The notes: a model not told the origin generated them from the letters alone. Numbered from the stretch's first letter, positions 1 to 55,976 are shown. The stretch is 55,976 nucleotides of DNA from Candidatus Cerribacteria bacterium 'Amazon FNV 2010 28 9' (GCA_003176165.1 PSRQ01000023.1:1-55976), one strand, 5' to 3'. Translations and numbers: made by a program.

Positions 1-897
1 GTCGGAGTAGGGAAAACCCACCTCATGCAAGCAGTGGGCCAAAATATCTTAAAAGATAATCCACAGTTCAACATTATTTACTGCGCAGGTGAAGAGTTTA
101 CCAACGAAATCGTTGCTGCCATCCAGACAAAAAAGACGATGCAGTTCAAGGAAAAATATCGCAAGGTCAACGTGCTTCTCATTGACGATATCCAATTTTT
201 GGCGGGGAAAACAACCGTGCAGGAAGAATTTTTCCACACATTTAATGCTGTCTCTCAATCTGGTGGACAGATTATCATGACGTCAGATCGTCCACCACAT
301 GAAATTACACTGCTAGAAGATCGGATTCGTTCGCGCTTCGAAGCAGGTCTCATTATCGACATCCAACAACCCACCTTTGAACTGCGCAGCGCCATCGTTT
401 TAATCAAAGCAGAAGCAAAAGGGATTGAGCTCTCTATGGAGATGGCACAACAAATTGCCTCGATGGTGGATAACGCACGTCGGATTGAAGGGGTGATTTC
501 CCAGCTACATAGCCAACACAACCTCATGCATAAGCCGATTACCTTAGACTTAGTCAAGTCCATCTTGGCAAAAGAAGAATCACCTACACTCACAAATACC
601 CACAATGTCAAACCGAAAGATATCGTGAAAACGGTTGCGGCACACTTCAAAGTAACGACAGCACAACTGACCGGACCAAAACGCTCACGACCTCTGGTCG
701 ATTACCGGCATATTGCCATGTTTCTCTTACATAAGGATTTAAAAATGCCTCTGGTACAGGTGGGAATGGAGTTTGGCGGACGTGACCACACCAGTATTAT
801 GCATGCTGTTGAAAAGGTGGAAGATCAACTGTCTTTTTCCGCTGAGCTACAAACAAGTGTGTCAGCAATTCGCGCAAGCCTCATGGGAAAAGGATAG
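1..897 (+). CDS. dnaA: Chromosomal replication initiator DnaA (5'-truncated by window edge)
   Basis: Frame 1 is open from base 1 (VGVGKTHLMQAVG = AAA+ Walker A). Walker B LLIDDIQF is present. The C-terminal DNA-binding signature reads IAMFLLHKDLKMPLVQVGMEFGGRDHTSIMHAVEKV. dnaN lies downstream. Confidence 0.95.
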   Translation, partial: VGVGKTHLMQAVGQNILKDNPQFNIIYCAGEEFTNEIVAAIQTKKTMQFKEKYRKVNVLLIDDIQFLAGKTTVQEEFFHTFNAVSQSGGQIIMTSDRPPHEITLLEDRIRSRFEAGLIIDIQQPTFELRSAIVLIKAEAKGIELSMEMAQQIASMVDNARRIEGVISQLHSQHNLMHKPITLDLVKSILAKEESPTLTNTHNVKPKDIVKTVAAHFKVTTAQLTGPKRSRPLVDYRHIAMFLLHKDLKMPLVQVGMEFGGRDHTSIMHAVEKVEDQLSFSAELQTSVSAIRASLMGKG

Positions 898-1300
898 AAA
901 GAGATGGAAAGTAGGGACGGTATCTAGAAAAAAGATTACTTTTCCACGGAACAAATACACAGCAAAATAAAGTGTATTTAGTCTGGAAAATTAAAACTTT
1001 TACACAGTGTGAATAAAAATGTGGAAAAATAACCGTGGAAAAGTATGAGTCAAGCGTGGGAAAAGAATGGGTAGAACTGAGGAAAGAGAGAGAAAAGTTT
1101 CGTTTGTGGAAACTTTCTCACATTGTTTTCAACAGATGAGATAGGGGGCTTCCACACGAATATTCATCGAATTTGTCGAAGAAGCGAAGAAAGAAAGTCA
1201 CATACACCACAGTACTACTACTATTGCTACTATTGTATAGAATAAGAAAAACGAACAAAGTACACATACCAATAGAAAAAATTATTCATTCCATCGACAT
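898..1300. promoter_or_regulatory. Candidate oriC: cluster of DnaA-box-like 9-mers plus an AT-rich stretch in the dnaA-dnaN spacer
   Basis: TGTGGAAAA-type motifs (reverse complement TTTTCCACA, one mismatch from TTATCCACA) at 1020-1028, 1034-1042, 1055-1064 (cgtgggaaaa) and 1105-1113 (tgtggaaac). Opposite-orientation copies at 940-948 (ttttccacg) and 1149-1157 (cttccacac). Weaker copies at 903-911 and 982-990. An AT-rich tract with actact/ctatt iterations spans about 1205-1300. Confidence 0.6.
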
Positions 1301-2407
1301 ATGTACATTACTATTCTCCAAGAAAATTTCCTCAAAAGTATCCAAGACGCAGGACGATTTACTGCACACAAAACACAACTTCCATCCTTAACAGGAATTT
1401 ATTGTCAAGCGAAAAACGGAATCATTACACTTCGTTCCACTGATCTTCACATAGGGTATCAGACAACGGTAGGAGCGAAAGTAATTGAAGAAGGTGAGTG
1501 TGTTCTTCCCTCGAAGATTGTTCAGGAGTTTATCTCATCACTCTTGGCTGGACCACTTGAGCTCAAAACAGATAAAGACTCTCTTACCCTCATTCAGGGA
1601 AAAAAAACATCGAAGATTCCTCTTTTTTCTGTGAATGATTTTCCTCCCTTTCCTGAATTTAATGGAGAAAAAATTGTATTTGATGCGCAGAATCTCACTC
1701 GTGCATTGGAGTCATGTCTCTATGCTGCGAGTTTGGATGAAACTCGTCCCGTACTAGCCTCTATCCTTTGGGACATGACAAGTGAAGGAATGACGTTTGT
1801 CTGTACGGATGGGTATCGACTTAGCTGTGTGAGGGAAACGGTGTCTATTGAACTTTCAAAGCCGCAGAAACTACTGTTACCCGCAAAAGGGGTGGGTGAG
1901 ATTACAAGCATCATCAATCGGCAAAAAAGTAAAAAAGTCAGTTTTGGGGTAAGTAATGAGCTCTCACAATCATTTTTTTTTGTAGATGACTCTATTATTC
2001 TGTTACGACTCGTTGATGGTGAGTTTCCACCGTATGAACAAGTGATTCCTCGCTCCTTCACCTTTGAAACGGGCTTGGACCGTGAAGAATGGATGATGGC
2101 CCTAAAAACTGCCCTTGTGTTTGCGAAAGAAAGTTCTTCGATTATTTCGTTATTGTTTGAAGATAAAGAGTGTATTGTTCGCTCGGCGAGCGCAAATTTA
2201 GGTGAGCAGGAGACGAGGATAAGTTCTAGCACCGCACCCAGTGAACAAAAGAAAATTTCATTTAACGGAAGGTTTTTATTGGATGTGCTCACACACTTGG
2301 AGACTCCTCAAGTCATATTTAAAATGACAGATGAGTTGAAGCCTGGAGTCATCCTTGCCGAGGGAAGTGAGTATCCAGTCAATGTAGTGATGCCGTTTAA
2401 GAGGTAA
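1301..2407 (+). CDS. dnaN: DNA polymerase III beta subunit (sliding clamp)
   Basis: 368-aa ORF directly after dnaA/oriC. Clamp-like N-terminus MYITILQENFLKSIQDAGRF...ITLRSTDLHIGY. The length fits three domains. C-terminus is PVNVVMPFKR. Confidence 0.93.
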   Translation: MYITILQENFLKSIQDAGRFTAHKTQLPSLTGIYCQAKNGIITLRSTDLHIGYQTTVGAKVIEEGECVLPSKIVQEFISSLLAGPLELKTDKDSLTLIQGKKTSKIPLFSVNDFPPFPEFNGEKIVFDAQNLTRALESCLYAASLDETRPVLASILWDMTSEGMTFVCTDGYRLSCVRETVSIELSKPQKLLLPAKGVGEITSIINRQKSKKVSFGVSNELSQSFFFVDDSIILLRLVDGEFPPYEQVIPRSFTFETGLDREEWMMALKTALVFAKESSSIISLLFEDKECIVRSASANLGEQETRISSSTAPSEQKKISFNGRFLLDVLTHLETPQVIFKMTDELKPGVILAEGSEYPVNVVMPFKR

Positions 2408-2411
2408 CACT

Positions 2412-2741
2412 TTACTTTAAATCACTGAGAAGATTTTCTACTGTTTTTTGTATTGCATCTTGGATTTCTTTTTCTATATCTTTTGTTCCGTGTTCTCGTA
2501 AGAAGCCAATATGTGTAATGTCTGAGGGATTTTCATGAAAACGGATGATGAATGACTCATGTTTTTCTTGTGGAAGTCTTTCGAGCATATACATAAGCAT
2601 GTGTGTATGGATGATTTCTTCAATATGATCAAGGATGATGGCTTTTTCTTCGACCGTCGCATCAATCCCATTCAACGTCACCTGTACTTTTTCCCAAGGA
2701 ATGAGGTGGTCATAAAATAGTGTTGACATATATATTTTCAT
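2412..2741 (-). CDS. Hypothetical small acidic protein (last gene of the T4SS-like operon)
   Basis: ORF trimmed to the ATG at 2741 (MKIYMSTLF...) to avoid overlapping the upstream gene. No recognisable motif. Confidence 0.45.
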   Translation of the reverse strand: MKIYMSTLFYDHLIPWEKVQVTLNGIDATVEEKAIILDHIEEIIHTHMLMYMLERLPQEKHESFIIRFHENPSDITHIGFLREHGTKDIEKEIQDAIQKTVENLLSDLK

Positions 2742-2772
2742 TCCAAATATCAAATACCAACTTTCAAGAACG

Positions 2773-3666
2773 TCATTTCTTTGCGATGTATCTCGGTTGT
2801 GCCTGTTCAACTGGTCCAAGAGCAATTTTCTGATTGCTCTCATCAATAAACAACATGACGACGGGACCCTTTTGTTTTCCATCTTTCATATTCAAGTATT
2901 GCATTAGCTCAGGCGATCCTCCAAAACTTTTTCCTGTCCATCCGGCAGGGCCAGCATCTGCAATATCGGCAATAATTGATTTCCCATTTTTCGGATTGAT
3001 AACCAGCATTTTACGGAACTTATAAAAGGAGACAATCTTTTTTACATTTCCTGACCAATTTGGTAAGTACATGATCGGAACTGCGACGTAGTATTTTTCT
3101 TCCAAATATGCTTCCTCCGTCATCTCTGACTTGCTTGGTGCAAAGTAGCCAAATCCTCCCAAGCCGGCTGTGATGCCTTCTTTTTGAAGTGCGTCGTGTT
3201 GGCTAACAGTATCGCCGGGATAGCGGGGAAGATGCTGTTCTTGGCCGATATATCCATACGTGGTAATCAAATGATTCCCATCCAAGTTTGCAGTAACGTT
3301 GATTCCCAATGTTTGATTGACGAGATCACTGATCCGATCTTCCGTCGGAGGAGAAAGTGGACCAATTTTTTGAGGAAGGATATTAGAAAGCTCTGTTTTC
3401 ATGATATCAGTCAACTGGTCAGTAGAAAGTTTTTCTTGTATCTGTGTGGGATGAACAACGTGCTGAATGATTGGTGCTGTTGCGAGCACCCCTCCGGCAA
3501 TGGCCGCTGCCGAAAGAATATTGGCACTGTGTCGACGTAGATCTTTAAGTGAGAATCCAAGTTCTTGAAGTTTTTTATGCGCATTCGGAAAACGCGATTG
3601 GAGTTGTTGGTTGGCTTGTTGCGCTTGGGAAGAAAGCCGAGTATGAAGATCTGTGGGGGTAGGCAT
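2773..3666 (-). CDS. Membrane-anchored protein with possible RlpA-like double-psi beta-barrel C-terminal domain
   Basis: One N-proximal TM segment (ILSAAAIAGGVLATAPII). The C-terminal pattern MLVINPKNGKSIIADIADAGPAGWTGKSFGGSPELMQYL resembles the V.N..NGKS..V.V.D.GP...DLS core of RlpA/DPBB domains. Judged by eye only. Confidence 0.55.
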   Translation of the reverse strand: MPTPTDLHTRLSSQAQQANQQLQSRFPNAHKKLQELGFSLKDLRRHSANILSAAAIAGGVLATAPIIQHVVHPTQIQEKLSTDQLTDIMKTELSNILPQKIGPLSPPTEDRISDLVNQTLGINVTANLDGNHLITTYGYIGQEQHLPRYPGDTVSQHDALQKEGITAGLGGFGYFAPSKSEMTEEAYLEEKYYVAVPIMYLPNWSGNVKKIVSFYKFRKMLVINPKNGKSIIADIADAGPAGWTGKSFGGSPELMQYLNMKDGKQKGPVVMLFIDESNQKIALGPVEQAQPRYIAKK

Positions 3667-3760
3667 AGTCGGTATTTCTATCCACTATACAAGCTCTATG
3701 CAAAAACTCAACAACTCTTTTGAGTGATTCGGAGAATGTGCGTTAAAAATGCGGAAATAG

Positions 3761-4165
3761 TTATTTTATTTCCATTGCAAGAATATCTTGTGGCCAATGA
3801 ATTTTTGAAGAAGGTGGGGATCCAAACCTATTTTTCTTTGATTGTCCTTGGGCGAAAAGCAGATAAAGAACAAACAATAAGTTGATATAGGGAACCAATT
3901 GCAGAAGGATAAACCATCCTGATTTTCCGAGATCATGCCAACGGCGAATGAAGAGAGAGAGGTTGATTGTAAGACCACAGATAGAAACAACGAGCCAGAT
4001 GAGGAAGAAGATGATAGTTGAGAATGAAGACTCGAAGGATCCTGAACTTGGAAAAAAGAAACTCATAAGTAAAAGAGGTATCATCATGCACAAAAAAACG
4101 GTAAGTATTCCCAATATGAAAGTACGCCGATTGATCCGTCCTTGGAAAAGTTTGCCGATGTCCAT
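3761..4165 (-). CDS. DUF805-family inner membrane protein
   Basis: GRINRRTF at the N-terminus, several TM helices, then IRRWHDLGKSGWFILLQLVPYINLLFVLYLLF...NRFG, the classic DUF805 pattern. Confidence 0.85.
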   Translation of the reverse strand: MDIGKLFQGRINRRTFILGILTVFLCMMIPLLLMSFFFPSSGSFESSFSTIIFFLIWLVVSICGLTINLSLFIRRWHDLGKSGWFILLQLVPYINLLFVLYLLFAQGQSKKNRFGSPPSSKIHWPQDILAMEIK

Positions 4166-4175
4166 ACAAAGTTCC

Positions 4176-6047
4176 TTATTGTTGTATCGTCGTCATTTGC
4201 TCTGGAGTGAGTTGTTGTTGCGCTTGTGCTGTCTGTTGTCTTCTTAAAATTTCTTCAGGATTGGTAGTGATGAGCGAGTACTCGACATCACTGGCGATGA
4301 CACGGATGGCGACGTGATTTTGACCTGCGAAAAAGAGACCCTCTCCGACATCTGCTGAAAGCAATAATCGTTTTTCTCCTTCAGACAAAAAGAACGTTTC
4401 TCCAAGTCGAGGGATAGCAACTGATGATTGTTTCATGAGCAATTGAATAGAGGAGTTGGAGACAATTGGTTTTCCCCATTCGCTATTCAAGAAATCTTCG
4501 ACATCTTGTGTAATGGTGGTGATTCCGAGAAAATATTTACGAGCCCGCTTAGCCATTGAGTGTAAAAATGACGCTGTATCTTTGTACTTCATAAAGTACC
4601 AGGCTTCATCGACGACTAAAATGCGTTTTTTCAAGTTGCGCTTCACTCTCGTCCAGACGAAATCAAGAATCATGAACATCGCGATTGGGCGCAACTCTTC
4701 TTCCAGCTCTTTGACAGAAAACACTGTGAATTTGTTGGTCAGGTCGAAGTTTGATTTTTGATCGAAAATTCCACGGAAACTTCCTTTTACAAATTTTTCT
4801 AACCGTGCGGCAAGATTGGCAGATTCTTGTGTTTCCATCCCGATGAGCACTTTGTAGAGATCTTCAAGCAATGGTGGTTCATTTGATTGAGTGGCAGGAT
4901 CGTGTGTAATACCTTTGGTTTTGTAGGCTGCGACGATGGCACGGTCAATGATGGCGTCTTCTGTGGGACTCATCTCGCCCATCATGACGCGCAAAAGTGA
5001 GTGAAGTGTGATGATCTTGGTTCCCAACTCATTTTGTCCTTCTTCATACACAGTCGAAAGATCGAAAGGATTGATTTTGACCGGAGAATCAAAGTTGAAG
5101 TTCACATACTCACCACCAACAGCTGTACACATATCTTCGTACTCATGTTCTGGATCGAGAATAATCATCTCTGTATCAAACATGAGATAGCGATATGCTT
5201 CCAACTTCACGGCGAATGATTTCCCTGCACCCGACTTGGCAAAGACGACCATGTTGGCATTTTCCATCGAGAAACGGTCAAATATAACAAGAGAATCATT
5301 ATGCTCGTTGATACCATACACAATTCCCGTCTCACTGGTTAACTCAGAAGAAGTGAATGGAAAAGTCGTCGCGAGGGAAGTTGTATCCATGTTGCGTGAG
5401 TACTGCAAGCGGTCAATTCCAGCAGGGAGAGTCGTTTTAAACCCTTCTTCCATCTGTAAGGTAGCGTTTTTGCTCACGATCAACAAACTTCCAAGTGTGC
5501 TCTGAATTTGTTTCGTAATTTTATTAAGTTCTTCGATGGTTGGCGATGAGATGGTGATATACAAACCAAACTGGAAGAAACGCTCTGCTCCTTTGGCAAG
5601 CTGTTCCTGGATGACGCGCGCATCTGCTAATTTGATTTCAGTATCAATATTGCTAATTTTTCCCTGCTTAATATCGGAAGAGAGCTCTGCCTCCATCTCT
5701 GTAATTTTGCGTCGCAAGTCATTTAAAATCTTGGCACTATCGACGGGGTAGATGTACATCGAAATGTCCATGGATTGGGGAAAGTTGATGAGGGGAGAAA
5801 GCCAGTTGGCGGGTACAGAACGAGGATAGCCAGAAATGAAGAGTGTACGTGTATACACAGAATTAATTCGCTGATAATTGAAATCAACTTCAATTGCCTC
5901 AGGTGCAATGATATCAAGAACGCTCACCAATCCAGACGAAAATTTTTCAAGATCTGACGACAAATCTTGTTGCTCTTTGGTTTGTGGTGTGGTTGTTACT
6001 CCCGTTTTAGTGGGAGGTTTGAGTAATGTAAATAAATTAACGGGCAT
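4176..6047 (-). CDS. virB4: VirB4/TrbE/PrgJ-family type IV secretion ATPase
   Basis: 623 aa. Walker A VFAKSGAGKSF, Walker B ILVVDEAWYF, then ARKYFLGITTITQDVEDF. The N-terminal domain has the IAPEAIEVDFNYQRINSVYTRTLFISGYPRSV pattern typical of Gram-positive VirB4 homologues. Confidence 0.9.
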   Translation of the reverse strand: MPVNLFTLLKPPTKTGVTTTPQTKEQQDLSSDLEKFSSGLVSVLDIIAPEAIEVDFNYQRINSVYTRTLFISGYPRSVPANWLSPLINFPQSMDISMYIYPVDSAKILNDLRRKITEMEAELSSDIKQGKISNIDTEIKLADARVIQEQLAKGAERFFQFGLYITISSPTIEELNKITKQIQSTLGSLLIVSKNATLQMEEGFKTTLPAGIDRLQYSRNMDTTSLATTFPFTSSELTSETGIVYGINEHNDSLVIFDRFSMENANMVVFAKSGAGKSFAVKLEAYRYLMFDTEMIILDPEHEYEDMCTAVGGEYVNFNFDSPVKINPFDLSTVYEEGQNELGTKIITLHSLLRVMMGEMSPTEDAIIDRAIVAAYKTKGITHDPATQSNEPPLLEDLYKVLIGMETQESANLAARLEKFVKGSFRGIFDQKSNFDLTNKFTVFSVKELEEELRPIAMFMILDFVWTRVKRNLKKRILVVDEAWYFMKYKDTASFLHSMAKRARKYFLGITTITQDVEDFLNSEWGKPIVSNSSIQLLMKQSSVAIPRLGETFFLSEGEKRLLLSADVGEGLFFAGQNHVAIRVIASDVEYSLITTNPEEILRRQQTAQAQQQLTPEQMTTIQQ

Positions 6048-6097
6048 ACAATATTAGATTATAGATAGTAGTTGGTAGTTTGTAGAGATATTATGCC

Positions 6098-7282
6098 CTA
6101 TAAACTGCTAACTGGCGGTGTTGGTGGCTTTAAATCACTATTAAACACAGGTTCTTCCTTCAAACTTACATTAGGTGCGATTGATGGTTGTAAGGGTGGG
6201 GTAACAGGTTGAACAAACACTGTCTGCGGTTGCATGTTCTGTGCAGTTGATTCTTGAATATTGATACTGGATATTTCCACCGAAGGTGGTGTCGGTGGTT
6301 TTAAATCCAACGGCGTTGATTGTAACGCGGATGGTGTCATGTGAAGGGTTGGTGTTTCACTGACCATTGGAGATTGTATGATTGGTTTAGGTTGTTCAAC
6401 CGTTTGTTGTGATGGCAGAGTTGCGGGATTCACCGACTGAGAAGGTTGGCTTGATGTAACTGGTGCAGCTTGAGCTGGAGACGAAGCGACAGGATTGGCA
6501 GCTACTGGAATTTGTGGTGCTGCGGGTTGAGTAGAAGGTTGTGCTTGCTCGTCTGGATGCTGGGGAAGTTGGGCTTGATCTTCACTGACACGCAAGTTTG
6601 CTTGGACGAGAGGCGTGGTGTATGCCGATGAATCACTCACTTTTAGTCCTTTTGCAGATTCTGGATTATAGATTGTATAAAAGAGCTGGATAAGCTCTTG
6701 CGTTTTGAGTTGTTGGGCGTACAAGCCGATACGGGCGCATTGATGAATTAAGTGATCCCGGCGTGGGCCTAGAATGGTGGCAGCTTTTTCCAACACGGCA
6801 TATTTGTCAAAGACAGGAACCGTTTTGGTTGTTTTCGGAAGCCCTGGGACGACCGACGCACTTCCAGGAACACCGAGTTCAATTGGTGATGCTGTAATGA
6901 TAATGTAAAACTTTTTTTCCAAGACATTGCGCTCTTGGACGAGTTGCTCAATAAACATGCGATAATCGCGAATTTGTTTTTTCTGAAGCGGATTATATGC
7001 GTGGACCTCTTGGTTCTTTAACAACTCCAGATAGCCCGAGACATCTTTTTGTTGTGAGCGAATAACAATTTCGATAGGAAAGGAAAGTGAATTGAGAAGG
7101 GCGGCATATGCATAGATCGTCGCATCCTGCTCTTCTTCGGAAAACAAATCGAAATTGATCGCGCTCGTGTTGAGCACCAAAGAACAAGATCCATCTTGGA
7201 GCAAGATGAGGTCATTGGTAATATCACTAATTTCGAGATATTTTTGTGTCGTCGACTGGATGGCGTTGGATTGCGTAACCAT
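6098..7282 (-). CDS. T4SS-associated protein: VirB4-N-domain-like region without ATPase, plus a Pro/Gln-rich tail
   Basis: The N-terminal ~220 aa (YLEISDITNDLILLQDGSCSLVLNTSAINFDLFSEEEQDATIYAYAALLNSLSFPIEIVIRSQ) parallels the non-ATPase N-domain of VirB4-like proteins. The C-terminal ~160 aa is low-complexity P/Q/S/T-rich with DLKPPTPP occurring twice. Confidence 0.7.
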   Translation of the reverse strand: MVTQSNAIQSTTQKYLEISDITNDLILLQDGSCSLVLNTSAINFDLFSEEEQDATIYAYAALLNSLSFPIEIVIRSQQKDVSGYLELLKNQEVHAYNPLQKKQIRDYRMFIEQLVQERNVLEKKFYIIITASPIELGVPGSASVVPGLPKTTKTVPVFDKYAVLEKAATILGPRRDHLIHQCARIGLYAQQLKTQELIQLFYTIYNPESAKGLKVSDSSAYTTPLVQANLRVSEDQAQLPQHPDEQAQPSTQPAAPQIPVAANPVASSPAQAAPVTSSQPSQSVNPATLPSQQTVEQPKPIIQSPMVSETPTLHMTPSALQSTPLDLKPPTPPSVEISSINIQESTAQNMQPQTVFVQPVTPPLQPSIAPNVSLKEEPVFNSDLKPPTPPVSSL

Positions 7283-7425
7283 TGTTTGATATTCTCTTTA
7301 TCTATTGTAGCGCATGCGTTTTTTGATTTTGTAGTTAGATTCCTTTGATCTAGGAAATTAGAAATATGATATATGAAATAAGAAAAGAAAAATCATATAT
7401 CTTATTTCCTATCTCTAATCTCTTT

Positions 7426-8484
7426 TTACGTTGCTTGAATAAGGATAGGTTGCAAGATCGTGTCATTGACGACAAGCAATGTCTTCTCAAACGTTAATCC
7501 ATTTTTCTCGACAGCAATTTCGTACTCACCTTTGGCAAGTGGCGTGACGATAGCAAACTGTCCCAGCGCATTGGTTTTGAGAGCTCTGGCTGGTGTGCCA
7601 TCGCTGCGGCGAACAATCTCCACGATCGCATTATCGACAATTTTTTGATCCGGAGTAAGCACCATCCCCACAACCATATTTGGTTTGCTGGGTGGTGCAG
7701 GAAAGGGAAGTGCTGTGCTCATGCGTACGGGTTGAAGTGATTCATCTGTTTTTTGCGTATGTTCGCTGCTCCCAATTTCTTGAGGAGCAATTGCTGCAAG
7801 GGGTTTGGATTCTGGTAGGGGAACAGTAGCGGTTTTTTTGACTTCGACTGGTTTTGCTGGTTCAAGCGGAGCGTTAACTGATGCCACGAATACCTCTTTT
7901 TCTGGTGCGGTTGTTTTAGCAGGAGATGATTGAATAGATGTGTCTGGTTGATTGGCATGAATAGTGGGGGTTGTAAACGTTGGTTCGATCAAAGGAGCTG
8001 AAAAGAGCTTCATGATACCATCGATGGCACCTTTTTCATCACTCCACATATCTGCTTCTTGTCCCTCTGGTGCAGAAACTGTCTGTAGAAAGTCATTGAC
8101 GCGTTGGGAACGTAAATGTGTAAGGTCAACATCTTGGACTGTAGTCGTAACCACCAGTGTGGTGGGTGCTGTATAGTCAAAAACTTCTGGGCGAGGATTG
8201 GTTTTTTTCCAGTAAAAAAGTGTGGGCTTGTAGATGGAAGCGAGGAAGGCAAAAAACCATCGATCCAGTGGGCGGCCTTCGTACGGGACAAACGCAAGCG
8301 CTGCTCCTCCCAAGACAAAGGTAATCATCAGTGGCCATTTAAACAGCGCGGGTGTACCAACCGCGTTGACGATGACAGCTCCAAGCACTCCACCTCCGAG
8401 CAAAAAAAATTGCTTGAGTGTCATTTGTCCAATCAAGTGGAACTCATAGCCGGTGACGTTTTGTGGAACTGGATGTTCTTGCAT
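7426..8484 (-). CDS. PrgI-family (VirB3-like) membrane protein fused to a carboxypeptidase-regulatory-like beta-sandwich
   Basis: N-terminus VPQNVTGYEFHLIGQMTLKQFFLLGGGVLGAVIV followed by a second TM matches the PrgI family pattern. The C-terminus MVVGMVLTPDQKIVDNAIVEIVRRSDGTPARALKTNALGQFAIVTPLAKGEYEIAVEKNG resembles a CarboxypepD_reg domain. Confidence 0.75.
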   Translation of the reverse strand: MQEHPVPQNVTGYEFHLIGQMTLKQFFLLGGGVLGAVIVNAVGTPALFKWPLMITFVLGGAALAFVPYEGRPLDRWFFAFLASIYKPTLFYWKKTNPRPEVFDYTAPTTLVVTTTVQDVDLTHLRSQRVNDFLQTVSAPEGQEADMWSDEKGAIDGIMKLFSAPLIEPTFTTPTIHANQPDTSIQSSPAKTTAPEKEVFVASVNAPLEPAKPVEVKKTATVPLPESKPLAAIAPQEIGSSEHTQKTDESLQPVRMSTALPFPAPPSKPNMVVGMVLTPDQKIVDNAIVEIVRRSDGTPARALKTNALGQFAIVTPLAKGEYEIAVEKNGLTFEKTLLVVNDTILQPILIQAT

Positions 8485-8548
8485 ACACGTGGCCCAACGT
8501 ATTCCTTATTATTGCACATCGTATCGTGTATACGAAATGGAATGGATT

Positions 8549-9547
8549 TTATTTTGAGAAGTTAATTGCAGGTGTGATCGCATTAACAGGAACAGAATTT
8601 CCGTCGACGGTTGCTGTTGCGGTGATGTGTATAAAGGGAATAAGCAGGTTTTGGTCTACATCAAATCGATATTCTATCTCCATCGTATCGATAGAAAGAG
8701 TTGAAATTTCTGAAGAAGATAATCTCTGCTGTGTGGCATCAGTCACACTGATGAGCCCCTTTTGAATATTTTGTTTAATTTGATCTGCTGTAAATGGGGT
8801 GATGACTTGATTGGTCTGCGTGACCGATATATACGGAGGAATAATGGCTTTCACGATTCCTTTTGTGCTGATGATGAATTGTAGTTGCGAAGGAACCGCA
8901 TTACCGATCCCTACTCCTGTCCCATTAAAACTCAATGTATAGATAAACATCCCTTGTGACGTTGGTATTTCACTGACTCCTGCATCTTCATCACCATTTT
9001 GGTAATAAATAACTTGCGGCGAATCAAGGTTGATCTCGGACTGAGGATATCCAATTTTTTGCAAAAATTGTTGAATATGTGTCACTGCAGTTTCCTTTGT
9101 GATCACACCATTACTTGCATTGGTATCTGACAGTGAATTGTTTGTATTCACGTATTGGATGGTTCCGTCATTCCCAAGGGGAGAGATAATAATACTTCCA
9201 TCACTACTCTGATACGCGTTTTGCACTTTCGTATTTTGCTCAAATTGAAACGCCTGTGTGGTACTGGGAAGAAAAGCTTGCGGTTGATATTGATTGACTT
9301 GCAAAACAGGAACTGGAGAAGTTGAAATGCTACTAGACGGTGAAATTGTCACTTGCTGGACTTGGATAGCATTTTTAGTGAAAAAAGTAGGCGTTTGGAT
9401 TTGAACTGCTGTTTTTTTCTGATTTGGAGTAAGAAGAACGAGAATCATTCCAATCAAAACGAAGCAACAGAGAACAACTCCTAAGGTAAGAAAAGGGTGT
9501 TTACGAATTACTTGAGCGAGTTGTTTTAAAAACTGCATGATCTTCAT
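8549..9547 (-). CDS. Single-pass membrane protein, positional candidate for a VirB8/PrgL/TcpC-like component
   Basis: Start set at the ATG at 9547, one nt after the upstream TAA stop; the track uses a GTG at 9583. There is an N-terminal TM (FLTLGVVLCCFVLIGMILVLL) and a ~300-aa extracytoplasmic part. The functional assignment is positional only. Confidence 0.65.
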   Translation of the reverse strand: MKIMQFLKQLAQVIRKHPFLTLGVVLCCFVLIGMILVLLTPNQKKTAVQIQTPTFFTKNAIQVQQVTISPSSSISTSPVPVLQVNQYQPQAFLPSTTQAFQFEQNTKVQNAYQSSDGSIIISPLGNDGTIQYVNTNNSLSDTNASNGVITKETAVTHIQQFLQKIGYPQSEINLDSPQVIYYQNGDEDAGVSEIPTSQGMFIYTLSFNGTGVGIGNAVPSQLQFIISTKGIVKAIIPPYISVTQTNQVITPFTADQIKQNIQKGLISVTDATQQRLSSSEISTLSIDTMEIEYRFDVDQNLLIPFIHITATATVDGNSVPVNAITPAINFSK

Positions 9548-9548
9548 A

Positions 9549-12500
9549 TTAGAACGGAACTCCACTGTTTGCACCTGGCTCACGGCAGATTCCGCTGTTT
9601 GGATTACTTGGATCTCCTTTACTCATATCACAAAATTCTGATTGGCATTGTGTATTATCAGAACAACTGCTTTCGTCTGGTAATTTGGTGCCAGAACTAC
9701 AAGAAGCATCATCTAGCCCAAGCGGAGGTGGTCCAAATGAGTAGATTTCAGAATCTTTTCCGGTACTATCAAGATATCCCATTGTTCCATCGGCTTTTTG
9801 TGTATAGGTAAATGTACGAGTCGTGGTCGTATTATTGGCTTCGCAGATGGTCATCGTTTTTGCTGTAGCATTGGTATCGCACACGATAGCAACGTGTGAC
9901 CAAGGATTACTCGATGAGTTAAAGAAAACTGCTGATCCAAGGACTAATTGATCTGGAGAAGCCGTGGGATCAGAAGCGAGGACAGTTTTTCTCGTAGTAT
10001 TTTGTTCCCAATCTTCTTGCATCTTTTCAACACCGCCGTCATTGATTTTCCACCCAGCAACGTTGGCGGAATATATGGTGTTGACCAAATTGGTACACCA
10101 AGCCATATCTTCATACTTCACATCGTTGTTACATGAATCAAAGTTATATTGGCCTTTACCAAGTGGAGCAATACAAGCATTCCCATTTTGTTGGGGACGT
10201 GGATTACTGGCATCACCTTTTTCATACAAGGATTGATTCCAAAATTGACTGCGGATGGATGGGTCTGTCGGTTGGTCATAATCATCACAGAAGCCTGGAA
10301 CGAGTTGGGCAATATATTTTTTAGCTGCAGTGACGAGTCGATTGCACCCGCTTACCTTATATGACTGTGGTTGGGTGAGCGGAGGGTTATTGTATTTTGC
10401 AAAATTCGCAGCGGAAGCTTGGCAGTCGCTGTTATTTTCGCTCGGGGGATGGGACATGTCTAATTGGCAGCCGCTGTGGGAAACAGTGTCTTTAATTTGT
10501 ACACTATTGGGAATAATAGTGTCTTTTGCGATATTAATAGGTGTGGTATGTGTGGTGTCATTGGGATTATTGACACGAATTGCTTCGTAGTGAAGGTGAG
10601 GACCAGTCGCATTACCTGTTGCTCCCATTTGCCCTAAAAATTGGTTTGCACTAACTTGAAATGGCTGGTTGATGGGGATTCCAGTAGCGAACGCTGATAA
10701 GTGGCCATACACTTGAACAAAATCTCCTCGTTGTGGATCGCTCACGTAGATCCAAATCGAGTTTCCATATGGCGTTTTGTAACAAATCCCATGATCATCA
10801 TCGGGTGCAGGTTTGAAAAAATAACGACAGGTTGCTTTTGTGGTCCCTTCTGGATCTGTTTGTTGATCTTCTTCTGCCACAGCCGTGCCGCTATATGGAG
10901 CAAATACATTGGTTCCTTGTTTGTTGGTGATATCAACCGCTGCCCACCATCCATTTTGTAAGGCGGTGTTGGCTTCTGTGGAATTTGTTGGAACAATAAA
11001 CGTATGTCCATTCATTGGGAGGGCGCTATATTCGGGTGCTTTTCCTTCATACACAGAGTGAAATGATCCATCTGGATAGTATTGAGTTGAGGAGATTTTT
11101 CCATCCGTTGGCCAAGCTCCGGGAGAACAAGAGCCGGATGCAGAGCCTGGGCCTCCAACAGTAGGGACCAAGTATTGGCTCAGCATCGTTGGGACGACGA
11201 CAGTCGCAGTGATGATGCCGACTGCAGCGATGGGACCCACGACGACACCAGCAGCTCCTAGTGCTGATGAAAACGCTGGTGTCAAATGAGAGAGTGATGC
11301 TAAAAAGTTGCTTGCGGTTGCGACGGAACTGGCTCCTGCAGTAGCTGTATATCCTGCTGCTTGGGAGGCGAGAGCTCCTGCTGTAGGTGCGGCCGTTGCG
11401 GCTCCAGCAGCTGCTCCTTGAGCGGCAGCACCTGCCACTGTGGGAAGTTGTGAGGCTCCCCATTTCCCGGCAGTCGCGAGATTAAGCTCCGCATTTCCAA
11501 TTCCTTGAGCGAGGGATCCTCCACCAACGGTAATTTGCGTCGATGCATATCCAGCGCCGAACCCACCAAGAAGAGCTCCAGCTCCTGCTCCAAACACTCC
11601 ACCGATAAGCGTTCCTGCTCCGGGAACAATACTTCCAATTGCAGCTCCTACCTGTGCTCCCGCCCAACCTCCAGCGATGGCACCACCGACACCCACGGTA
11701 GCTGCCCCAGCTCCACCTGCAAGCCCTTGTGTGATCGCACCATAAATAAATGCCCCACCGACCCCGGCAGCGCCACCAATAGCTCCGGCGAGGAGTGGGT
11801 TTTTCGCGATGGTACTTCCTTGATCGACGGCTTTGGTGAAGTTTTGGAGATTGTTTTGTGATTTAAAGAGATCAGCGATCGATGAATTTGACGCATCACT
11901 TTGTTGATACCACTCATCGAAGGATGGCTCTTCTCCTTCTGCTGGCGCATAGCCGGTATCTGCATACAACTGATTCAATTGATCTTGATTGTCTTGCGCA
12001 TCCGTAAACATTTGACGCAAGATTGATTTGCGCATTTCCTCAGCGAGCAAGACATCGCGATCCACTTTTTGACCAGCATCTTGGGCTTCTTGGATTTCTG
12101 CACGCAGTTCACTTCCTGAAGTAGCAAAAACTTTTTCTGCAAAATCTTCGCGCGTGCGATAGTAGATTTGCATGCGCTTGCTGATCGTGTTGAGTTGATC
12201 GGTGATATGCAGTGCTTGAGCCGTGTCATTTCCTACGTCGACCGGTTCTTGAAGAGATAGGGAATCGCGTTTACTTTGGGTTAACTCTTGGACATACGAG
12301 CGTGCCAGCTCGTAAATTTGATTTGATTGTTCAAGTTTTGTATGAAGACGAGGTTGGTTAAGGGCTAGTTTGGTAAAGAAATCGCTATCGTTCGTTTTAA
12401 TGAGTGCTTGATAAAAAGCTGCGCGTTTCAGGACGTTTTCATCCAGCGCGTCGAAGTAACGAAGAGCTTTTGGATCAATGCCGTGGTCGATACAGTACTG

Positions 12501-13232
12501 GAGAAAAGAACTGCGCAAAAAGATATTGGCATTGCGGCGCATATCATTGCGCTTTTGCTCACGCTGATCTGCTGTTTGTTCTTCATGTGGTTTCGATGAT
12601 TGAAGACTTTGGAAGTGTGATCCTACTGTGTGAGATTGTTTTTGTTCAGGCTCAGGAACAGTTTCTCCTTTTTTTGCAGCTTCTTCCTCTCGTTGTGCTC
12701 TGTCGAGTTCTCCCTCTAGTTCGTGCAATTTATCATTTATATAGAAGACGAAAATTTGCAAGAAAATGATAAATCGGCCAGTCCAGTGAAAGGTCTCTGC
12801 AAACTCCTCAGGAGGAAGAGGGTTTTGCTTCAGTTCTTCACCGATGTTTTTTTCTTTGTTCCAGTCTCTCTCGATCTCTTGCATCCATTTGGGGTGGTTA
12901 CTGAGGACCGAGGGTATTTGAGGCAGTTTTTCGCTGTACTCTGTCCAAATGGGTCCGACGGGAATACCGAGCAGGGAATCTGTGATCCACTGTGAAAGTA
13001 AGGTCCGACCACCGAGATCTTTGATGATTTTAGAGGGAAGTTGCTTGCTCACGTTATCATCTGGAAGGGCACTGATTTCATCGAGCGTAAGCGATTGTAG
13101 TTCGTTCGTAATGGAGTTGGGGTTGGAGAGCAGTTGTCCAAAATACTGCCCCGAGAGGTAAATGTTGGCTTGGTCGCGCACGGAGAGGATGACGCGAATC
13201 TGATCAGAAATCTCTTTTGAGCTCATGCCCAT
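9549..13232 (-). CDS. PrgK/VirB1-like giant cell-wall hydrolase: coiled-coil N-region, Gly/Ala-rich membrane region, M23 peptidase, CHAP domain
   Basis: 1227 aa. Residues ~478-700 are a GxxxG-rich hydrophobic tract. M23 core: VDITNKQGTNVFAPYSGTAV ... VYGHLSAF ... GQMGATGNATGPHLHYEAIRV. CHAP: AWCTNLVNTIY (Cys), WSHVAIVCD (His), ICEANN. The C-terminal tail is Cys-rich. Confidence 0.85.
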   Translation of the reverse strand: MGMSSKEISDQIRVILSVRDQANIYLSGQYFGQLLSNPNSITNELQSLTLDEISALPDDNVSKQLPSKIIKDLGGRTLLSQWITDSLLGIPVGPIWTEYSEKLPQIPSVLSNHPKWMQEIERDWNKEKNIGEELKQNPLPPEEFAETFHWTGRFIIFLQIFVFYINDKLHELEGELDRAQREEEAAKKGETVPEPEQKQSHTVGSHFQSLQSSKPHEEQTADQREQKRNDMRRNANIFLRSSFLQYCIDHGIDPKALRYFDALDENVLKRAAFYQALIKTNDSDFFTKLALNQPRLHTKLEQSNQIYELARSYVQELTQSKRDSLSLQEPVDVGNDTAQALHITDQLNTISKRMQIYYRTREDFAEKVFATSGSELRAEIQEAQDAGQKVDRDVLLAEEMRKSILRQMFTDAQDNQDQLNQLYADTGYAPAEGEEPSFDEWYQQSDASNSSIADLFKSQNNLQNFTKAVDQGSTIAKNPLLAGAIGGAAGVGGAFIYGAITQGLAGGAGAATVGVGGAIAGGWAGAQVGAAIGSIVPGAGTLIGGVFGAGAGALLGGFGAGYASTQITVGGGSLAQGIGNAELNLATAGKWGASQLPTVAGAAAQGAAAGAATAAPTAGALASQAAGYTATAGASSVATASNFLASLSHLTPAFSSALGAAGVVVGPIAAVGIITATVVVPTMLSQYLVPTVGGPGSASGSCSPGAWPTDGKISSTQYYPDGSFHSVYEGKAPEYSALPMNGHTFIVPTNSTEANTALQNGWWAAVDITNKQGTNVFAPYSGTAVAEEDQQTDPEGTTKATCRYFFKPAPDDDHGICYKTPYGNSIWIYVSDPQRGDFVQVYGHLSAFATGIPINQPFQVSANQFLGQMGATGNATGPHLHYEAIRVNNPNDTTHTTPINIAKDTIIPNSVQIKDTVSHSGCQLDMSHPPSENNSDCQASAANFAKYNNPPLTQPQSYKVSGCNRLVTAAKKYIAQLVPGFCDDYDQPTDPSIRSQFWNQSLYEKGDASNPRPQQNGNACIAPLGKGQYNFDSCNNDVKYEDMAWCTNLVNTIYSANVAGWKINDGGVEKMQEDWEQNTTRKTVLASDPTASPDQLVLGSAVFFNSSSNPWSHVAIVCDTNATAKTMTICEANNTTTTRTFTYTQKADGTMGYLDSTGKDSEIYSFGPPPLGLDDASCSSGTKLPDESSCSDNTQCQSEFCDMSKGDPSNPNSGICREPGANSGVPF

Positions 13233-13270
13233 CTATTATATCTCGAAAGTGCGTGGCTGTGCTGATGGTA

Positions 13271-13299
13271 TAAAAAAGGCGCTGTTTTATACAGCGCCT
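13271..13299 (-). terminator. Rho-independent terminator after the 13316-13717 gene
   Basis: Perfect hairpin ggcgctg / cagcgcc with an A-run on the plus strand, which is a T-run on the minus strand. Confidence 0.6.
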
Positions 13300-13315
13300 C
13301 AGAATAAAAGGTCAG

Positions 13316-13717
13316 CTAGAAGGTACTCCACCATGAGTGAAGTGCTTCTATCGCTGCTTTTCCAATCTTCAGGATTAGCCATCCTCCTCCGTAAAGGATA
13401 GGGATGCCCAGAAATCCTGCGAGAACAGCTTGTGATATCGGTTGACCAATCGCAAGTGAATAAAAAAATGCCCCTCCGTATGAAACAGGAAGAAGTAAAA
13501 TTTTTACTCCTAAATGAACTGATCCGTACATCGCGGCCATAATTAACATTCTTCCTAGGAAAGTAAGAATGAGAGCGATAGGGGCTGCAAAAATGCCGAT
13601 ACAAACTTGATTGAGCGTGTCACCGGCAGGATATGCAAGTTTTAGCATGACCACAAGTATGATCCATACGGAAATGATCATAACACACCAGAGTGCCAAC
13701 CGAGTTATCTTACTCAA
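13316..13717 (-). CDS. Small polytopic membrane protein (about 4 TM)
   Basis: 133-aa hydrophobic ORF with an apparent TTG start. No recognisable motif. Confidence 0.6.
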   Translation of the reverse strand: MSKITRLALWCVMIISVWIILVVMLKLAYPAGDTLNQVCIGIFAAPIALILTFLGRMLIMAAMYGSVHLGVKILLLPVSYGGAFFYSLAIGQPISQAVLAGFLGIPILYGGGWLILKIGKAAIEALHSWWSTF

Positions 13718-13877
13718 GATATTGTCCTCTTTACTTTTTAAATGAGCGATTTGAATATTATAAGCCTATAAATACAAAAAAGGAATAGAGAGGTTATTCA
13801 AAGAGAAAAGAGAAGGTTGAGTAGTAAAAGGCACCTTCTCATATGAAAAAGATTTGGGTAGTGGTTCGGAAGAAGAG

Positions 13878-14195
13878 TTACCCTTCTTTAACCGGCCGTT
13901 TGAAAAACATGATAGAGATTACCTCTCCATGTTCTCTCTGTGTTGCGTCTGGATTTGCGTGTCCATCAACAACAGAAACCGGTTCCCAACCTTCTTGCTT
14001 GATTTTTTCCATCAAGATAGGAACGGAAACTCCGCTGCAGGGAATAGTGTCGTCATTAAAATCATATGCCGTACTATTTGCGCGGGAAGCGACTTGACCC
14101 CAAGGGCCTTCGTGGTCGCCTTCTTCATCTCGTGCAAATCTTGGTGTTTTCGTATTCCACCAGACATGAATTTCCAACGTATCCCACTTTTGCAT
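13878..14195 (-). CDS. DUF4177-like small protein (paralogue 1 of 3)
   Basis: C-terminal ILMEKIKQEGWEPVSVVDG...ISIMFFKRPV matches the GWEL-VSV...KR pattern of DUF4177. Chosen over the overlapping plus-strand ORFs because the motif is shared with its neighbours. Confidence 0.6.
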   Translation of the reverse strand: MQKWDTLEIHVWWNTKTPRFARDEEGDHEGPWGQVASRANSTAYDFNDDTIPCSGVSVPILMEKIKQEGWEPVSVVDGHANPDATQREHGEVISIMFFKRPVKEG

Positions 14196-14316
14196 TGTAG
14201 AATCTCCAACTTTTACAGAATGGAAAACTACTCAATTGAGCCTATAGCTATTTTATCTGCTTTTGTGTAGAAGTCAATAAAAAGGGGCGTCTTTAGGGCG
14301 CGCCCGTTCCCATCTG

Positions 14317-14541
14317 TTAATCTTTTCGGAACCACATTTCCTTGTCGTGGAATTCGCTTGTAGCGGATACGACAGAAACGAGTTTCCAGCCTTGCTGTTC
14401 AAGTCGTTCAGCATATTGTTCATCGCTAATATCTGACGATCCTACTTGATTAAGCCAGGCGACTGTATCTCTATCAAGATAGGCTTTCAACACGAGCCCA
14501 TCCTTTACGTTTACCTTTTTAACCACTTCATCTCTCCTCAT
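14317..14541 (-). CDS. DUF4177-like small protein (paralogue 2 of 3)
   Basis: AERLEQQGWKLVSVVSATSEFHDKEMWFRKD. A GC hairpin followed by a T-run on the minus strand sits at about 14281-14306, downstream of the gene. Confidence 0.6.
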   Translation of the reverse strand: MRRDEVVKKVNVKDGLVLKAYLDRDTVAWLNQVGSSDISDEQYAERLEQQGWKLVSVVSATSEFHDKEMWFRKD

Positions 14542-14557
14542 GATAATTGGAGTTTAT

Positions 14558-14977
14558 CTACAGGGTAACACGACGGAAAAGGCGATGTTGATACCATATT
14601 CCGTCGGTACACAATTCTTCTATTTCCCACCCCTCCCTTTTGAGATGCTCTACAAATGTTCGTAGAGCATCTTGGGCATGTTTATTGGATTCGATAGGTG
14701 AGCTTAAAGAACCCGTTGTAAAAACGTCCGACCGAATAGAAATTTCCCGCTGCCATAGGGTAAAGCATTGGCGAATAGGTGTATCACCTGGTGCTGAAAC
14801 AATGCTTGGACGAATGACGCAGTATTCAATCTGGCGTTGGCAGCAGTACGGACAATAGTTGTTCGTCTCCAGAACCGTTTTCCCACACTGAAAACAGATC
14901 ACGTTATCCTCAAAAACTACTTGGACAGATGCTCTAGACACAGTTATATGTGCCCAGAGAACTAGCAAAGTAACCAA
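14558..14977 (-). CDS. Zinc-ribbon plus DUF4177-like small protein (paralogue 3 of 3; start uncertain)
   Basis: CFQCGKTVLETNNYCPYCC zinc ribbon, then a C-terminal FVEHLKREGWEIEELCTDGIWYQHRLFRRV. A GTG at 14902 preceded by GAGGA is an alternative, shorter start. Confidence 0.5.
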   Translation of the reverse strand: MVTLLVLWAHITVSRASVQVVFEDNVICFQCGKTVLETNNYCPYCCQRQIEYCVIRPSIVSAPGDTPIRQCFTLWQREISIRSDVFTTGSLSSPIESNKHAQDALRTFVEHLKREGWEIEELCTDGIWYQHRLFRRVTL

Positions 14978-14991
14978 GTGCCTCTCTATAT

Positions 14992-15026
14992 AAAAAAGCA
15001 GGCCGTTTTTAAAGACCTGCTTTTTT
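14992..15026 (-). terminator. Bidirectional-looking hairpin terminator
   Basis: aaaaaaGCAGGcc...gaCCTGCtttttt lies downstream of the 15096-15338 minus-strand gene. Confidence 0.5.
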
Positions 15027-15095
15027 CGTAATTTACAATCGTTTTTCCTCAGGAACTGAGGAGTAACGAGCTGTAAATTGTTACACTCTTTTCTC

Positions 15096-15338
15096 TTACC
15101 GAAAGAGGCTCGCGATGCCTACGTATGCTGCGTAGATCATTAAGCCAACAACAAAGAGGAGGGGGGAAGTAAGAATGATGAAACCTAACGGGGTCATCCA
15201 GCAGGATAACGCAAATAATATCCATCCACTACTTGAGGTCATGAGGGAGCTACCAGGGAAAAAGACCATAAAAGGTAGTAGTCCCCCGAAAATCCAGGTA
15301 AGCAAGTAGAGGATCCCCCACTTTAGCCATTTTTTCAC
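15096..15338 (-). CDS. Small membrane protein (3 TM)
   Basis: 80-aa, strongly hydrophobic (MKKWLKWGILYLLTWIFGGLLPFMVFF...). Confidence 0.6.
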   Translation of the reverse strand: MKKWLKWGILYLLTWIFGGLLPFMVFFPGSSLMTSSSGWILFALSCWMTPLGFIILTSPLLFVVGLMIYAAYVGIASLFR

Positions 15339-15499
15339 TTTTCACCTCTTAGCCGAATCTGTTATAGAGCGATATGGTTATTATAACCCTATAGTAATAT
15401 TTTGCAAGCTGTTCGGTGTGAGGAATTGTAAACGATTCTTTGCTTCTTTCCCCTGAAATACATGATGAAATCTCTAAAATAAAGGAGTAAAATAGTCGT

Positions 15500-18400
15500 A
15501 TGCCAGAGTCTGAATCTTCATTGAAGCCACAACACATTCTCAATGAGAATAAAAATCTTTCGGATCCCCAAAAAGGGGTAGAAGGGTTTGAAAAAACATC
15601 AAGTAGAATAAAAATTGGTGGAGGCGAAAGAGAAAAACAATACTACTCTATTGCTGAAAAAATCTACGGCATAGTAGGGAAAATGAATGGATCTGATAAA
15701 ACGTATAAATTGAGTGAATCAGATAAAGGAACTTTACATGATATCAAGGACTCAATCCCAGACCTTATAGCAGCTGAAGATTCAGCTAGAGATGAAGATC
15801 TTAAAAGTGTTGATCCATCAAATACTACGGAAATGGATAGAATTCGCAGGCAAGCTGAAGTAAATAAAAATAAACACAAAGCTTTGGGAAGATATATTGA
15901 TAAGATTTTTGAAGAAAATTCAAAGAGAGAAACAGGACAAGGAAGCAATCTCCCTTCTGTAGAGTCAGCAAAAGTGGAAACTCCAACTCCGGAAAAAGTA
16001 AAATTGATTGAATTTAATGCAAATAATTTTGAAGATGAATTGGTATCTCGCCATGGGATGACTGAATTGGCTGATCTTAAGAAAAAGACCACTCAATTTA
16101 CCCAAGACTTAGCTGTTTTGCGTCCTGATTATTTTCCTGAAAGTGATTTAAATCGTCAAATTCCTGACACTAGTATGTTGCGGGATGTTAATTCGGCGAT
16201 TGATACAATCACGACTGTTGATCTACAAAATATTCAAAAACTTCGAGCGAAGTTAAATGATCCAGCCGTATTGGCTCTAGTTGTCATGGGTCTAGATCAG
16301 GGACAGCAAAGAGATAGAGAAAATTACATGAGGCATATACTTCCACGTCGCTTAGATGCTCTTCAAAAAACATTAGAAGATAAACGTCAGAAATTTCAAG
16401 AGAAGCGAGACTCGTTACTCACGAAGGATATAAGACATTCCGAACGGCCTGAAGTGTCTCAATTGAAGAAATTGATCGATACGGATTTCTCGACATTTAA
16501 TTTTACTGCTCTTAGTAATCTTCGGCAAAACATTGAAGCGGCACGTGCAAAAATAAATATTGCTCAAATCCAATCCGAATTGGAATCTCGAGGAATGTCT
16601 CCTTCTGCAGTAAAGCAAGAAATCGATCGAATTAAAGCAACTTACTTAGATAAAGTAGATGCTCATCTGCGAAGTATTGATGATCGTATGTTTGATGTAT
16701 GGAAGAATGAGTTTCTCAAGGATCCTTCCAGGGCGAAAGAATTTGTTGATCTCGAGAAAGCTCTGGAAGAAGTTCACACGTCGTCTCGTACGAAGTCTGC
16801 TGAAACAATGTCTCTCTACGATCGTCTTTTGGAAGCCCGTAAAGGAGTAGATGTTCAAAAGGTTGCTTGGATAAATATTTTACCTTCTTCAGAAAAGCAG
16901 ACAGAGGGGAATCGTTATATTTCTACCATTATTCAATCTGTAGAATCGAGCAAAGATGCCTTAATAAGAGAAGCAGAAGGATTGCTTCCTTCCGAGTTAT
17001 CTCAAGAACCTGAATATAAAAAGGTAGAGGATGCTATTGCAAAAGCGAAGCCTTTTGGAAATGTTTCAAAGGATAGTGATAAAAAGGGACTTGGTGACGT
17101 TTCGCTAGAAGAACAAAAGCGTTTAATTGATCAGGCATTACTTCAGTTTAATGAGACTGCAATAAAAGCGCGCTACCATAGTGAGTTACGATCATTGGTT
17201 CAATCAAAATTAGGTGAGGAAAAAGATAAAGCAGAAAAAGAGAAGCAATCTCTTATAGATGAAGAAAATAGGCGAATTAATACTGAAAGAGCTGTTGTTG
17301 CGGCCGGTTTGAGAAAAGCCGTTTCAGATGTTATTCATCTGGATGAAAAACAAGCTCTATCTCCGACGTATACATTGCAGCAATTAGAAAATTTACTTAC
17401 AGAGCTTGAAAAGACCGAACGAGAAGCTCGTGCAAATGGGATTGATATTCGTGATCCACAATATGGAGATCAAGGCTTTAATGATGCGAAAGAAAAAATA
17501 CAGAAGTTAATTCAAGAGAAAAAAGATATTAGTCGCGAAGGAATAGAAGCGTTGCTTAATGCACTAGAAGGAACTCAGAAAACATTTGATGAACAAGAAA
17601 AACTTTGGAACGAATTGACAAACGATCGTTTACCTAGAGTTAAAGAAAATGATCCAGCCTTATATGCGGAGCTATCAACAGAAGTAGAAGCTCGTAGAAA
17701 TTTACAAGCAACAGCTTCCATGGTAGAAAGAGCTTTTGGTTCTGGAAAGTTTATTAAAGAATTGAAACCTAGTGGTGTTGATCTTCGTTCTGAAGATATG
17801 GCGTATATCTTTAAGATGAAAGGTGTGGGGGATGCATGGAGAATTTTTGATGATGTGTGGCAAAACACAATCAAGATTGGTGGTGTTCAGATATCTGCTG
17901 CTAACTTTGAGCAGAATAAGTCCAAACTTATTGAGTATGTAGCAAGCCAGACAAATCCAACAGCTGCTCGAATGGCATATAGATTGCAAACATGTTTTAT
18001 GCGTCCGTCCGAGTTTGATCGCGAGCAAGCATGGACTGGAAAAGATGAGGTTCGTCAGGTGATGCATATTACCAAATACAGACGTAAATATGCTGATAAA
18101 CGTCGTGAATCAGGCCCAGAAATTACAATAAATGGATTCTTCAACGAAAAATCAAACTTTGACACTTCGGGAGCAAAGCCAGATAAAGAATCGTTCGCTC
18201 CCGTTGTTGTACTTCCTGATACGAGAAAACCATATGATGCAGGGTGGGATTTGTATCCTGGGTTTTTGCACTTCGCTTATATTGGAGACGTAGAGGCAGG
18301 TCCAGAAGGAAGATATGCAAAAACACCTCGCTTCAGAGATGCCGATGGAAAAATAGTAGATTTCAATAGTGATAAATATAGACGAGCAGATGGGAAGTTA

Positions 18401-18934
18401 GACGTAGAGCATATGCCTTGGGATCAATTAGAGACGGATGTACTCAAAACGTACATAGGACAAATGCAAACCGTTGGATATGAAATACATAACTGGATTC
18501 TTGAGCCAGAGCACGATGCGAAAAAAATGGCAAAAATGGATTATTTTCCATCCATTATGGCGAAATGGCAGTATTTGGAACCTTATATTTATAGAATTCG
18601 CGATTATACCTCAGCCTCAGCAGACAAAAAAGCTATCGATCCTAAAACTGGAAGGCCATATTGGGAAGTAGCGCGAGAAGCTACGGAAGCGTTTCGTCGT
18701 CAGTGGTTGCTTGGAATTATGGACAATAACTTTAATCAACAGTTTGAAGGATCTGGAAATTGGGATGACAATAACTTAAGAGACGTTTTAAATGCTGCCG
18801 TAGCAACTCATTTTATTACTCCTGAATCGAGAGAAATTATCATGAAAAATGCTGAAAAACTGAAGAGATCTATTGGTAGAATAGCTGCAAAAACAGCTCA
18901 GAAACTTCAAGATACGGTTATCGAGTCAGAGTAA
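15500..18934 (+). CDS. Large (1144 aa) hydrophilic coiled-coil-rich orphan protein with a ~400-aa globular C-terminal region
   Basis: Uninterrupted 3.4-kb ORF with AAGGAG 8 nt upstream of the ATG. K/E/D/Q-rich heptad-like sequence runs to about residue 730. The C-terminal part is aromatic-rich (PWDQLETDVLKTYIGQMQTVGYEIHNWILEP). No signal peptide, TM or NTPase motif seen. Confidence 0.85.
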   Translation: MPESESSLKPQHILNENKNLSDPQKGVEGFEKTSSRIKIGGGEREKQYYSIAEKIYGIVGKMNGSDKTYKLSESDKGTLHDIKDSIPDLIAAEDSARDEDLKSVDPSNTTEMDRIRRQAEVNKNKHKALGRYIDKIFEENSKRETGQGSNLPSVESAKVETPTPEKVKLIEFNANNFEDELVSRHGMTELADLKKKTTQFTQDLAVLRPDYFPESDLNRQIPDTSMLRDVNSAIDTITTVDLQNIQKLRAKLNDPAVLALVVMGLDQGQQRDRENYMRHILPRRLDALQKTLEDKRQKFQEKRDSLLTKDIRHSERPEVSQLKKLIDTDFSTFNFTALSNLRQNIEAARAKINIAQIQSELESRGMSPSAVKQEIDRIKATYLDKVDAHLRSIDDRMFDVWKNEFLKDPSRAKEFVDLEKALEEVHTSSRTKSAETMSLYDRLLEARKGVDVQKVAWINILPSSEKQTEGNRYISTIIQSVESSKDALIREAEGLLPSELSQEPEYKKVEDAIAKAKPFGNVSKDSDKKGLGDVSLEEQKRLIDQALLQFNETAIKARYHSELRSLVQSKLGEEKDKAEKEKQSLIDEENRRINTERAVVAAGLRKAVSDVIHLDEKQALSPTYTLQQLENLLTELEKTEREARANGIDIRDPQYGDQGFNDAKEKIQKLIQEKKDISREGIEALLNALEGTQKTFDEQEKLWNELTNDRLPRVKENDPALYAELSTEVEARRNLQATASMVERAFGSGKFIKELKPSGVDLRSEDMAYIFKMKGVGDAWRIFDDVWQNTIKIGGVQISAANFEQNKSKLIEYVASQTNPTAARMAYRLQTCFMRPSEFDREQAWTGKDEVRQVMHITKYRRKYADKRRESGPEITINGFFNEKSNFDTSGAKPDKESFAPVVVLPDTRKPYDAGWDLYPGFLHFAYIGDVEAGPEGRYAKTPRFRDADGKIVDFNSDKYRRADGKLDVEHMPWDQLETDVLKTYIGQMQTVGYEIHNWILEPEHDAKKMAKMDYFPSIMAKWQYLEPYIYRIRDYTSASADKKAIDPKTGRPYWEVAREATEAFRRQWLLGIMDNNFNQQFEGSGNWDDNNLRDVLNAAVATHFITPESREIIMKNAEKLKRSIGRIAAKTAQKLQDTVIESE

Positions 18935-19031
18935 GATTAAAACATTTTGTTGGAAATTTTCTCTTGTGTTTGCGGTGAACAACAGAGCTTTCTCCTGACC
19001 AGAGAAAGAATCTCTGATTTAAAGAGCACAA

Positions 19032-20870
19032 CTATTCAATAGGGGGAGTTGGGTTGTGAACTTTTCTTCCGGCTGTTGGGTTTGACGCAGATGGAGGAGT
19101 TGGGCGTGGTCGTTTAGAAGGATCAAATCGGTCCAAAGCATTTTGTATCTCTTCTCCTGCAACCACATTAATAACCGCTCCAGTTGTTTGTCTACCGACT
19201 GTTTTAGCTAACTTCCATGCTTCACCACTCGAAACGAAGCCTCCACCAACTGCTCCAGCTGCTGTTCCTACTGCAGTATTACGAACAAGCCGGCCGGCTC
19301 TTTCTTTGAGTGTCCCTGGTTCTTTGATTGCGCTGTTAAGTCCAAGTAGGGCTCCTCCAGCGAACCCAACGCCAGCTCCTCCAAGAGTTCCTCCGACCAA
19401 AGTTGCTGGCTTAATGCCTTTTTCAAAATTCTTTCTCAGATCTTCAACTCCTACTCCCAATTCGCCCTTCATAAGTCCCTTCGTTACTTTTAATACTTCT
19501 GGCATAGCTAAAATGGCACCCAGAGCTAATAATCCTTGATATGCTCCCACACCGTTTGTTCCTTGATTGCTCCCAAGCTGAGGAGCAGAGAATCCCGTGT
19601 CGCTGCTTGTAGTATTGATGCCAAGTGTAAAGAAATAAGCGATAAAGATGAGCAAAATGAGGGCAGGGAATACTAAGAGATTTTCAAAGAGTCCCTTGAT
19701 CCATTTCCCAAACGTGTTTTGTCCAGGGAGGGCACCAAAAAGAAGTTGGATAGGCGCAAAAATAACGGAAAAGAAAACGGCAATGTACGCGTTTACTAGA
19801 GCAAAAAATGTGCGAAAGAGGGAAACGAGAATGACAATGGTAAGCACGAGAACCATGATGACATTTGTCACGCCCCCGACAAGTTTTCCTGCAAAATCCG
19901 CAATTCCTGTCCCTCCCAATCCCGCGTTGGTTAAGCTAGCTACAATATCACCTATATTTTGAGAAATGCCACCGACTAGATTGCCGATGATACCGAATCC
20001 ATTGGAAAAGATGTTTTGTACAAATGCAATATCTTGAAGTCTCAAGGTAGTTAGTTTTCCTCCTGAAGCAGAAGAGAAAATACCAATCATGAGGTAGATG
20101 ATCAGATACATGATGTCGATCATCAGTCCAGCGATGGCGTAAGAGAACGTAACCAAGATGAGTGAGACGACAAGCTTGGGAAGCATTTGCTGTGCAGTCA
20201 CGGCTGCTTGAGAACCAATTTTACTGCGAATCATGATGAGAAAGCCAACAACTACAAAGATGACGACAAAGAAGAAATACGCGACATCACGAAATACTTT
20301 CCATAACCCTAACACGGGGCTTAAGGATGAAAACCCAATACCTTGTGCATACGCAGATTGAACAAATGGATGTTGCATGTTTTGCATCACGTCCGCCACA
20401 TATTCACGAGAACTCACTGGTGGGTTTGCCAGTGCAATACCTGTCATATTGAGTGTGGTTCCAATCGCTCCAGGATAGTAGAGAGCTGTTTGATGTCCAG
20501 ATCCCGAGTTAGCTTGGCTAGAACCGCTTGGAGTGGTCCCTGCCATTAACACGATGAGGCCTTTAAGGATAGAACACAAGGCACCATCTCCAGAAACTTT
20601 TTGCGTGGTCGTATCTGTAAATCCACAGTCAGCGACTGTTGTTGTTAGGTTTGGAGCGCCTGTTGTGAGGCCCGCTCCGATAGAGTCAAGGTAACTTGAA
20701 ACAGCATCTGATGAAGGACCACCTTGTGCGGGGGAAGGTAAATTGGGACCCGCTGCAGCTTGCACGCGCGCAATTCCTGCAAACACAAATGCCATAAAGA
20801 CAAAAACGGCGAGAACAATCGATGGAAGTTTTTTGAGTATGCGGCGCATCGGACCTCTCTTATCTGGCAC
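19032..20870 (-). CDS. VirB6/TrbL-like polytopic membrane protein
   Basis: 612 aa. Signal-anchor (LAVFVFMAFVFAGIARVQAAA), a ~150-aa exposed region, at least 6 TM helices, and a Gly-rich C-terminal tail ending Pro/basic. It sits in a T4SS context next to the hydrolase and pilin genes. Assignment rests on architecture, not a motif. Confidence 0.7.
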   Translation of the reverse strand: MPDKRGPMRRILKKLPSIVLAVFVFMAFVFAGIARVQAAAGPNLPSPAQGGPSSDAVSSYLDSIGAGLTTGAPNLTTTVADCGFTDTTTQKVSGDGALCSILKGLIVLMAGTTPSGSSQANSGSGHQTALYYPGAIGTTLNMTGIALANPPVSSREYVADVMQNMQHPFVQSAYAQGIGFSSLSPVLGLWKVFRDVAYFFFVVIFVVVGFLIMIRSKIGSQAAVTAQQMLPKLVVSLILVTFSYAIAGLMIDIMYLIIYLMIGIFSSASGGKLTTLRLQDIAFVQNIFSNGFGIIGNLVGGISQNIGDIVASLTNAGLGGTGIADFAGKLVGGVTNVIMVLVLTIVILVSLFRTFFALVNAYIAVFFSVIFAPIQLLFGALPGQNTFGKWIKGLFENLLVFPALILLIFIAYFFTLGINTTSSDTGFSAPQLGSNQGTNGVGAYQGLLALGAILAMPEVLKVTKGLMKGELGVGVEDLRKNFEKGIKPATLVGGTLGGAGVGFAGGALLGLNSAIKEPGTLKERAGRLVRNTAVGTAAGAVGGGFVSSGEAWKLAKTVGRQTTGAVINVVAGEEIQNALDRFDPSKRPRPTPPSASNPTAGRKVHNPTPPIE

Positions 20871-20972
20871 CCTAAGAGGGAACCCGCCAGATGTTCTCTC
20901 CTTTTAAAGGAGAGAAAGATATTTATATTGTATTCTCGATGTGGTGTTCATGCAAGAAAGAAACAAATGTTG

Positions 20973-23900
20973 TTAATGACAACTGGTCATTTGTGTTGGG
21001 TAGGCGGGCAGATCACAGTGTCCTTGGGTGACGACACTCATGTTGCTCATCGTTTTTGCTGCGTATGCAGAAGCTCCGCTGGTGATCGTGCAACTGCTGT
21101 CAAATTCCCCATAGTGATATGCCTGACTGTAGTTGTCCCATGAGCACCCGTTTTGGAAACATTGACTAAATGTGGGTGGATAGGCATAGGGAAGATTTAA
21201 GAATGAGCTCAATTGGGCTTGGAAACCAACGACACTGGAGCTGTTGATACCAAAGTCTTGAACTCCTGGGAATCTGGCATAGTTACTCGCTCCACTTTCT
21301 TGTGCCCATATTGTCAATGTATAGATAGGGTTGACTCCTGCCGCAAGTGATTGGTCCACGACATCATTGAAGCATTTGTCAATTTGGTTGCCCGATGAGG
21401 TAGGATCACTGATCGACACAACTTGGTTGACCATATAATGAACTCCTTGTTTGAGTTGGAGCCATGAAGCGTCTGGTGCTGGAGCATTGGCGTTACATCC
21501 TACATTATTTGCAGCAATTGGAATGCGTTTTGGTCCAGGGCAGGCAATCGTTTGACTCGTGTCACCACTTCCGCCAGGATTGGTATTTCCACCGGGAGCA
21601 GGTGAACATGATGAAGAGGGGCTTCCAGCCTTGATACCCATACTCACAGCGACTGCAAATGGATAGTGGGCTTGTTGCACATTTGGATCAGTAGGATTGG
21701 GGAAGACTTGAGTCATCGTCCCATCAGTATTGGCCTTACACAGTTGTGTCACACTGTCACCATCAAGCATGACAAAATGCCCATCATCAATACCCAAATC
21801 CGCCATAGCTTGTTTTACCCCAGCCGGATTGGCTGCCAGCGTGCGAATGTAGAGCATGTTGTTTTTCAAACCAATAGCCGTGCGGAAGAGTGGCCCATCA
21901 TATGGAGGTTGGAAGTTGTCATAGTATACTCCAGTGACGATAAACTGTGCTTGCGTTAAATCTGGGGTACCTTTGATATCTGCTCGGTTTCCGCTGCGTC
22001 CGTCCCAGTCATACACATGCGCTGTCCCATTTTTATCAATCATGAGTGACATTGGATTGGTACCTGGTTTCGGAGGAACATTGGTGATGTTGCCATCGAA
22101 TCCAAATGGCCCGATGGGGTCATGTGCGCTATTTCCAAAGTTTGCATTGAGTGCAAATGCCAATCCTTTTCCACTTGCCCAGTCGCACGATTTTTGACCA
22201 TATTCTGATGGAAGAGAAGTGATGAGTGTACTTGCGTCAGCAGGGGCAGTGACCTCGTAGCCATTGCCAACCTGACTGATGGTTGCAGCACTTCCTTGAC
22301 CTGGTTGACATTGTGGAGCCGGAGCGGTGGTGTAGCACGCACTACTTCCTTGTTGTAAGATTTTTTCAAATCCAGCGTAGGGAACGGTTTGCTTCGTCGG
22401 ATCGGGATTAAGCACGTGACACACGATTTCCCACAGCGCACGTGTCAGTCGTCCTCCGGGGACGGTGGGGTTGATGTCAAACGTATCAATTTTTTCACCG
22501 TTGATGCTCCCAATGAGGCTGACAGCTGAATGAGCTATCCGATCAAATCCAACGATGGTGCTAGGTTGTTGTGGTGAGGACATGTGGACGGTCAACCCAC
22601 CGTTTGCTTTAGGAGCGGTATCGGACAGTTGTAAATATTTGTATGACTTTCCATCTCCAGGAACATCCGTATCTTTAGATGTCGTTCCTGCAGGGAAGAC
22701 ACCTCCCGCATACTGGGGATCAAGCCAGGTGTGTGCGAGGACATCGCCATAGTCAGCGATGTTGCGATACTCCTCGGGAAGGAGCATAAAGGTGCGCGTC
22801 GAGAGATTGTGATCGTTCGGCTCTTGTCCACGAAGATCTGCTTTTACCCCTACCGCAACTTCGTGCACAGGATCAGGATTGCCATCGGGGTTAATTTTTG
22901 TTTTGATCGTTTGCGCTTTTTCTCCCACGAGGTCACTAGACATGCAGGTAGAGTCATCTTCGTTCGGCGCATGCGGACGATCAATTTCAGCATTGATACG
23001 CTTGACGATCGTCGTTAAAAATTGGTCGGAATTGCATTCCGGACAGTCGACATGCTTTTCTCCAATGGGATCAGGGTCAATGGCAAGTGGTTCACTGCGA
23101 CTAATTTGCATCACTTGTGAAACTTGCGCTTTGCGATCGTCGGCGATGCGGTTTTGTGTTTCCAAGGAAGTCTGTGAGAGCATCGTGTTCATAAAGCCGC
23201 TATTGAAGCCAGTTCCTGGAACAGTCGTAAACGCAGATTCATCATCAGATGTACTCGCGACGTTGGCAGGGACGTAGACTTTGGTGACTTTGACGCGATT
23301 TTTGGCTTTGTCCAAGTTACTTCCTCCATCAGGAGCAAACCAACTGGCAAGGCGATCAATGTGTGTGTTGTTTTGGTAGGGATAATCAGTGTAGTGGATG
23401 ATGTATGCAGGTTTAAAGGCTTTGGGTGTGGTGGTCTCAACTTGACTTAAAAGTTGGGCATAGGCTTGTGAAGCTTGACTCGCATTGATGTTAAAGCACG
23501 AAAAATCTGGAGGGGCACTACTCAGCACATCCAAATATGATTTGCCCGCTCCAGGAACATCCAGATCTAAGGGACAACGCTGTGAAGCATTCGTCGTGGT
23601 TGGTGGTGTGATTTGGTCCGGTGTATTATTGATGAGTGTCGTGCTCTTTGGTTGGTTATCACACAGTGTCTTGATGGCATGCAGGAAACTCAACGTGTTG
23701 GAGCAACGTGGTGCGAGCGCGAGTGATTTACTGTCGTTTCCCGACGCGACAAAATTGTTGATCGAATCTTGGGCTGACGAGACATCTTTGTTGGGAAGCG
23801 AAGCGTTTGAAAAGAAACTTTCTAGATCGTTTAACCGTGACGTATCGGGAGCGCTCGCATTTTGAAACCGGAAGAGTGGAATGGTGGTTTGTTCGTGGTT

Positions 23901-25895
23901 AATAAAGGCAGTGCCACTCGCCCCACCCACAAAACATGCACCCTTGGCACAGCTAAAGAGAGTTGGGATGAAGTTTGGATCACTTGTATTGCCCACTTTG
24001 TCCAAATTTTTGATATCAGCCACATATCCAAATCGAGGCGCGCAGGTGATCATGTAATGAGAAGCCATTGATAATTGATCTTCTGGTGTGTTCTGATCTT
24101 CAATGCCGGGATAGATGTAGAGGCTACTTCCGAGCCCTTGTGTTTTACTACATGTATCTGGATCAATTTGGTTTCCGTCTGCATCAAAAATTTTCCCTTG
24201 GATAAAGTAAAACCAACTATTTGTTTGGTTACCGTGTTGTCCATTACAGTTGTTGACAATGAGTGTGGCTGCGCTGTTGATCCCGGAAGGAAGTTGTGTG
24301 GTTAATAACCAATTCAGTTGTTGTCGTAGCGAAAGATCTGGTTGCGAGCCCCAACCGTTAAAGTGGATGACGGGTTTGCCTGCGATTTGTTGAATAGCTA
24401 AATAGGTAGCGAGATTGCGATTGTGATTGGGAATCTGATTGACCATGTCAGAAGTAATGAGGGAGTCAAGATCGGAAGCAGGGGGTACATCAAACACGCT
24501 TTGTGCTAACCCATCGACCATGTCGTACACTCCAGCACTTTTCAGTGTCGTTGCAAATACATACGCACTGTATTCATTATTGTTTGGATCAAGTGAAGTA
24601 GGAGCGAGTACGTATTTTTGTCCTGGTCCATGATGGAGTTCCGCAGCAAATGCTTTGAATGTACTCGCATAATCAAGGGCTGCTTGACGAACGACAGAAG
24701 TATTTCCTTTATTATGGCTATAGCAGTACTCTTTTTCGAGGTTGTTCAGTTCATTTCCAAAGATGACGAGAGTTCCTGGTGGGAAAGCAGATGAATTATT
24801 GAGTTTGTCTGCAAACGCACGTGCTGCATCAGGCGTAGTATATTGAGCACCGGGATCATTACATCCCGCTGTCGTATCAACGATCGAGCCGTGGATACCA
24901 TAGACGCGCAAAAAGACATGCGCTCCTGGAGATGGATTATATGGAGAAGTCGGATCCTCAATACTATTTAATACTTGGACTGTTCCGCTGAAGCTATTTG
25001 GCTGGATCACTTTATCATTGACCCCTTGTTGTCCTTTTTGGTCGGCAAATGCAAGTTCAGGTCCTATTTTATCTCCATTTACTCCTGGACCACTACTTGG
25101 GATTGTTGCAGACCCACCTGAAGATAAGCCTCCAGATCCATTTTGTGAGGAACCTCCTGAAGAGCTTGAACCGCCATTACTCGTTCCACCACTTGAATTT
25201 CCCGCTCCCGTGACAGCAGCAGTAATGGCATCGGACAAAGCTGCTCGGCCTTGAGCGCTTAAGTGGACTCCATCGGAAGGTTTGCCCAAACAGGTTGAAA
25301 CTTCACATGTACTTTCCAAATCTGCACTTCCGAATCCAGAAATATTAATGACGGAAATATTTTTAATCGACTGAATTTGAGAATTCAGTGCCGACTCCGG
25401 AGTGCTGTCTAACATTGGCCAAATGAGCTTCGCGTAGGGAGGGTAATTGTGGGGAGTGTAGTAGTTAACGACAAATATGGTAGCAGTTGGATTCTTGGTT
25501 TGGATATCGCTCACAATTTGTTGGATCCCTGAAATAGTTGGTCCGGGAGTTTTGTTTTTTCCCATGTCGTTCACCCACGGTCCGACAACAAAATTCTGGC
25601 ATCCGCTATTTAGGAATGATTGATATGTTGAAGAATTGAGATACGTACTCAATGTGTCGGCCGGAACTGCAAAGTTTTTCCCCCCGGTCACTAAACTGGC
25701 GATAGTTTGGCCGCTGAATACCGGGGGATAATCTCTATAATTGCCTGCGTCGTAAGTGATGTTACCAGCTTCGACCGAATCTCCCGCAATCGCGACACAA
25801 CTATCTGCGTGTGCGGGTTTTGCAAACATAAAAAACCAAAGTGAAAGAGTGAACAAGAGGGAAGTAATCGATAATAAAAAGCGGCGCGCACGCAT
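20973..25895 (-). CDS. Giant secreted multi-domain enzyme: SGNH/GDSL hydrolase, Gly/Ser linker, TIM-barrel glycosidase-like region, phosphodiester-glycosidase (DUF2233)-like domain, lysozyme-like C-terminus
   Basis: Signal peptide ending AHA at residue 30. SGNH block I is AIAGDSVEAGN and block V is DGVHLSAQG. GS-rich linker at residues ~229-262. LVIFGNELNN is a GH-type NE motif. FRTAIGLKNNMLYIRTLAANPAGVKQAMADLGIDDGHFVMLDGDSV (from residue 1338) has the DUF2233 pattern. IWAQESGASNY lies near the C-terminus. Confidence 0.85.
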   Translation of the reverse strand: MRARRFLLSITSLLFTLSLWFFMFAKPAHADSCVAIAGDSVEAGNITYDAGNYRDYPPVFSGQTIASLVTGGKNFAVPADTLSTYLNSSTYQSFLNSGCQNFVVGPWVNDMGKNKTPGPTISGIQQIVSDIQTKNPTATIFVVNYYTPHNYPPYAKLIWPMLDSTPESALNSQIQSIKNISVINISGFGSADLESTCEVSTCLGKPSDGVHLSAQGRAALSDAITAAVTGAGNSSGGTSNGGSSSSGGSSQNGSGGLSSGGSATIPSSGPGVNGDKIGPELAFADQKGQQGVNDKVIQPNSFSGTVQVLNSIEDPTSPYNPSPGAHVFLRVYGIHGSIVDTTAGCNDPGAQYTTPDAARAFADKLNNSSAFPPGTLVIFGNELNNLEKEYCYSHNKGNTSVVRQAALDYASTFKAFAAELHHGPGQKYVLAPTSLDPNNNEYSAYVFATTLKSAGVYDMVDGLAQSVFDVPPASDLDSLITSDMVNQIPNHNRNLATYLAIQQIAGKPVIHFNGWGSQPDLSLRQQLNWLLTTQLPSGINSAATLIVNNCNGQHGNQTNSWFYFIQGKIFDADGNQIDPDTCSKTQGLGSSLYIYPGIEDQNTPEDQLSMASHYMITCAPRFGYVADIKNLDKVGNTSDPNFIPTLFSCAKGACFVGGASGTAFINHEQTTIPLFRFQNASAPDTSRLNDLESFFSNASLPNKDVSSAQDSINNFVASGNDSKSLALAPRCSNTLSFLHAIKTLCDNQPKSTTLINNTPDQITPPTTTNASQRCPLDLDVPGAGKSYLDVLSSAPPDFSCFNINASQASQAYAQLLSQVETTTPKAFKPAYIIHYTDYPYQNNTHIDRLASWFAPDGGSNLDKAKNRVKVTKVYVPANVASTSDDESAFTTVPGTGFNSGFMNTMLSQTSLETQNRIADDRKAQVSQVMQISRSEPLAIDPDPIGEKHVDCPECNSDQFLTTIVKRINAEIDRPHAPNEDDSTCMSSDLVGEKAQTIKTKINPDGNPDPVHEVAVGVKADLRGQEPNDHNLSTRTFMLLPEEYRNIADYGDVLAHTWLDPQYAGGVFPAGTTSKDTDVPGDGKSYKYLQLSDTAPKANGGLTVHMSSPQQPSTIVGFDRIAHSAVSLIGSINGEKIDTFDINPTVPGGRLTRALWEIVCHVLNPDPTKQTVPYAGFEKILQQGSSACYTTAPAPQCQPGQGSAATISQVGNGYEVTAPADASTLITSLPSEYGQKSCDWASGKGLAFALNANFGNSAHDPIGPFGFDGNITNVPPKPGTNPMSLMIDKNGTAHVYDWDGRSGNRADIKGTPDLTQAQFIVTGVYYDNFQPPYDGPLFRTAIGLKNNMLYIRTLAANPAGVKQAMADLGIDDGHFVMLDGDSVTQLCKANTDGTMTQVFPNPTDPNVQQAHYPFAVAVSMGIKAGSPSSSCSPAPGGNTNPGGSGDTSQTIACPGPKRIPIAANNVGCNANAPAPDASWLQLKQGVHYMVNQVVSISDPTSSGNQIDKCFNDVVDQSLAAGVNPIYTLTIWAQESGASNYARFPGVQDFGINSSSVVGFQAQLSSFLNLPYAYPPTFSQCFQNGCSWDNYSQAYHYGEFDSSCTITSGASAYAAKTMSNMSVVTQGHCDLPAYPTQMTSCH

Positions 25896-26200
25896 ACTGC
25901 TATTATAGCCTATTTGTGTGGCTTGTTCTTGCGTTTGTCATTCCCTACAGGTGGGAATTGCTCCCTCTCTGTCATCTCCACGAGCCAGAGGCTCTCTGAG
26001 CCGTGGACCTGAAAGCCGAATCCAACGCTATCCTCATCCGGGATCTTTTGCAAGAGAAACTTAAAGATTTCATCCGTACTTGGATACATCTCTCTTTTGC
26101 CGGTTCAATGTTATACGTTGAACCGAAACAGTTTCGGCAAATGTAGAAGAAGCGTTTATACTTCATGCCTTTTTACAATAACCCCATCATTCTACCGTTA

Positions 26201-26251
26201 AAGGATCCCGGCTACTTGACTGCACCGAAGGCGCGTCACGGCCGGGATGAC
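26201..26251 (+). repeat. Family-1 repeat, right-hand (A) hairpin module; possibly the end of a longer divergent copy starting at 25971
   Basis: aaggatcccggctacttgactgcaccgaaggcgcgtcacggccgggatgac is near-identical to 33416-33465. 25971-26050 begins gtcatctcc and ends catccgggatctttt, like the B module. Confidence 0.7.
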
Positions 26252-26307
26252 GAGAGAGAGGATAAGGAAAGAAAAACGGAAGATTTTTATCAGGGATGAC
26301 AACACTC

Positions 26308-26784
26308 TTACGGTTGCGGTGTTGGTAATTGTGTATGGAAGTTGAGGAATGTCGAGACACCCGTGAGTTGTGAGAGAATACGTAAAATCAAAATGGACGT
26401 GAGTGCGACGACGATGCCGATGATTGCAAAGGTAATAGCCTTTTGCGCTTCTTCCACACCTTTGCTATTGTTGCCAGCTGTTAAATATTTAAATCCACCG
26501 ATCAAAAACATAATGAAAGCGACAAAACCAATGAACGTGATAGCGGTGGCAAGCACGTTGGAAACGAGGCATTCGACACCTTGGATGGTAGCAACCTGAG
26601 TAATATCAGAATTCGGAACCGTTGGTTTGTCCACAAATTGGTTTGTTTTTGAGTTGTAATATCTTCCACATTGAGCACTCCAGTCTGCTGTTTGCGCTGA
26701 AGCGGGTGAAAGCGGAGCTAATGATAAAAATAAAAAGAAAATCGGTAAAAAGATCCTTTTTATCTTTGAAAGAAGTTTTTTCAT
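26308..26784 (-). CDS. VirB2/TrbC-like T4SS pilin paralogue P1 (with Sec signal peptide)
   Basis: Signal peptide ending PASAQ. Core FLIGGFKYLTAGNNSKGVEEAQKAITFAIIGIVVAL forms a two-TM hairpin with a basic loop. Two Cys in the N-terminal mature part. Confidence 0.8.
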   Translation of the reverse strand: MKKLLSKIKRIFLPIFFLFLSLAPLSPASAQTADWSAQCGRYYNSKTNQFVDKPTVPNSDITQVATIQGVECLVSNVLATAITFIGFVAFIMFLIGGFKYLTAGNNSKGVEEAQKAITFAIIGIVVALTSILILRILSQLTGVSTFLNFHTQLPTPQP

Positions 26785-26814
26785 CGCAATATTAATTGTA
26801 TCATTCTTCTCATA

Positions 26815-26843
26815 AAGAAAAAGCCACCCTTGTGAGGTGGCTT
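26815..26843 (-). terminator. Rho-independent terminator after the TolB-like gene
   Basis: agccacc cttgtga ggtggct hairpin with a T-run on the minus strand. Confidence 0.6.
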
Positions 26844-26864
26844 AAAATATCAAAACTTTGATAC

Positions 26865-27818
26865 CTATTTATTACTGACCATGATAAGACCATTTTTTGT
26901 GCTTGGGTCATAGTCAACATAGGCGATTTGAGTTCCATCGGAGGACCAGCTAATCCACTCTACAACAGCATTTCCACCTTCATGAACGTGAATGTCTTTT
27001 AACCATTGGGTGGTTTTTGAACTGACATCATATTCTTTCAAGGAATCACCGTCCAGAAAAATCATTGTTTTTCCGTTCGGAGAAAGTGAACCAGTGGGAA
27101 CATCATTTCCTCCACGAATGGATGTCCCATCTGTTTTCATGATTGAACCGCCCCTAAAAATAACCCCTTGCGCCGTCCATGTTTGAATGTCTCCAAAACT
27201 GTAGTTCGAAAGCATTGTGCTTTTGCCTGTTTCAGTATCTAAGACACAAGTATGGACGAAGGTGCTATCATCTTTGGCTCCACATAAATAAGCAATTTGT
27301 TTCCCGTTAGGAGACCAAGCAAGTGTTGGATATGGAAATAATCCATCATCCGCATAACCTATGACCTCTAGTGGGAAATTTCCAGAATCGGTCGTGTCGA
27401 GGAAGCACGAGTGTTCAAGTGTGGTAATTACGACAATGCATACCCCGTACGATTCCTTGCTTCCATATCCGGGTGCATATGCAATCCTTGTTCCGTCTGG
27501 AGCCCATTTTGGACTTGTCCCTAGAACGATTTTATTGGGAACAGAATTACCATTTGAATCAGTTATGAAGATATTGTCATTCATAACATAAGCAATTCTA
27601 TTGTCCAAAGGAGACCAATCTGGTTGGCCGATTGAATCCCACTGAGAAGTTGTGGTAGCCACAGTATGAGTGGGGTAAAAGATGTTTCCCAAGGTGTATT
27701 TAGCCAAGTTAAACATCCAGAAACACAGTGCCAGTACAATGATTGACGGGATTAGTAATACTATTCCACATCCTGGTCCACTTTCAAGTGGGACGAGCAC
27801 AATCGCAAACCTACGCAT
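26865..27818 (-). CDS. Membrane-anchored TolB-like (PD40/WD40-like) beta-propeller protein
   Basis: N-terminal TM, then repeated PD40-type motifs SPKWAPDGTRIAY, AWSPNGKQIAYL, SLSPNGKTMIF, WSSDGTQIAYV. Start set to the ATG at 27818; the track uses a TTG at 27854. Confidence 0.8.
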   Translation of the reverse strand: MRRFAIVLVPLESGPGCGIVLLIPSIIVLALCFWMFNLAKYTLGNIFYPTHTVATTTSQWDSIGQPDWSPLDNRIAYVMNDNIFITDSNGNSVPNKIVLGTSPKWAPDGTRIAYAPGYGSKESYGVCIVVITTLEHSCFLDTTDSGNFPLEVIGYADDGLFPYPTLAWSPNGKQIAYLCGAKDDSTFVHTCVLDTETGKSTMLSNYSFGDIQTWTAQGVIFRGGSIMKTDGTSIRGGNDVPTGSLSPNGKTMIFLDGDSLKEYDVSSKTTQWLKDIHVHEGGNAVVEWISWSSDGTQIAYVDYDPSTKNGLIMVSNK

Positions 27819-28030
27819 TTGGTATATCCATCCTTTTTCTCTGGGTAGAGACAAGTTGTCTCATAAAATCCCAGATAGGGAAATGCACACTGTGAGCACT
27901 TTCCAATCTGGGAAACCAGAAAAAATCTTCTTCACATGTTATAGAGCAAAATACTCTCATCCGTTGGATGAACAGTGAGTATTGTGGTGTGAATTATAGC
28001 ACGAATTATGGGGTGGCCCTCTCTTACCTC

Positions 28031-28175
28031 GTCATCCCTGACGCGACGCGAAGCCGTCGAGTATCAGGGATCTTTAAACAGGTTACGATTGAATTATTTT
28101 GAGCATGTAGTACGAATTGCAGAAAGATCCCGGCTACTTGGCTCCCGCAGATGGCGGGGCCATGGCCAGGATGAC
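28031..28175 (+). repeat. Family-1 composite MITE-like element (B hairpin - spacer - A hairpin), copy 1
   Basis: Starts gtcatccctgacgcg and ends ggccaggatgac, giving terminal inverted repeats GTCATCCC/GGGATGAC. Homologous to 33301-33465 and, inverted, to 35650-35800. Confidence 0.8.
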
Positions 28176-28212
28176 GAGAAAAATTGTAGGGACTTGGAGC
28201 AAGGGAATATCC

Positions 28213-28238
28213 AAAAACCCCCGCTTGAAACGGGGGTT
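28213..28238 (-). terminator. Rho-independent terminator downstream of pilin P2, followed by a second hairpin at about 28257-28277
   Basis: acccccg cttgaaa cgggggt with a T-run on the minus strand. A second stem cctctcc/ggagagg follows. Confidence 0.65.
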
Positions 28239-28320
28239 CTTATTTCTCTTTGTTTTCCTCTCCATTTTTTGGAGAGGAACTCTGGCAGGTTCCCGTACAC
28301 GGGTGCCAGAGAGGTGCGGC

Positions 28321-28698
28321 TTAGTAAGGTTGTGGCAAACTAATACTTGAGCCGACACGAATACCAAAGAAGGTACTCAAGACTTGTGAGATGGCGAAGG
28401 CTGCTGCGACGATGGCCAAACCAATGATGGCGTTGGTCAATTTTTGACGAGCACTCTCGGTCTTACTCTTGTCACCACCAGCGGTGATCCACTCGACACC
28501 ACCCCAAACGAGGTAGATGAAGACGAGCAAACCAACGATACCAAGGGTAACGGTCAACAATGAGTTAATCAATTTTCCAAGATCACTAATTTTGAAACCA
28601 GCGTTGGATGGGTCAACATTGATGGTTTGTGCGTACGCTGTACTAGCGAGTAAGAGACCACTCACAGCGGTACTTGCTTGTACGATCTTTTTTAACAT
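28321..28698 (-). CDS. VirB2/TrbC-like T4SS pilin paralogue P2 (candidate major pilin, Sec signal peptide)
   Basis: Signal peptide MLKKIVQASTAVSGLLLASTAYAQ. Core LVWGGVEWITAGGDKSKTESARQKLTNAIIGLAIVA. It has its own promoter-like and terminator signals. Confidence 0.85.
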   Translation of the reverse strand: MLKKIVQASTAVSGLLLASTAYAQTINVDPSNAGFKISDLGKLINSLLTVTLGIVGLLVFIYLVWGGVEWITAGGDKSKTESARQKLTNAIIGLAIVAAAFAISQVLSTFFGIRVGSSISLPQPY

Positions 28699-28750
28699 AC
28701 ATTCTCCTCTTTTTTCTTTGGACGATTACGATGTGATGTCCAGAGTATAG

Positions 28751-28778
28751 TATATACCACTCTCATTTACTTTTGCAA
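28751..28778 (-). promoter_or_regulatory. Sigma70-like promoter for pilin P2
   Basis: The minus strand reads TTGCAA - 16 nt - TATATA. AGGAG sits just upstream of the ATG at 28698. Confidence 0.45.
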
Positions 28779-28804
28779 ATTTTTTACATCAATGCAAAGA
28801 ATCA

Positions 28805-29278
28805 TTATTGCAATGAACAAGGAATGAGTCCGGGTGAACAATGGTCGTACGGGGGGCAGATCTTTGCAACTTGATGACCTCCTTTAGCTGTACAATCTGA
28901 AGGTGCTGTGCACCAAGGACTACATTGTGCACTCGAAGAACCACCTCCATTACCACTCAATGTAATATCGGTAATACCAAAGAATTTGAGCAAGATGCCG
29001 TAGAGCGCGAACACTGCTGCAAAGATTGCAAGGCCGATGATAGCTTGTGTGATCATTTCGCGTGCATGTTCTACTTTTCCTTTGTCGCCACCAGCAGTGA
29101 TCCAGTTGAATCCACCGAGTAACAAGTAGAGCAGGACAGCCAGCGCTGCGACGACGAGAATTGCTCCTGCGCCCATCTCAACGAGATGACCCAAATCTGT
29201 TACTTTTGAAATATTGCCAGAAACAGCTTGAGATTGAATATCTAATACATTTTGAGCGATGAGAGTAGATAGAATCAT
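28805..29278 (-). CDS. T4SS pilin paralogue P3 with a Cys-rich C-terminal extension
   Basis: Core LLLGGFNWITAGGDKGKVEHAREMITQAIIGLAIFA. The tail GGGSSSAQCSPWCTAPSDCTAKGGHQVAKICPPYDHCSPGLIPCSLQ has 6 Cys. ATG at 29278 lies 1 nt after the upstream stop. Confidence 0.8.
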   Translation of the reverse strand: MILSTLIAQNVLDIQSQAVSGNISKVTDLGHLVEMGAGAILVVAALAVLLYLLLGGFNWITAGGDKGKVEHAREMITQAIIGLAIFAAVFALYGILLKFFGITDITLSGNGGGSSSAQCSPWCTAPSDCTAKGGHQVAKICPPYDHCSPGLIPCSLQ

Positions 29279-29279
29279 A

Positions 29280-29693
29280 TTAATTAGCACAAGGCTTTCC
29301 TGGTACGCAAGGAGCAGGTGCAGTACCTCCTACTGGTGTAATAGTAACGTTATTTTCGAAAGACGGTTTTAAGAGGGGAATGCCAAGGCGATCACCAATA
29401 AAACCTGTAATAGCTACTGTTCCTACGAGTACAAGCATCCCAATAATCGATTGAGTAATTCTCTCACGAGCCTGTTCGATTTTACCTTTTTCGCCACCGG
29501 CTGTGATCCATTCAAAAGCTCCAATGACAAGCATGATAAGAAGAGCGAGGCCTCCGAGAGTAATGGCAGTCCTCCATACGGTAACAATGATATTTGTGAG
29601 TGCTAGTGCTGGAGCCACTCCACCTTGACCACCAAACGTACCAGTCACCACAGGGTTTGTAATTTCTTCGGATTGTGCAATGAGTGCAAACAT
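29280..29693 (-). CDS. T4SS pilin paralogue P4
   Basis: Core LVIGAFEWITAGGEKGKIEQARERITQSIIGMLVLV. Short C-terminal tail with 2 Cys. Confidence 0.8.
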   Translation of the reverse strand: MFALIAQSEEITNPVVTGTFGGQGGVAPALALTNIIVTVWRTAITLGGLALLIMLVIGAFEWITAGGEKGKIEQARERITQSIIGMLVLVGTVAITGFIGDRLGIPLLKPSFENNVTITPVGGTAPAPCVPGKPCAN

Positions 29694-29697
29694 AAGT

Positions 29698-30087
29698 TTA
29701 TGGTTTTAATGATTGTAATATTCGAGCAGGACTTAAGATGTCAATACCTAGAACACCACCAATGATTCCGGCAATTCCATACGCTGCAATAACGATGATG
29801 AGACCAAGCGCAGCATTCACCATTTGTTGCCTTGCATGCTCAATTTTACCTTTTTCTCCACCTGCAGTAATCCACTCTAGAGCTGCAAAAATGAAGTAAA
29901 TCAAAAACATGAGACCAGCTAGCGTGGTGAGAAAACCTAAGAAAGAAGAGAGGAAATGACTCAATTGATCTCCCGCAGCATTACCAGCACCGACAAGATT
30001 GGTTTCCCCCGCAACTGGAGCAAAGGCAGAAGAGGCGGGTTTTAATTGGCCGAGTGGAATGTTGTTGAGTTGTGCAATCAGTGACAT
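29698..30087 (-). CDS. T4SS pilin paralogue P5
   Basis: Core FIFAALEWITAGGEKGKIEHARQQMVNAALGLIIVI. Confidence 0.8.
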   Translation of the reverse strand: MSLIAQLNNIPLGQLKPASSAFAPVAGETNLVGAGNAAGDQLSHFLSSFLGFLTTLAGLMFLIYFIFAALEWITAGGEKGKIEHARQQMVNAALGLIIVIAAYGIAGIIGGVLGIDILSPARILQSLKP

Positions 30088-30088
30088 A

Positions 30089-30463
30089 CTATGGTCCTAA
30101 TTTTCCGACACCTTGAATGTGTGGGTTTAAGATGAATGTTGCATCTCCAAAGAGCAGGAAACTAACGATCGCTGTAATTGTGAAGGATCCGACGATAATA
30201 ATTAGACCAATTAAGCTGTAGAGAAGTTTATTGTTTGCTTCTTCAGCTGCTTTGGGATTGCCACTTGAACCGAGCCAAGTAAAACCTGCGGAAATGATAT
30301 TAAATGCTCCGAAAAGTCCGGCGACAACTGTAATAACCTTGAGCATGGTATTGATAAAGGGAACAAGTCCTAATCCTGTACCACCACTGAACGCTTGAAG
30401 AGGAGAGGGCTCTGGAAGTTGTCCAAAAATCGAATCAGCGATGAGATGCGGTGGCACAATCAT
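30089..30463 (-). CDS. T4SS pilin paralogue P6 (SSGNPK subtype)
   Basis: Core NIISAGFTWLGSSGNPKAAEEANNKLLYSLIGLIIIV. Confidence 0.75.
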   Translation of the reverse strand: MIVPPHLIADSIFGQLPEPSPLQAFSGGTGLGLVPFINTMLKVITVVAGLFGAFNIISAGFTWLGSSGNPKAAEEANNKLLYSLIGLIIIVGSFTITAIVSFLLFGDATFILNPHIQGVGKLGP

Positions 30464-30472
30464 ACGATTATT

Positions 30473-30826
30473 TTACAACGTTGAGCTAAAAATTGGTACT
30501 CCTGTAATCAGTTCAACCAATCGGACTAACCAGTACGCAACAAAGATAACGACAAAACCAAGAATAGCGCCTGTGATAGCTTGTGTTCCTTTTTCGGTAG
30601 CTTTAGGATTTCCAGCTGAGGAAATGATCATAACTCCACCAAACACAAGATAGAGGAGAAGGATAAAGCCAGCCAGCACAAAAGCGTTTGGGAGGATTAG
30701 CTGAAGAAAATCTTTTACTTGGTTGTATTTCCCCACATCACCTCCAACAGTAGTACCTGTGTTGGGATTTAGAATTAAACTTTTTCCTAAATCAAAGCCC
30801 CCTGAAGACGATTGTGCGAGTAACAT
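30473..30826 (-). CDS. T4SS pilin paralogue P7 (SSGNPK subtype)
   Basis: Core LVFGGVMIISSAGNPKATEKGTQAITGAILGFVVIF. Confidence 0.75.
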   Translation of the reverse strand: MLLAQSSSGGFDLGKSLILNPNTGTTVGGDVGKYNQVKDFLQLILPNAFVLAGFILLLYLVFGGVMIISSAGNPKATEKGTQAITGAILGFVVIFVAYWLVRLVELITGVPIFSSTL

Positions 30827-30856
30827 ATTTTCTATTATTATAATGTTTCTCTAAAA

Positions 30857-32095
30857 TTATTCATTAGGAAAATCAATTTGCCAATCTTCTTGACCAGCTT
30901 CGTTGCCTGTGTCTATTACGACAGAATTTCCTGTTGAATCCCAAATAGCATTCCAAATGTACCATTGACCATTGATTTGTATATTTCTTTGGCCATCTGG
31001 TTGAACAATAGATATGAAGTAAAAAGCATCAATATCTGATCGATACGTTTCGTAAATAATCCACTTTCCACTAGGAGCCCAGACAGCATGGTGACCCGTC
31101 GCTATTGTGCGGACATAATTTCCATTTACGTCTAGAATTATAATGTCATGATCGTGATGTGATGTTGCAATTCCGTAGTCAGAGAGAACAATAAATTTCC
31201 CATCAGGAGACCAAGAAGCAAAACTGTATGGTTTTTCCCAATTATAGCTTTTTAAAACCTTTAAATTAGCTCCATTAATATCCGAAACTATGATCTTACT
31301 TTCTTTAGCATCTTGGTCATATGAAGTTGTAACCAATTTGTTTCCATCAGGGGAAAAAGAAACAAACCCTGAATTTTGGAAGGATCCAACAATTCTGCCT
31401 GAAGGATCTTTAATTATGAGATTCCCATCACCGTCTAATGTAGCAACTTTAGTGGAATCTGAGGATGTTGCAGGGTTGTCCATGTAGTTGGGCCTAGGGT
31501 AGGACGATTTCCCTGAAAGCTTAGTAATCACGGGATTATCAATTTTTACCGGAACTTTAGTATGAATTTCTGTAGGGATTTCGGTTGGAGTAAGAGTATG
31601 TGTTGGTGAGGGTGTACTTGTGGGTACTGCAGCACTCGCTTGTCCGTTTTTGGATTCTGCAATTAGCCCAATACCTACTGCAAGAGCAAGTACAGCCCCA
31701 CCAAAAAGTGCAACAGCCTTGGTATTTATTGGTTGTTGTTTTTGTTCCTCCTCTTGGAGACTAACTGAAATGTTAATAAAATGGGTTGGTCGTCCCTCTA
31801 TCTCTACGCGAATCGTCTCTTCTACTGTTTCTCCTAGTTGGCCTGCAATAGTGGTGTCAACTGTAAAGGAAAAACGAAGAGGGAAGAGTCCATACGCATT
31901 TTTGGGAAGCATCACTTTTGTGGCCCAGGCGGGTTGATCCACCCACCCAAAACTTCCTAACTCTGCCATACTGCTTCCATGTAAATCGAATAAAACGGTT
32001 ACCGTTTCTTTTCTTCCTCTTTGAAAAGGACCAAGCTCTACAAAACGGTTTATTTCATCTGGCTCTTCGTGGTGTCTTTTGTATTCTTTCCCCAT
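30857..32095 (-). CDS. Membrane protein: ~150-aa cytoplasmic domain, TM, Thr/Pro linker, TolB-like beta-propeller
   Basis: PD40-type motifs FSPDGNKLVTT, SWSPDGKFIVLS, VWAPSGKWIIYE. TM is AVALFGGAVLALAVGIGLIA. Start set to the ATG at 32095 so it does not overlap the divergent sigma gene. Confidence 0.75.
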   Translation of the reverse strand: MGKEYKRHHEEPDEINRFVELGPFQRGRKETVTVLFDLHGSSMAELGSFGWVDQPAWATKVMLPKNAYGLFPLRFSFTVDTTIAGQLGETVEETIRVEIEGRPTHFINISVSLQEEEQKQQPINTKAVALFGGAVLALAVGIGLIAESKNGQASAAVPTSTPSPTHTLTPTEIPTEIHTKVPVKIDNPVITKLSGKSSYPRPNYMDNPATSSDSTKVATLDGDGNLIIKDPSGRIVGSFQNSGFVSFSPDGNKLVTTSYDQDAKESKIIVSDINGANLKVLKSYNWEKPYSFASWSPDGKFIVLSDYGIATSHHDHDIIILDVNGNYVRTIATGHHAVWAPSGKWIIYETYRSDIDAFYFISIVQPDGQRNIQINGQWYIWNAIWDSTGNSVVIDTGNEAGQEDWQIDFPNE

Positions 32096-32183
32096 ATATG
32101 ACCTTATATAATAAATCAAGGCGTGATTATAGGTATGTCTCGATGTGAAGTCAAGAGAAGAGAGAAAAGTGTACAATAGGTAC

Positions 32184-32732
32184 ATGTTTGGTACTGATAC
32201 TCCGTCGTTTATCAATGCAATGAAGAAAGGTGAGCAGCGGGCTATCCGAGCATGGTACACCACATATGCTCCCAAGCTTGCTTCTTTTTTTTCATCGCGC
32301 ACTCGTGTGGCGAGTGATGTCGATGAGCTTGTCCATGATACATTTCTTTCGTGCCTTTCCTCACTTCCGCTTTTCCGTGCGGAAAGTGGCTTGTGGTCGT
32401 GGATGATGGGGATTGCGAGACATGAATTGTCGGATTATTACCGCAAGTTGTATGCAAAACGAGTCATCCATGCGTTACCACTTGGAGACACGCTTTTGGA
32501 AGCAGCAGAAAAACAAACATCAGGAAAGCATGAGGATACACTCGCGACACTGGCACGTTTGCCCAAGACAGTGGCAGAGCTTTTGCGCCTCAAGTATATC
32601 GATAAACAACCTGTGGAGCAGATCGCACAAGCGTTGTCGATCGAGCCGCACGCAGTGCAGGGGAGGTTGTACCGGGCGCGAAAAGCATTTAAAAAACTCT
32701 ACGATGAAATAGCAGAAGCAGAAAACACATGA
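32184..32732 (+). CDS. ECF-type sigma-70 family RNA polymerase sigma factor
   Basis: Region 2: DELVHDTFLSCLSSLPLFRAESGLWSWMMGIARHELSDYYRK. Region 4 HTH: LPKTVAELLRLKYIDKQPVEQIAQALSIEPHAVQGRLYRARKAFKKL. Confidence 0.85.
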   Translation: MFGTDTPSFINAMKKGEQRAIRAWYTTYAPKLASFFSSRTRVASDVDELVHDTFLSCLSSLPLFRAESGLWSWMMGIARHELSDYYRKLYAKRVIHALPLGDTLLEAAEKQTSGKHEDTLATLARLPKTVAELLRLKYIDKQPVEQIAQALSIEPHAVQGRLYRARKAFKKLYDEIAEAENT

Positions 32733-32968
32733 AATCACGTGATCCTTTTTTACAAGAACTTGAACTGCGAGCCAAAGAGCAGGCCCGTATTGCGCAGTCT
32801 TCTCGATTACCACAAGTTGTGCGTCCTTTCGCAGCCTTGTTTGGTGAGAGGTCTTGGCAGATGCTCCTGGGCATATCTTTTATACTCGCTGGCGTACTTG
32901 CGACTTGGTCATTTCGCTTTCTGTATATGATGTATGAGAAAGGAGTGTTGCAATGGCTCGTACGGTAG
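32729..32968 (+). CDS. Small single-TM protein, positional candidate anti-sigma factor
   Basis: ATGA overlap with the sigma-gene stop. 79 aa with one TM (MLLGISFILAGVLATWSFRFL). No ZAS motif. Confidence 0.5.
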   Translation: MKSRDPFLQELELRAKEQARIAQSSRLPQVVRPFAALFGERSWQMLLGISFILAGVLATWSFRFLYMMYEKGVLQWLVR

Positions 32969-33291
32969 TCAAGCGTGCAACAGAGGTCGTGGTTCCCGAA
33001 GTGGTGCTCAGCTACCACATCGGGGTAGTGGCAGTGGGGTTACTGCGTCATCCCTATAAAACGGTACAAGATGTTGTGCGTTCCAAAATTCCGGGAATTA
33101 TTATTCTTTTTCCCATATTTGTGTGGATGGTAGCGAGTATTATCCTTCGTGTTTTTGACGATCTTTTCTTTGCATTTATCCCGTTTATTGGTTTCTGGTG
33201 GTTCTTTTTTGTATGGGTGAGTGTGTTTACACTTTTGTGGCAAATTCTTCTTCTGTACCTGTATTTTCGTTTTTCAAGTGTGATGAAGTAA
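32953..33291 (+). CDS. Small polytopic membrane protein
   Basis: 112 aa with 3 hydrophobic helices. Overlaps the preceding ORF by 16 nt, consistent with an operon. Confidence 0.5.
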   Translation: MARTVVKRATEVVVPEVVLSYHIGVVAVGLLRHPYKTVQDVVRSKIPGIIILFPIFVWMVASIILRVFDDLFFAFIPFIGFWWFFFVWVSVFTLLWQILLLYLYFRFSSVMK

Positions 33292-33300
33292 GCTGTTCTC

Positions 33301-33465
33301 GTCATCCCTGACGCGAATGAACATAAGTTTACGAATGTTCTTTTCGAGTATCAGGGATCTTTTAACACGTAACTATACTGTTATTTTTTTTTACTTATTT
33401 TGCACGAATTGCATAAAGATCCCGGCTACTTGACTGCACCGAAGGTGCGTCACGGCCGGGATGAC
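33301..33465 (+). repeat. Family-1 composite MITE-like element, copy 2
   Basis: gtcatccctgacgcg...cgagtatcagggatcttttaac - spacer - aaagatcccggctacttgactgcaccgaaggtgcgtcacggccgggatgac. Confidence 0.8.
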
Positions 33466-33546
33466 AAAACGACAGGACAGATTGTTGGGCGAGTGATTTG
33501 ATATCTTCTTTGCGACTTCACCTGTATCTGTAGAAAAAGGAGGCGT

Positions 33547-33750
33547 ATGGGTGTCGAACAACATGTAGCGCAGAATTGGCGAAATCAGCGTGAACGTTAT
33601 AATTTGTTGGCAAGAAATTGTCTAGGTTGTGGTGAAACAATATTGGCGGGACGGCAAGTATGCTCCAAGTGTTCAACAGCTGAGAGTAAACAAACAACAC
33701 TACCCTTTGAACCAATCCCTATTCCTTTTATTGAAAAGGCAGCTCGATAG
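33547..33750 (+). CDS. Small zinc-ribbon protein (resembles the N-terminal Zn-ribbon of DUF35 proteins)
   Basis: AAGGAGG 6 nt upstream of the ATG. RYNLLARNCLGCGETILAGRQVCSKCS is a CxxC...CxxC ribbon. No OB-fold part follows. Confidence 0.55.
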   Translation: MGVEQHVAQNWRNQRERYNLLARNCLGCGETILAGRQVCSKCSTAESKQTTLPFEPIPIPFIEKAAR

Positions 33751-33761
33751 AAAGGAAATAT

Positions 33762-33932
33762 ATGGCAATACAAGAACAACTCACTGAAGTAGGACAAGAA
33801 TTTGACAAAAAAACATATGAAGAAGTAATGCAGCAGCTACGTTTGCAAGTTATGGCTATGATTGAGCATGTCTCTGTTCATGAACCGATCAGGCCTGAAG
33901 ATCAACCAACTGATGAGAACGAAATCATGTAG
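33762..33932 (+). CDS. Possible 56-aa acidic protein (below the ORF-track cutoff)
   Basis: ATG at 33762 preceded by aaagga. Translates MAIQEQLTEVGQEFDKKTYEEVMQQLRLQVMAMIEHV... and stops 3 nt before the next gene. Confidence 0.3.
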   Translation: MAIQEQLTEVGQEFDKKTYEEVMQQLRLQVMAMIEHVSVHEPIRPEDQPTDENEIM

Positions 33933-33935
33933 CCT

Positions 33936-34760
33936 ATGTCTTCCTCTCTTGTCTTCCTAAAACTGGGTGGTGCGGTGATTACCAACAAAGATATCCCTGA
34001 ATCTGTGCGGGAAGGAGTGTTATCACGGTTGATCGGTGAGATTGCTCGTGCACGCAAAGAAAAAGATATGACGTTGGTACTTGGGAATGGTGCAGGAAGT
34101 TTCGCGCATGTACCGGCAGCGCGGTATAAAACGATGGATGGATTTATCCACCCGGAAAGTCGGATGGGCATGGCGATCACGCAAGACGCTGCGGCACGAT
34201 TAAATCGTATTGTCGTGAACGAGTGCTTGAAGCATGAAATTCCCGCGCTCACACTTGCTCCCTCCAATACTCTGGTTACCTCAAAAAAAGAAATGCACGA
34301 TTGGTGTGGTGCATGTTTGGAAACATATCTAGAGCAGGGAATGGTTCCAGTAACATATGGAGATGTTCTCGCGGATACACAACAAGGTTGCACTATTTGG
34401 TCAACGGACAAAGTATTTGCTTTCTTGGCTCGCCAATGTATGAAAAAGGGAATGACTGTCTCTACCATAATCCATGTGACGGAAGCAGAAGGGGTATGGA
34501 AATCAGGGGTTGGCGATCAGAGGTTGGGGGATAGAAAACCAATTTACCCAATTATTACGTCTGCGATGCAAGAAGAAGTGAAAGCCGCAATGGTTGATAC
34601 CAAAGGATTTGATGTGACTGGTGGCATGTGGCACAAAATTGAAGAGTCTCTCTTGTTGGCAAATGAAGGTATCCAGACACGTATCATTTCTGGATTGGTG
34701 AAAGACAATGTATATAAAGTACTGATGGGTGATGAGAAAATTGGAACGACAATTCGGTGA
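33936..34760 (+). CDS. Isopentenyl phosphate kinase (amino-acid-kinase fold)
   Basis: FLKLGGAVITNK, VLGNGAGSFAHVPA, GDVLAD, FDVTGGMWHKIEE and a C-terminal VYKVLMGDEKIGTTI parallel the archaeal IPK signature blocks (KLGGS.IT.K / GGGSFGH / DVTGGM). Confidence 0.8.
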   Translation: MSSSLVFLKLGGAVITNKDIPESVREGVLSRLIGEIARARKEKDMTLVLGNGAGSFAHVPAARYKTMDGFIHPESRMGMAITQDAAARLNRIVVNECLKHEIPALTLAPSNTLVTSKKEMHDWCGACLETYLEQGMVPVTYGDVLADTQQGCTIWSTDKVFAFLARQCMKKGMTVSTIIHVTEAEGVWKSGVGDQRLGDRKPIYPIITSAMQEEVKAAMVDTKGFDVTGGMWHKIEESLLLANEGIQTRIISGLVKDNVYKVLMGDEKIGTTIR

Positions 34761-34764
34761 CTTT

Positions 34765-34865
34765 GTCATCCCGTACGGCATGGCGAAGCCAGGCGGATAC
34801 GGGATCCAGGCAGAAAGAATATTTAAATTGCTAAGGAGATGGATTCCTGCTTTCGCAGGAATGAC
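34765..34865 (+). repeat. Family-2 composite hairpin repeat, copy 1
   Basis: gtcatcccgtacgg...ggatacgggatccagg - spacer - ggattcctgctttcgcaggaatgac. Its translation (WIPAFAGMT) falsely extends the uppS ORF in the track. Confidence 0.75.
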
Positions 34866-34893
34866 AAGAAAAAAATCATTTATAATACCTCCT

Positions 34894-35616
34894 ATGACTT
34901 CAAGCACAACAATTCCTCATCATGTAGCCATCATCATGGATGGTAATCGCCGGTGGGCGCGCTCCCATGGGTGGCAGGCGATCAAAGGGCATGAGTATGT
35001 CGTGGATCACATCCTTGAGCCGCTCGTGGATCGCTGTATTGAACTTGGAATTGAGTATCTTACGCTCTGGGCATTTAGTACAGAAAATTGGCAGCGGGAT
35101 CGTCTGGAACTGGAAGGAATGATGCAACTTTTTCGTCGTGCCTTTACACACAAAATTGAAGAGCTCAATGCCAAAGGCGTGCGATTTCGCATCATTGGGA
35201 ATATTGATAAGTTCCCCAAAGATATTGCTATTCAAGCAAAAGATTGGGTAGAAAAAAGTGCACACAATACAAAAATCACAGTAAATTTTGCACTTAATTA
35301 TGGTGGCAGGGAAGAAATACTTGGTGCTGTTAATGCGATTCTAAAAGAGAGAGAAGAAGAGAAGAAGAGAGGGAGAGAAAACGATGAATTAGTTGGTTCA
35401 CAGGAGTTTGAATCACATCTTTCAACCGCGGGGATTCCTGATCCGGACCTCATCATTCGTCCCGGCGGACAATTGCGACTTTCTGGCTTTTTACCTTGGC
35501 AATCTGTCTATTCAGAGCTTTACTTTACTGATGTGTTGATGCCAGAGTTTACGGTTGAAGAATTGGATAAAGCGTTGGAAGATTACGCGAACAGGCAACG
35601 AAGGTTTGGAAAATAA
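34894..35616 (+). CDS. uppS: Undecaprenyl (isoprenyl) diphosphate synthase, cis-prenyltransferase
   Basis: HVAIIMDGNRRWA, LTLWAFSTENWQR, ALNYGGREEI, IRPGGQLRLSGFLPWQSVYSELYF. Start moved to the ATG at 34894, downstream of the repeat. Confidence 0.92.
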   Translation: MTSSTTIPHHVAIIMDGNRRWARSHGWQAIKGHEYVVDHILEPLVDRCIELGIEYLTLWAFSTENWQRDRLELEGMMQLFRRAFTHKIEELNAKGVRFRIIGNIDKFPKDIAIQAKDWVEKSAHNTKITVNFALNYGGREEILGAVNAILKEREEEKKRGRENDELVGSQEFESHLSTAGIPDPDLIIRPGGQLRLSGFLPWQSVYSELYFTDVLMPEFTVEELDKALEDYANRQRRFGK

Positions 35617-35649
35617 TCTACTTAGTGGTTTTTCAAGTTTCTTTTTTTA

Positions 35650-35800
35650 GTCATCCCGGCCATGGCTCTGCGACGCAGAAGCCAAGTAGCCGGGATCTTT
35701 TTGGAATTCGCGCTCTACAATTCAATCCTCACTTGTTAAAAGATCCCTGATACTCGGAATGATCCATCGTAAACTCAGGATCATCCGCGTCAGGGATGAC
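35650..35800 (-). repeat. Family-1 composite MITE-like element, copy 3 (inverted orientation)
   Basis: Its reverse complement aligns module-for-module with 33301-33465 and 28031-28175, ending gcgtcagggatgac. Confidence 0.8.
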
Positions 35801-35845
35801 GAAGTACAAGAATAGTAAGAAAAATAAAAATGCGGAGAAGTAAAA

Positions 35846-36205
35846 CTATCCAACGATACTCACTCCGAGAATGAGCTCGACGATACGCGCGAGCCAGTAG
35901 GCGCAGAAGATAATAAGAAACCCAACCAAAGCAGTGGTGATACGTTGTCTGCCTGCTTCTTGTTGTTTGGGATTGGTGGCTCCGGTGAGCATTTCAAATC
36001 CTCCCCACACAATCATGACAAAGAGAATGAGACCTGCGGCTGTAAACAAGTAGGGCATAAGGGAAGTGATGATGCCACGAGGAGTGACTTGATCGGGAGG
36101 CACGGCGTTTTTATCCGAGAGCGCTTTCCCGCCAGTGCCAAAAATTGCATTGTTCACGTTGGTGAACAAATCTTTGGTGCTGAGTGATGAATCTGCAAGC
36201 AACAT
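35846..36205 (-). CDS. T4SS pilin paralogue P8 (SSGNPK subtype)
   Basis: Core IVWGGFEMLTGATNPKQQEAGRQRITTALVGFLIIF. Confidence 0.75.
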   Translation of the reverse strand: MLLADSSLSTKDLFTNVNNAIFGTGGKALSDKNAVPPDQVTPRGIITSLMPYLFTAAGLILFVMIVWGGFEMLTGATNPKQQEAGRQRITTALVGFLIIFCAYWLARIVELILGVSIVG

Positions 36206-36214
36206 ATATTTCCT

Positions 36215-37288
36215 TTAGACTCCAAATCCTGGGATATGGAGAAGTGTGACACCGATAAAGTGTAAGATGATAGCCGAGAAAATCACGAACAAAAGTCCGA
36301 TGATCGCGGCACTAATCATTTGTTGGGCTTCTTCGACTTGTTTGGGATTGCCGCTGCTGGTGGCGAGCATAAATGAGCCAGCAAGGATCGCCAATACGAC
36401 AATTCCGCCCGATAATCCTAACCCTATTTGAACAATCGACGTAACTATTCCTGAAAGATTGGTAGGAACACAACCAAAAGCGGTCCACAAAGAGTTTGGT
36501 TGACCTTTATCTCCCGTTGTTCCTGTCATATCTGCACTATTTGCTCCATAGCATTTTTCACATGCTAATTTGTCTTCTGCTGAGCCTGCTTGATTACACA
36601 GGGAAAAGTATGCCGGAGTGGTAGTCGTAGACGAACCCCCGCCATTTTTTATCTTGCTGTATGAATCTTGTGATTTAAAGAAACAAAAATTTTGATGGTC
36701 GGCTAGTTCTGCTACACACTCACAATCTTGAGCTTGAACTCCAGCATCAGAGGGGCTATTGAAGCATAATTTATATGTATTTCCATGCGTTCCATGATCA
36801 CAAGAACTATCACTGTATGAATAACAATCAGAAGTAGGAGCAATTTGTGAAACCTTCAATAATTGAGAATTACCACAAACGATAGGGTTCGGGAGGGCAA
36901 CAATATTGACGTAGTACTGGTATGTACCCGCATTGGGTTCATTTTTTATAAAAGAAACATTGCAACCAGTGTCTGTGTTTGAAAAAGTAAGATCTTTTGT
37001 TGGGACCACATAATCAGAAGCGTGATTAGAACCACAGCTATTGTCACTGGTGTTGCAAAAACTAATAGAGATGTTGTTATTTGTAGAACTACAATTGCCA
37101 CCAGTAATGCTACTTGGAAGAGTAAAGCTAACATTGGTAGTGCTTCCTGGCTGAATTTCAGAAGGTGAAATTGAAGAAGAAACGGAAGAGCATGCAGAAT
37201 CTGCCCAAGCTTTTTTTGGTTGCGCGAACACAAGGGTAAAAAGAGAAAAGAACAAAAACAGAGCGATCAATGTCGTGACGCGCTTCAT
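36215..37288 (-). CDS. Cys-rich secreted domain fused to a C-terminal T4SS pilin module (P9)
   Basis: Signal peptide MKRVTTLIALFLFFSLFTLVFAQP. A ~280-aa Ser/Thr/Asn/Cys-rich region follows, then ILAGSFMLATSSGNPKQVEEAQQMISAAIIGLLFVI. Confidence 0.75.
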   Translation of the reverse strand: MKRVTTLIALFLFFSLFTLVFAQPKKAWADSACSSVSSSISPSEIQPGSTTNVSFTLPSSITGGNCSSTNNNISISFCNTSDNSCGSNHASDYVVPTKDLTFSNTDTGCNVSFIKNEPNAGTYQYYVNIVALPNPIVCGNSQLLKVSQIAPTSDCYSYSDSSCDHGTHGNTYKLCFNSPSDAGVQAQDCECVAELADHQNFCFFKSQDSYSKIKNGGGSSTTTTPAYFSLCNQAGSAEDKLACEKCYGANSADMTGTTGDKGQPNSLWTAFGCVPTNLSGIVTSIVQIGLGLSGGIVVLAILAGSFMLATSSGNPKQVEEAQQMISAAIIGLLFVIFSAIILHFIGVTLLHIPGFGV

Positions 37289-37392
37289 ACCCAGTAATTC
37301 TACCACTCTAAGGCGTAAGAAAAAAGTAAGACTTGATCTACTTCTTTCTTCGTTGGTCGACGTTTGGTGCAAATCCTGCTAGGATAGAACAC

Positions 37393-39156
37393 ATGCGCCG
37401 CCGCTGGCTTCTCCGGTGTTTGTTCCTCTGTTGTACACTCCTGCAAATCTGGGGGTCTTTCTTGATAACTGCGAACCTAGCGTACGCCGATGATATCGGT
37501 GATTGTAATGCCGGAAATGATCAAGCCTGTGCTCGTGCAATTGCTCAAGTTACTTCTACAATGAATGGCATAGCTTCTGCAAATAATACAAATAAAACGC
37601 AGTTTGCAGCGCTAGAACAACAGATTTCTTCAATTCAATCAGGGATAAATAAAGCTAAATTGCAATCCGACGCACTGGGTGTTTCGATCCAGCAACGAGA
37701 GGCTACCCTTGGTGTGACCTACGGCCAATTTAGCGAACGAGTGGTGAGTTCCTACAAACAACAACGCCAGGATGTTCCGTTGCTTCTGTTGAGTAGTGGC
37801 CATGACATGAGCGATGTGCTTTCGAGCCTCGAATATCTCCAGATGGTTCGTTCGAGAGATCAACAGACGTTGGATCAACTGTCTTCTGATATCACTCAGT
37901 TTGAAACAGATAAGGCCAATTTGGAACTCACTCAACAACATTTGACCTCACTGCAAACTTCGTTAAATGCAACAGCTGCAAAATTGAAGGGCTCAATTGA
38001 TGAAGCAAACGCTGCCATTACGAAGTTGTCCAGTCAAATCGCTGCACTGTCAGCGCAGCAACAATCTATTATCGCTGAACGTACGGGCACAGCATCCACG
38101 ACGGTGGGTGATGTGCCTCTTGCAGACGATCCAAATGCGAGTCCCACCTTTAACCCTGGATTTTCGCCAGCATTTGCTGCCTTTTCGTTTGGTGCTCCTC
38201 ACTTTAAAGGAATGAGTCAGTATGGTGCCTTTGGTCGCGCGAAAGCAGGGCAGAGTGCCGATGATATTTTGCACGCGTACTACGGTGGGGGAATCCAGAT
38301 CAACAAAAGTTATTCAACCAGTATTACGATTCGTGTAGATGGGTATGGAAGTTACAACATCGAAGATTACGTGAAGCGTATCTATGAAATGCCCACTTCT
38401 TGGGCAGACCAAGGTGGATTTGAAGCACTCAAGGCTCAAGCTGTTGCAGCACGTTCCTATGCCCTAGCGAGCACCAATAACGGAGCAAGTTCAATTTGCG
38501 CTACCGAAAGCTGCCAAGTATTTAAACCGCAAGATAAAGGGGGTCAGTGGGATGCAGCCGTGGATGCCACGCGCGGGTGGGTGCTCGAAGCCAATGGCCA
38601 ACCATTTAGTGCCTGGTATGCGAGTACCTCGGGAGGATATCAACAACCGTATACGTACAATGGCTATACCACTCCCGGATTTTGGGACACAACAAGCGAT
38701 TGGACACATTGGGCAGATGGCGCGTATGAGGCAAAGGCGGGAAGCCCGTGGTTTTACAAAGGGTGGTACAAGAGCAGGTCAGGAGATAGCTGTGGACGTT
38801 CACATCCTTGGCTCACTCAAGATGAGTTTGCTGATATTTTAAATGCGTGGATTGTGCGATATCAAGGCAACAGCGATGAGGTTTCGCATATTCAACCGCT
38901 GGGTCCTTGCTGGGGGAGTGGCGGATATAGCATCGATGATATGCGTAACCATGCCAACGCGTATGGTGGAGCCTTTACTTCTGTGTCTTCGGTGCGTGTG
39001 GAACACGGAAACAATGGATATACCAAAAACATCATCGTCGATACCAACAAAGGAACCGTGACCATCCCTGCAGATCAATTCAAAACTGTTTTCAACCTCC
39101 GAGCTCCAGGAAGACTTTCTATCAAAGGGAATTTGTTTGGAATAGAGAAGAAATAA
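37393..39156 (+). CDS. SpoIID/LytB-domain protein with an N-terminal coiled coil
   Basis: Signal-like N-terminus. Long Q/L/S-rich coiled coil. Then FEALKAQAVAARSYALASTNNGASSICATESCQVFKP, the SpoIID signature. Confidence 0.8.
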   Translation: MRRRWLLRCLFLCCTLLQIWGSFLITANLAYADDIGDCNAGNDQACARAIAQVTSTMNGIASANNTNKTQFAALEQQISSIQSGINKAKLQSDALGVSIQQREATLGVTYGQFSERVVSSYKQQRQDVPLLLLSSGHDMSDVLSSLEYLQMVRSRDQQTLDQLSSDITQFETDKANLELTQQHLTSLQTSLNATAAKLKGSIDEANAAITKLSSQIAALSAQQQSIIAERTGTASTTVGDVPLADDPNASPTFNPGFSPAFAAFSFGAPHFKGMSQYGAFGRAKAGQSADDILHAYYGGGIQINKSYSTSITIRVDGYGSYNIEDYVKRIYEMPTSWADQGGFEALKAQAVAARSYALASTNNGASSICATESCQVFKPQDKGGQWDAAVDATRGWVLEANGQPFSAWYASTSGGYQQPYTYNGYTTPGFWDTTSDWTHWADGAYEAKAGSPWFYKGWYKSRSGDSCGRSHPWLTQDEFADILNAWIVRYQGNSDEVSHIQPLGPCWGSGGYSIDDMRNHANAYGGAFTSVSSVRVEHGNNGYTKNIIVDTNKGTVTIPADQFKTVFNLRAPGRLSIKGNLFGIEKK

Positions 39157-39172
39157 AGCTTTAATTGTGTCT

Positions 39173-39255
39173 ATCATCCCGTTGAAAAACGGGATCCAGG
39201 CAAATAGAATGTTGGAATTGCTGATGAACTGGATTCCTGCTTTCGCAGGAATGAC
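39173..39255 (+). repeat. Family-2 composite hairpin repeat, copy 2
   Basis: atcatcccgttgaaaaacgggatccagg - spacer - ggattcctgctttcgcaggaatgac. Confidence 0.75.
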
Positions 39256-39264
39256 AAAGGATTG

Positions 39265-39543
39265 TTATGCCATGAAGGCGATCACCCAAATGAGAATGGC
39301 CGCAGCCAAGTGTACTAAGCCAAGAATTTTCACAAACCATTCCAATGACGTGTGGATTGTACGCGACATGAGAGAAATTTGACGAACGATCACAAGAGCG
39401 TAGATGATGTAGAGCGCGAAAGTGATTAAAAATAGTCCTTTGAATACAAAGAGAACAACAGGGATTGAGATAAGAATAGGACTGGTAGGATCAAGGAGTG
39501 GTGAGGGAAGAGGGAATGGATTCATAATATATTTAAGTTCCAA
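39265..39543 (-). CDS. Small membrane protein (2-3 TM)
   Basis: 92-aa hydrophobic ORF. Start could instead be the internal MNPFPLP. Confidence 0.5.
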   Translation of the reverse strand: MELKYIMNPFPLPSPLLDPTSPILISIPVVLFVFKGLFLITFALYIIYALVIVRQISLMSRTIHTSLEWFVKILGLVHLAAAILIWVIAFMA

Positions 39544-39648
39544 ATATTAAGGATTAAATATCAAGCAAATGTTAAATACAAAAGAAACATATATCCATAC
39601 CTTTTTCTTTTATATTTTGCTTGATAATTGATATTTAACTTTTGATTT

Positions 39649-40281
39649 TTATTTTGTTCCTGTGTGTTCAATGTCTTCCTTATCGATGAGCTCACTGATG
39701 AGTTTTGTTACTTCATCAGGACGAGGAACATGTTCAAACTCAATTTCAGGGATTTCAGCGGCGGTTTGGATGCGGACATTCCCATAGTCAAATAACGATT
39801 GGACGACGCCACCACTCGAAGCAGTGATGTCTTCAACGTGATCAAGTTTTGCTTCACTGACTCGCTTAAATAAAAGGGAGTAAAAATCCATATCAATGAC
39901 GCGTTCTGTGGTAATGATGTAGATGTTAAAAAACCACATGACAAACTGTTCGAGCGCGTAGCCAAACGTAATCAGATACCACGTTAAAATTAATGTCGTT
40001 TGATACGTGGGAGGCAGCAGGAAAAAAGAAGGAAAAACACTGAAAATAAGAAAAGGAAGGAATAAAAAGATGATTGTCAGCAGAACCCAACCAACATTGA
40101 CAATTGGATCTTGGCGCAACAGAAGCAAAATCGACTCATCTTCGTGTTGGACATCAAACGTGGCGTTGGAGGGAAGGATGCAGTACGCGGCCACTGGGTT
40201 TTTTGTTACGTGTGCATCACGTAGAACACTACTTTTTTTGAGAGCGGCTTTCAGCGATGGGGAAGATGATTGGTCTGCCAT
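39649..40281 (-). CDS. Membrane protein with bacterial PH-like (YdbS/YdbT-type) domain
   Basis: Two TM helices are followed by ITTERVIDMDFYSLLFKRVSEAKLDHVEDI...GNVRIQTA. Start trimmed to the ATG at 40281 (MADQSS). Confidence 0.65.
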   Translation of the reverse strand: MADQSSSPSLKAALKKSSVLRDAHVTKNPVAAYCILPSNATFDVQHEDESILLLLRQDPIVNVGWVLLTIIFLFLPFLIFSVFPSFFLLPPTYQTTLILTWYLITFGYALEQFVMWFFNIYIITTERVIDMDFYSLLFKRVSEAKLDHVEDITASSGGVVQSLFDYGNVRIQTAAEIPEIEFEHVPRPDEVTKLISELIDKEDIEHTGTK

Positions 40282-40356
40282 GCATGTAGTATAGCAGAGC
40301 GAGAAAGGGAAGTACTGTTCATTCTCTTTTGCTATTTGAATTTTGTTGTTTGAAAT

Positions 40357-40869
40357 TTGTATGATCAGCGTATGCCCCTTGAACATAACTTTACGCATGC
40401 GCGCTGGTACATGTTTATGACCCCGCAAGAGCGCACGCTTGCTGATTTGTCATCAGAATTGTTTGATCGAGAAGAGCGACTGCATTCCTCCTACGCAGAT
40501 TATTCTTTTGTCGTATTTCCATTGTCCAAAGCATATGAAGGGTTTTTGAAAGAGTTTCTCTTTCACTTGAAGTTGATCGATGCGACAGAATATGCGCATC
40601 GTGAGTTCCGTATCGGTCGATCGCTCAATCCCGACATTCCTGTACGACATCAAGATGAGTACTGGTTGTATGGAAAATTGGTCGCTACTTGTGGGGAAGA
40701 GCTCTCGCGTAAACTCTGGAATATATGGTTGGAAGCTCGCAATCACTTATTTCATTACTTTCCCGATGCACAACATAACATCTCCCTGGCGCAAGCAAAG
40801 GAGTTACTTCTCAAGTTATCTACCACCATGGAAGAAGCGTGTGCCTGTTTGAAGGACCATGTACAATAA
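40357..40869 (+). CDS. Hypothetical helical protein with a HEPN-like RNxxxH motif
   Basis: WLEARNHLFHYF contains Rx4H, comparable to RNxxxH in HEPN/DUF86. The sequence is predicted helical by composition. Start uncertain. Confidence 0.55.
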   Translation: MYDQRMPLEHNFTHARWYMFMTPQERTLADLSSELFDREERLHSSYADYSFVVFPLSKAYEGFLKEFLFHLKLIDATEYAHREFRIGRSLNPDIPVRHQDEYWLYGKLVATCGEELSRKLWNIWLEARNHLFHYFPDAQHNISLAQAKELLLKLSTTMEEACACLKDHVQ

Positions 40870-40897
40870 GAACACTCTATTCGTTAGAAAGGGTCGT

Positions 40898-41506
40898 ATG
40901 GTATATAAAAACATTACGATTTCAGGACTTCCCGGATGTGGATCTACCACATTGCTCAAATTACTCAAAGACCGATTAGGGATGGAAGGGTGGCGGGGAT
41001 TTTCCGGTGGCGAGTTTATGCGCGCCTATGCTCTGGAGAAAGGAGTGTTCAAAGAACACGAAGGACTCCATCATAGTGCTGCCGATTACGAAGATGCATT
41101 TGATCGTCAAATTGATTATGGAATGCGAGAGAAGCTTTCGACAGAAGAGAAGTGGATCTTGGAAGCCTGGCTTTCTGGCTTTTTGGCTCAAGGAGTGGAG
41201 GGAACGCTGAAAGTTCTTCTCTTGTGCAGCGATGATGCAGTGCGCATTGATCGCATTGTCAATCGAGACAATGTGAGTATCGAAGAAGCCAAGGAGCACA
41301 TCAGTAAGCGCAAGGAAACCAATGTGACAAAGTGGACGCGCATGTATTCCAAAGAATGGAAAGAGTGGGTGGTTGACCGGGGGTTGGCTACAGCAGATGA
41401 GCAAATTGATTTCTGGAAGCCAACTCTGTACGATGTAGTGATAGACACGTTTTCCACCAGTAAAGACGAAACGTTGCGATTGGTGTTAGAAAAATTGGGA
41501 ATGTAA
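40898..41506 (+). CDS. Archaeal-type cytidylate-kinase-like P-loop kinase
   Basis: ITISGLPGCGSTTLLKLL P-loop, GGEFMRAYA, VLLLCSDDAVRIDRIVNRD. Architecture resembles the Cytidylate_kin2 family. Confidence 0.65.
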   Translation: MVYKNITISGLPGCGSTTLLKLLKDRLGMEGWRGFSGGEFMRAYALEKGVFKEHEGLHHSAADYEDAFDRQIDYGMREKLSTEEKWILEAWLSGFLAQGVEGTLKVLLLCSDDAVRIDRIVNRDNVSIEEAKEHISKRKETNVTKWTRMYSKEWKEWVVDRGLATADEQIDFWKPTLYDVVIDTFSTSKDETLRLVLEKLGM

Positions 41507-41508
41507 CG

Positions 41509-41596
41509 TTCTCCCCTCCGTTGAGGGGAGAATACAAGAGGGGTGGAAGGGTTTCGTCTTTCACATCCCCCTACCCCTCCTCCAAGAGGAGGGGAA
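41509..41596 (+). repeat. Family-4 double-hairpin repeat, copy 1
   Basis: ttctcccctccgttgaggggagaatacaagagggg...cccctacccctcctccaagaggaggggaa. The reverse complement is found at 55589-55681. Confidence 0.75.
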
Positions 41597-41599
41597 TTT

Positions 41600-42286
41600 A
41601 TGAAAAAAAAGTCTCTGCCAAAACGATCATCGTCAGTTGCGCTGACTCATTCCCAAATGAGCTTTTTCTGGGTTCTTCTCATCTTGAGTTTCTTAGCACT
41701 TTTATTATATCGAGTATTGTTTACGTTTCCTGTGTGGGTCGATGAGGTTATCATGAAGCTCTTTGTGTTTGGCTTACCATTCATCCTCTTTGCGCGTAGT
41801 GTGAAAAAATCTCCTGAGTTTTTTGGATTGGGATTGCGCCGGTTTTGGCCAGGAGCATTTTATGGGTTAGCGATGGGAGGAATCTTTGGGTTTGTGGCAC
41901 TCATCACGAGTGCAGTGCAGCGAGGCCATGCGTTTATTCCCTATGTGTTTGCAAGTACTTCATTTTGGTATCAATTTGGTTTAGCGTTTGTAACAGCGTG
42001 GTGGGAGTCACTCTTCTTTTACGGTCTCATCATGAGTGTGCTGTATGTCTATTACAAAAAAGATGAGATGAAAGCGTCGCTTATGACGACAGGACTTTTC
42101 CTGCTATTTCATGCACCTATCCTTTTTATTCGAGTTGGTTTCTTGGCGTCGTTATTTCCGCTCGCGCTATTGGCTTTTTTTGCGTTTGGACAAGCAGTCA
42201 TGTATTTACGGTGTAAAGCACTTACTTCTGTCGTCGTTTCCCACGCGTTTTGGGGAATGGCACTTCTTGTATACACGATGCGCTGA
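41600..42286 (+). CDS. CPBP-family (CAAX/Abi) intramembrane protease-like protein
   Basis: Polytopic. WWESLFFYGLI is an EExxxR-like position, and LLFHAP and SHAFWGM are also present. Start moved to the ATG at 41600, downstream of the repeat. Confidence 0.6.
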   Translation: MKKKSLPKRSSSVALTHSQMSFFWVLLILSFLALLLYRVLFTFPVWVDEVIMKLFVFGLPFILFARSVKKSPEFFGLGLRRFWPGAFYGLAMGGIFGFVALITSAVQRGHAFIPYVFASTSFWYQFGLAFVTAWWESLFFYGLIMSVLYVYYKKDEMKASLMTTGLFLLFHAPILFIRVGFLASLFPLALLAFFAFGQAVMYLRCKALTSVVVSHAFWGMALLVYTMR

Positions 42287-42405
42287 TGTTCGTCTTTTCT
42301 TCCTCTGTTGATTGGTGAGCGAGAAGACCATACTGAAGTTCCTTCGAGATTGGTTTTTAGTTGCACTTGTGGACAAGTCGAGGTACACTCTGGGTTCCAT
42401 TTATT

Positions 42406-42963
42406 ATGATTAAACTTCAACATCTTGTCATTGCGGCTGGTATGTTTCTGCTTGCTCTGTTTATTCTCGCTGTTTCATTTTGGAAACTGACATATGTTTC
42501 TCCACTTCCCGTGGATGAAGCAAATACTCTTTCGCATGTGTCGGTTCAGACGCGTTTACAACAAATATTTACTCCTCCATATCTGCCCGATAGCCCGTTG
42601 TTTTTGAGCGTTGTGCTTTCAGACCGAATCCGGCTTGCACTTGCTTCGCCAAATCAAAAGGTGAGTGAAGAGCTGCGTCTTGGAAATGATCGGTTGTGGG
42701 CTGCTCAACAGCTGGTGGCGCGTGGACGCAAAACGTTGGCCCTTACCACGCTTTCAAAAGCAGAGAAATATGTCATGTTGGCTTCTGGAGACAATGCCCA
42801 TATTTTAAATTCCTCTCACGAGCAGTTGCATACGCAAGTGTTGAACACGATTTCCAATCATATTGATCAAATGATTGCGATGAAGCCGTACTTTAATAGT
42901 GCGCAGGCATCAACCATTGACGCGCTCATCACTCAAATGAAAGGGTTGGAGACGACACGTTAA
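42406..42963 (+). CDS. Membrane-anchored hypothetical protein
   Basis: N-terminal TM (LVIAAGMFLLALFILAVSFW) and a helical ectodomain. Confidence 0.55.
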   Translation: MIKLQHLVIAAGMFLLALFILAVSFWKLTYVSPLPVDEANTLSHVSVQTRLQQIFTPPYLPDSPLFLSVVLSDRIRLALASPNQKVSEELRLGNDRLWAAQQLVARGRKTLALTTLSKAEKYVMLASGDNAHILNSSHEQLHTQVLNTISNHIDQMIAMKPYFNSAQASTIDALITQMKGLETTR

Positions 42964-43041
42964 TATTTTTTCACTTCAAAAAGTGCTGGGAATACACTGA
43001 ATCTGGGTCTTCAAACTGATCTACAATGATCTATTGACCTT

Positions 43042-43087
43042 CACTGTCTATAGTGGTTGACTCAACTTCTGACCGCTATATATAGTG
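43042..43087. promoter_or_regulatory. Tandem NrdR-box-like palindromes upstream of nrdR
   Basis: cactgtctatagtg (43042-43055) and cgctatatatagtg (43074-43087). Centres are about 32 bp apart. Both resemble the CACwATATATwGTG NrdR operator. Confidence 0.55.
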
Positions 43088-43175
43088 TTTAGAGCATAGC
43101 CGGTAGCAAGTAGGAATCTCTCATATTTTTGCAGCAGCCTACTTACTCCTTGCTCATATCTATCAACTAATCTGT

Positions 43176-43652
43176 ATGAAGTGCCCATACTGTCATCACA
43201 CGAGCTCGAGTGTCTTGGAATCTCGACTAGGGGAAGATCGAACCTCAATTCGGCGGCGCAGACAGTGTGAGCGATGTCATAAGCGGTTCACCACCTATGA
43301 GCGAACAGAGGGTATTGATCTGACGGTGATAAAAAAAGATGGACGCAAAGAATGCTTTAGCAGAGAAAAACTGAAACGAGGGATATTGAAGGCCACATGG
43401 AAGCGTCCGGTGTCGCTCTCGGATATCGAAGGGTTGATCGATGAAGTGGAAGAAAAACTACGGCAACGGGGGACGACACAGATGAAAAGTTGGGAAATAG
43501 GGAAGTTGGTCGTCAATAGGCTACGCAAACTTGATCCACTCTCGTATTTACTGTACGCAAGTGTGTACAGAGATTTTCGGACATTGGAAGATTTTGAAAA
43601 AGAATTGGCAGAGTTGAAGACGAATGGAGAAGAAAAAAGTTTAGATGGATAG
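43176..43652 (+). CDS. nrdR: Transcriptional repressor NrdR
   Basis: MKCPYCHHTSSSVLESR...RRRRQCERCHKRFTTYE zinc ribbon plus an ATP-cone. Confidence 0.93.
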   Translation: MKCPYCHHTSSSVLESRLGEDRTSIRRRRQCERCHKRFTTYERTEGIDLTVIKKDGRKECFSREKLKRGILKATWKRPVSLSDIEGLIDEVEEKLRQRGTTQMKSWEIGKLVVNRLRKLDPLSYLLYASVYRDFRTLEDFEKELAELKTNGEEKSLDG

Positions 43653-43752
43653 AATAAGGAAGATCCCAGATGCAGGCGCATCCCGTTTCACGTGATTGCC
43701 TCCTCGAGGATGACAAAGAAGAAAAAATCGTATATAGAAAAGGAAGGGATCT

Positions 43753-46005
43753 ATGGCAGAAGCACCATCTGCGGTATCAAAAAAGAAACGAATGAGTCGT
43801 GTGGTGGAACAGAACATCGAAGCGAAACCACGCTCTATTCACATGAAGAAGCAGATGAAGTTTGAAGTGCGCAAACTGACTCCTGGTATGGGTGAAGCAG
43901 TGGCCAAACGGACGATCCTGCGTCCCAAAGAAGATGGAACGCTTGAGACATGGGGTGATGTAGCCAAACGCGTGGCACTTGGAAATGTGGGTTTACTTCC
44001 TGAGAAGTTTTCCAAAGAGCGCGCAAAAGAATTTGATATCCTTTACAAACACATCGCCAATGGCTCAATGCTTATGAGTGGTCGTCACTTGCAGCATGGC
44101 GATGAGACGCAAAACACGCGCAACATGGAAGTGTTTACCAACTGTTCGACGAGCTCTTCTTCGTTCATTTTATTTTATTTACTATTGAATGGTTCTGGAG
44201 TGGGGCGTTCCTACGATGATGACATGTGTGTCGTGAATTGGGACAACATGCCCATTGTCCATTGTGTCATCGATGAATCTCATCCAGATTTTGTGTGGGG
44301 ATTTGATGAGAGTGTAAAGGACGCACGGCACAAATACAAAGATGCGATTTGGTACGAAGTTCCAGATTCACGTGAAGGATGGGCGAGTGCGGTTGAAAAA
44401 ATGGAAACTTTGGCATTTGAAAAAAAGTGGGCAGACAAAACGCTCATCTTGGATTTTTCCAAAGTGCGTGCCAAAGGAGCTCCCATCGGTGGAATGCAAA
44501 ATCGTCCCGCTTCCGGACCAAAGCCGCTCATGAATGCCATTTCGCGAGTAGCCACGGTTAAAGATGCTGGTATGAGTGCGTGGAAGCAAGCCATGTTTAT
44601 CGATCATTACCTCGCTGAGTGTGTGTTGGTGGGTGGAGCGCGCCGCGCGGCGCGTATTGCCACCAAAGTGTGGACAGATAGTGAGATTTTTGACTTCATC
44701 GAGATCAAGCGCGGGGGATTCTTGTGGAGTGCGAATAATTCTGTGGCTGTCGACGAAAAATTTTGGAAGCAAAAAACAAAACACAGTCAAAAAGTGTTGG
44801 AAGCAGTCATGAAGGCCAGTTATTTTGATGGGACGGGAGAACCGGGTTTTGTAAACCAACACCGCTTGGTCCAAAATGATGATCACTACGATGGGTACTT
44901 GAATGGCAAATATGCCCAAAGTGCAAAGTACAAGCCGCTCAAAGATACAGAAAAAATGTTGTCGCTTATCGCACGCCACGCAGGTGCAAAGTACTATGCC
45001 CAGATCCCCAATCCATGCGGAGAGATCAGTTTGAATATGCTGGGAGGGTACTGTGTCATCGGTGATGTGGTTCCATACTTTGCGCCAACTGATGACGACG
45101 CAGAAGAAGCATTTCGCGCGACGGCTCGTGCCCTCATCAGAGTCAACCTCATGGATAGTTTGTACAACAAAGAAGTGAAGCGTACCAACCGTATCGGTGT
45201 CTCGATGACAGGATTGCATGAATATGCATGGAATCGCTTTGGATATGGATTCCGCGACCTCATCAACGAGAAAAAGAGTAAAGACTTTTGGATGATGCTC
45301 TCGCGCTTTAAACGTGCGGTCGTTGAGGAATCAGCTGCGTACAGTGCGCACCTTGGCGTTGTGGTTCCTCATACGAATACAACGATCAAGCCCGCCGGGA
45401 CAACCTCCAAGTTATTCGGTTTGACTGAAGGCGCGCACTTGCCCAGTATGCGCGAGTACATCCGGTGGGTGCAGTTCCGCAACGACGATCCGTTAGTCAA
45501 AAAGTACAAACGGATGAAGTATCCGATCAAAGAGCTCAAAAGTTACAGCGGAACCACGGTGGTTGGATTCCCAACTCAGCCTGAGATTTGCAAACTGGGC
45601 ATGGATGGAGCATTAGTGACTGCCGGTGAAGCCACACCAGAAGAACAGTACAAATGGTTGATGCTCTTGGAAAAATATTGGATTCAAGGTGTCGATGAGA
45701 GTGGAAAAGCCCTTGAAGACACGGGGAATCAAGTGAGTTACACACTCAAGTATGATCCACAAAAAGTGAACTACAAACAATTTGCCAAGATGCTGAAAAA
45801 ATATCAATCGCAAATCAAGTGTTGTTCTGTCATGCCACAAGTGGATTCGACAGCCTACGAGTATCAACCCGAGCAGGCCGTGACCATCAGTGAGTTTATG
45901 AAAGTGGTTAATGAAATTGAGACGGACGAGGAGTTAAAAGATAAAGTAGAAGAAGATATCGATATGGAAACGCTCAAGTGTGCATCAGGAGCGTGCCCAA
46001 TTTAA
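43753..46005 (+). CDS. Class II (adenosylcobalamin-dependent) ribonucleotide reductase, monomeric RTPR-like
   Basis: 750 aa. IPNPCGEISL active-site motif. C-terminal redox pair in LKCASGACPI. The size and tail resemble Lactobacillus-type RTPR. AAGGAAGGG lies upstream of the ATG. Confidence 0.8.
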   Translation: MAEAPSAVSKKKRMSRVVEQNIEAKPRSIHMKKQMKFEVRKLTPGMGEAVAKRTILRPKEDGTLETWGDVAKRVALGNVGLLPEKFSKERAKEFDILYKHIANGSMLMSGRHLQHGDETQNTRNMEVFTNCSTSSSSFILFYLLLNGSGVGRSYDDDMCVVNWDNMPIVHCVIDESHPDFVWGFDESVKDARHKYKDAIWYEVPDSREGWASAVEKMETLAFEKKWADKTLILDFSKVRAKGAPIGGMQNRPASGPKPLMNAISRVATVKDAGMSAWKQAMFIDHYLAECVLVGGARRAARIATKVWTDSEIFDFIEIKRGGFLWSANNSVAVDEKFWKQKTKHSQKVLEAVMKASYFDGTGEPGFVNQHRLVQNDDHYDGYLNGKYAQSAKYKPLKDTEKMLSLIARHAGAKYYAQIPNPCGEISLNMLGGYCVIGDVVPYFAPTDDDAEEAFRATARALIRVNLMDSLYNKEVKRTNRIGVSMTGLHEYAWNRFGYGFRDLINEKKSKDFWMMLSRFKRAVVEESAAYSAHLGVVVPHTNTTIKPAGTTSKLFGLTEGAHLPSMREYIRWVQFRNDDPLVKKYKRMKYPIKELKSYSGTTVVGFPTQPEICKLGMDGALVTAGEATPEEQYKWLMLLEKYWIQGVDESGKALEDTGNQVSYTLKYDPQKVNYKQFAKMLKKYQSQIKCCSVMPQVDSTAYEYQPEQAVTISEFMKVVNEIETDEELKDKVEEDIDMETLKCASGACPI

Positions 46006-46012
46006 CCTCTTT

Positions 46013-46061
46013 GTCATCCCGTACGCTCAAGCGCGAAGCGCGTGAGGGATACGGGATCCAG
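46013..46061 (+). repeat. Family-2 repeat, solo left hairpin
   Basis: gtcatcccgtacgctcaagcgcgaagcgcgtgagggatacgggatccag. Confidence 0.7.
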
Positions 46062-46113
46062 AAATGAGATTTTCACAAGCAGTACAAGATATAAAAGGTG
46101 AAAAGAGAAAAAT

Positions 46114-46335
46114 ATGACAGAACAAGAACATGGAGAAGAAGCGTCTGTTCGTATTGGGGATAAAGATTATCCGAAATCAGTTGTGGAGACAGCGCAGAGG
46201 ATAGCTCAAAAAACTCACAGTTCCTTAGAAGAGGCGATCCGTGCTGTAATCGTGTTCGAGCAAGCAGAACGCAATGCCAAACCAGCTGATCCCAACGAGC
46301 CAATACGTGTAATTTTCAGGCCAAGAAGAAAATAA
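46114..46335 (+). CDS. Small protein, NPNEP-motif paralogue A
   Basis: VIVFEQAERNAKPADPNEPIRVIFRPRRK. Shares a C-terminal motif with the next ORF. Confidence 0.55.
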   Translation: MTEQEHGEEASVRIGDKDYPKSVVETAQRIAQKTHSSLEEAIRAVIVFEQAERNAKPADPNEPIRVIFRPRRK

Positions 46336-46349
46336 AAAGGAACACGCCT

Positions 46350-46598
46350 ATGCCAAAAGAACTGATTAAACGACCAGAACTATCTACTGATCCTGACGTT
46401 GCACAGTTGCAACAGACGAGGTTCATTGTAAAACGTGTTGAAGAAATTCTAAAAAGATTTGGAGGAAACGCGAATAACATTGTTGGTTCCGTTGCCATGT
46501 TTGAGGAAGCATATCGCAATAGAAAACATGCGAATCCCAATGAACCAGGTCGTGCGGTGACGGGATCAATGAGTATTATTCCTCGACCAAAAGAATGA
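46350..46598 (+). CDS. Small protein, NPNEP-motif paralogue B
   Basis: VAMFEEAYRNRKHANPNEPGRAVTGSMSIIPRPKE. Confidence 0.55.
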   Translation: MPKELIKRPELSTDPDVAQLQQTRFIVKRVEEILKRFGGNANNIVGSVAMFEEAYRNRKHANPNEPGRAVTGSMSIIPRPKE

Positions 46599-46622
46599 CA
46601 CTTGGGAAGCCACAATAGCGAA

Positions 46623-46650
46623 AAGAGGTCTCACTTGAGGCCTCTTTTTG
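46623..46650 (+). terminator. Rho-independent terminator
   Basis: aagaggtctc actt gaggcctctt (one mismatch) followed by tttgtttgtttt. Confidence 0.65.
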
Positions 46651-46666
46651 TTTGTTTTCTTTTCTT

Positions 46667-46787
46667 GTCATTCCGACCGAAGTGGACGAATCTGTTAAAA
46701 ACCTCTGACATGCAGGTTCTATTTGGCTACAGATCTCTCCACTGTCTGGTCCGCCGATAAGGGGGAACCAGACACGGTCGAGATGAC
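46667..46787 (+). repeat. Family-3 composite hairpin repeat, copy 1; further fragments extend to about 46865
   Basis: gtcattccgaccgaagtggacgaatctg ... agatctctccactgtctggt..accagacacggtcgagatgac. Fragments gtgctcgaaatgac (46800-46813) and atcattccgagg (46844 onward) follow. Confidence 0.75.
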
Positions 46788-46870
46788 AAAATAAAAAACG
46801 TGCTCGAAATGACAGGAAGAAAAGAAGTTACTGACTCGTTTTTATCATTCCGAGGCGGATAGCCAGCAGA

Positions 46871-47599
46871 TCATTTCCCATGCGCCAGCACGATGCCATA
46901 AATCTTGCACCGCACGTGTTTTTTGATCGCCTTGGCGCATTCGTTCAACGTGGAGCGTGTGGTGGTCACATCATCGATGAGCAAAATTCTTAATTGGTGA
47001 CCGCGTTGCTGTGCCAACGCTCGCAAAATATCAGGATTGACCAACTCAAACGCCCCGTCCAGATTTTTCAGTCGTTCCTCTCGTTTCAGGTTCATTTGGG
47101 CGTGGGTATACCGTGTACGTTTCAACACCTTCGATGCGGTTGGGATATCAAGTTCTTTTCCAAGGGCTTTGGCAAGAATCTCACTTTGATTAAACCCACG
47201 TTCCCGTTGGCGTTTGGGATGAAGTGGCACGGGGATGATGACATCAGCAGTTTTTAATTCTGTAGGCAAATGTTGCGCCAGAATGGTTGTACCTTCCTGC
47301 AACATTGCAAAGCGATCTTGATACTTTGCTTTATGAATAAGTGTTTTGATGGCTCCGTCATGATGTGCAAGTGCAAAGAGACCATTTAAGCTGGTTGAGC
47401 GTTGGCAATGTGGGTGAGTACCAACTGGAGAAATGGCATATCCGCAAGCAGGGCAGAGTGGAAACTCAAAAAAACGGATGGTTTTTTCACAATCTTTGCA
47501 GATATATTTTCCCATCCTTCTACACTGTACGCAGGATGAAGGGAAGAATAATTGACCCAATAGTTCAATGACATCCATTGAATCATTATGCGCGCTCAT
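46871..47599 (-). CDS. comF: ComF-family phosphoribosyltransferase-like protein
   Basis: N-terminal Cys clusters CVQCRRMGKYICKDCEK...CPACG. PRTase motif ILLIDDVTTTRSTL. Start trimmed to the ATG at 47599. Confidence 0.85.
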   Translation of the reverse strand: MSAHNDSMDVIELLGQLFFPSSCVQCRRMGKYICKDCEKTIRFFEFPLCPACGYAISPVGTHPHCQRSTSLNGLFALAHHDGAIKTLIHKAKYQDRFAMLQEGTTILAQHLPTELKTADVIIPVPLHPKRQRERGFNQSEILAKALGKELDIPTASKVLKRTRYTHAQMNLKREERLKNLDGAFELVNPDILRALAQQRGHQLRILLIDDVTTTRSTLNECAKAIKKHVRCKIYGIVLAHGK

Positions 47600-47767
47600 C
47601 CGTGACCAAAAAAGAGTTTCATCACCACCCAAAGAAGAATGAGCCCACCGACTGGAACACCTAAAATCCAGAGGATTGCATATTTCATATGTCCTCCTTT
47701 CCTCTTTACCAAAAGTAGAATTGTAGCGTTGAAATGGAATAGTAGAGGTGTAAGAAAAACACAAGAG

Positions 47768-49294
47768 TTAGCTTCGTGTGTATTTCAAGTTTCGTTTCGA
47801 AAAAGTGGGAGAGGGTTCGTTCGTTTCATAATAATCTTGTCCACCGATTTGATTTTTGATGTCAACGTTGGCCCAGATGGGATAATTATTTTCAAACAGT
47901 GGATCCTGGCTTCCGTCATAGTTAGAGGTGTTCTGTGGAAGCAGAGCTTGATTGGTTCCACCATATGAGAAGAGAATGCCAACCTTTTTCCCACGTTTAC
48001 GGATTGCTTCAAATTGTGCAATAAGTGAGTTGAAATGGTCTGTGAGAAAATTCACACAGCCATGAGACCAATATGGATCGAGAGGAATATCAGGATACTC
48101 CTTCAAAGCAGTGCGTCGACCATTGTAACTTGGATTATCGAATACGGGTGGAACTTGATGAAAGGTAAAGTTTGAACCTTGGGAAGATTTACCATCTTTC
48201 GTGTGAACAAAAATTTCTGCCACGTCCGTCGTGGTTTGTAGACCACCAAATCCATAAATGAAGTTGTGACCTCCATAATCGGCGACGAGCGGTGGTGTAA
48301 ATGTGTGGCGAGGAACATCTTCTTGGTTGTATAAAACACCGTGTGTTCCATCGTAGTGATACGTAGAGCCATACATCGACTTTGCTAAACTTTGCTCGAG
48401 TGCTGGTACGCGGGGCAAGCGAGCACCGACCAACGATGGATAGGTGTGTGAGAGTGTTGGCTGATGATGCGTGTCGAATGTATAGACACTTGCGGTCCCG
48501 TCAAAAATATTGACAGTGAGTACGGCTTCATATGTGTCATCTTCTATAAATGGGGCATAGGATGGAGTGATATTTCCCGTATGTTCAATTTCTCGTAGCC
48601 CTGGATGTTCATAGATCCAGTGATCTTCGTCGATGGCTTTTTGGATAGCGGGTGGTTTAGGAAGGTCGTGGGTCGAGTAATATTCCCGCGCCAAGCGAAG
48701 TGGTGTTGAAAAGAACTCATCAATATTGATATACGGATTGGGAATAAGTACTGCAGGTAAAGAAGACAAATCAGAAAAAAGAGAAAATACTTCCGGAGCA
48801 ACTTCCACATTACCGACAGCAGTATTGGTTAGCTGCGTTGCAGATTCCTGTTGCGTAAGTGTGAGTTGTGGACTTGTTGAAGAAGGGAAGACAAACGGAT
48901 AACTTGTGTTTGTGTTGTCAGTACCCTTTTGAAGAGATCCCTTAAAAAAAGGTGTGAGTATGGATGACGTTCGTAGCCGATTGTAGAGACTAGCGAGTCC
49001 AATTGGGAATTGATGCGATGCGGTCCACACGCCATGTGTTTGTGCCACAAGGACTCCCACCAACTGTTCATAGAGCAGAATGAGAACGTGTTGTTGCGCA
49101 GGAAATTCAAGACGAGCTTGTTGGAGAACGAGGGCAAGATCTGTTGGTGAAAGAGGAGGGAAATTGGGATCAAAAGTGCCAAGCTCTATTGTTTCTGCTG
49201 TTACCTCGAGCAAAGGAAGGACGTCATGTAATGCATACATCATCCCTACATTTCTTATGAACTTGAGAAAATCTCTGCGAGAAAGCTCAGCCAT
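47768..49294 (-). CDS. Secreted protein with a Tat-like signal and a possible L,D-transpeptidase (YkuD)-like C-terminal motif
   Basis: MAELSRRDFLKFIRNVG resembles a twin-arginine leader. WSHGCVNF resembles the S-x-GC-[IV]-[RN] catalytic motif of YkuD domains. Confidence 0.6.
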   Translation of the reverse strand: MAELSRRDFLKFIRNVGMMYALHDVLPLLEVTAETIELGTFDPNFPPLSPTDLALVLQQARLEFPAQQHVLILLYEQLVGVLVAQTHGVWTASHQFPIGLASLYNRLRTSSILTPFFKGSLQKGTDNTNTSYPFVFPSSTSPQLTLTQQESATQLTNTAVGNVEVAPEVFSLFSDLSSLPAVLIPNPYINIDEFFSTPLRLAREYYSTHDLPKPPAIQKAIDEDHWIYEHPGLREIEHTGNITPSYAPFIEDDTYEAVLTVNIFDGTASVYTFDTHHQPTLSHTYPSLVGARLPRVPALEQSLAKSMYGSTYHYDGTHGVLYNQEDVPRHTFTPPLVADYGGHNFIYGFGGLQTTTDVAEIFVHTKDGKSSQGSNFTFHQVPPVFDNPSYNGRRTALKEYPDIPLDPYWSHGCVNFLTDHFNSLIAQFEAIRKRGKKVGILFSYGGTNQALLPQNTSNYDGSQDPLFENNYPIWANVDIKNQIGGQDYYETNEPSPTFSKRNLKYTRS

Positions 49295-49331
49295 ACGAGA
49301 AAGGATTGTATCACTTTGGTAAGATATAGGT

Positions 49332-49730
49332 ATGTCACAAGAACATCATCAATACGGAAATAACTTCTACATGTTGTTTGAAGCGAAAAAAGTCGCCTTA
49401 ACAGATCCTCAGCGCATGATGAGTGATACGTATCTTAAAAAGGCAGAGCAATTGTATGCTCTGCAATGGGATGCATTTTTAAATGAGAATGCAGTACTGA
49501 TAGAGGAGATTTTTAGTGCACTTGAGGGAGTAGCGGAGTACGTTGCTCTTCGGAAGAGATATAAAGAGTTGTTAAAAACTGGAGAGTTGGAACAAGCGGA
49601 TCGTTTTGATGAGGATACGAATTTTGAATTGGTCGGTGTAGAAGCTTGGAATGTGTTAAATCCTCTTTTGAAAGAAGCAGGAAGAAGAATGGCAGAATAT
49701 GGAATAGAACAGCAGGTTTTCTTTGGGTAA
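49332..49730 (+). CDS. Hypothetical helical protein
   Basis: 132-aa ORF with no recognisable motif. Confidence 0.5.
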   Translation: MSQEHHQYGNNFYMLFEAKKVALTDPQRMMSDTYLKKAEQLYALQWDAFLNENAVLIEEIFSALEGVAEYVALRKRYKELLKTGELEQADRFDEDTNFELVGVEAWNVLNPLLKEAGRRMAEYGIEQQVFFG

Positions 49731-49900
49731 ACGTACATTCTTCGTTTGAGATTCTGAAATTGTGAGCTAAGCCAGCGGAGAGAGAGGTCCCTACGGGATT
49801 AGGCGGGCACGTTGTGCTCGCCGTCAGATTCTGGCTAAAGCCACATAACCTCTTTCATCAACAGACTAAAAAACCGCGTCATACTCGGTTTCTCAGTCTG

Positions 49901-49987
49901 CGGAGAGAGAGGGATTCGAACCCTCGTGGGGCTTACGCCCCCAACCGCTTTCCAAGCGGTGGCACTCGGCCTCTATGCGATCTCTCC
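49901..49987 (-). tRNA. tRNA-Ser (anticodon GGA), class II with long variable arm; CCA not encoded
   Basis: The reverse complement folds as GGAGAGA/TCTCTCC acceptor, ACCGC-TTGGAAA-GCGGT anticodon arm, GGGGC-GTAA-GCCCC variable arm and GAGGG-TTCGAAT-CCCTC T arm, with discriminator G. Confidence 0.9.
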
Positions 49988-50067
49988 ACGTTAGAAAGAT
50001 AGTATACCAGAGAAAAAGAGCTTTTCCTCCTTGATTCCTCACTCTTCCTGGGATAATCTTGGCGCAT

Positions 50068-50511
50068 ATGGTATACCTTGGCTCTGATCATGGGGGATTT
50101 GAACTCAAACAAAAAGCGAAAGAGTGGATTAAAGAATTAGGCTTTGATGTTGAGGATTTGGGTGACAATGCTCCTATAGATCAAACCGACGACTATCCCT
50201 TGTTTGCACAAGCTGTATCAAAAGCCGTCCGTCAGAGTCCCATCAATCGTGGAATCTTGTTTTGTAAATCAGGTGGAGGGATGACGATCGCCGCCAACAA
50301 AGAGAACGGTATTCGCGCGGTAAATGTGATCGATGAGGCAACCGCGCGCCAAGCAAGGGAGCATTTGGATGCCAACATTATTGCTATTGGTTCCCGATGG
50401 GTGAGTGAAGACAACGCGCGCAAAGCGATTGCAACCTTTTTGACCACGATGTTTTCGGAAGAAGAACGTCACAAGCGCCGGATCGAAGAAATGAAAAATG
50501 AAGAAAAATGA
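50068..50511 (+). CDS. rpiB: Ribose-5-phosphate isomerase B
   Basis: MVYLGSDHGGFELKQ..., GILFCKSGGGMTIAANK. The track start at 50059 is a TTG; the ATG at 50068 is preferred. Confidence 0.9.
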   Translation: MVYLGSDHGGFELKQKAKEWIKELGFDVEDLGDNAPIDQTDDYPLFAQAVSKAVRQSPINRGILFCKSGGGMTIAANKENGIRAVNVIDEATARQAREHLDANIIAIGSRWVSEDNARKAIATFLTTMFSEEERHKRRIEEMKNEEK

Positions 50512-50911
50512 ACCCATGCACAAACAGCTGGCACAACTCAAAGAATTTCACGATAAGACCGATCATGAATGGAGAACTGATCCCACGATTGATATCCCTG
50601 ACAATATTAAAGATAGACGAGTGCGTATCATGCTGGAAGAATTTAATGAACTGATCGCTGCGATTTACCGCAATGAACCGATTGAGGATCTGGCTAAAGA
50701 ACTGGCTGATGTTGTGTACACGACATTTGGGACAGTAGGGGCGTTTGGATTGGCCGACAAGTTCGACGCTGTATTTGATGCCGTACATAAGAGCAATATG
50801 AGCAAGATCCCAGTGGATGGTGTGATCAAGTTCAATGAACATGGCAAAGTCATCAAGCCACCAGGATATAAAAAGCCAGATATTAAGAAGATCCTCGAAA
50901 GTAACTCCTAG
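50498..50911 (+). CDS. MazG-like nucleotide pyrophosphohydrolase family protein
   Basis: RIMLEEFNELIAA...LAKELADVVYTTFG...FDAVHKSNMSK is the all-alpha NTP-PPase pattern. The alternative ATG at 50516 avoids overlap with rpiB. Confidence 0.65.
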   Translation: MKKNEPMHKQLAQLKEFHDKTDHEWRTDPTIDIPDNIKDRRVRIMLEEFNELIAAIYRNEPIEDLAKELADVVYTTFGTVGAFGLADKFDAVFDAVHKSNMSKIPVDGVIKFNEHGKVIKPPGYKKPDIKKILESNS

Positions 50912-50950
50912 CGTTTTTCTTGATGTTGCCCTTGGTATAATGTATCCACT

Positions 50951-51610
50951 ATGACCATCATTCCTGCAATCCTTTCTGATTCAACTGAAACAATCCAATC
51001 ACAACTCGACCGTGTGCAAAATGAAACGGAGCTTACACGAGTGCAGGTTGATATTGTTGACGCAGAGTTTAGTGATGAGACGACTGTTTCTCCGATCGAT
51101 TTACTGCAGTTTCACAATGAAACGATTGATATCGATATTCACTTGATGACCAATGATCCGATCAATGATGTGGTGGAATGTTCCCAAGTTCCACATATCC
51201 GTGGCATCATCGCGCAGATCGAACACATGAGCTCGCAGCACGCATTTGTCGAGCACGTGAAGAGTTATAACTTGCGTGTGGGGCTTTCGATCGATTTAAC
51301 GACGCCAATTGAAGAACTCGATCCGCAGGTGTTGGGTTCGTTAGATATGATTCAAGTCATGGATATTCAAGCGGGGGCGCAGGGGCGACCATTTGGAGGA
51401 GAAAAAGCACTCAAGCATATTCGCGAAATCAAACAGGTGTTGGAAGAAAAAGGACTCGAACATATTGAAGTGTTGGCTGATGGGGGAATTAACACACGCA
51501 CAGAAATTGATGTGATTGATTCTGGAGCCGATGCGCTTGTTGTTGGAAGTGCTCTGTGGAATGCAACAGACCTTCAAGAGGCGATTGAGAAACTGCAGCG
51601 CACGGCATAA
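50951..51610 (+). CDS. rpe: Ribulose-phosphate 3-epimerase family protein
   Basis: IIPAILS, VQVDIVDAEF, IDIHLM, VMDIQAGAQGRPF, VLADGGIN, ALVVGSALW. Confidence 0.8.
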   Translation: MTIIPAILSDSTETIQSQLDRVQNETELTRVQVDIVDAEFSDETTVSPIDLLQFHNETIDIDIHLMTNDPINDVVECSQVPHIRGIIAQIEHMSSQHAFVEHVKSYNLRVGLSIDLTTPIEELDPQVLGSLDMIQVMDIQAGAQGRPFGGEKALKHIREIKQVLEEKGLEHIEVLADGGINTRTEIDVIDSGADALVVGSALWNATDLQEAIEKLQRTA

Positions 51611-51622
51611 GATGAATAGTAT

Positions 51623-51711
51623 GTCATTTCGAGCGAAGTCGAGAAATCTGTGGTCAGAAGGCAAAAAGATCTCTCCACTGTCTGGTTAAAACCAGACACG
51701 GTCGAGATGAC
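51623..51711 (+). repeat. Family-3 composite hairpin repeat, copy 2
   Basis: gtcatttcgagcgaagtcgagaaatctg ... agatctctccactgtctggttaaaaccagacacggtcgagatgac. Confidence 0.75.
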
Positions 51712-51753
51712 AAAAACATGTTTCTCTAAGCTATATTCTCTATTGCTCTATCT

Positions 51754-52392
51754 ATGCAAGTTCAAGCCAATGTCCCAGCTGCGAAATACTCTCCCTACAT
51801 CAAACGAGTAGCGATCTTTGGATCTGCTGATATCAAACCTGACAGTGAGTTGTATAAAGATGCATTTGAGGCGGCAAAACTTTTGGCGCAGGAGGGGAAA
51901 CTCATCGTGGATGGTGGTGGTCCGGGCGTGATGCAAGCAGCGACACTGGGGGCAAAATCCGTGGGAGGTCAGACGCTTGCAGTCACGTTTAACCCTGTAG
52001 ATGCCACATACTACGAAGGTCGATTTCAGGGGAACGTCGTCGACAAAGAAATCAAAACGAAAAACTATATCGAGCGCATGTTCACGCTCATGGACAACGC
52101 CGATGCGTTTGTCATTTTCCGTGGTGGAACTGGCACTCTTTCAGAATGGGCGACTACCTGGCTGCTCGCACATCTCTACTACGGCCATCACAAGCCATTT
52201 GTTCTCTACGGTGGGTGGTGGCAGGATGTGGTGGATGTGATCACTAAGCACTTTTTGATTGAAGGGCCAGAGATGAAAGTATTTAAGATTGCCAATACAG
52301 CCCAAGAAATGCTCTATATTTTTGATGAGTTTGAAGAAGAGATGAAGCAGCGGACAACTCAATATCCTCCATTTAAAACAAGGCAACTGTAA
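51754..52392 (+). CDS. LOG-family (TIGR00730-type) Rossmann-fold protein
   Basis: VAIFGSA, IVDGGGPGVMQAA, RGGTGTLSEW. Confidence 0.8.
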   Translation: MQVQANVPAAKYSPYIKRVAIFGSADIKPDSELYKDAFEAAKLLAQEGKLIVDGGGPGVMQAATLGAKSVGGQTLAVTFNPVDATYYEGRFQGNVVDKEIKTKNYIERMFTLMDNADAFVIFRGGTGTLSEWATTWLLAHLYYGHHKPFVLYGGWWQDVVDVITKHFLIEGPEMKVFKIANTAQEMLYIFDEFEEEMKQRTTQYPPFKTRQL

Positions 52393-52432
52393 GTTGCTGA
52401 GAAAAAGCTTTGAAGCATTGTATACTATAGAT

Positions 52433-53479
52433 ATGGATACAACCCCATCTGCCCAACCTGAAATTTCTCCTGAAATTCAATCTCCAGTTCTCGAACCACA
52501 TCCTTCAAATCGAGTTCCTGTTGTGATTGGGGGACTTATCGCAGCAATTGCCTTGGGTGCTGTTGCATTTTTCGCGTATCAAAATATGCAGCTGAAAAAA
52601 CAGTTGGCGCAGGTTACTTCAACGTCGATGCCAGCTTCAACCTCTACTCCGACTCCAACCGTTGATCCGACAGCGAATTGGAAGACATACACAAATAGTG
52701 ACATCAATTTTTCGATAAAAGTCCCTCCAGAATTAACAGCAAAAATGAGTTCGAAAGTAAAAGAATTGGATCTTCTCAATAACCAAGGTCATTATGTCAT
52801 TTCTCTTAGTCAGTTTTCAGATGCTGTGCAGGAGAATTATGATCTCAATTGCTCACATCTACAAAAACCTGATAGTTCTCAAAACATGAATCTAACTACG
52901 CCAACGAGTACGATGGCTCCGTTTGTTGGAGAGGTGGTTGGTTACAAGCGATCCCCGACTCAAGCATGTTGGATGGTTGGAAGCCAATTTTATTTTGACG
53001 TGCGCAACAGTGATTCATCAAATGGGGGTCAACCAACAGTTTCTGACCAAGAATTTGACCAAATTCTTTCGACTCTCCAATTTATAAATTCCCAAGTAGA
53101 TACTTCGAATTGGAAGACATATGTAGATACCAATAATACGCTTTCCCTACAGTATCCTCCCACCTGGACAGCGTATCCTAATACGGGGAACTTACTTTTT
53201 TCCGATCGAGGAAAAATGTACACAATGAATATTAATAGCGGTGGAGGAGATGGCCCTGCCGCTGATAGTTTAGTAGACGAAACAGTTGTATATGGAGGGA
53301 AAACCTTTACTCTTCGAAAATGGATAAAAAATGGTTCTCCTTTTTTTATGTCTCTTATAAATGAAGAACCATCGGGAGTTCCTTTTAACAGTATTACGAT
53401 AAGTGTCCCTCAAGATAATGTGAAAAGCACTATAGATATATTTACAACAATCCTTTCGACACTTCGCTTTACTAGGTAA
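52433..53479 (+). CDS. Membrane-anchored extracytoplasmic protein with an internally duplicated domain
   Basis: TM VVIGGLIAAIALGAVAFFAY and an S/T/P linker. The motifs ANWKTYTNSDINFSIKVPPE and SNWKTYVDTNNTLSLQYPPTW mark two repeats. Confidence 0.65.
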   Translation: MDTTPSAQPEISPEIQSPVLEPHPSNRVPVVIGGLIAAIALGAVAFFAYQNMQLKKQLAQVTSTSMPASTSTPTPTVDPTANWKTYTNSDINFSIKVPPELTAKMSSKVKELDLLNNQGHYVISLSQFSDAVQENYDLNCSHLQKPDSSQNMNLTTPTSTMAPFVGEVVGYKRSPTQACWMVGSQFYFDVRNSDSSNGGQPTVSDQEFDQILSTLQFINSQVDTSNWKTYVDTNNTLSLQYPPTWTAYPNTGNLLFSDRGKMYTMNINSGGGDGPAADSLVDETVVYGGKTFTLRKWIKNGSPFFMSLINEEPSGVPFNSITISVPQDNVKSTIDIFTTILSTLRFTR

Positions 53480-53521
53480 CATTCTCTTGACCCTTCTTCC
53501 TAAACCCTTTACCCTGAATGT

Positions 53522-54427
53522 ATGAGCTTTGATGTTGTTTCGATTGGGAGTGGGGTATTGGATGTGCTGCTGCGCTCGAGTCAATTTACGATCACACCCG
53601 TGCATGAAGAGCTGATGCTCTGCGAGATGTATGGTGGCAAACAAAACGTGGAAGATGCCGTGCTTGCTTCTGGGGGGGCAGGGACAAATACTGCTGTCTC
53701 GTTTGCACGCCAGGGCTTGAAGACCGCATGTATTGTCGAACTTGGCATTGATGTGCCAGCGCAAATCATCGTGGACGATCTTATCAAAGAAAAAGTAGAT
53801 CGTTCACTGCTCGTTCATCGCGAAGGGGAGCGAACAGGGATTTCTGCAGTGCTTGTTGCCAACGATGGTTCACGTACTGCCCTCACGTTTCGGGGGGCCG
53901 CACATCATTTGACCAAAGAAAATATTCCCTTTGACACACTCAAAGGAGTGAAGGCGATTCATCTGTCTTCCATTGGGAATACGCAAGTGATCCTTGCCAT
54001 CATGCAGTTTTGTAAGTTGAATACTATTTTCCTGTCTTGGAATCCATCGAAAATGGAAGCAGAGGATGTGTTTTTACGCGCACCCAATAAACAGGAGCTC
54101 TTTACCGACGTTCTCTTTGTGAATGATAGTGAATGGAAAGGTATTGCATCGCAAGAAACGCTTGTGCGCCAAGTAGCCAAGACTATCGTCATTACGAAAG
54201 GCAAAGATGGAGGACAAACTTTGTCAACCTCTGGAGATTCGAGCTACCAAGCAGAAAAACTGGAAAATGTAGTTGATGAAACTGGGGCGGGAGATGCATT
54301 TGCCGCTGGCTACACAGGCTCAATACTGCGGGGCAAATCGCATGAAGAAGCTCTGTCGTTTGCGATTGATAATGCCACTGGTGTGGTCATGCAGATGGGC
54401 GCAAAGGCAGGGTTACTTCAACTATAA
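53522..54427 (+). CDS. PfkB-family carbohydrate/nucleoside kinase
   Basis: GGAGTNTAVSFARQG and VDETGAGDAFAAGY signatures. Confidence 0.85.
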   Translation: MSFDVVSIGSGVLDVLLRSSQFTITPVHEELMLCEMYGGKQNVEDAVLASGGAGTNTAVSFARQGLKTACIVELGIDVPAQIIVDDLIKEKVDRSLLVHREGERTGISAVLVANDGSRTALTFRGAAHHLTKENIPFDTLKGVKAIHLSSIGNTQVILAIMQFCKLNTIFLSWNPSKMEAEDVFLRAPNKQELFTDVLFVNDSEWKGIASQETLVRQVAKTIVITKGKDGGQTLSTSGDSSYQAEKLENVVDETGAGDAFAAGYTGSILRGKSHEEALSFAIDNATGVVMQMGAKAGLLQL

Positions 54428-54826
54428 CTATTGTCTCAAAGGGAATATTTCTTCGTACGTTTGTTCCAAGGCATCCGTTGTGTGGGGAAGGCGATGCAGT
54501 TGGATAAGTTCATTATCAATCACGGCGATGTGCAATCGATCTTGGCGAGATGGATTGAAAAACAGACCTTTTTCATTGAGCTTGGCAAAGAGCAGGGTAT
54601 AGATACGCAGGTCTTGGATGAATGTGGTAGCGTCAAAGTAGCCGTTCTCCCCGCAGTATGAAAGAAGAATGGACGGAGGAAGGAAGCGTGTTTTTACCTC
54701 ACTTGGTCGCAACCGGCAAATTGTCCTGGCAAGACTATTCATCGATTCTTGATGGATAGGATGAAGTTCGTTTTTGTTCATGCGCTCTACTATAGCATTT
54801 TCTTGCAACTTTCTTTCAGATTTCAT
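54428..54826 (-). CDS. Hypothetical protein
   Basis: 132-aa ORF abutting the PfkB stop. No motif recognised. Start uncertain. Confidence 0.4.
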   Translation of the reverse strand: MKSERKLQENAIVERMNKNELHPIHQESMNSLARTICRLRPSEVKTRFLPPSILLSYCGENGYFDATTFIQDLRIYTLLFAKLNEKGLFFNPSRQDRLHIAVIDNELIQLHRLPHTTDALEQTYEEIFPLRQ

Positions 54827-54884
54827 TCATACTTTTCCCAGATGGTCAATTTTGATAGGATACAGTGTTGGGGTACTAAGAACT

Positions 54885-55583
54885 ATGACTAACGGAGTTT
54901 TTCAAATTGCGATCGATGGTCCGGTCGCCGCAGGGAAAGGGACAGTGAGTCGTCTGATCGCACAGCGTCTCCAGTTTCTCTATGTTGATACGGGAGCGAT
55001 GTATCGAGCTTCGGCGCTCATCGCTTTGCGCGCCAACATTCCGTTTGCAGAGGAAGCAAAGATTGTCGAAGAAGTGAAAAAGCATACGATTGGGATGCAT
55101 GCACCAACTGTTGAAGAACAAGACGGAAGATTGACGACCGTGTTGCTCGATGGCGAGGATGTGTCATGGAAGATTCGCACAGAACAAGTGAGCCAAGGAT
55201 CTTCTATCGTCGCCGCGCACAAAAACTTGCGTGCAGAACTAGTCCGCCAACAACAAGAGATTGCGAAGACGCAAAGTGTGGTCATGGAAGGACGCGATAT
55301 TACGTTTCGTGTGTTGCCTGATGCACAATTAAAAATATTTTTGACTGCCACAGATACCGAGCGGGCGCGACGAAGACATATTGAACTACTTGAAAAAGGC
55401 CAGGATGTGACGTTTGAACAGATTCATACGGATTTACTCGAGCGCGATAAGCGTGATATGGAGCGTGATGTCGATCCCTTACACATCGTCCCTGATGCGT
55501 GGGTGATTGATACGAGTACGCTTTCGATCGAACAGGTCGTGGATCTCATTGTTGAAAAGGTACATACGGTAGAAGGAAGTTAG
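54885..55583 (+). CDS. cmk: Cytidylate kinase
   Basis: IAIDGPVAAGKGTVSRLIAQRL..YVDTGAMYRA and GRDITFRV. Start trimmed to the ATG at 54885. Confidence 0.9.
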   Translation: MTNGVFQIAIDGPVAAGKGTVSRLIAQRLQFLYVDTGAMYRASALIALRANIPFAEEAKIVEEVKKHTIGMHAPTVEEQDGRLTTVLLDGEDVSWKIRTEQVSQGSSIVAAHKNLRAELVRQQQEIAKTQSVVMEGRDITFRVLPDAQLKIFLTATDTERARRRHIELLEKGQDVTFEQIHTDLLERDKRDMERDVDPLHIVPDAWVIDTSTLSIEQVVDLIVEKVHTVEGS

Positions 55584-55588
55584 TGTCT

Positions 55589-55681
55589 ACTTCCCCTCCT
55601 TTCGAAGGAGGGGGTAGGGGTGGTTGGTATTCATTAAAAGCACCAACCCCTCTTGTATTCTCCCCTTCGAAAGGGGAGAAA
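55589..55681 (-). repeat. Family-4 double-hairpin repeat, copy 2 (inverted relative to copy 1)
   Basis: The reverse complement reads tctcccctttcgaaggggagaatacaagagggg...cccctaccccctccttcgaaaggaggggaa. Confidence 0.75.
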
Positions 55682-55692
55682 GGGAGTTGTAT

Positions 55693-55887
55693 ATGCCCAA
55701 ATCAAAAAAAGACGACGAGAAGAAGAAAAAGAAACGCACTCTCAGTTCAAGCGAACACAAACCGCGCCATTCTACCGCTTCAAGGAAAGAAGAGAAGGAC
55801 AAAGACCCATTTCGTTGGGTGATTTTATTTGTCTTCTTACTGATCCTGTTTATCTCCTATGCCTTTTGGGCGGTCGGACAGAAGTAA
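55693..55887 (+). CDS. Small basic protein with a C-terminal TM
   Basis: MPKSKKDDEKKKKKRTLSS...WVILFVFLLILFISYAFWAV. Start moved downstream of the repeat. Confidence 0.45.
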   Translation: MPKSKKDDEKKKKKRTLSSSEHKPRHSTASRKEEKDKDPFRWVILFVFLLILFISYAFWAVGQK

Positions 55888-55976
55888 GAGCAATTTACAA
55901 TTTTCAATTTACGAATTTTCAAGCCATTTTGGATCACTTGCTTCAATTGGTTCACTTGTCAAAAGAAGAACGGCTT

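Follow-up and report, generated by a model that had tools for sequence, protein, structure and literature searches.

The window analysed is PSRQ01000023.1:1-55976 (55,976 nt) of Candidatus Cerribacteria bacterium 'Amazon FNV 2010 28 9' (GCA_003176165.1), and searches were extended to the entire genome of 1.06 Mb, which is 95% complete. An ancestral plus-strand gene block (32145-35616), distinct from the repeats described below, runs from an ECF sigma factor (32145-32732), followed by two small ORFs, through a Zn-ribbon gene (33547-33750), a 56-aa ORF and an isopentenyl-phosphate-kinase-like AA_kinase gene (IPK, 33936-34760) to uppS (34894-35616). Three full copies (145-165 bp) and one half copy of a repeat, called family 1, were detected in the window. 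The first doublet, at 28031-28175 (+), is composed of a left module (28031-28072) with tag GTC, stem ATCCCTGA/TCAGGGAT and inner hairpin GACG-cgaagc-CGTC, a 53-bp spacer and a right module (28126-28175) that, read on the minus strand, has the head GTCATCCTGGCC. The second (33301-33465, +) begins 9 bp past the stop of a 112-aa membrane-protein ORF (32953-33291) and carries its left module at 33301-33359 and, after a spacer, its right module at 33418-33465, with the minus-strand head GTCATCCCGGCC. The third is inverted (35650-35800, minus strand), with a right-type module at 35650-35697 and a left-type module at 35742-35800, and takes up the greater part of the 229-bp spacer that separates uppS (stop 35616) from a convergent pilin gene at 35846-36205(-). 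The three copies, with their shared termini and two hairpin modules, were thus all present as the initial annotation had described them, and so was its right-half copy at 26201-26251 (96% identity with the corresponding half of the 33301 copy), which corresponds to a solitary right-type module on the minus strand (26204-26251) showing 96-98% identity to the right module of that copy.

The solitary module lies in a cluster of module remnants (25947-26300). At 25947-25968 there is a short hairpin, GTCATTCCC-tacaggt-GGGAAT; a left-type module that has become degenerate, GTCATCTCC...CCGGGATCTTTTGCAAG, follows at about 25981-26056, and a truncated head on the minus strand, ATCAGGGATGAC, is found at 26289-26300. 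The degenerate module makes plausible the earlier suggestion of a longer variant starting at 25971; no remnant of a nuclease gene was detectable in this cluster. A doublet of a second family belonging to the same superfamily was found at 34765-34865 (+), downstream of the IPK stop (34760) and ahead of the uppS start codon (34894), with a long module at 34765-34806 (stem ATCCCGTA/TACGGGAT, tail CCAG) and a short minus-strand module at 34842-34865 with a 4-nt loop (GTCATTCCTGCGAAAGCAGGAATC). Another family-2-type doublet, at 39173-39255 (+), has a decayed left tag, ATC for GTC, and a short right module on the minus strand (39232-39255), and a long module of GTA type (GTCATCCCGTACGCTCAAGCGCGAAGCGCGTGAGGGATACGGGATC) stands alone at 46013-46058 (+).

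When the whole genome was searched with nhmmer, 13 full copies of family 1 were detected on 10 contigs, in addition to partial copies, so that the family extends beyond the window. These copies are 135-170 bp long, have sharp ends and a terminal inverted repeat of 8-12 bp, share the termini GTCATCCCTGA...GGCC(G/A)GGATGAC and are scattered over unrelated sites. Each element consists of a pair of related hairpin modules, inverted relative to each other with their tags outward (HH heterodimer), and the terminal inverted repeats noted at first sight do exist but correspond to the tags and base stems of these two inverted units. A module reads as a [T/C]GTC tag, an 8-bp base stem AT(C/T)CC-NNN, a variable inner hairpin, the closing stem and then a C. 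The GTC tag is unpaired and sits after a T/C-rich flank, the C following the stem is invariant, and the base stem AT(C/T)CC+NNN / NNN'+GG(A/G)AT, in which NNN are three 'specifier' bases, was found in all modules. The two family-1 modules are inverted homologues: the left one can be written GTCATCCC-TGA-cgcg-[hairpin]-cgagta-TCA-GGGATCTTT and the reverse complement of the right one GTCATCCC-GGCC-gtg-[hairpin]-caagta-GCC-GGGATCTTT. In family-1 units the arms of the base stem are separated by 22-39 nt, which form an asymmetric internal loop and a second hairpin whose sequence is free so long as pairing is kept.

A census with this grammar revealed at least 87 modules in the genome and none in a reversed-sequence control; with a relaxed head the numbers were 111 and 1, respectively. 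GTC was invariant, preceded by T in 57 and by C in 25 of the 87 modules, and C precedes 11 of the 13 family-1 left ends. The tail was CCA in 32 modules (family 2) and CTT in 26, among them every family-1 unit, with the first tail base, C, conserved. All 25 dimers detected were HH heterodimers with spacers of 32-74 bp. Short modules with a 4-5-nt loop numbered 25 and correspond to family-2 right units.

Covariation of the inner stems was assayed on the alignment of the 13 copies with 500 shuffles and with sliding of the partners as a further control. Paired cells amounted to 97.2% compared to 89.4% in the shuffles, and the covariation score was 0.25 compared to 0.10, a value reached by none of the 500 shuffles (0/500), whereas slid partners were only 27-47% paired. 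Helices 1 and 3 were 98-99% paired, and of the 8 pairs that form the right distal helix, 6 had changed on both sides. The stems quoted in the initial annotation were present, and these statistics support its proposal that they differ between copies yet stay complementary, as expected of a selected structure. The left and right halves of family 1 have different nearest relatives and separate genealogies, which fits units that are exchanged, not one rigid element.

A candidate enzyme for these units is encoded in the same genome. Site-specific single-strand DNA endonucleases with a single GIY-YIG domain, named Ssn, were described in 2025 (Chenal et al., Nat Commun 2025, PMC11893778). In N. meningitidis, the gene for SsnA (NMB0047) has the layout NTS-ssnA-NTS, and the protein binds its own hairpin solely as single-stranded DNA and solely on the tag-first strand, depends on both GTC and the C that follows the stem, and makes its cut a few bases to the 5' side of the tag (PMC11893778). 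Six closely paralogous genes for putative Ssn proteins of 96-101 aa were found here, every one beside hairpin modules; five of the six have modules on both sides, and the sixth (on C9) has one downstream, its upstream side being off the contig end. The protein encoded on C23 matches GIY-YIG PF01541 with an E value of 8.6e-16 over residues 7-80 of 100, and the motifs Y-x-Y, Y-[IV]-G, RR, EH and EK are conserved in the six paralogues, with the catalytic Tyr, Tyr and Glu residues of Ssn proteins present. NCBIfam holds no model for the six proteins, and among solved structures the closest match is the UPF0213 protein 1ywl, with an E value of only 1e-4. Their assignment to the Ssn family is a prediction made from size, Pfam domain, catalytic motifs and hairpin context.

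The association between these genes and the hairpins extends to other Patescibacteria, in which close ssn homologues were detected in 11 of 12 hairpin-rich genomes but in only 1 of 13 hairpin-free ones (Fisher p = 3e-5). In the hairpin-rich genome G246, which is 78% complete, a close homologue was not found. Flanking modules were present at about 16-17 of 18 loci with close homologues, in contrast with none of 11 loci with distant GIY-YIG genes. Three short modules lie within one mismatch of the Neisseria NTS consensus. The published pattern for the Ssn-related motif (SRM), HGTCWYN(0-2)YYVSBRHN(0-5)WNVSBRGN(0-2)RNCYNB, gave 10 hits compared to 5 in the reversed control, about 7 of them genuine modules; it matched no family-1 unit, due to their expanded loops and TGA/GGC specifiers, and most other modules fail it too.

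The connection with family 1 itself is provided by C23 1007-1486, a longer copy in which the nuclease ORF (1099-1401) lies inside family-1 ends. The family-1 HMM aligns to 1007-1087 (model positions 1-85) and to 1409-1486 (positions 104-160), the conserved edges of the spacer are intact, and the left unit has the specifier GGA instead of the TGA of most family-1 left units. As this putative ssn gene lies between family-1 left and right units with the spacer edges intact, the 13 gene-less doublets are best read, at the level of sequence, as probable internal-deletion, non-autonomous derivatives of the C23 unit. The favoured explanation, to which we give a probability of roughly 0.8, is that family 1 represents HH heterodimers of CGTC/TGTC-tagged units equal to the Ssn NTS/SRM hairpins, and that the 13 doublets are gene-less, MITE-like derivatives of a C23-type ssn unit. 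Under this explanation, the C23 Ssn paralogue would recognise family-1 units; its nicks just beyond both ends, on opposite strands, could underlie copying and exchange of the units, and the covariation would reflect the need for a closed hairpin in single-stranded DNA.

Compared to the Ssn/NTS system (PMC11893778), the elements described here share oriented hairpin repeats on both sides of a gene for a single-domain GIY-YIG protein of about 100 aa, the repeat grammar [C/T]GTC-AT(T/C)CC...GG(A/G)AT-C with tail CYRG/CCAG, and tens of gene-less hairpin copies, without a transposase, clustered at particular loci that include pilin genes. They differ in their host, which belongs to the Patescibacteria (CPR), a name absent from the text of that paper; in the 22-39 nt between the arms of family-1 units, for which 0-5 nt was published, so that the SRM pattern misses them; in the presence of six paralogues in a 1-Mb genome, each with its own unit type; and in the regular gene-less heterodimers, whose conserved spacer edges match those of the gene-bearing copy.

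The CGTC-tagged REP super-family, which includes Neisseria dRS3 and Rickettsia RPE-4/RPE-6, is defined by a CGTC (or TGTC/CCTC) tag, an 8-9-bp stem, a 4-5-nt loop, a 3-nt tail that is mostly CCA, and HH dimers (Di Nocera et al. 2013, PMC3733652). Our elements have the unpaired CGTC/TGTC tag, an 8-9-bp stem starting A-T, T-A, a predominance of HH dimers, often heterodimers, with conserved spacers (published range 20-100 bp), and an intergenic location near gene ends without RAYT association. The 3-nt tail CCA is shared by family 2, whereas family 1 has CTT(T), and the expanded, structured family-1 loop departs from the 4-5 nt of that definition. Patescibacteria are also outside the five phyla listed in that work, which found no dedicated enzyme, whereas a candidate one (ssn) lies inside some of the dimers here. 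The loops of family 1 are unusually expanded and covarying for what is otherwise a known CGTC REP / Ssn kind of hairpin.

An alternative that we consider unlikely is that the doublets serve the host primarily as functional signals in RNA or DNA, be it as small RNAs, as mRNA stabilisers or as bidirectional terminators, and that covariation reflects selection on RNA structure. Read from outside, each unit presents a strong hairpin with CTTTT or CTTTC after it, 16 of 21 doublets have a facing 3' gene end within 38 bp, and RNA roles have been proposed for REPs (PMC3733652). However, no Rfam match was obtained, a scan for consensus terminators did not pick up the elements, T runs are missing from family-2 units, and the pilin gene beside the 28031 copy is already served by a canonical terminator (28216-28238). 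Unidirectional, convergent and divergent placements (15/6/5) are about the genome background (607/152/137), orientation relative to transcription was 4 against 4, the corresponding sites in relatives are free of the elements, and SsnA of N. meningitidis does not bind RNA (PMC11893778). A role as RNA signal can be a side effect on top of the Ssn explanation. A point against the latter is that the doublets had no orientation bias relative to GC skew or transcription, so that a single-strand mechanism linked to replication gains no independent support from them.

Still less probable is that the inverted pair at 33301/35800 drives inversion or transposition of the Zn-ribbon/IPK/uppS segment, as the initial annotation had suggested for what it took as a 2.2-kb plus-strand insert bounded by repeats. 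The pair does bracket these genes, its two copies are 72-86% alike and flank 33466-35649, and three copies are packed within 8 kb; nevertheless, the left copy lies inside the plus-strand block, whose start at 32145 is upstream of it. The seven family-level relatives examined all lack the repeats, and their genes run in the order and orientation seen here, pilins(-) | sigma...IPK-uppS(+) | pilins(-). The sites of the repeats appear in them as short empty spacers: five have 0, 1, 3, 28 or 33 bp between uppS and the pilin gene, compared to 229 bp here. Family 1 was absent from the 40 relatives searched, and no hairpin module was detected in the 7 orthologous islands or in 21 metagenomic IPK loci. 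Moreover, the arms are only 68-72 nt long with 78-86% complementarity, their closest relatives lie on other contigs, and the region is a general hot spot for units, with 9 in 13.4 kb of the pilin region compared to 1.1 expected; another cluster of this sort was found in a ribosomal-protein operon on contig C45. Judging from this comparison of gene orders, the repeats were apparently inserted, in a lineage-specific manner, into an old and conserved arrangement, and they appear not to have moved or flipped IPK-uppS.

Mobilisation by a RAYT or by a DDE transposase is very improbable. In the REPIN-RAYT system that Bertels and Rainey reportedly described in 2011, the repeated unit is said to be two inverted REPs plus a spacer, with a single-copy enzyme gene flanked by the same units. 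Both features are shared by our elements, and 95 of the 151 genomes from this order contain Y1_Tnp genes, which speaks for REPIN/BIME-type doublets moved by a RAYT (REP-associated Y1 tyrosine transposase). However, that system has a Y1 HUH transposase and a GTAG tag, whereas CGTC/TGTC tags and GIY-YIG nuclease genes flanked by the units are found here. The genome, 95% complete, has no match to PF01797, none of 12 Y1_Tnp loci of relatives has a convincing unit (a weak match in L016 has no C after the stem), and CGTC REPs show no RAYT association in the literature (PMC3733652); the RAYT explanation is thus largely refuted already. QMITE2 of Coxiella burnetii (PMC5896051) is likewise a 150-190-bp composite around a REP hairpin, mostly in 3' untranslated or intergenic positions, but its GTAG REP, 7-11-nt direct repeats and IS1111 target have no counterpart here, and no IS110 element was found in the genome. 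The elements are MITE-like in being short, sharp-ended, dispersed over 13 unrelated sites, absent from relatives and related to a longer gene-bearing copy (C23), but a classical MITE, that is, a deletion derivative of a DDE-transposase IS mobilised by its TIRs, is equally improbable, as none of the 13 copies has a target-site duplication (flank matches did not exceed those of mismatched-flank controls), neither a DDE nor a Y1 transposase partner was found, the absence of repeats longer than 160 bp leaves no IS partner in the assembly, the sole longer relative carries a GIY-YIG nuclease gene and no transposase gene, and the two halves have different nearest relatives.

The Ssn explanation can be extended to a wider and speculative proposal, doubtful as a whole, according to which family 1 is a distinct 'expanded-loop' class of Ssn hairpins, Ssn breaks drive unit exchange, and the pilin hot spot marks Ssn-controlled uptake or recombination of single-stranded DNA. 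If it were true, the nuclease would read no more than the tag, base stem and 3' C, with a freely covarying second hairpin tolerated in the loop; the separate left and right genealogies would correspond to unit-by-unit copying or exchange by Ssn-made single-strand breaks, a GIY-YIG counterpart of REPIN/RAYT mobility. The nine-unit hot spot in the T4SS pilin-paralogue island would then parallel the clustering of NTS at Neisseria pilin genes, and would single out this island as one at which a CPR bacterium takes up or recombines single-stranded DNA under Ssn control.

The three family-1 copies, doublets of 145–165 bp formed by a left and a right hairpin module, were recovered at the sites claimed in the initial annotation, 28031–28175 (+), 33301–33465 (+) and 35650–35800 (−), together with the half copy at 26201–26251, which matches the right half of the 33301 copy at 96% identity. 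When the whole genome (1.06 Mb, 65 contigs, 43% G+C; the window is its contig C47) was searched with an HMM built from these three copies, 13 full copies were found on 10 contigs, besides partial ones. Their ends were sharp (GTCATCCCTGA...GGCCGGGATGAC), the flanks were unrelated among copies and no target-site duplications were detected at any of the 13. The nearest relatives of the window's three copies lay elsewhere, not among the three themselves; the left unit of the 35800 copy was 98% identical to a unit on contig C64, and the best match of that copy's right unit reached just 80%. Left and right units have independent genealogies. Family 1 is lineage-specific, being absent from 40 relatives, 7 orthologous islands and 21 metagenomic IPK loci. 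A metagenome scan returned relatives only, at ≤61% identity and with modules in none, and for strain polymorphism no contigs with an exact protein match were on record. An Rfam scan of the entire window gave one tRNA and nothing else.

Left and right modules are one kind of unit, mutually inverted. The family-1 left module reads GTCATCCC-TGA-cgcg-(variable hairpin)-cgagta-TCA-GGGATCTTT and the right one, in reverse complement, GTCATCCC-GGCC-gtg-(variable hairpin)-caagta-GCC-GGGATCTTT. The family-2 doublets, at 34765–34865 and 39173–39255, are built in the same way, with different specifier bases (the three inner bases of the base stem) and a plain 4-nt loop in one arm. Units following the pattern GTCAT(C/T)CC-stem...stem-GG(G/A)AT numbered 87 throughout the genome versus 0 in the reversed sequence, and a slightly relaxed head gave 111 versus 1. 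GTC was preceded by T in 57 units and by C in 25, the base following the palindrome was nearly always C, and the 7-base stretch on the 5′ side of the tag was mostly pyrimidine (about 70–95% by position). All 25 detected pairs were heterodimers with tags outward and spacers of 32–74 bp. Folding was about 2 kcal/mol better on the tail-first strand for each module, a preference that was symmetric in left and right modules and so picked out no single transcript strand. The window region is a hot spot, with 9 strict units in 13.4 kb versus 1.1 expected, and a dense cluster was also present in the ribosomal-protein operon of contig C45, where nine hairpin units, four identical GTCATCCCGGTAAAGGCTTTAGCCTTGTCCGGGATC copies among them, lie between S10/spc genes (2478–12242). 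The inner hairpin of many units, (C)CCGCC-loop-GGCGG(G), was also free-standing at 26 loci (for example C4 754, C5 12971 and C3 620), some copies resembling terminators, and may be a separate mini-hairpin family caught in unit loops.

The covariation of the stems proposed in the initial annotation was assayed on a 13-copy alignment with a local-hairpin structure and 500 shuffles. Paired cells amounted to 97.2%, compared to 89.4% in shuffles, and the covariation score was 0.25 versus 0.10, a value reached in 0 of the 500 shuffles, whereas sliding the partners by 1–3 columns lowered pairing to 27–47%. Changes on both sides were found in 6 of 8 pairs of the right distal helix, and the base stems were invariant. 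Therefore, the covariation claim stands: the tag, base stem and 3′ C are invariant, recognition-type positions, whereas the inner hairpin is variable yet paired, constrained in structure and free in sequence. RNAalifold preferred to pair the two ends of the whole element together, a fold that was set aside in favour of local hairpins, as pairing of the 3-nt specifiers is confined to a single module.

A search for genes bracketed by units revealed, at 1007–1486 of contig C23, an ORF of 100 aa (1099–1401) between a left and a right unit of family 1. The family-1 HMM matched this copy with model positions 1–85 and 104–160, the ORF lying in between, and the conserved spacer edges GGGATCTTTCAACGG... 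and ...TTGCAAAAGATCCCGG were kept. The ORF encodes a GIY-YIG nuclease domain (PF01541, E 8.6e-16). It is one of six close paralogues (96–101 aa) in the genome, each adjoined by its own unit type; five have a unit on both sides with tags outward, and the sixth has one downstream, its upstream side running off the contig. No unit adjoined the genome's seventh GIY-YIG gene, a distant one. The orthologous sites in relatives are empty. One small genome thus holds a gene-bearing copy and 13 gene-less copies with matching ends, the clearest kind of sign that Ssn units behave like an autonomous/non-autonomous mobile pair. Other unit types also have gene-less twins, such as C63 10999–11097, the twin of the C52 unit, and no nuclease-gene remnant was detected in the possible long variant at 25981–26251. 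Two further genes lie near unit clusters, one for a DUF559 (Vsr-like) endonuclease (C54 38178–38591) and one for a four-helix-bundle protein of the 23S rRNA IVS family (C23 2016–2390).

The unit–gene–unit arrangement is the published layout of the Ssn family, single-domain GIY-YIG proteins whose genes lie between NTS/SRM hairpins (Chenal et al. 2025, PMC11893778). The NTS, CGTCATTCCCGCGMAVGCGGGAATCYRG, takes in dRS3, and three units of this genome fit its consensus with ≤1 mismatch. SsnA binds the hairpin as single-stranded DNA only and on the tag-first strand only, requires three bases before the palindrome and a C after it, and cleaves a few bases upstream; it is inactive on double-stranded DNA and on RNA, and it modulates natural transformation (PMC11893778). 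Family 1 and related units also have the features of the CGTC-tagged REP super-family, whose CGTC-1 family is equated with Neisseria dRS3 (Di Nocera et al. 2013, PMC3733652): the CGTC/TGTC tag is unpaired, the stem measures 8–9 bp and begins A-T, T-A, and the dimers are mainly tags-outward (published spacers 20–100 bp). The CCA tail of those REPs was carried here by 32 units, and CTT by 26. As in the published super-family, which lacks RAYT association, this genome has no Y1 transposase. Family 1 falls outside the published SRM pattern because its loop is expanded and covarying; that pattern under-counts such repeats, as the expanded loops show. The expanded covarying loop and the clean correspondence between a gene-bearing unit and gene-less derivatives are unusual, and a literature search turned up no account of REPs or Ssn repeats from CPR bacteria. 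Three literatures thus meet in one object, those on dRS3/NIME repeats, on CGTC-tagged REPs 'without a transposase' and on the 2025 Ssn nucleases.

The system is abundant in the ultra-small Patescibacteria, where the short canonical unit (GTCATYCC-N10-GGRATC) was detected in 115 of 401 sampled genomes, at up to 91 copies each, compared to 2 hits in total for the pattern read backwards. Close homologues of the C23 protein were present in 11/12 hairpin-rich versus 1/13 hairpin-free genomes (Fisher p = 3e-5), and units flanked about 16–17 of 18 close-homologue loci versus 0 of 11 loci with distant GIY-YIG genes only. At stand-alone distant genes of hairpin-free Patescibacteria (loci L090, L093 and L095–L097), the flanks were duplicated tRNA-like segments and not CGTC hairpins. 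In the Legionellaceae MAG CAYPGU01, the head GCCGGGATGAC was counted 76 times versus 0 in the control, some copies forming tandem arrays with spacings of 18, 24, 30 and 48 bp, and the GIY-YIG gene comes after a unit with this head. The base stem of these heads is that of the CPR family-1 right unit, though the phylum is different.

As the cleavage site of Ssn enzymes on single-stranded DNA lies immediately 5′ of the tag (PMC11893778), a dimer with tags outward would receive one cut outside each end, on opposite strands. We propose that the C23 paralogue serves family 1 and that its cuts could promote the copying or exchange of units; covariation would keep the hairpin closed in single-stranded DNA. 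The covarying inner hairpin offers a ready set of natural variants for probing what an Ssn enzyme reads.

Effects at the RNA level, as a terminator or stabiliser, may occur as side effects of the elements. As a main role they are not supported, since the elements were not called by a consensus terminator scan and showed no gene-context bias, and a separate canonical bidirectional intrinsic terminator, AACCCCCGCTTGAAACGGGGGTT, already lies at 28216–28238, between the pilin gene 28321–28698(−) and the 28031 doublet. Orientation showed no replication-strand bias relative to local GC skew (7 concordant, 6 discordant). As mobiliser, a RAYT/Y1 transposase was discarded, there being none in this genome although they are common in the order, whose Y1 loci showed no convincing hairpin of the type seen here (a single weak match, locus L016). 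The IS110/bridge-RNA recombinase, which targets dRS3 in Neisseria, is likewise missing from the genome, and a genome self-BLAST gave no repeat >160 bp that could point to an IS partner.

The inverted pair at 33301 and 35800 had been read as bracketing a plus-strand insert (Zn-ribbon, IPK, uppS) with the geometry of a moved or invertible segment. The pair does enclose these genes, but gene order supported neither an insert bounded by the repeats nor a moved or inverted segment: the plus-strand block starts with the ECF sigma-factor gene (32145) and ends with uppS (35616), and seven repeat-free relatives share its gene order and orientation. In all 7 family-level relatives examined, from seven genera, the order was pilin genes (−), sigma/small/membrane...IPK/uppS (+), pilin and a 385-aa gene (−) and a 607-aa gene (+), with uppS at 63–72% identity. 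The convergent uppS–pilin spacer was 0, 1, 3, 28 and 33 bp in five relatives versus 229 bp here, of which the element makes up 151 bp. Therefore, the arrangement is ancestral; the elements entered it by insertion and did not make it, and synteny should be checked before repeat-bracketed gene blocks are called invertible cassettes.

In the stretch 34729–34896 of this block, the family-2 doublet starts 4 bp beyond the IPK stop, and a long uppS ORF from GTG 34729 runs through it, with the Prenyltransf domain starting at residue 69. The start codon is likely ATG 34894, 29 bp past the doublet, so that an automatic gene call may stretch uppS over the repeat. Two beta-propeller (PD40/WD40-like) genes, 26865–27854 and 30857–32302, share a 27-nt repeat (27293 / 31189). 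The orthologous pilin islands of seven relatives contain no counterpart of either, and both look like T4SS/pilin-island additions specific to this lineage. Finally, a perfect 26-nt direct repeat, AACCAGACACGGTCGAGATGACAAAA, was found at 46766–46791 and 51690–51715, 4.9 kb apart, with a GATGAC end that resembles a unit head but is without a hairpin.
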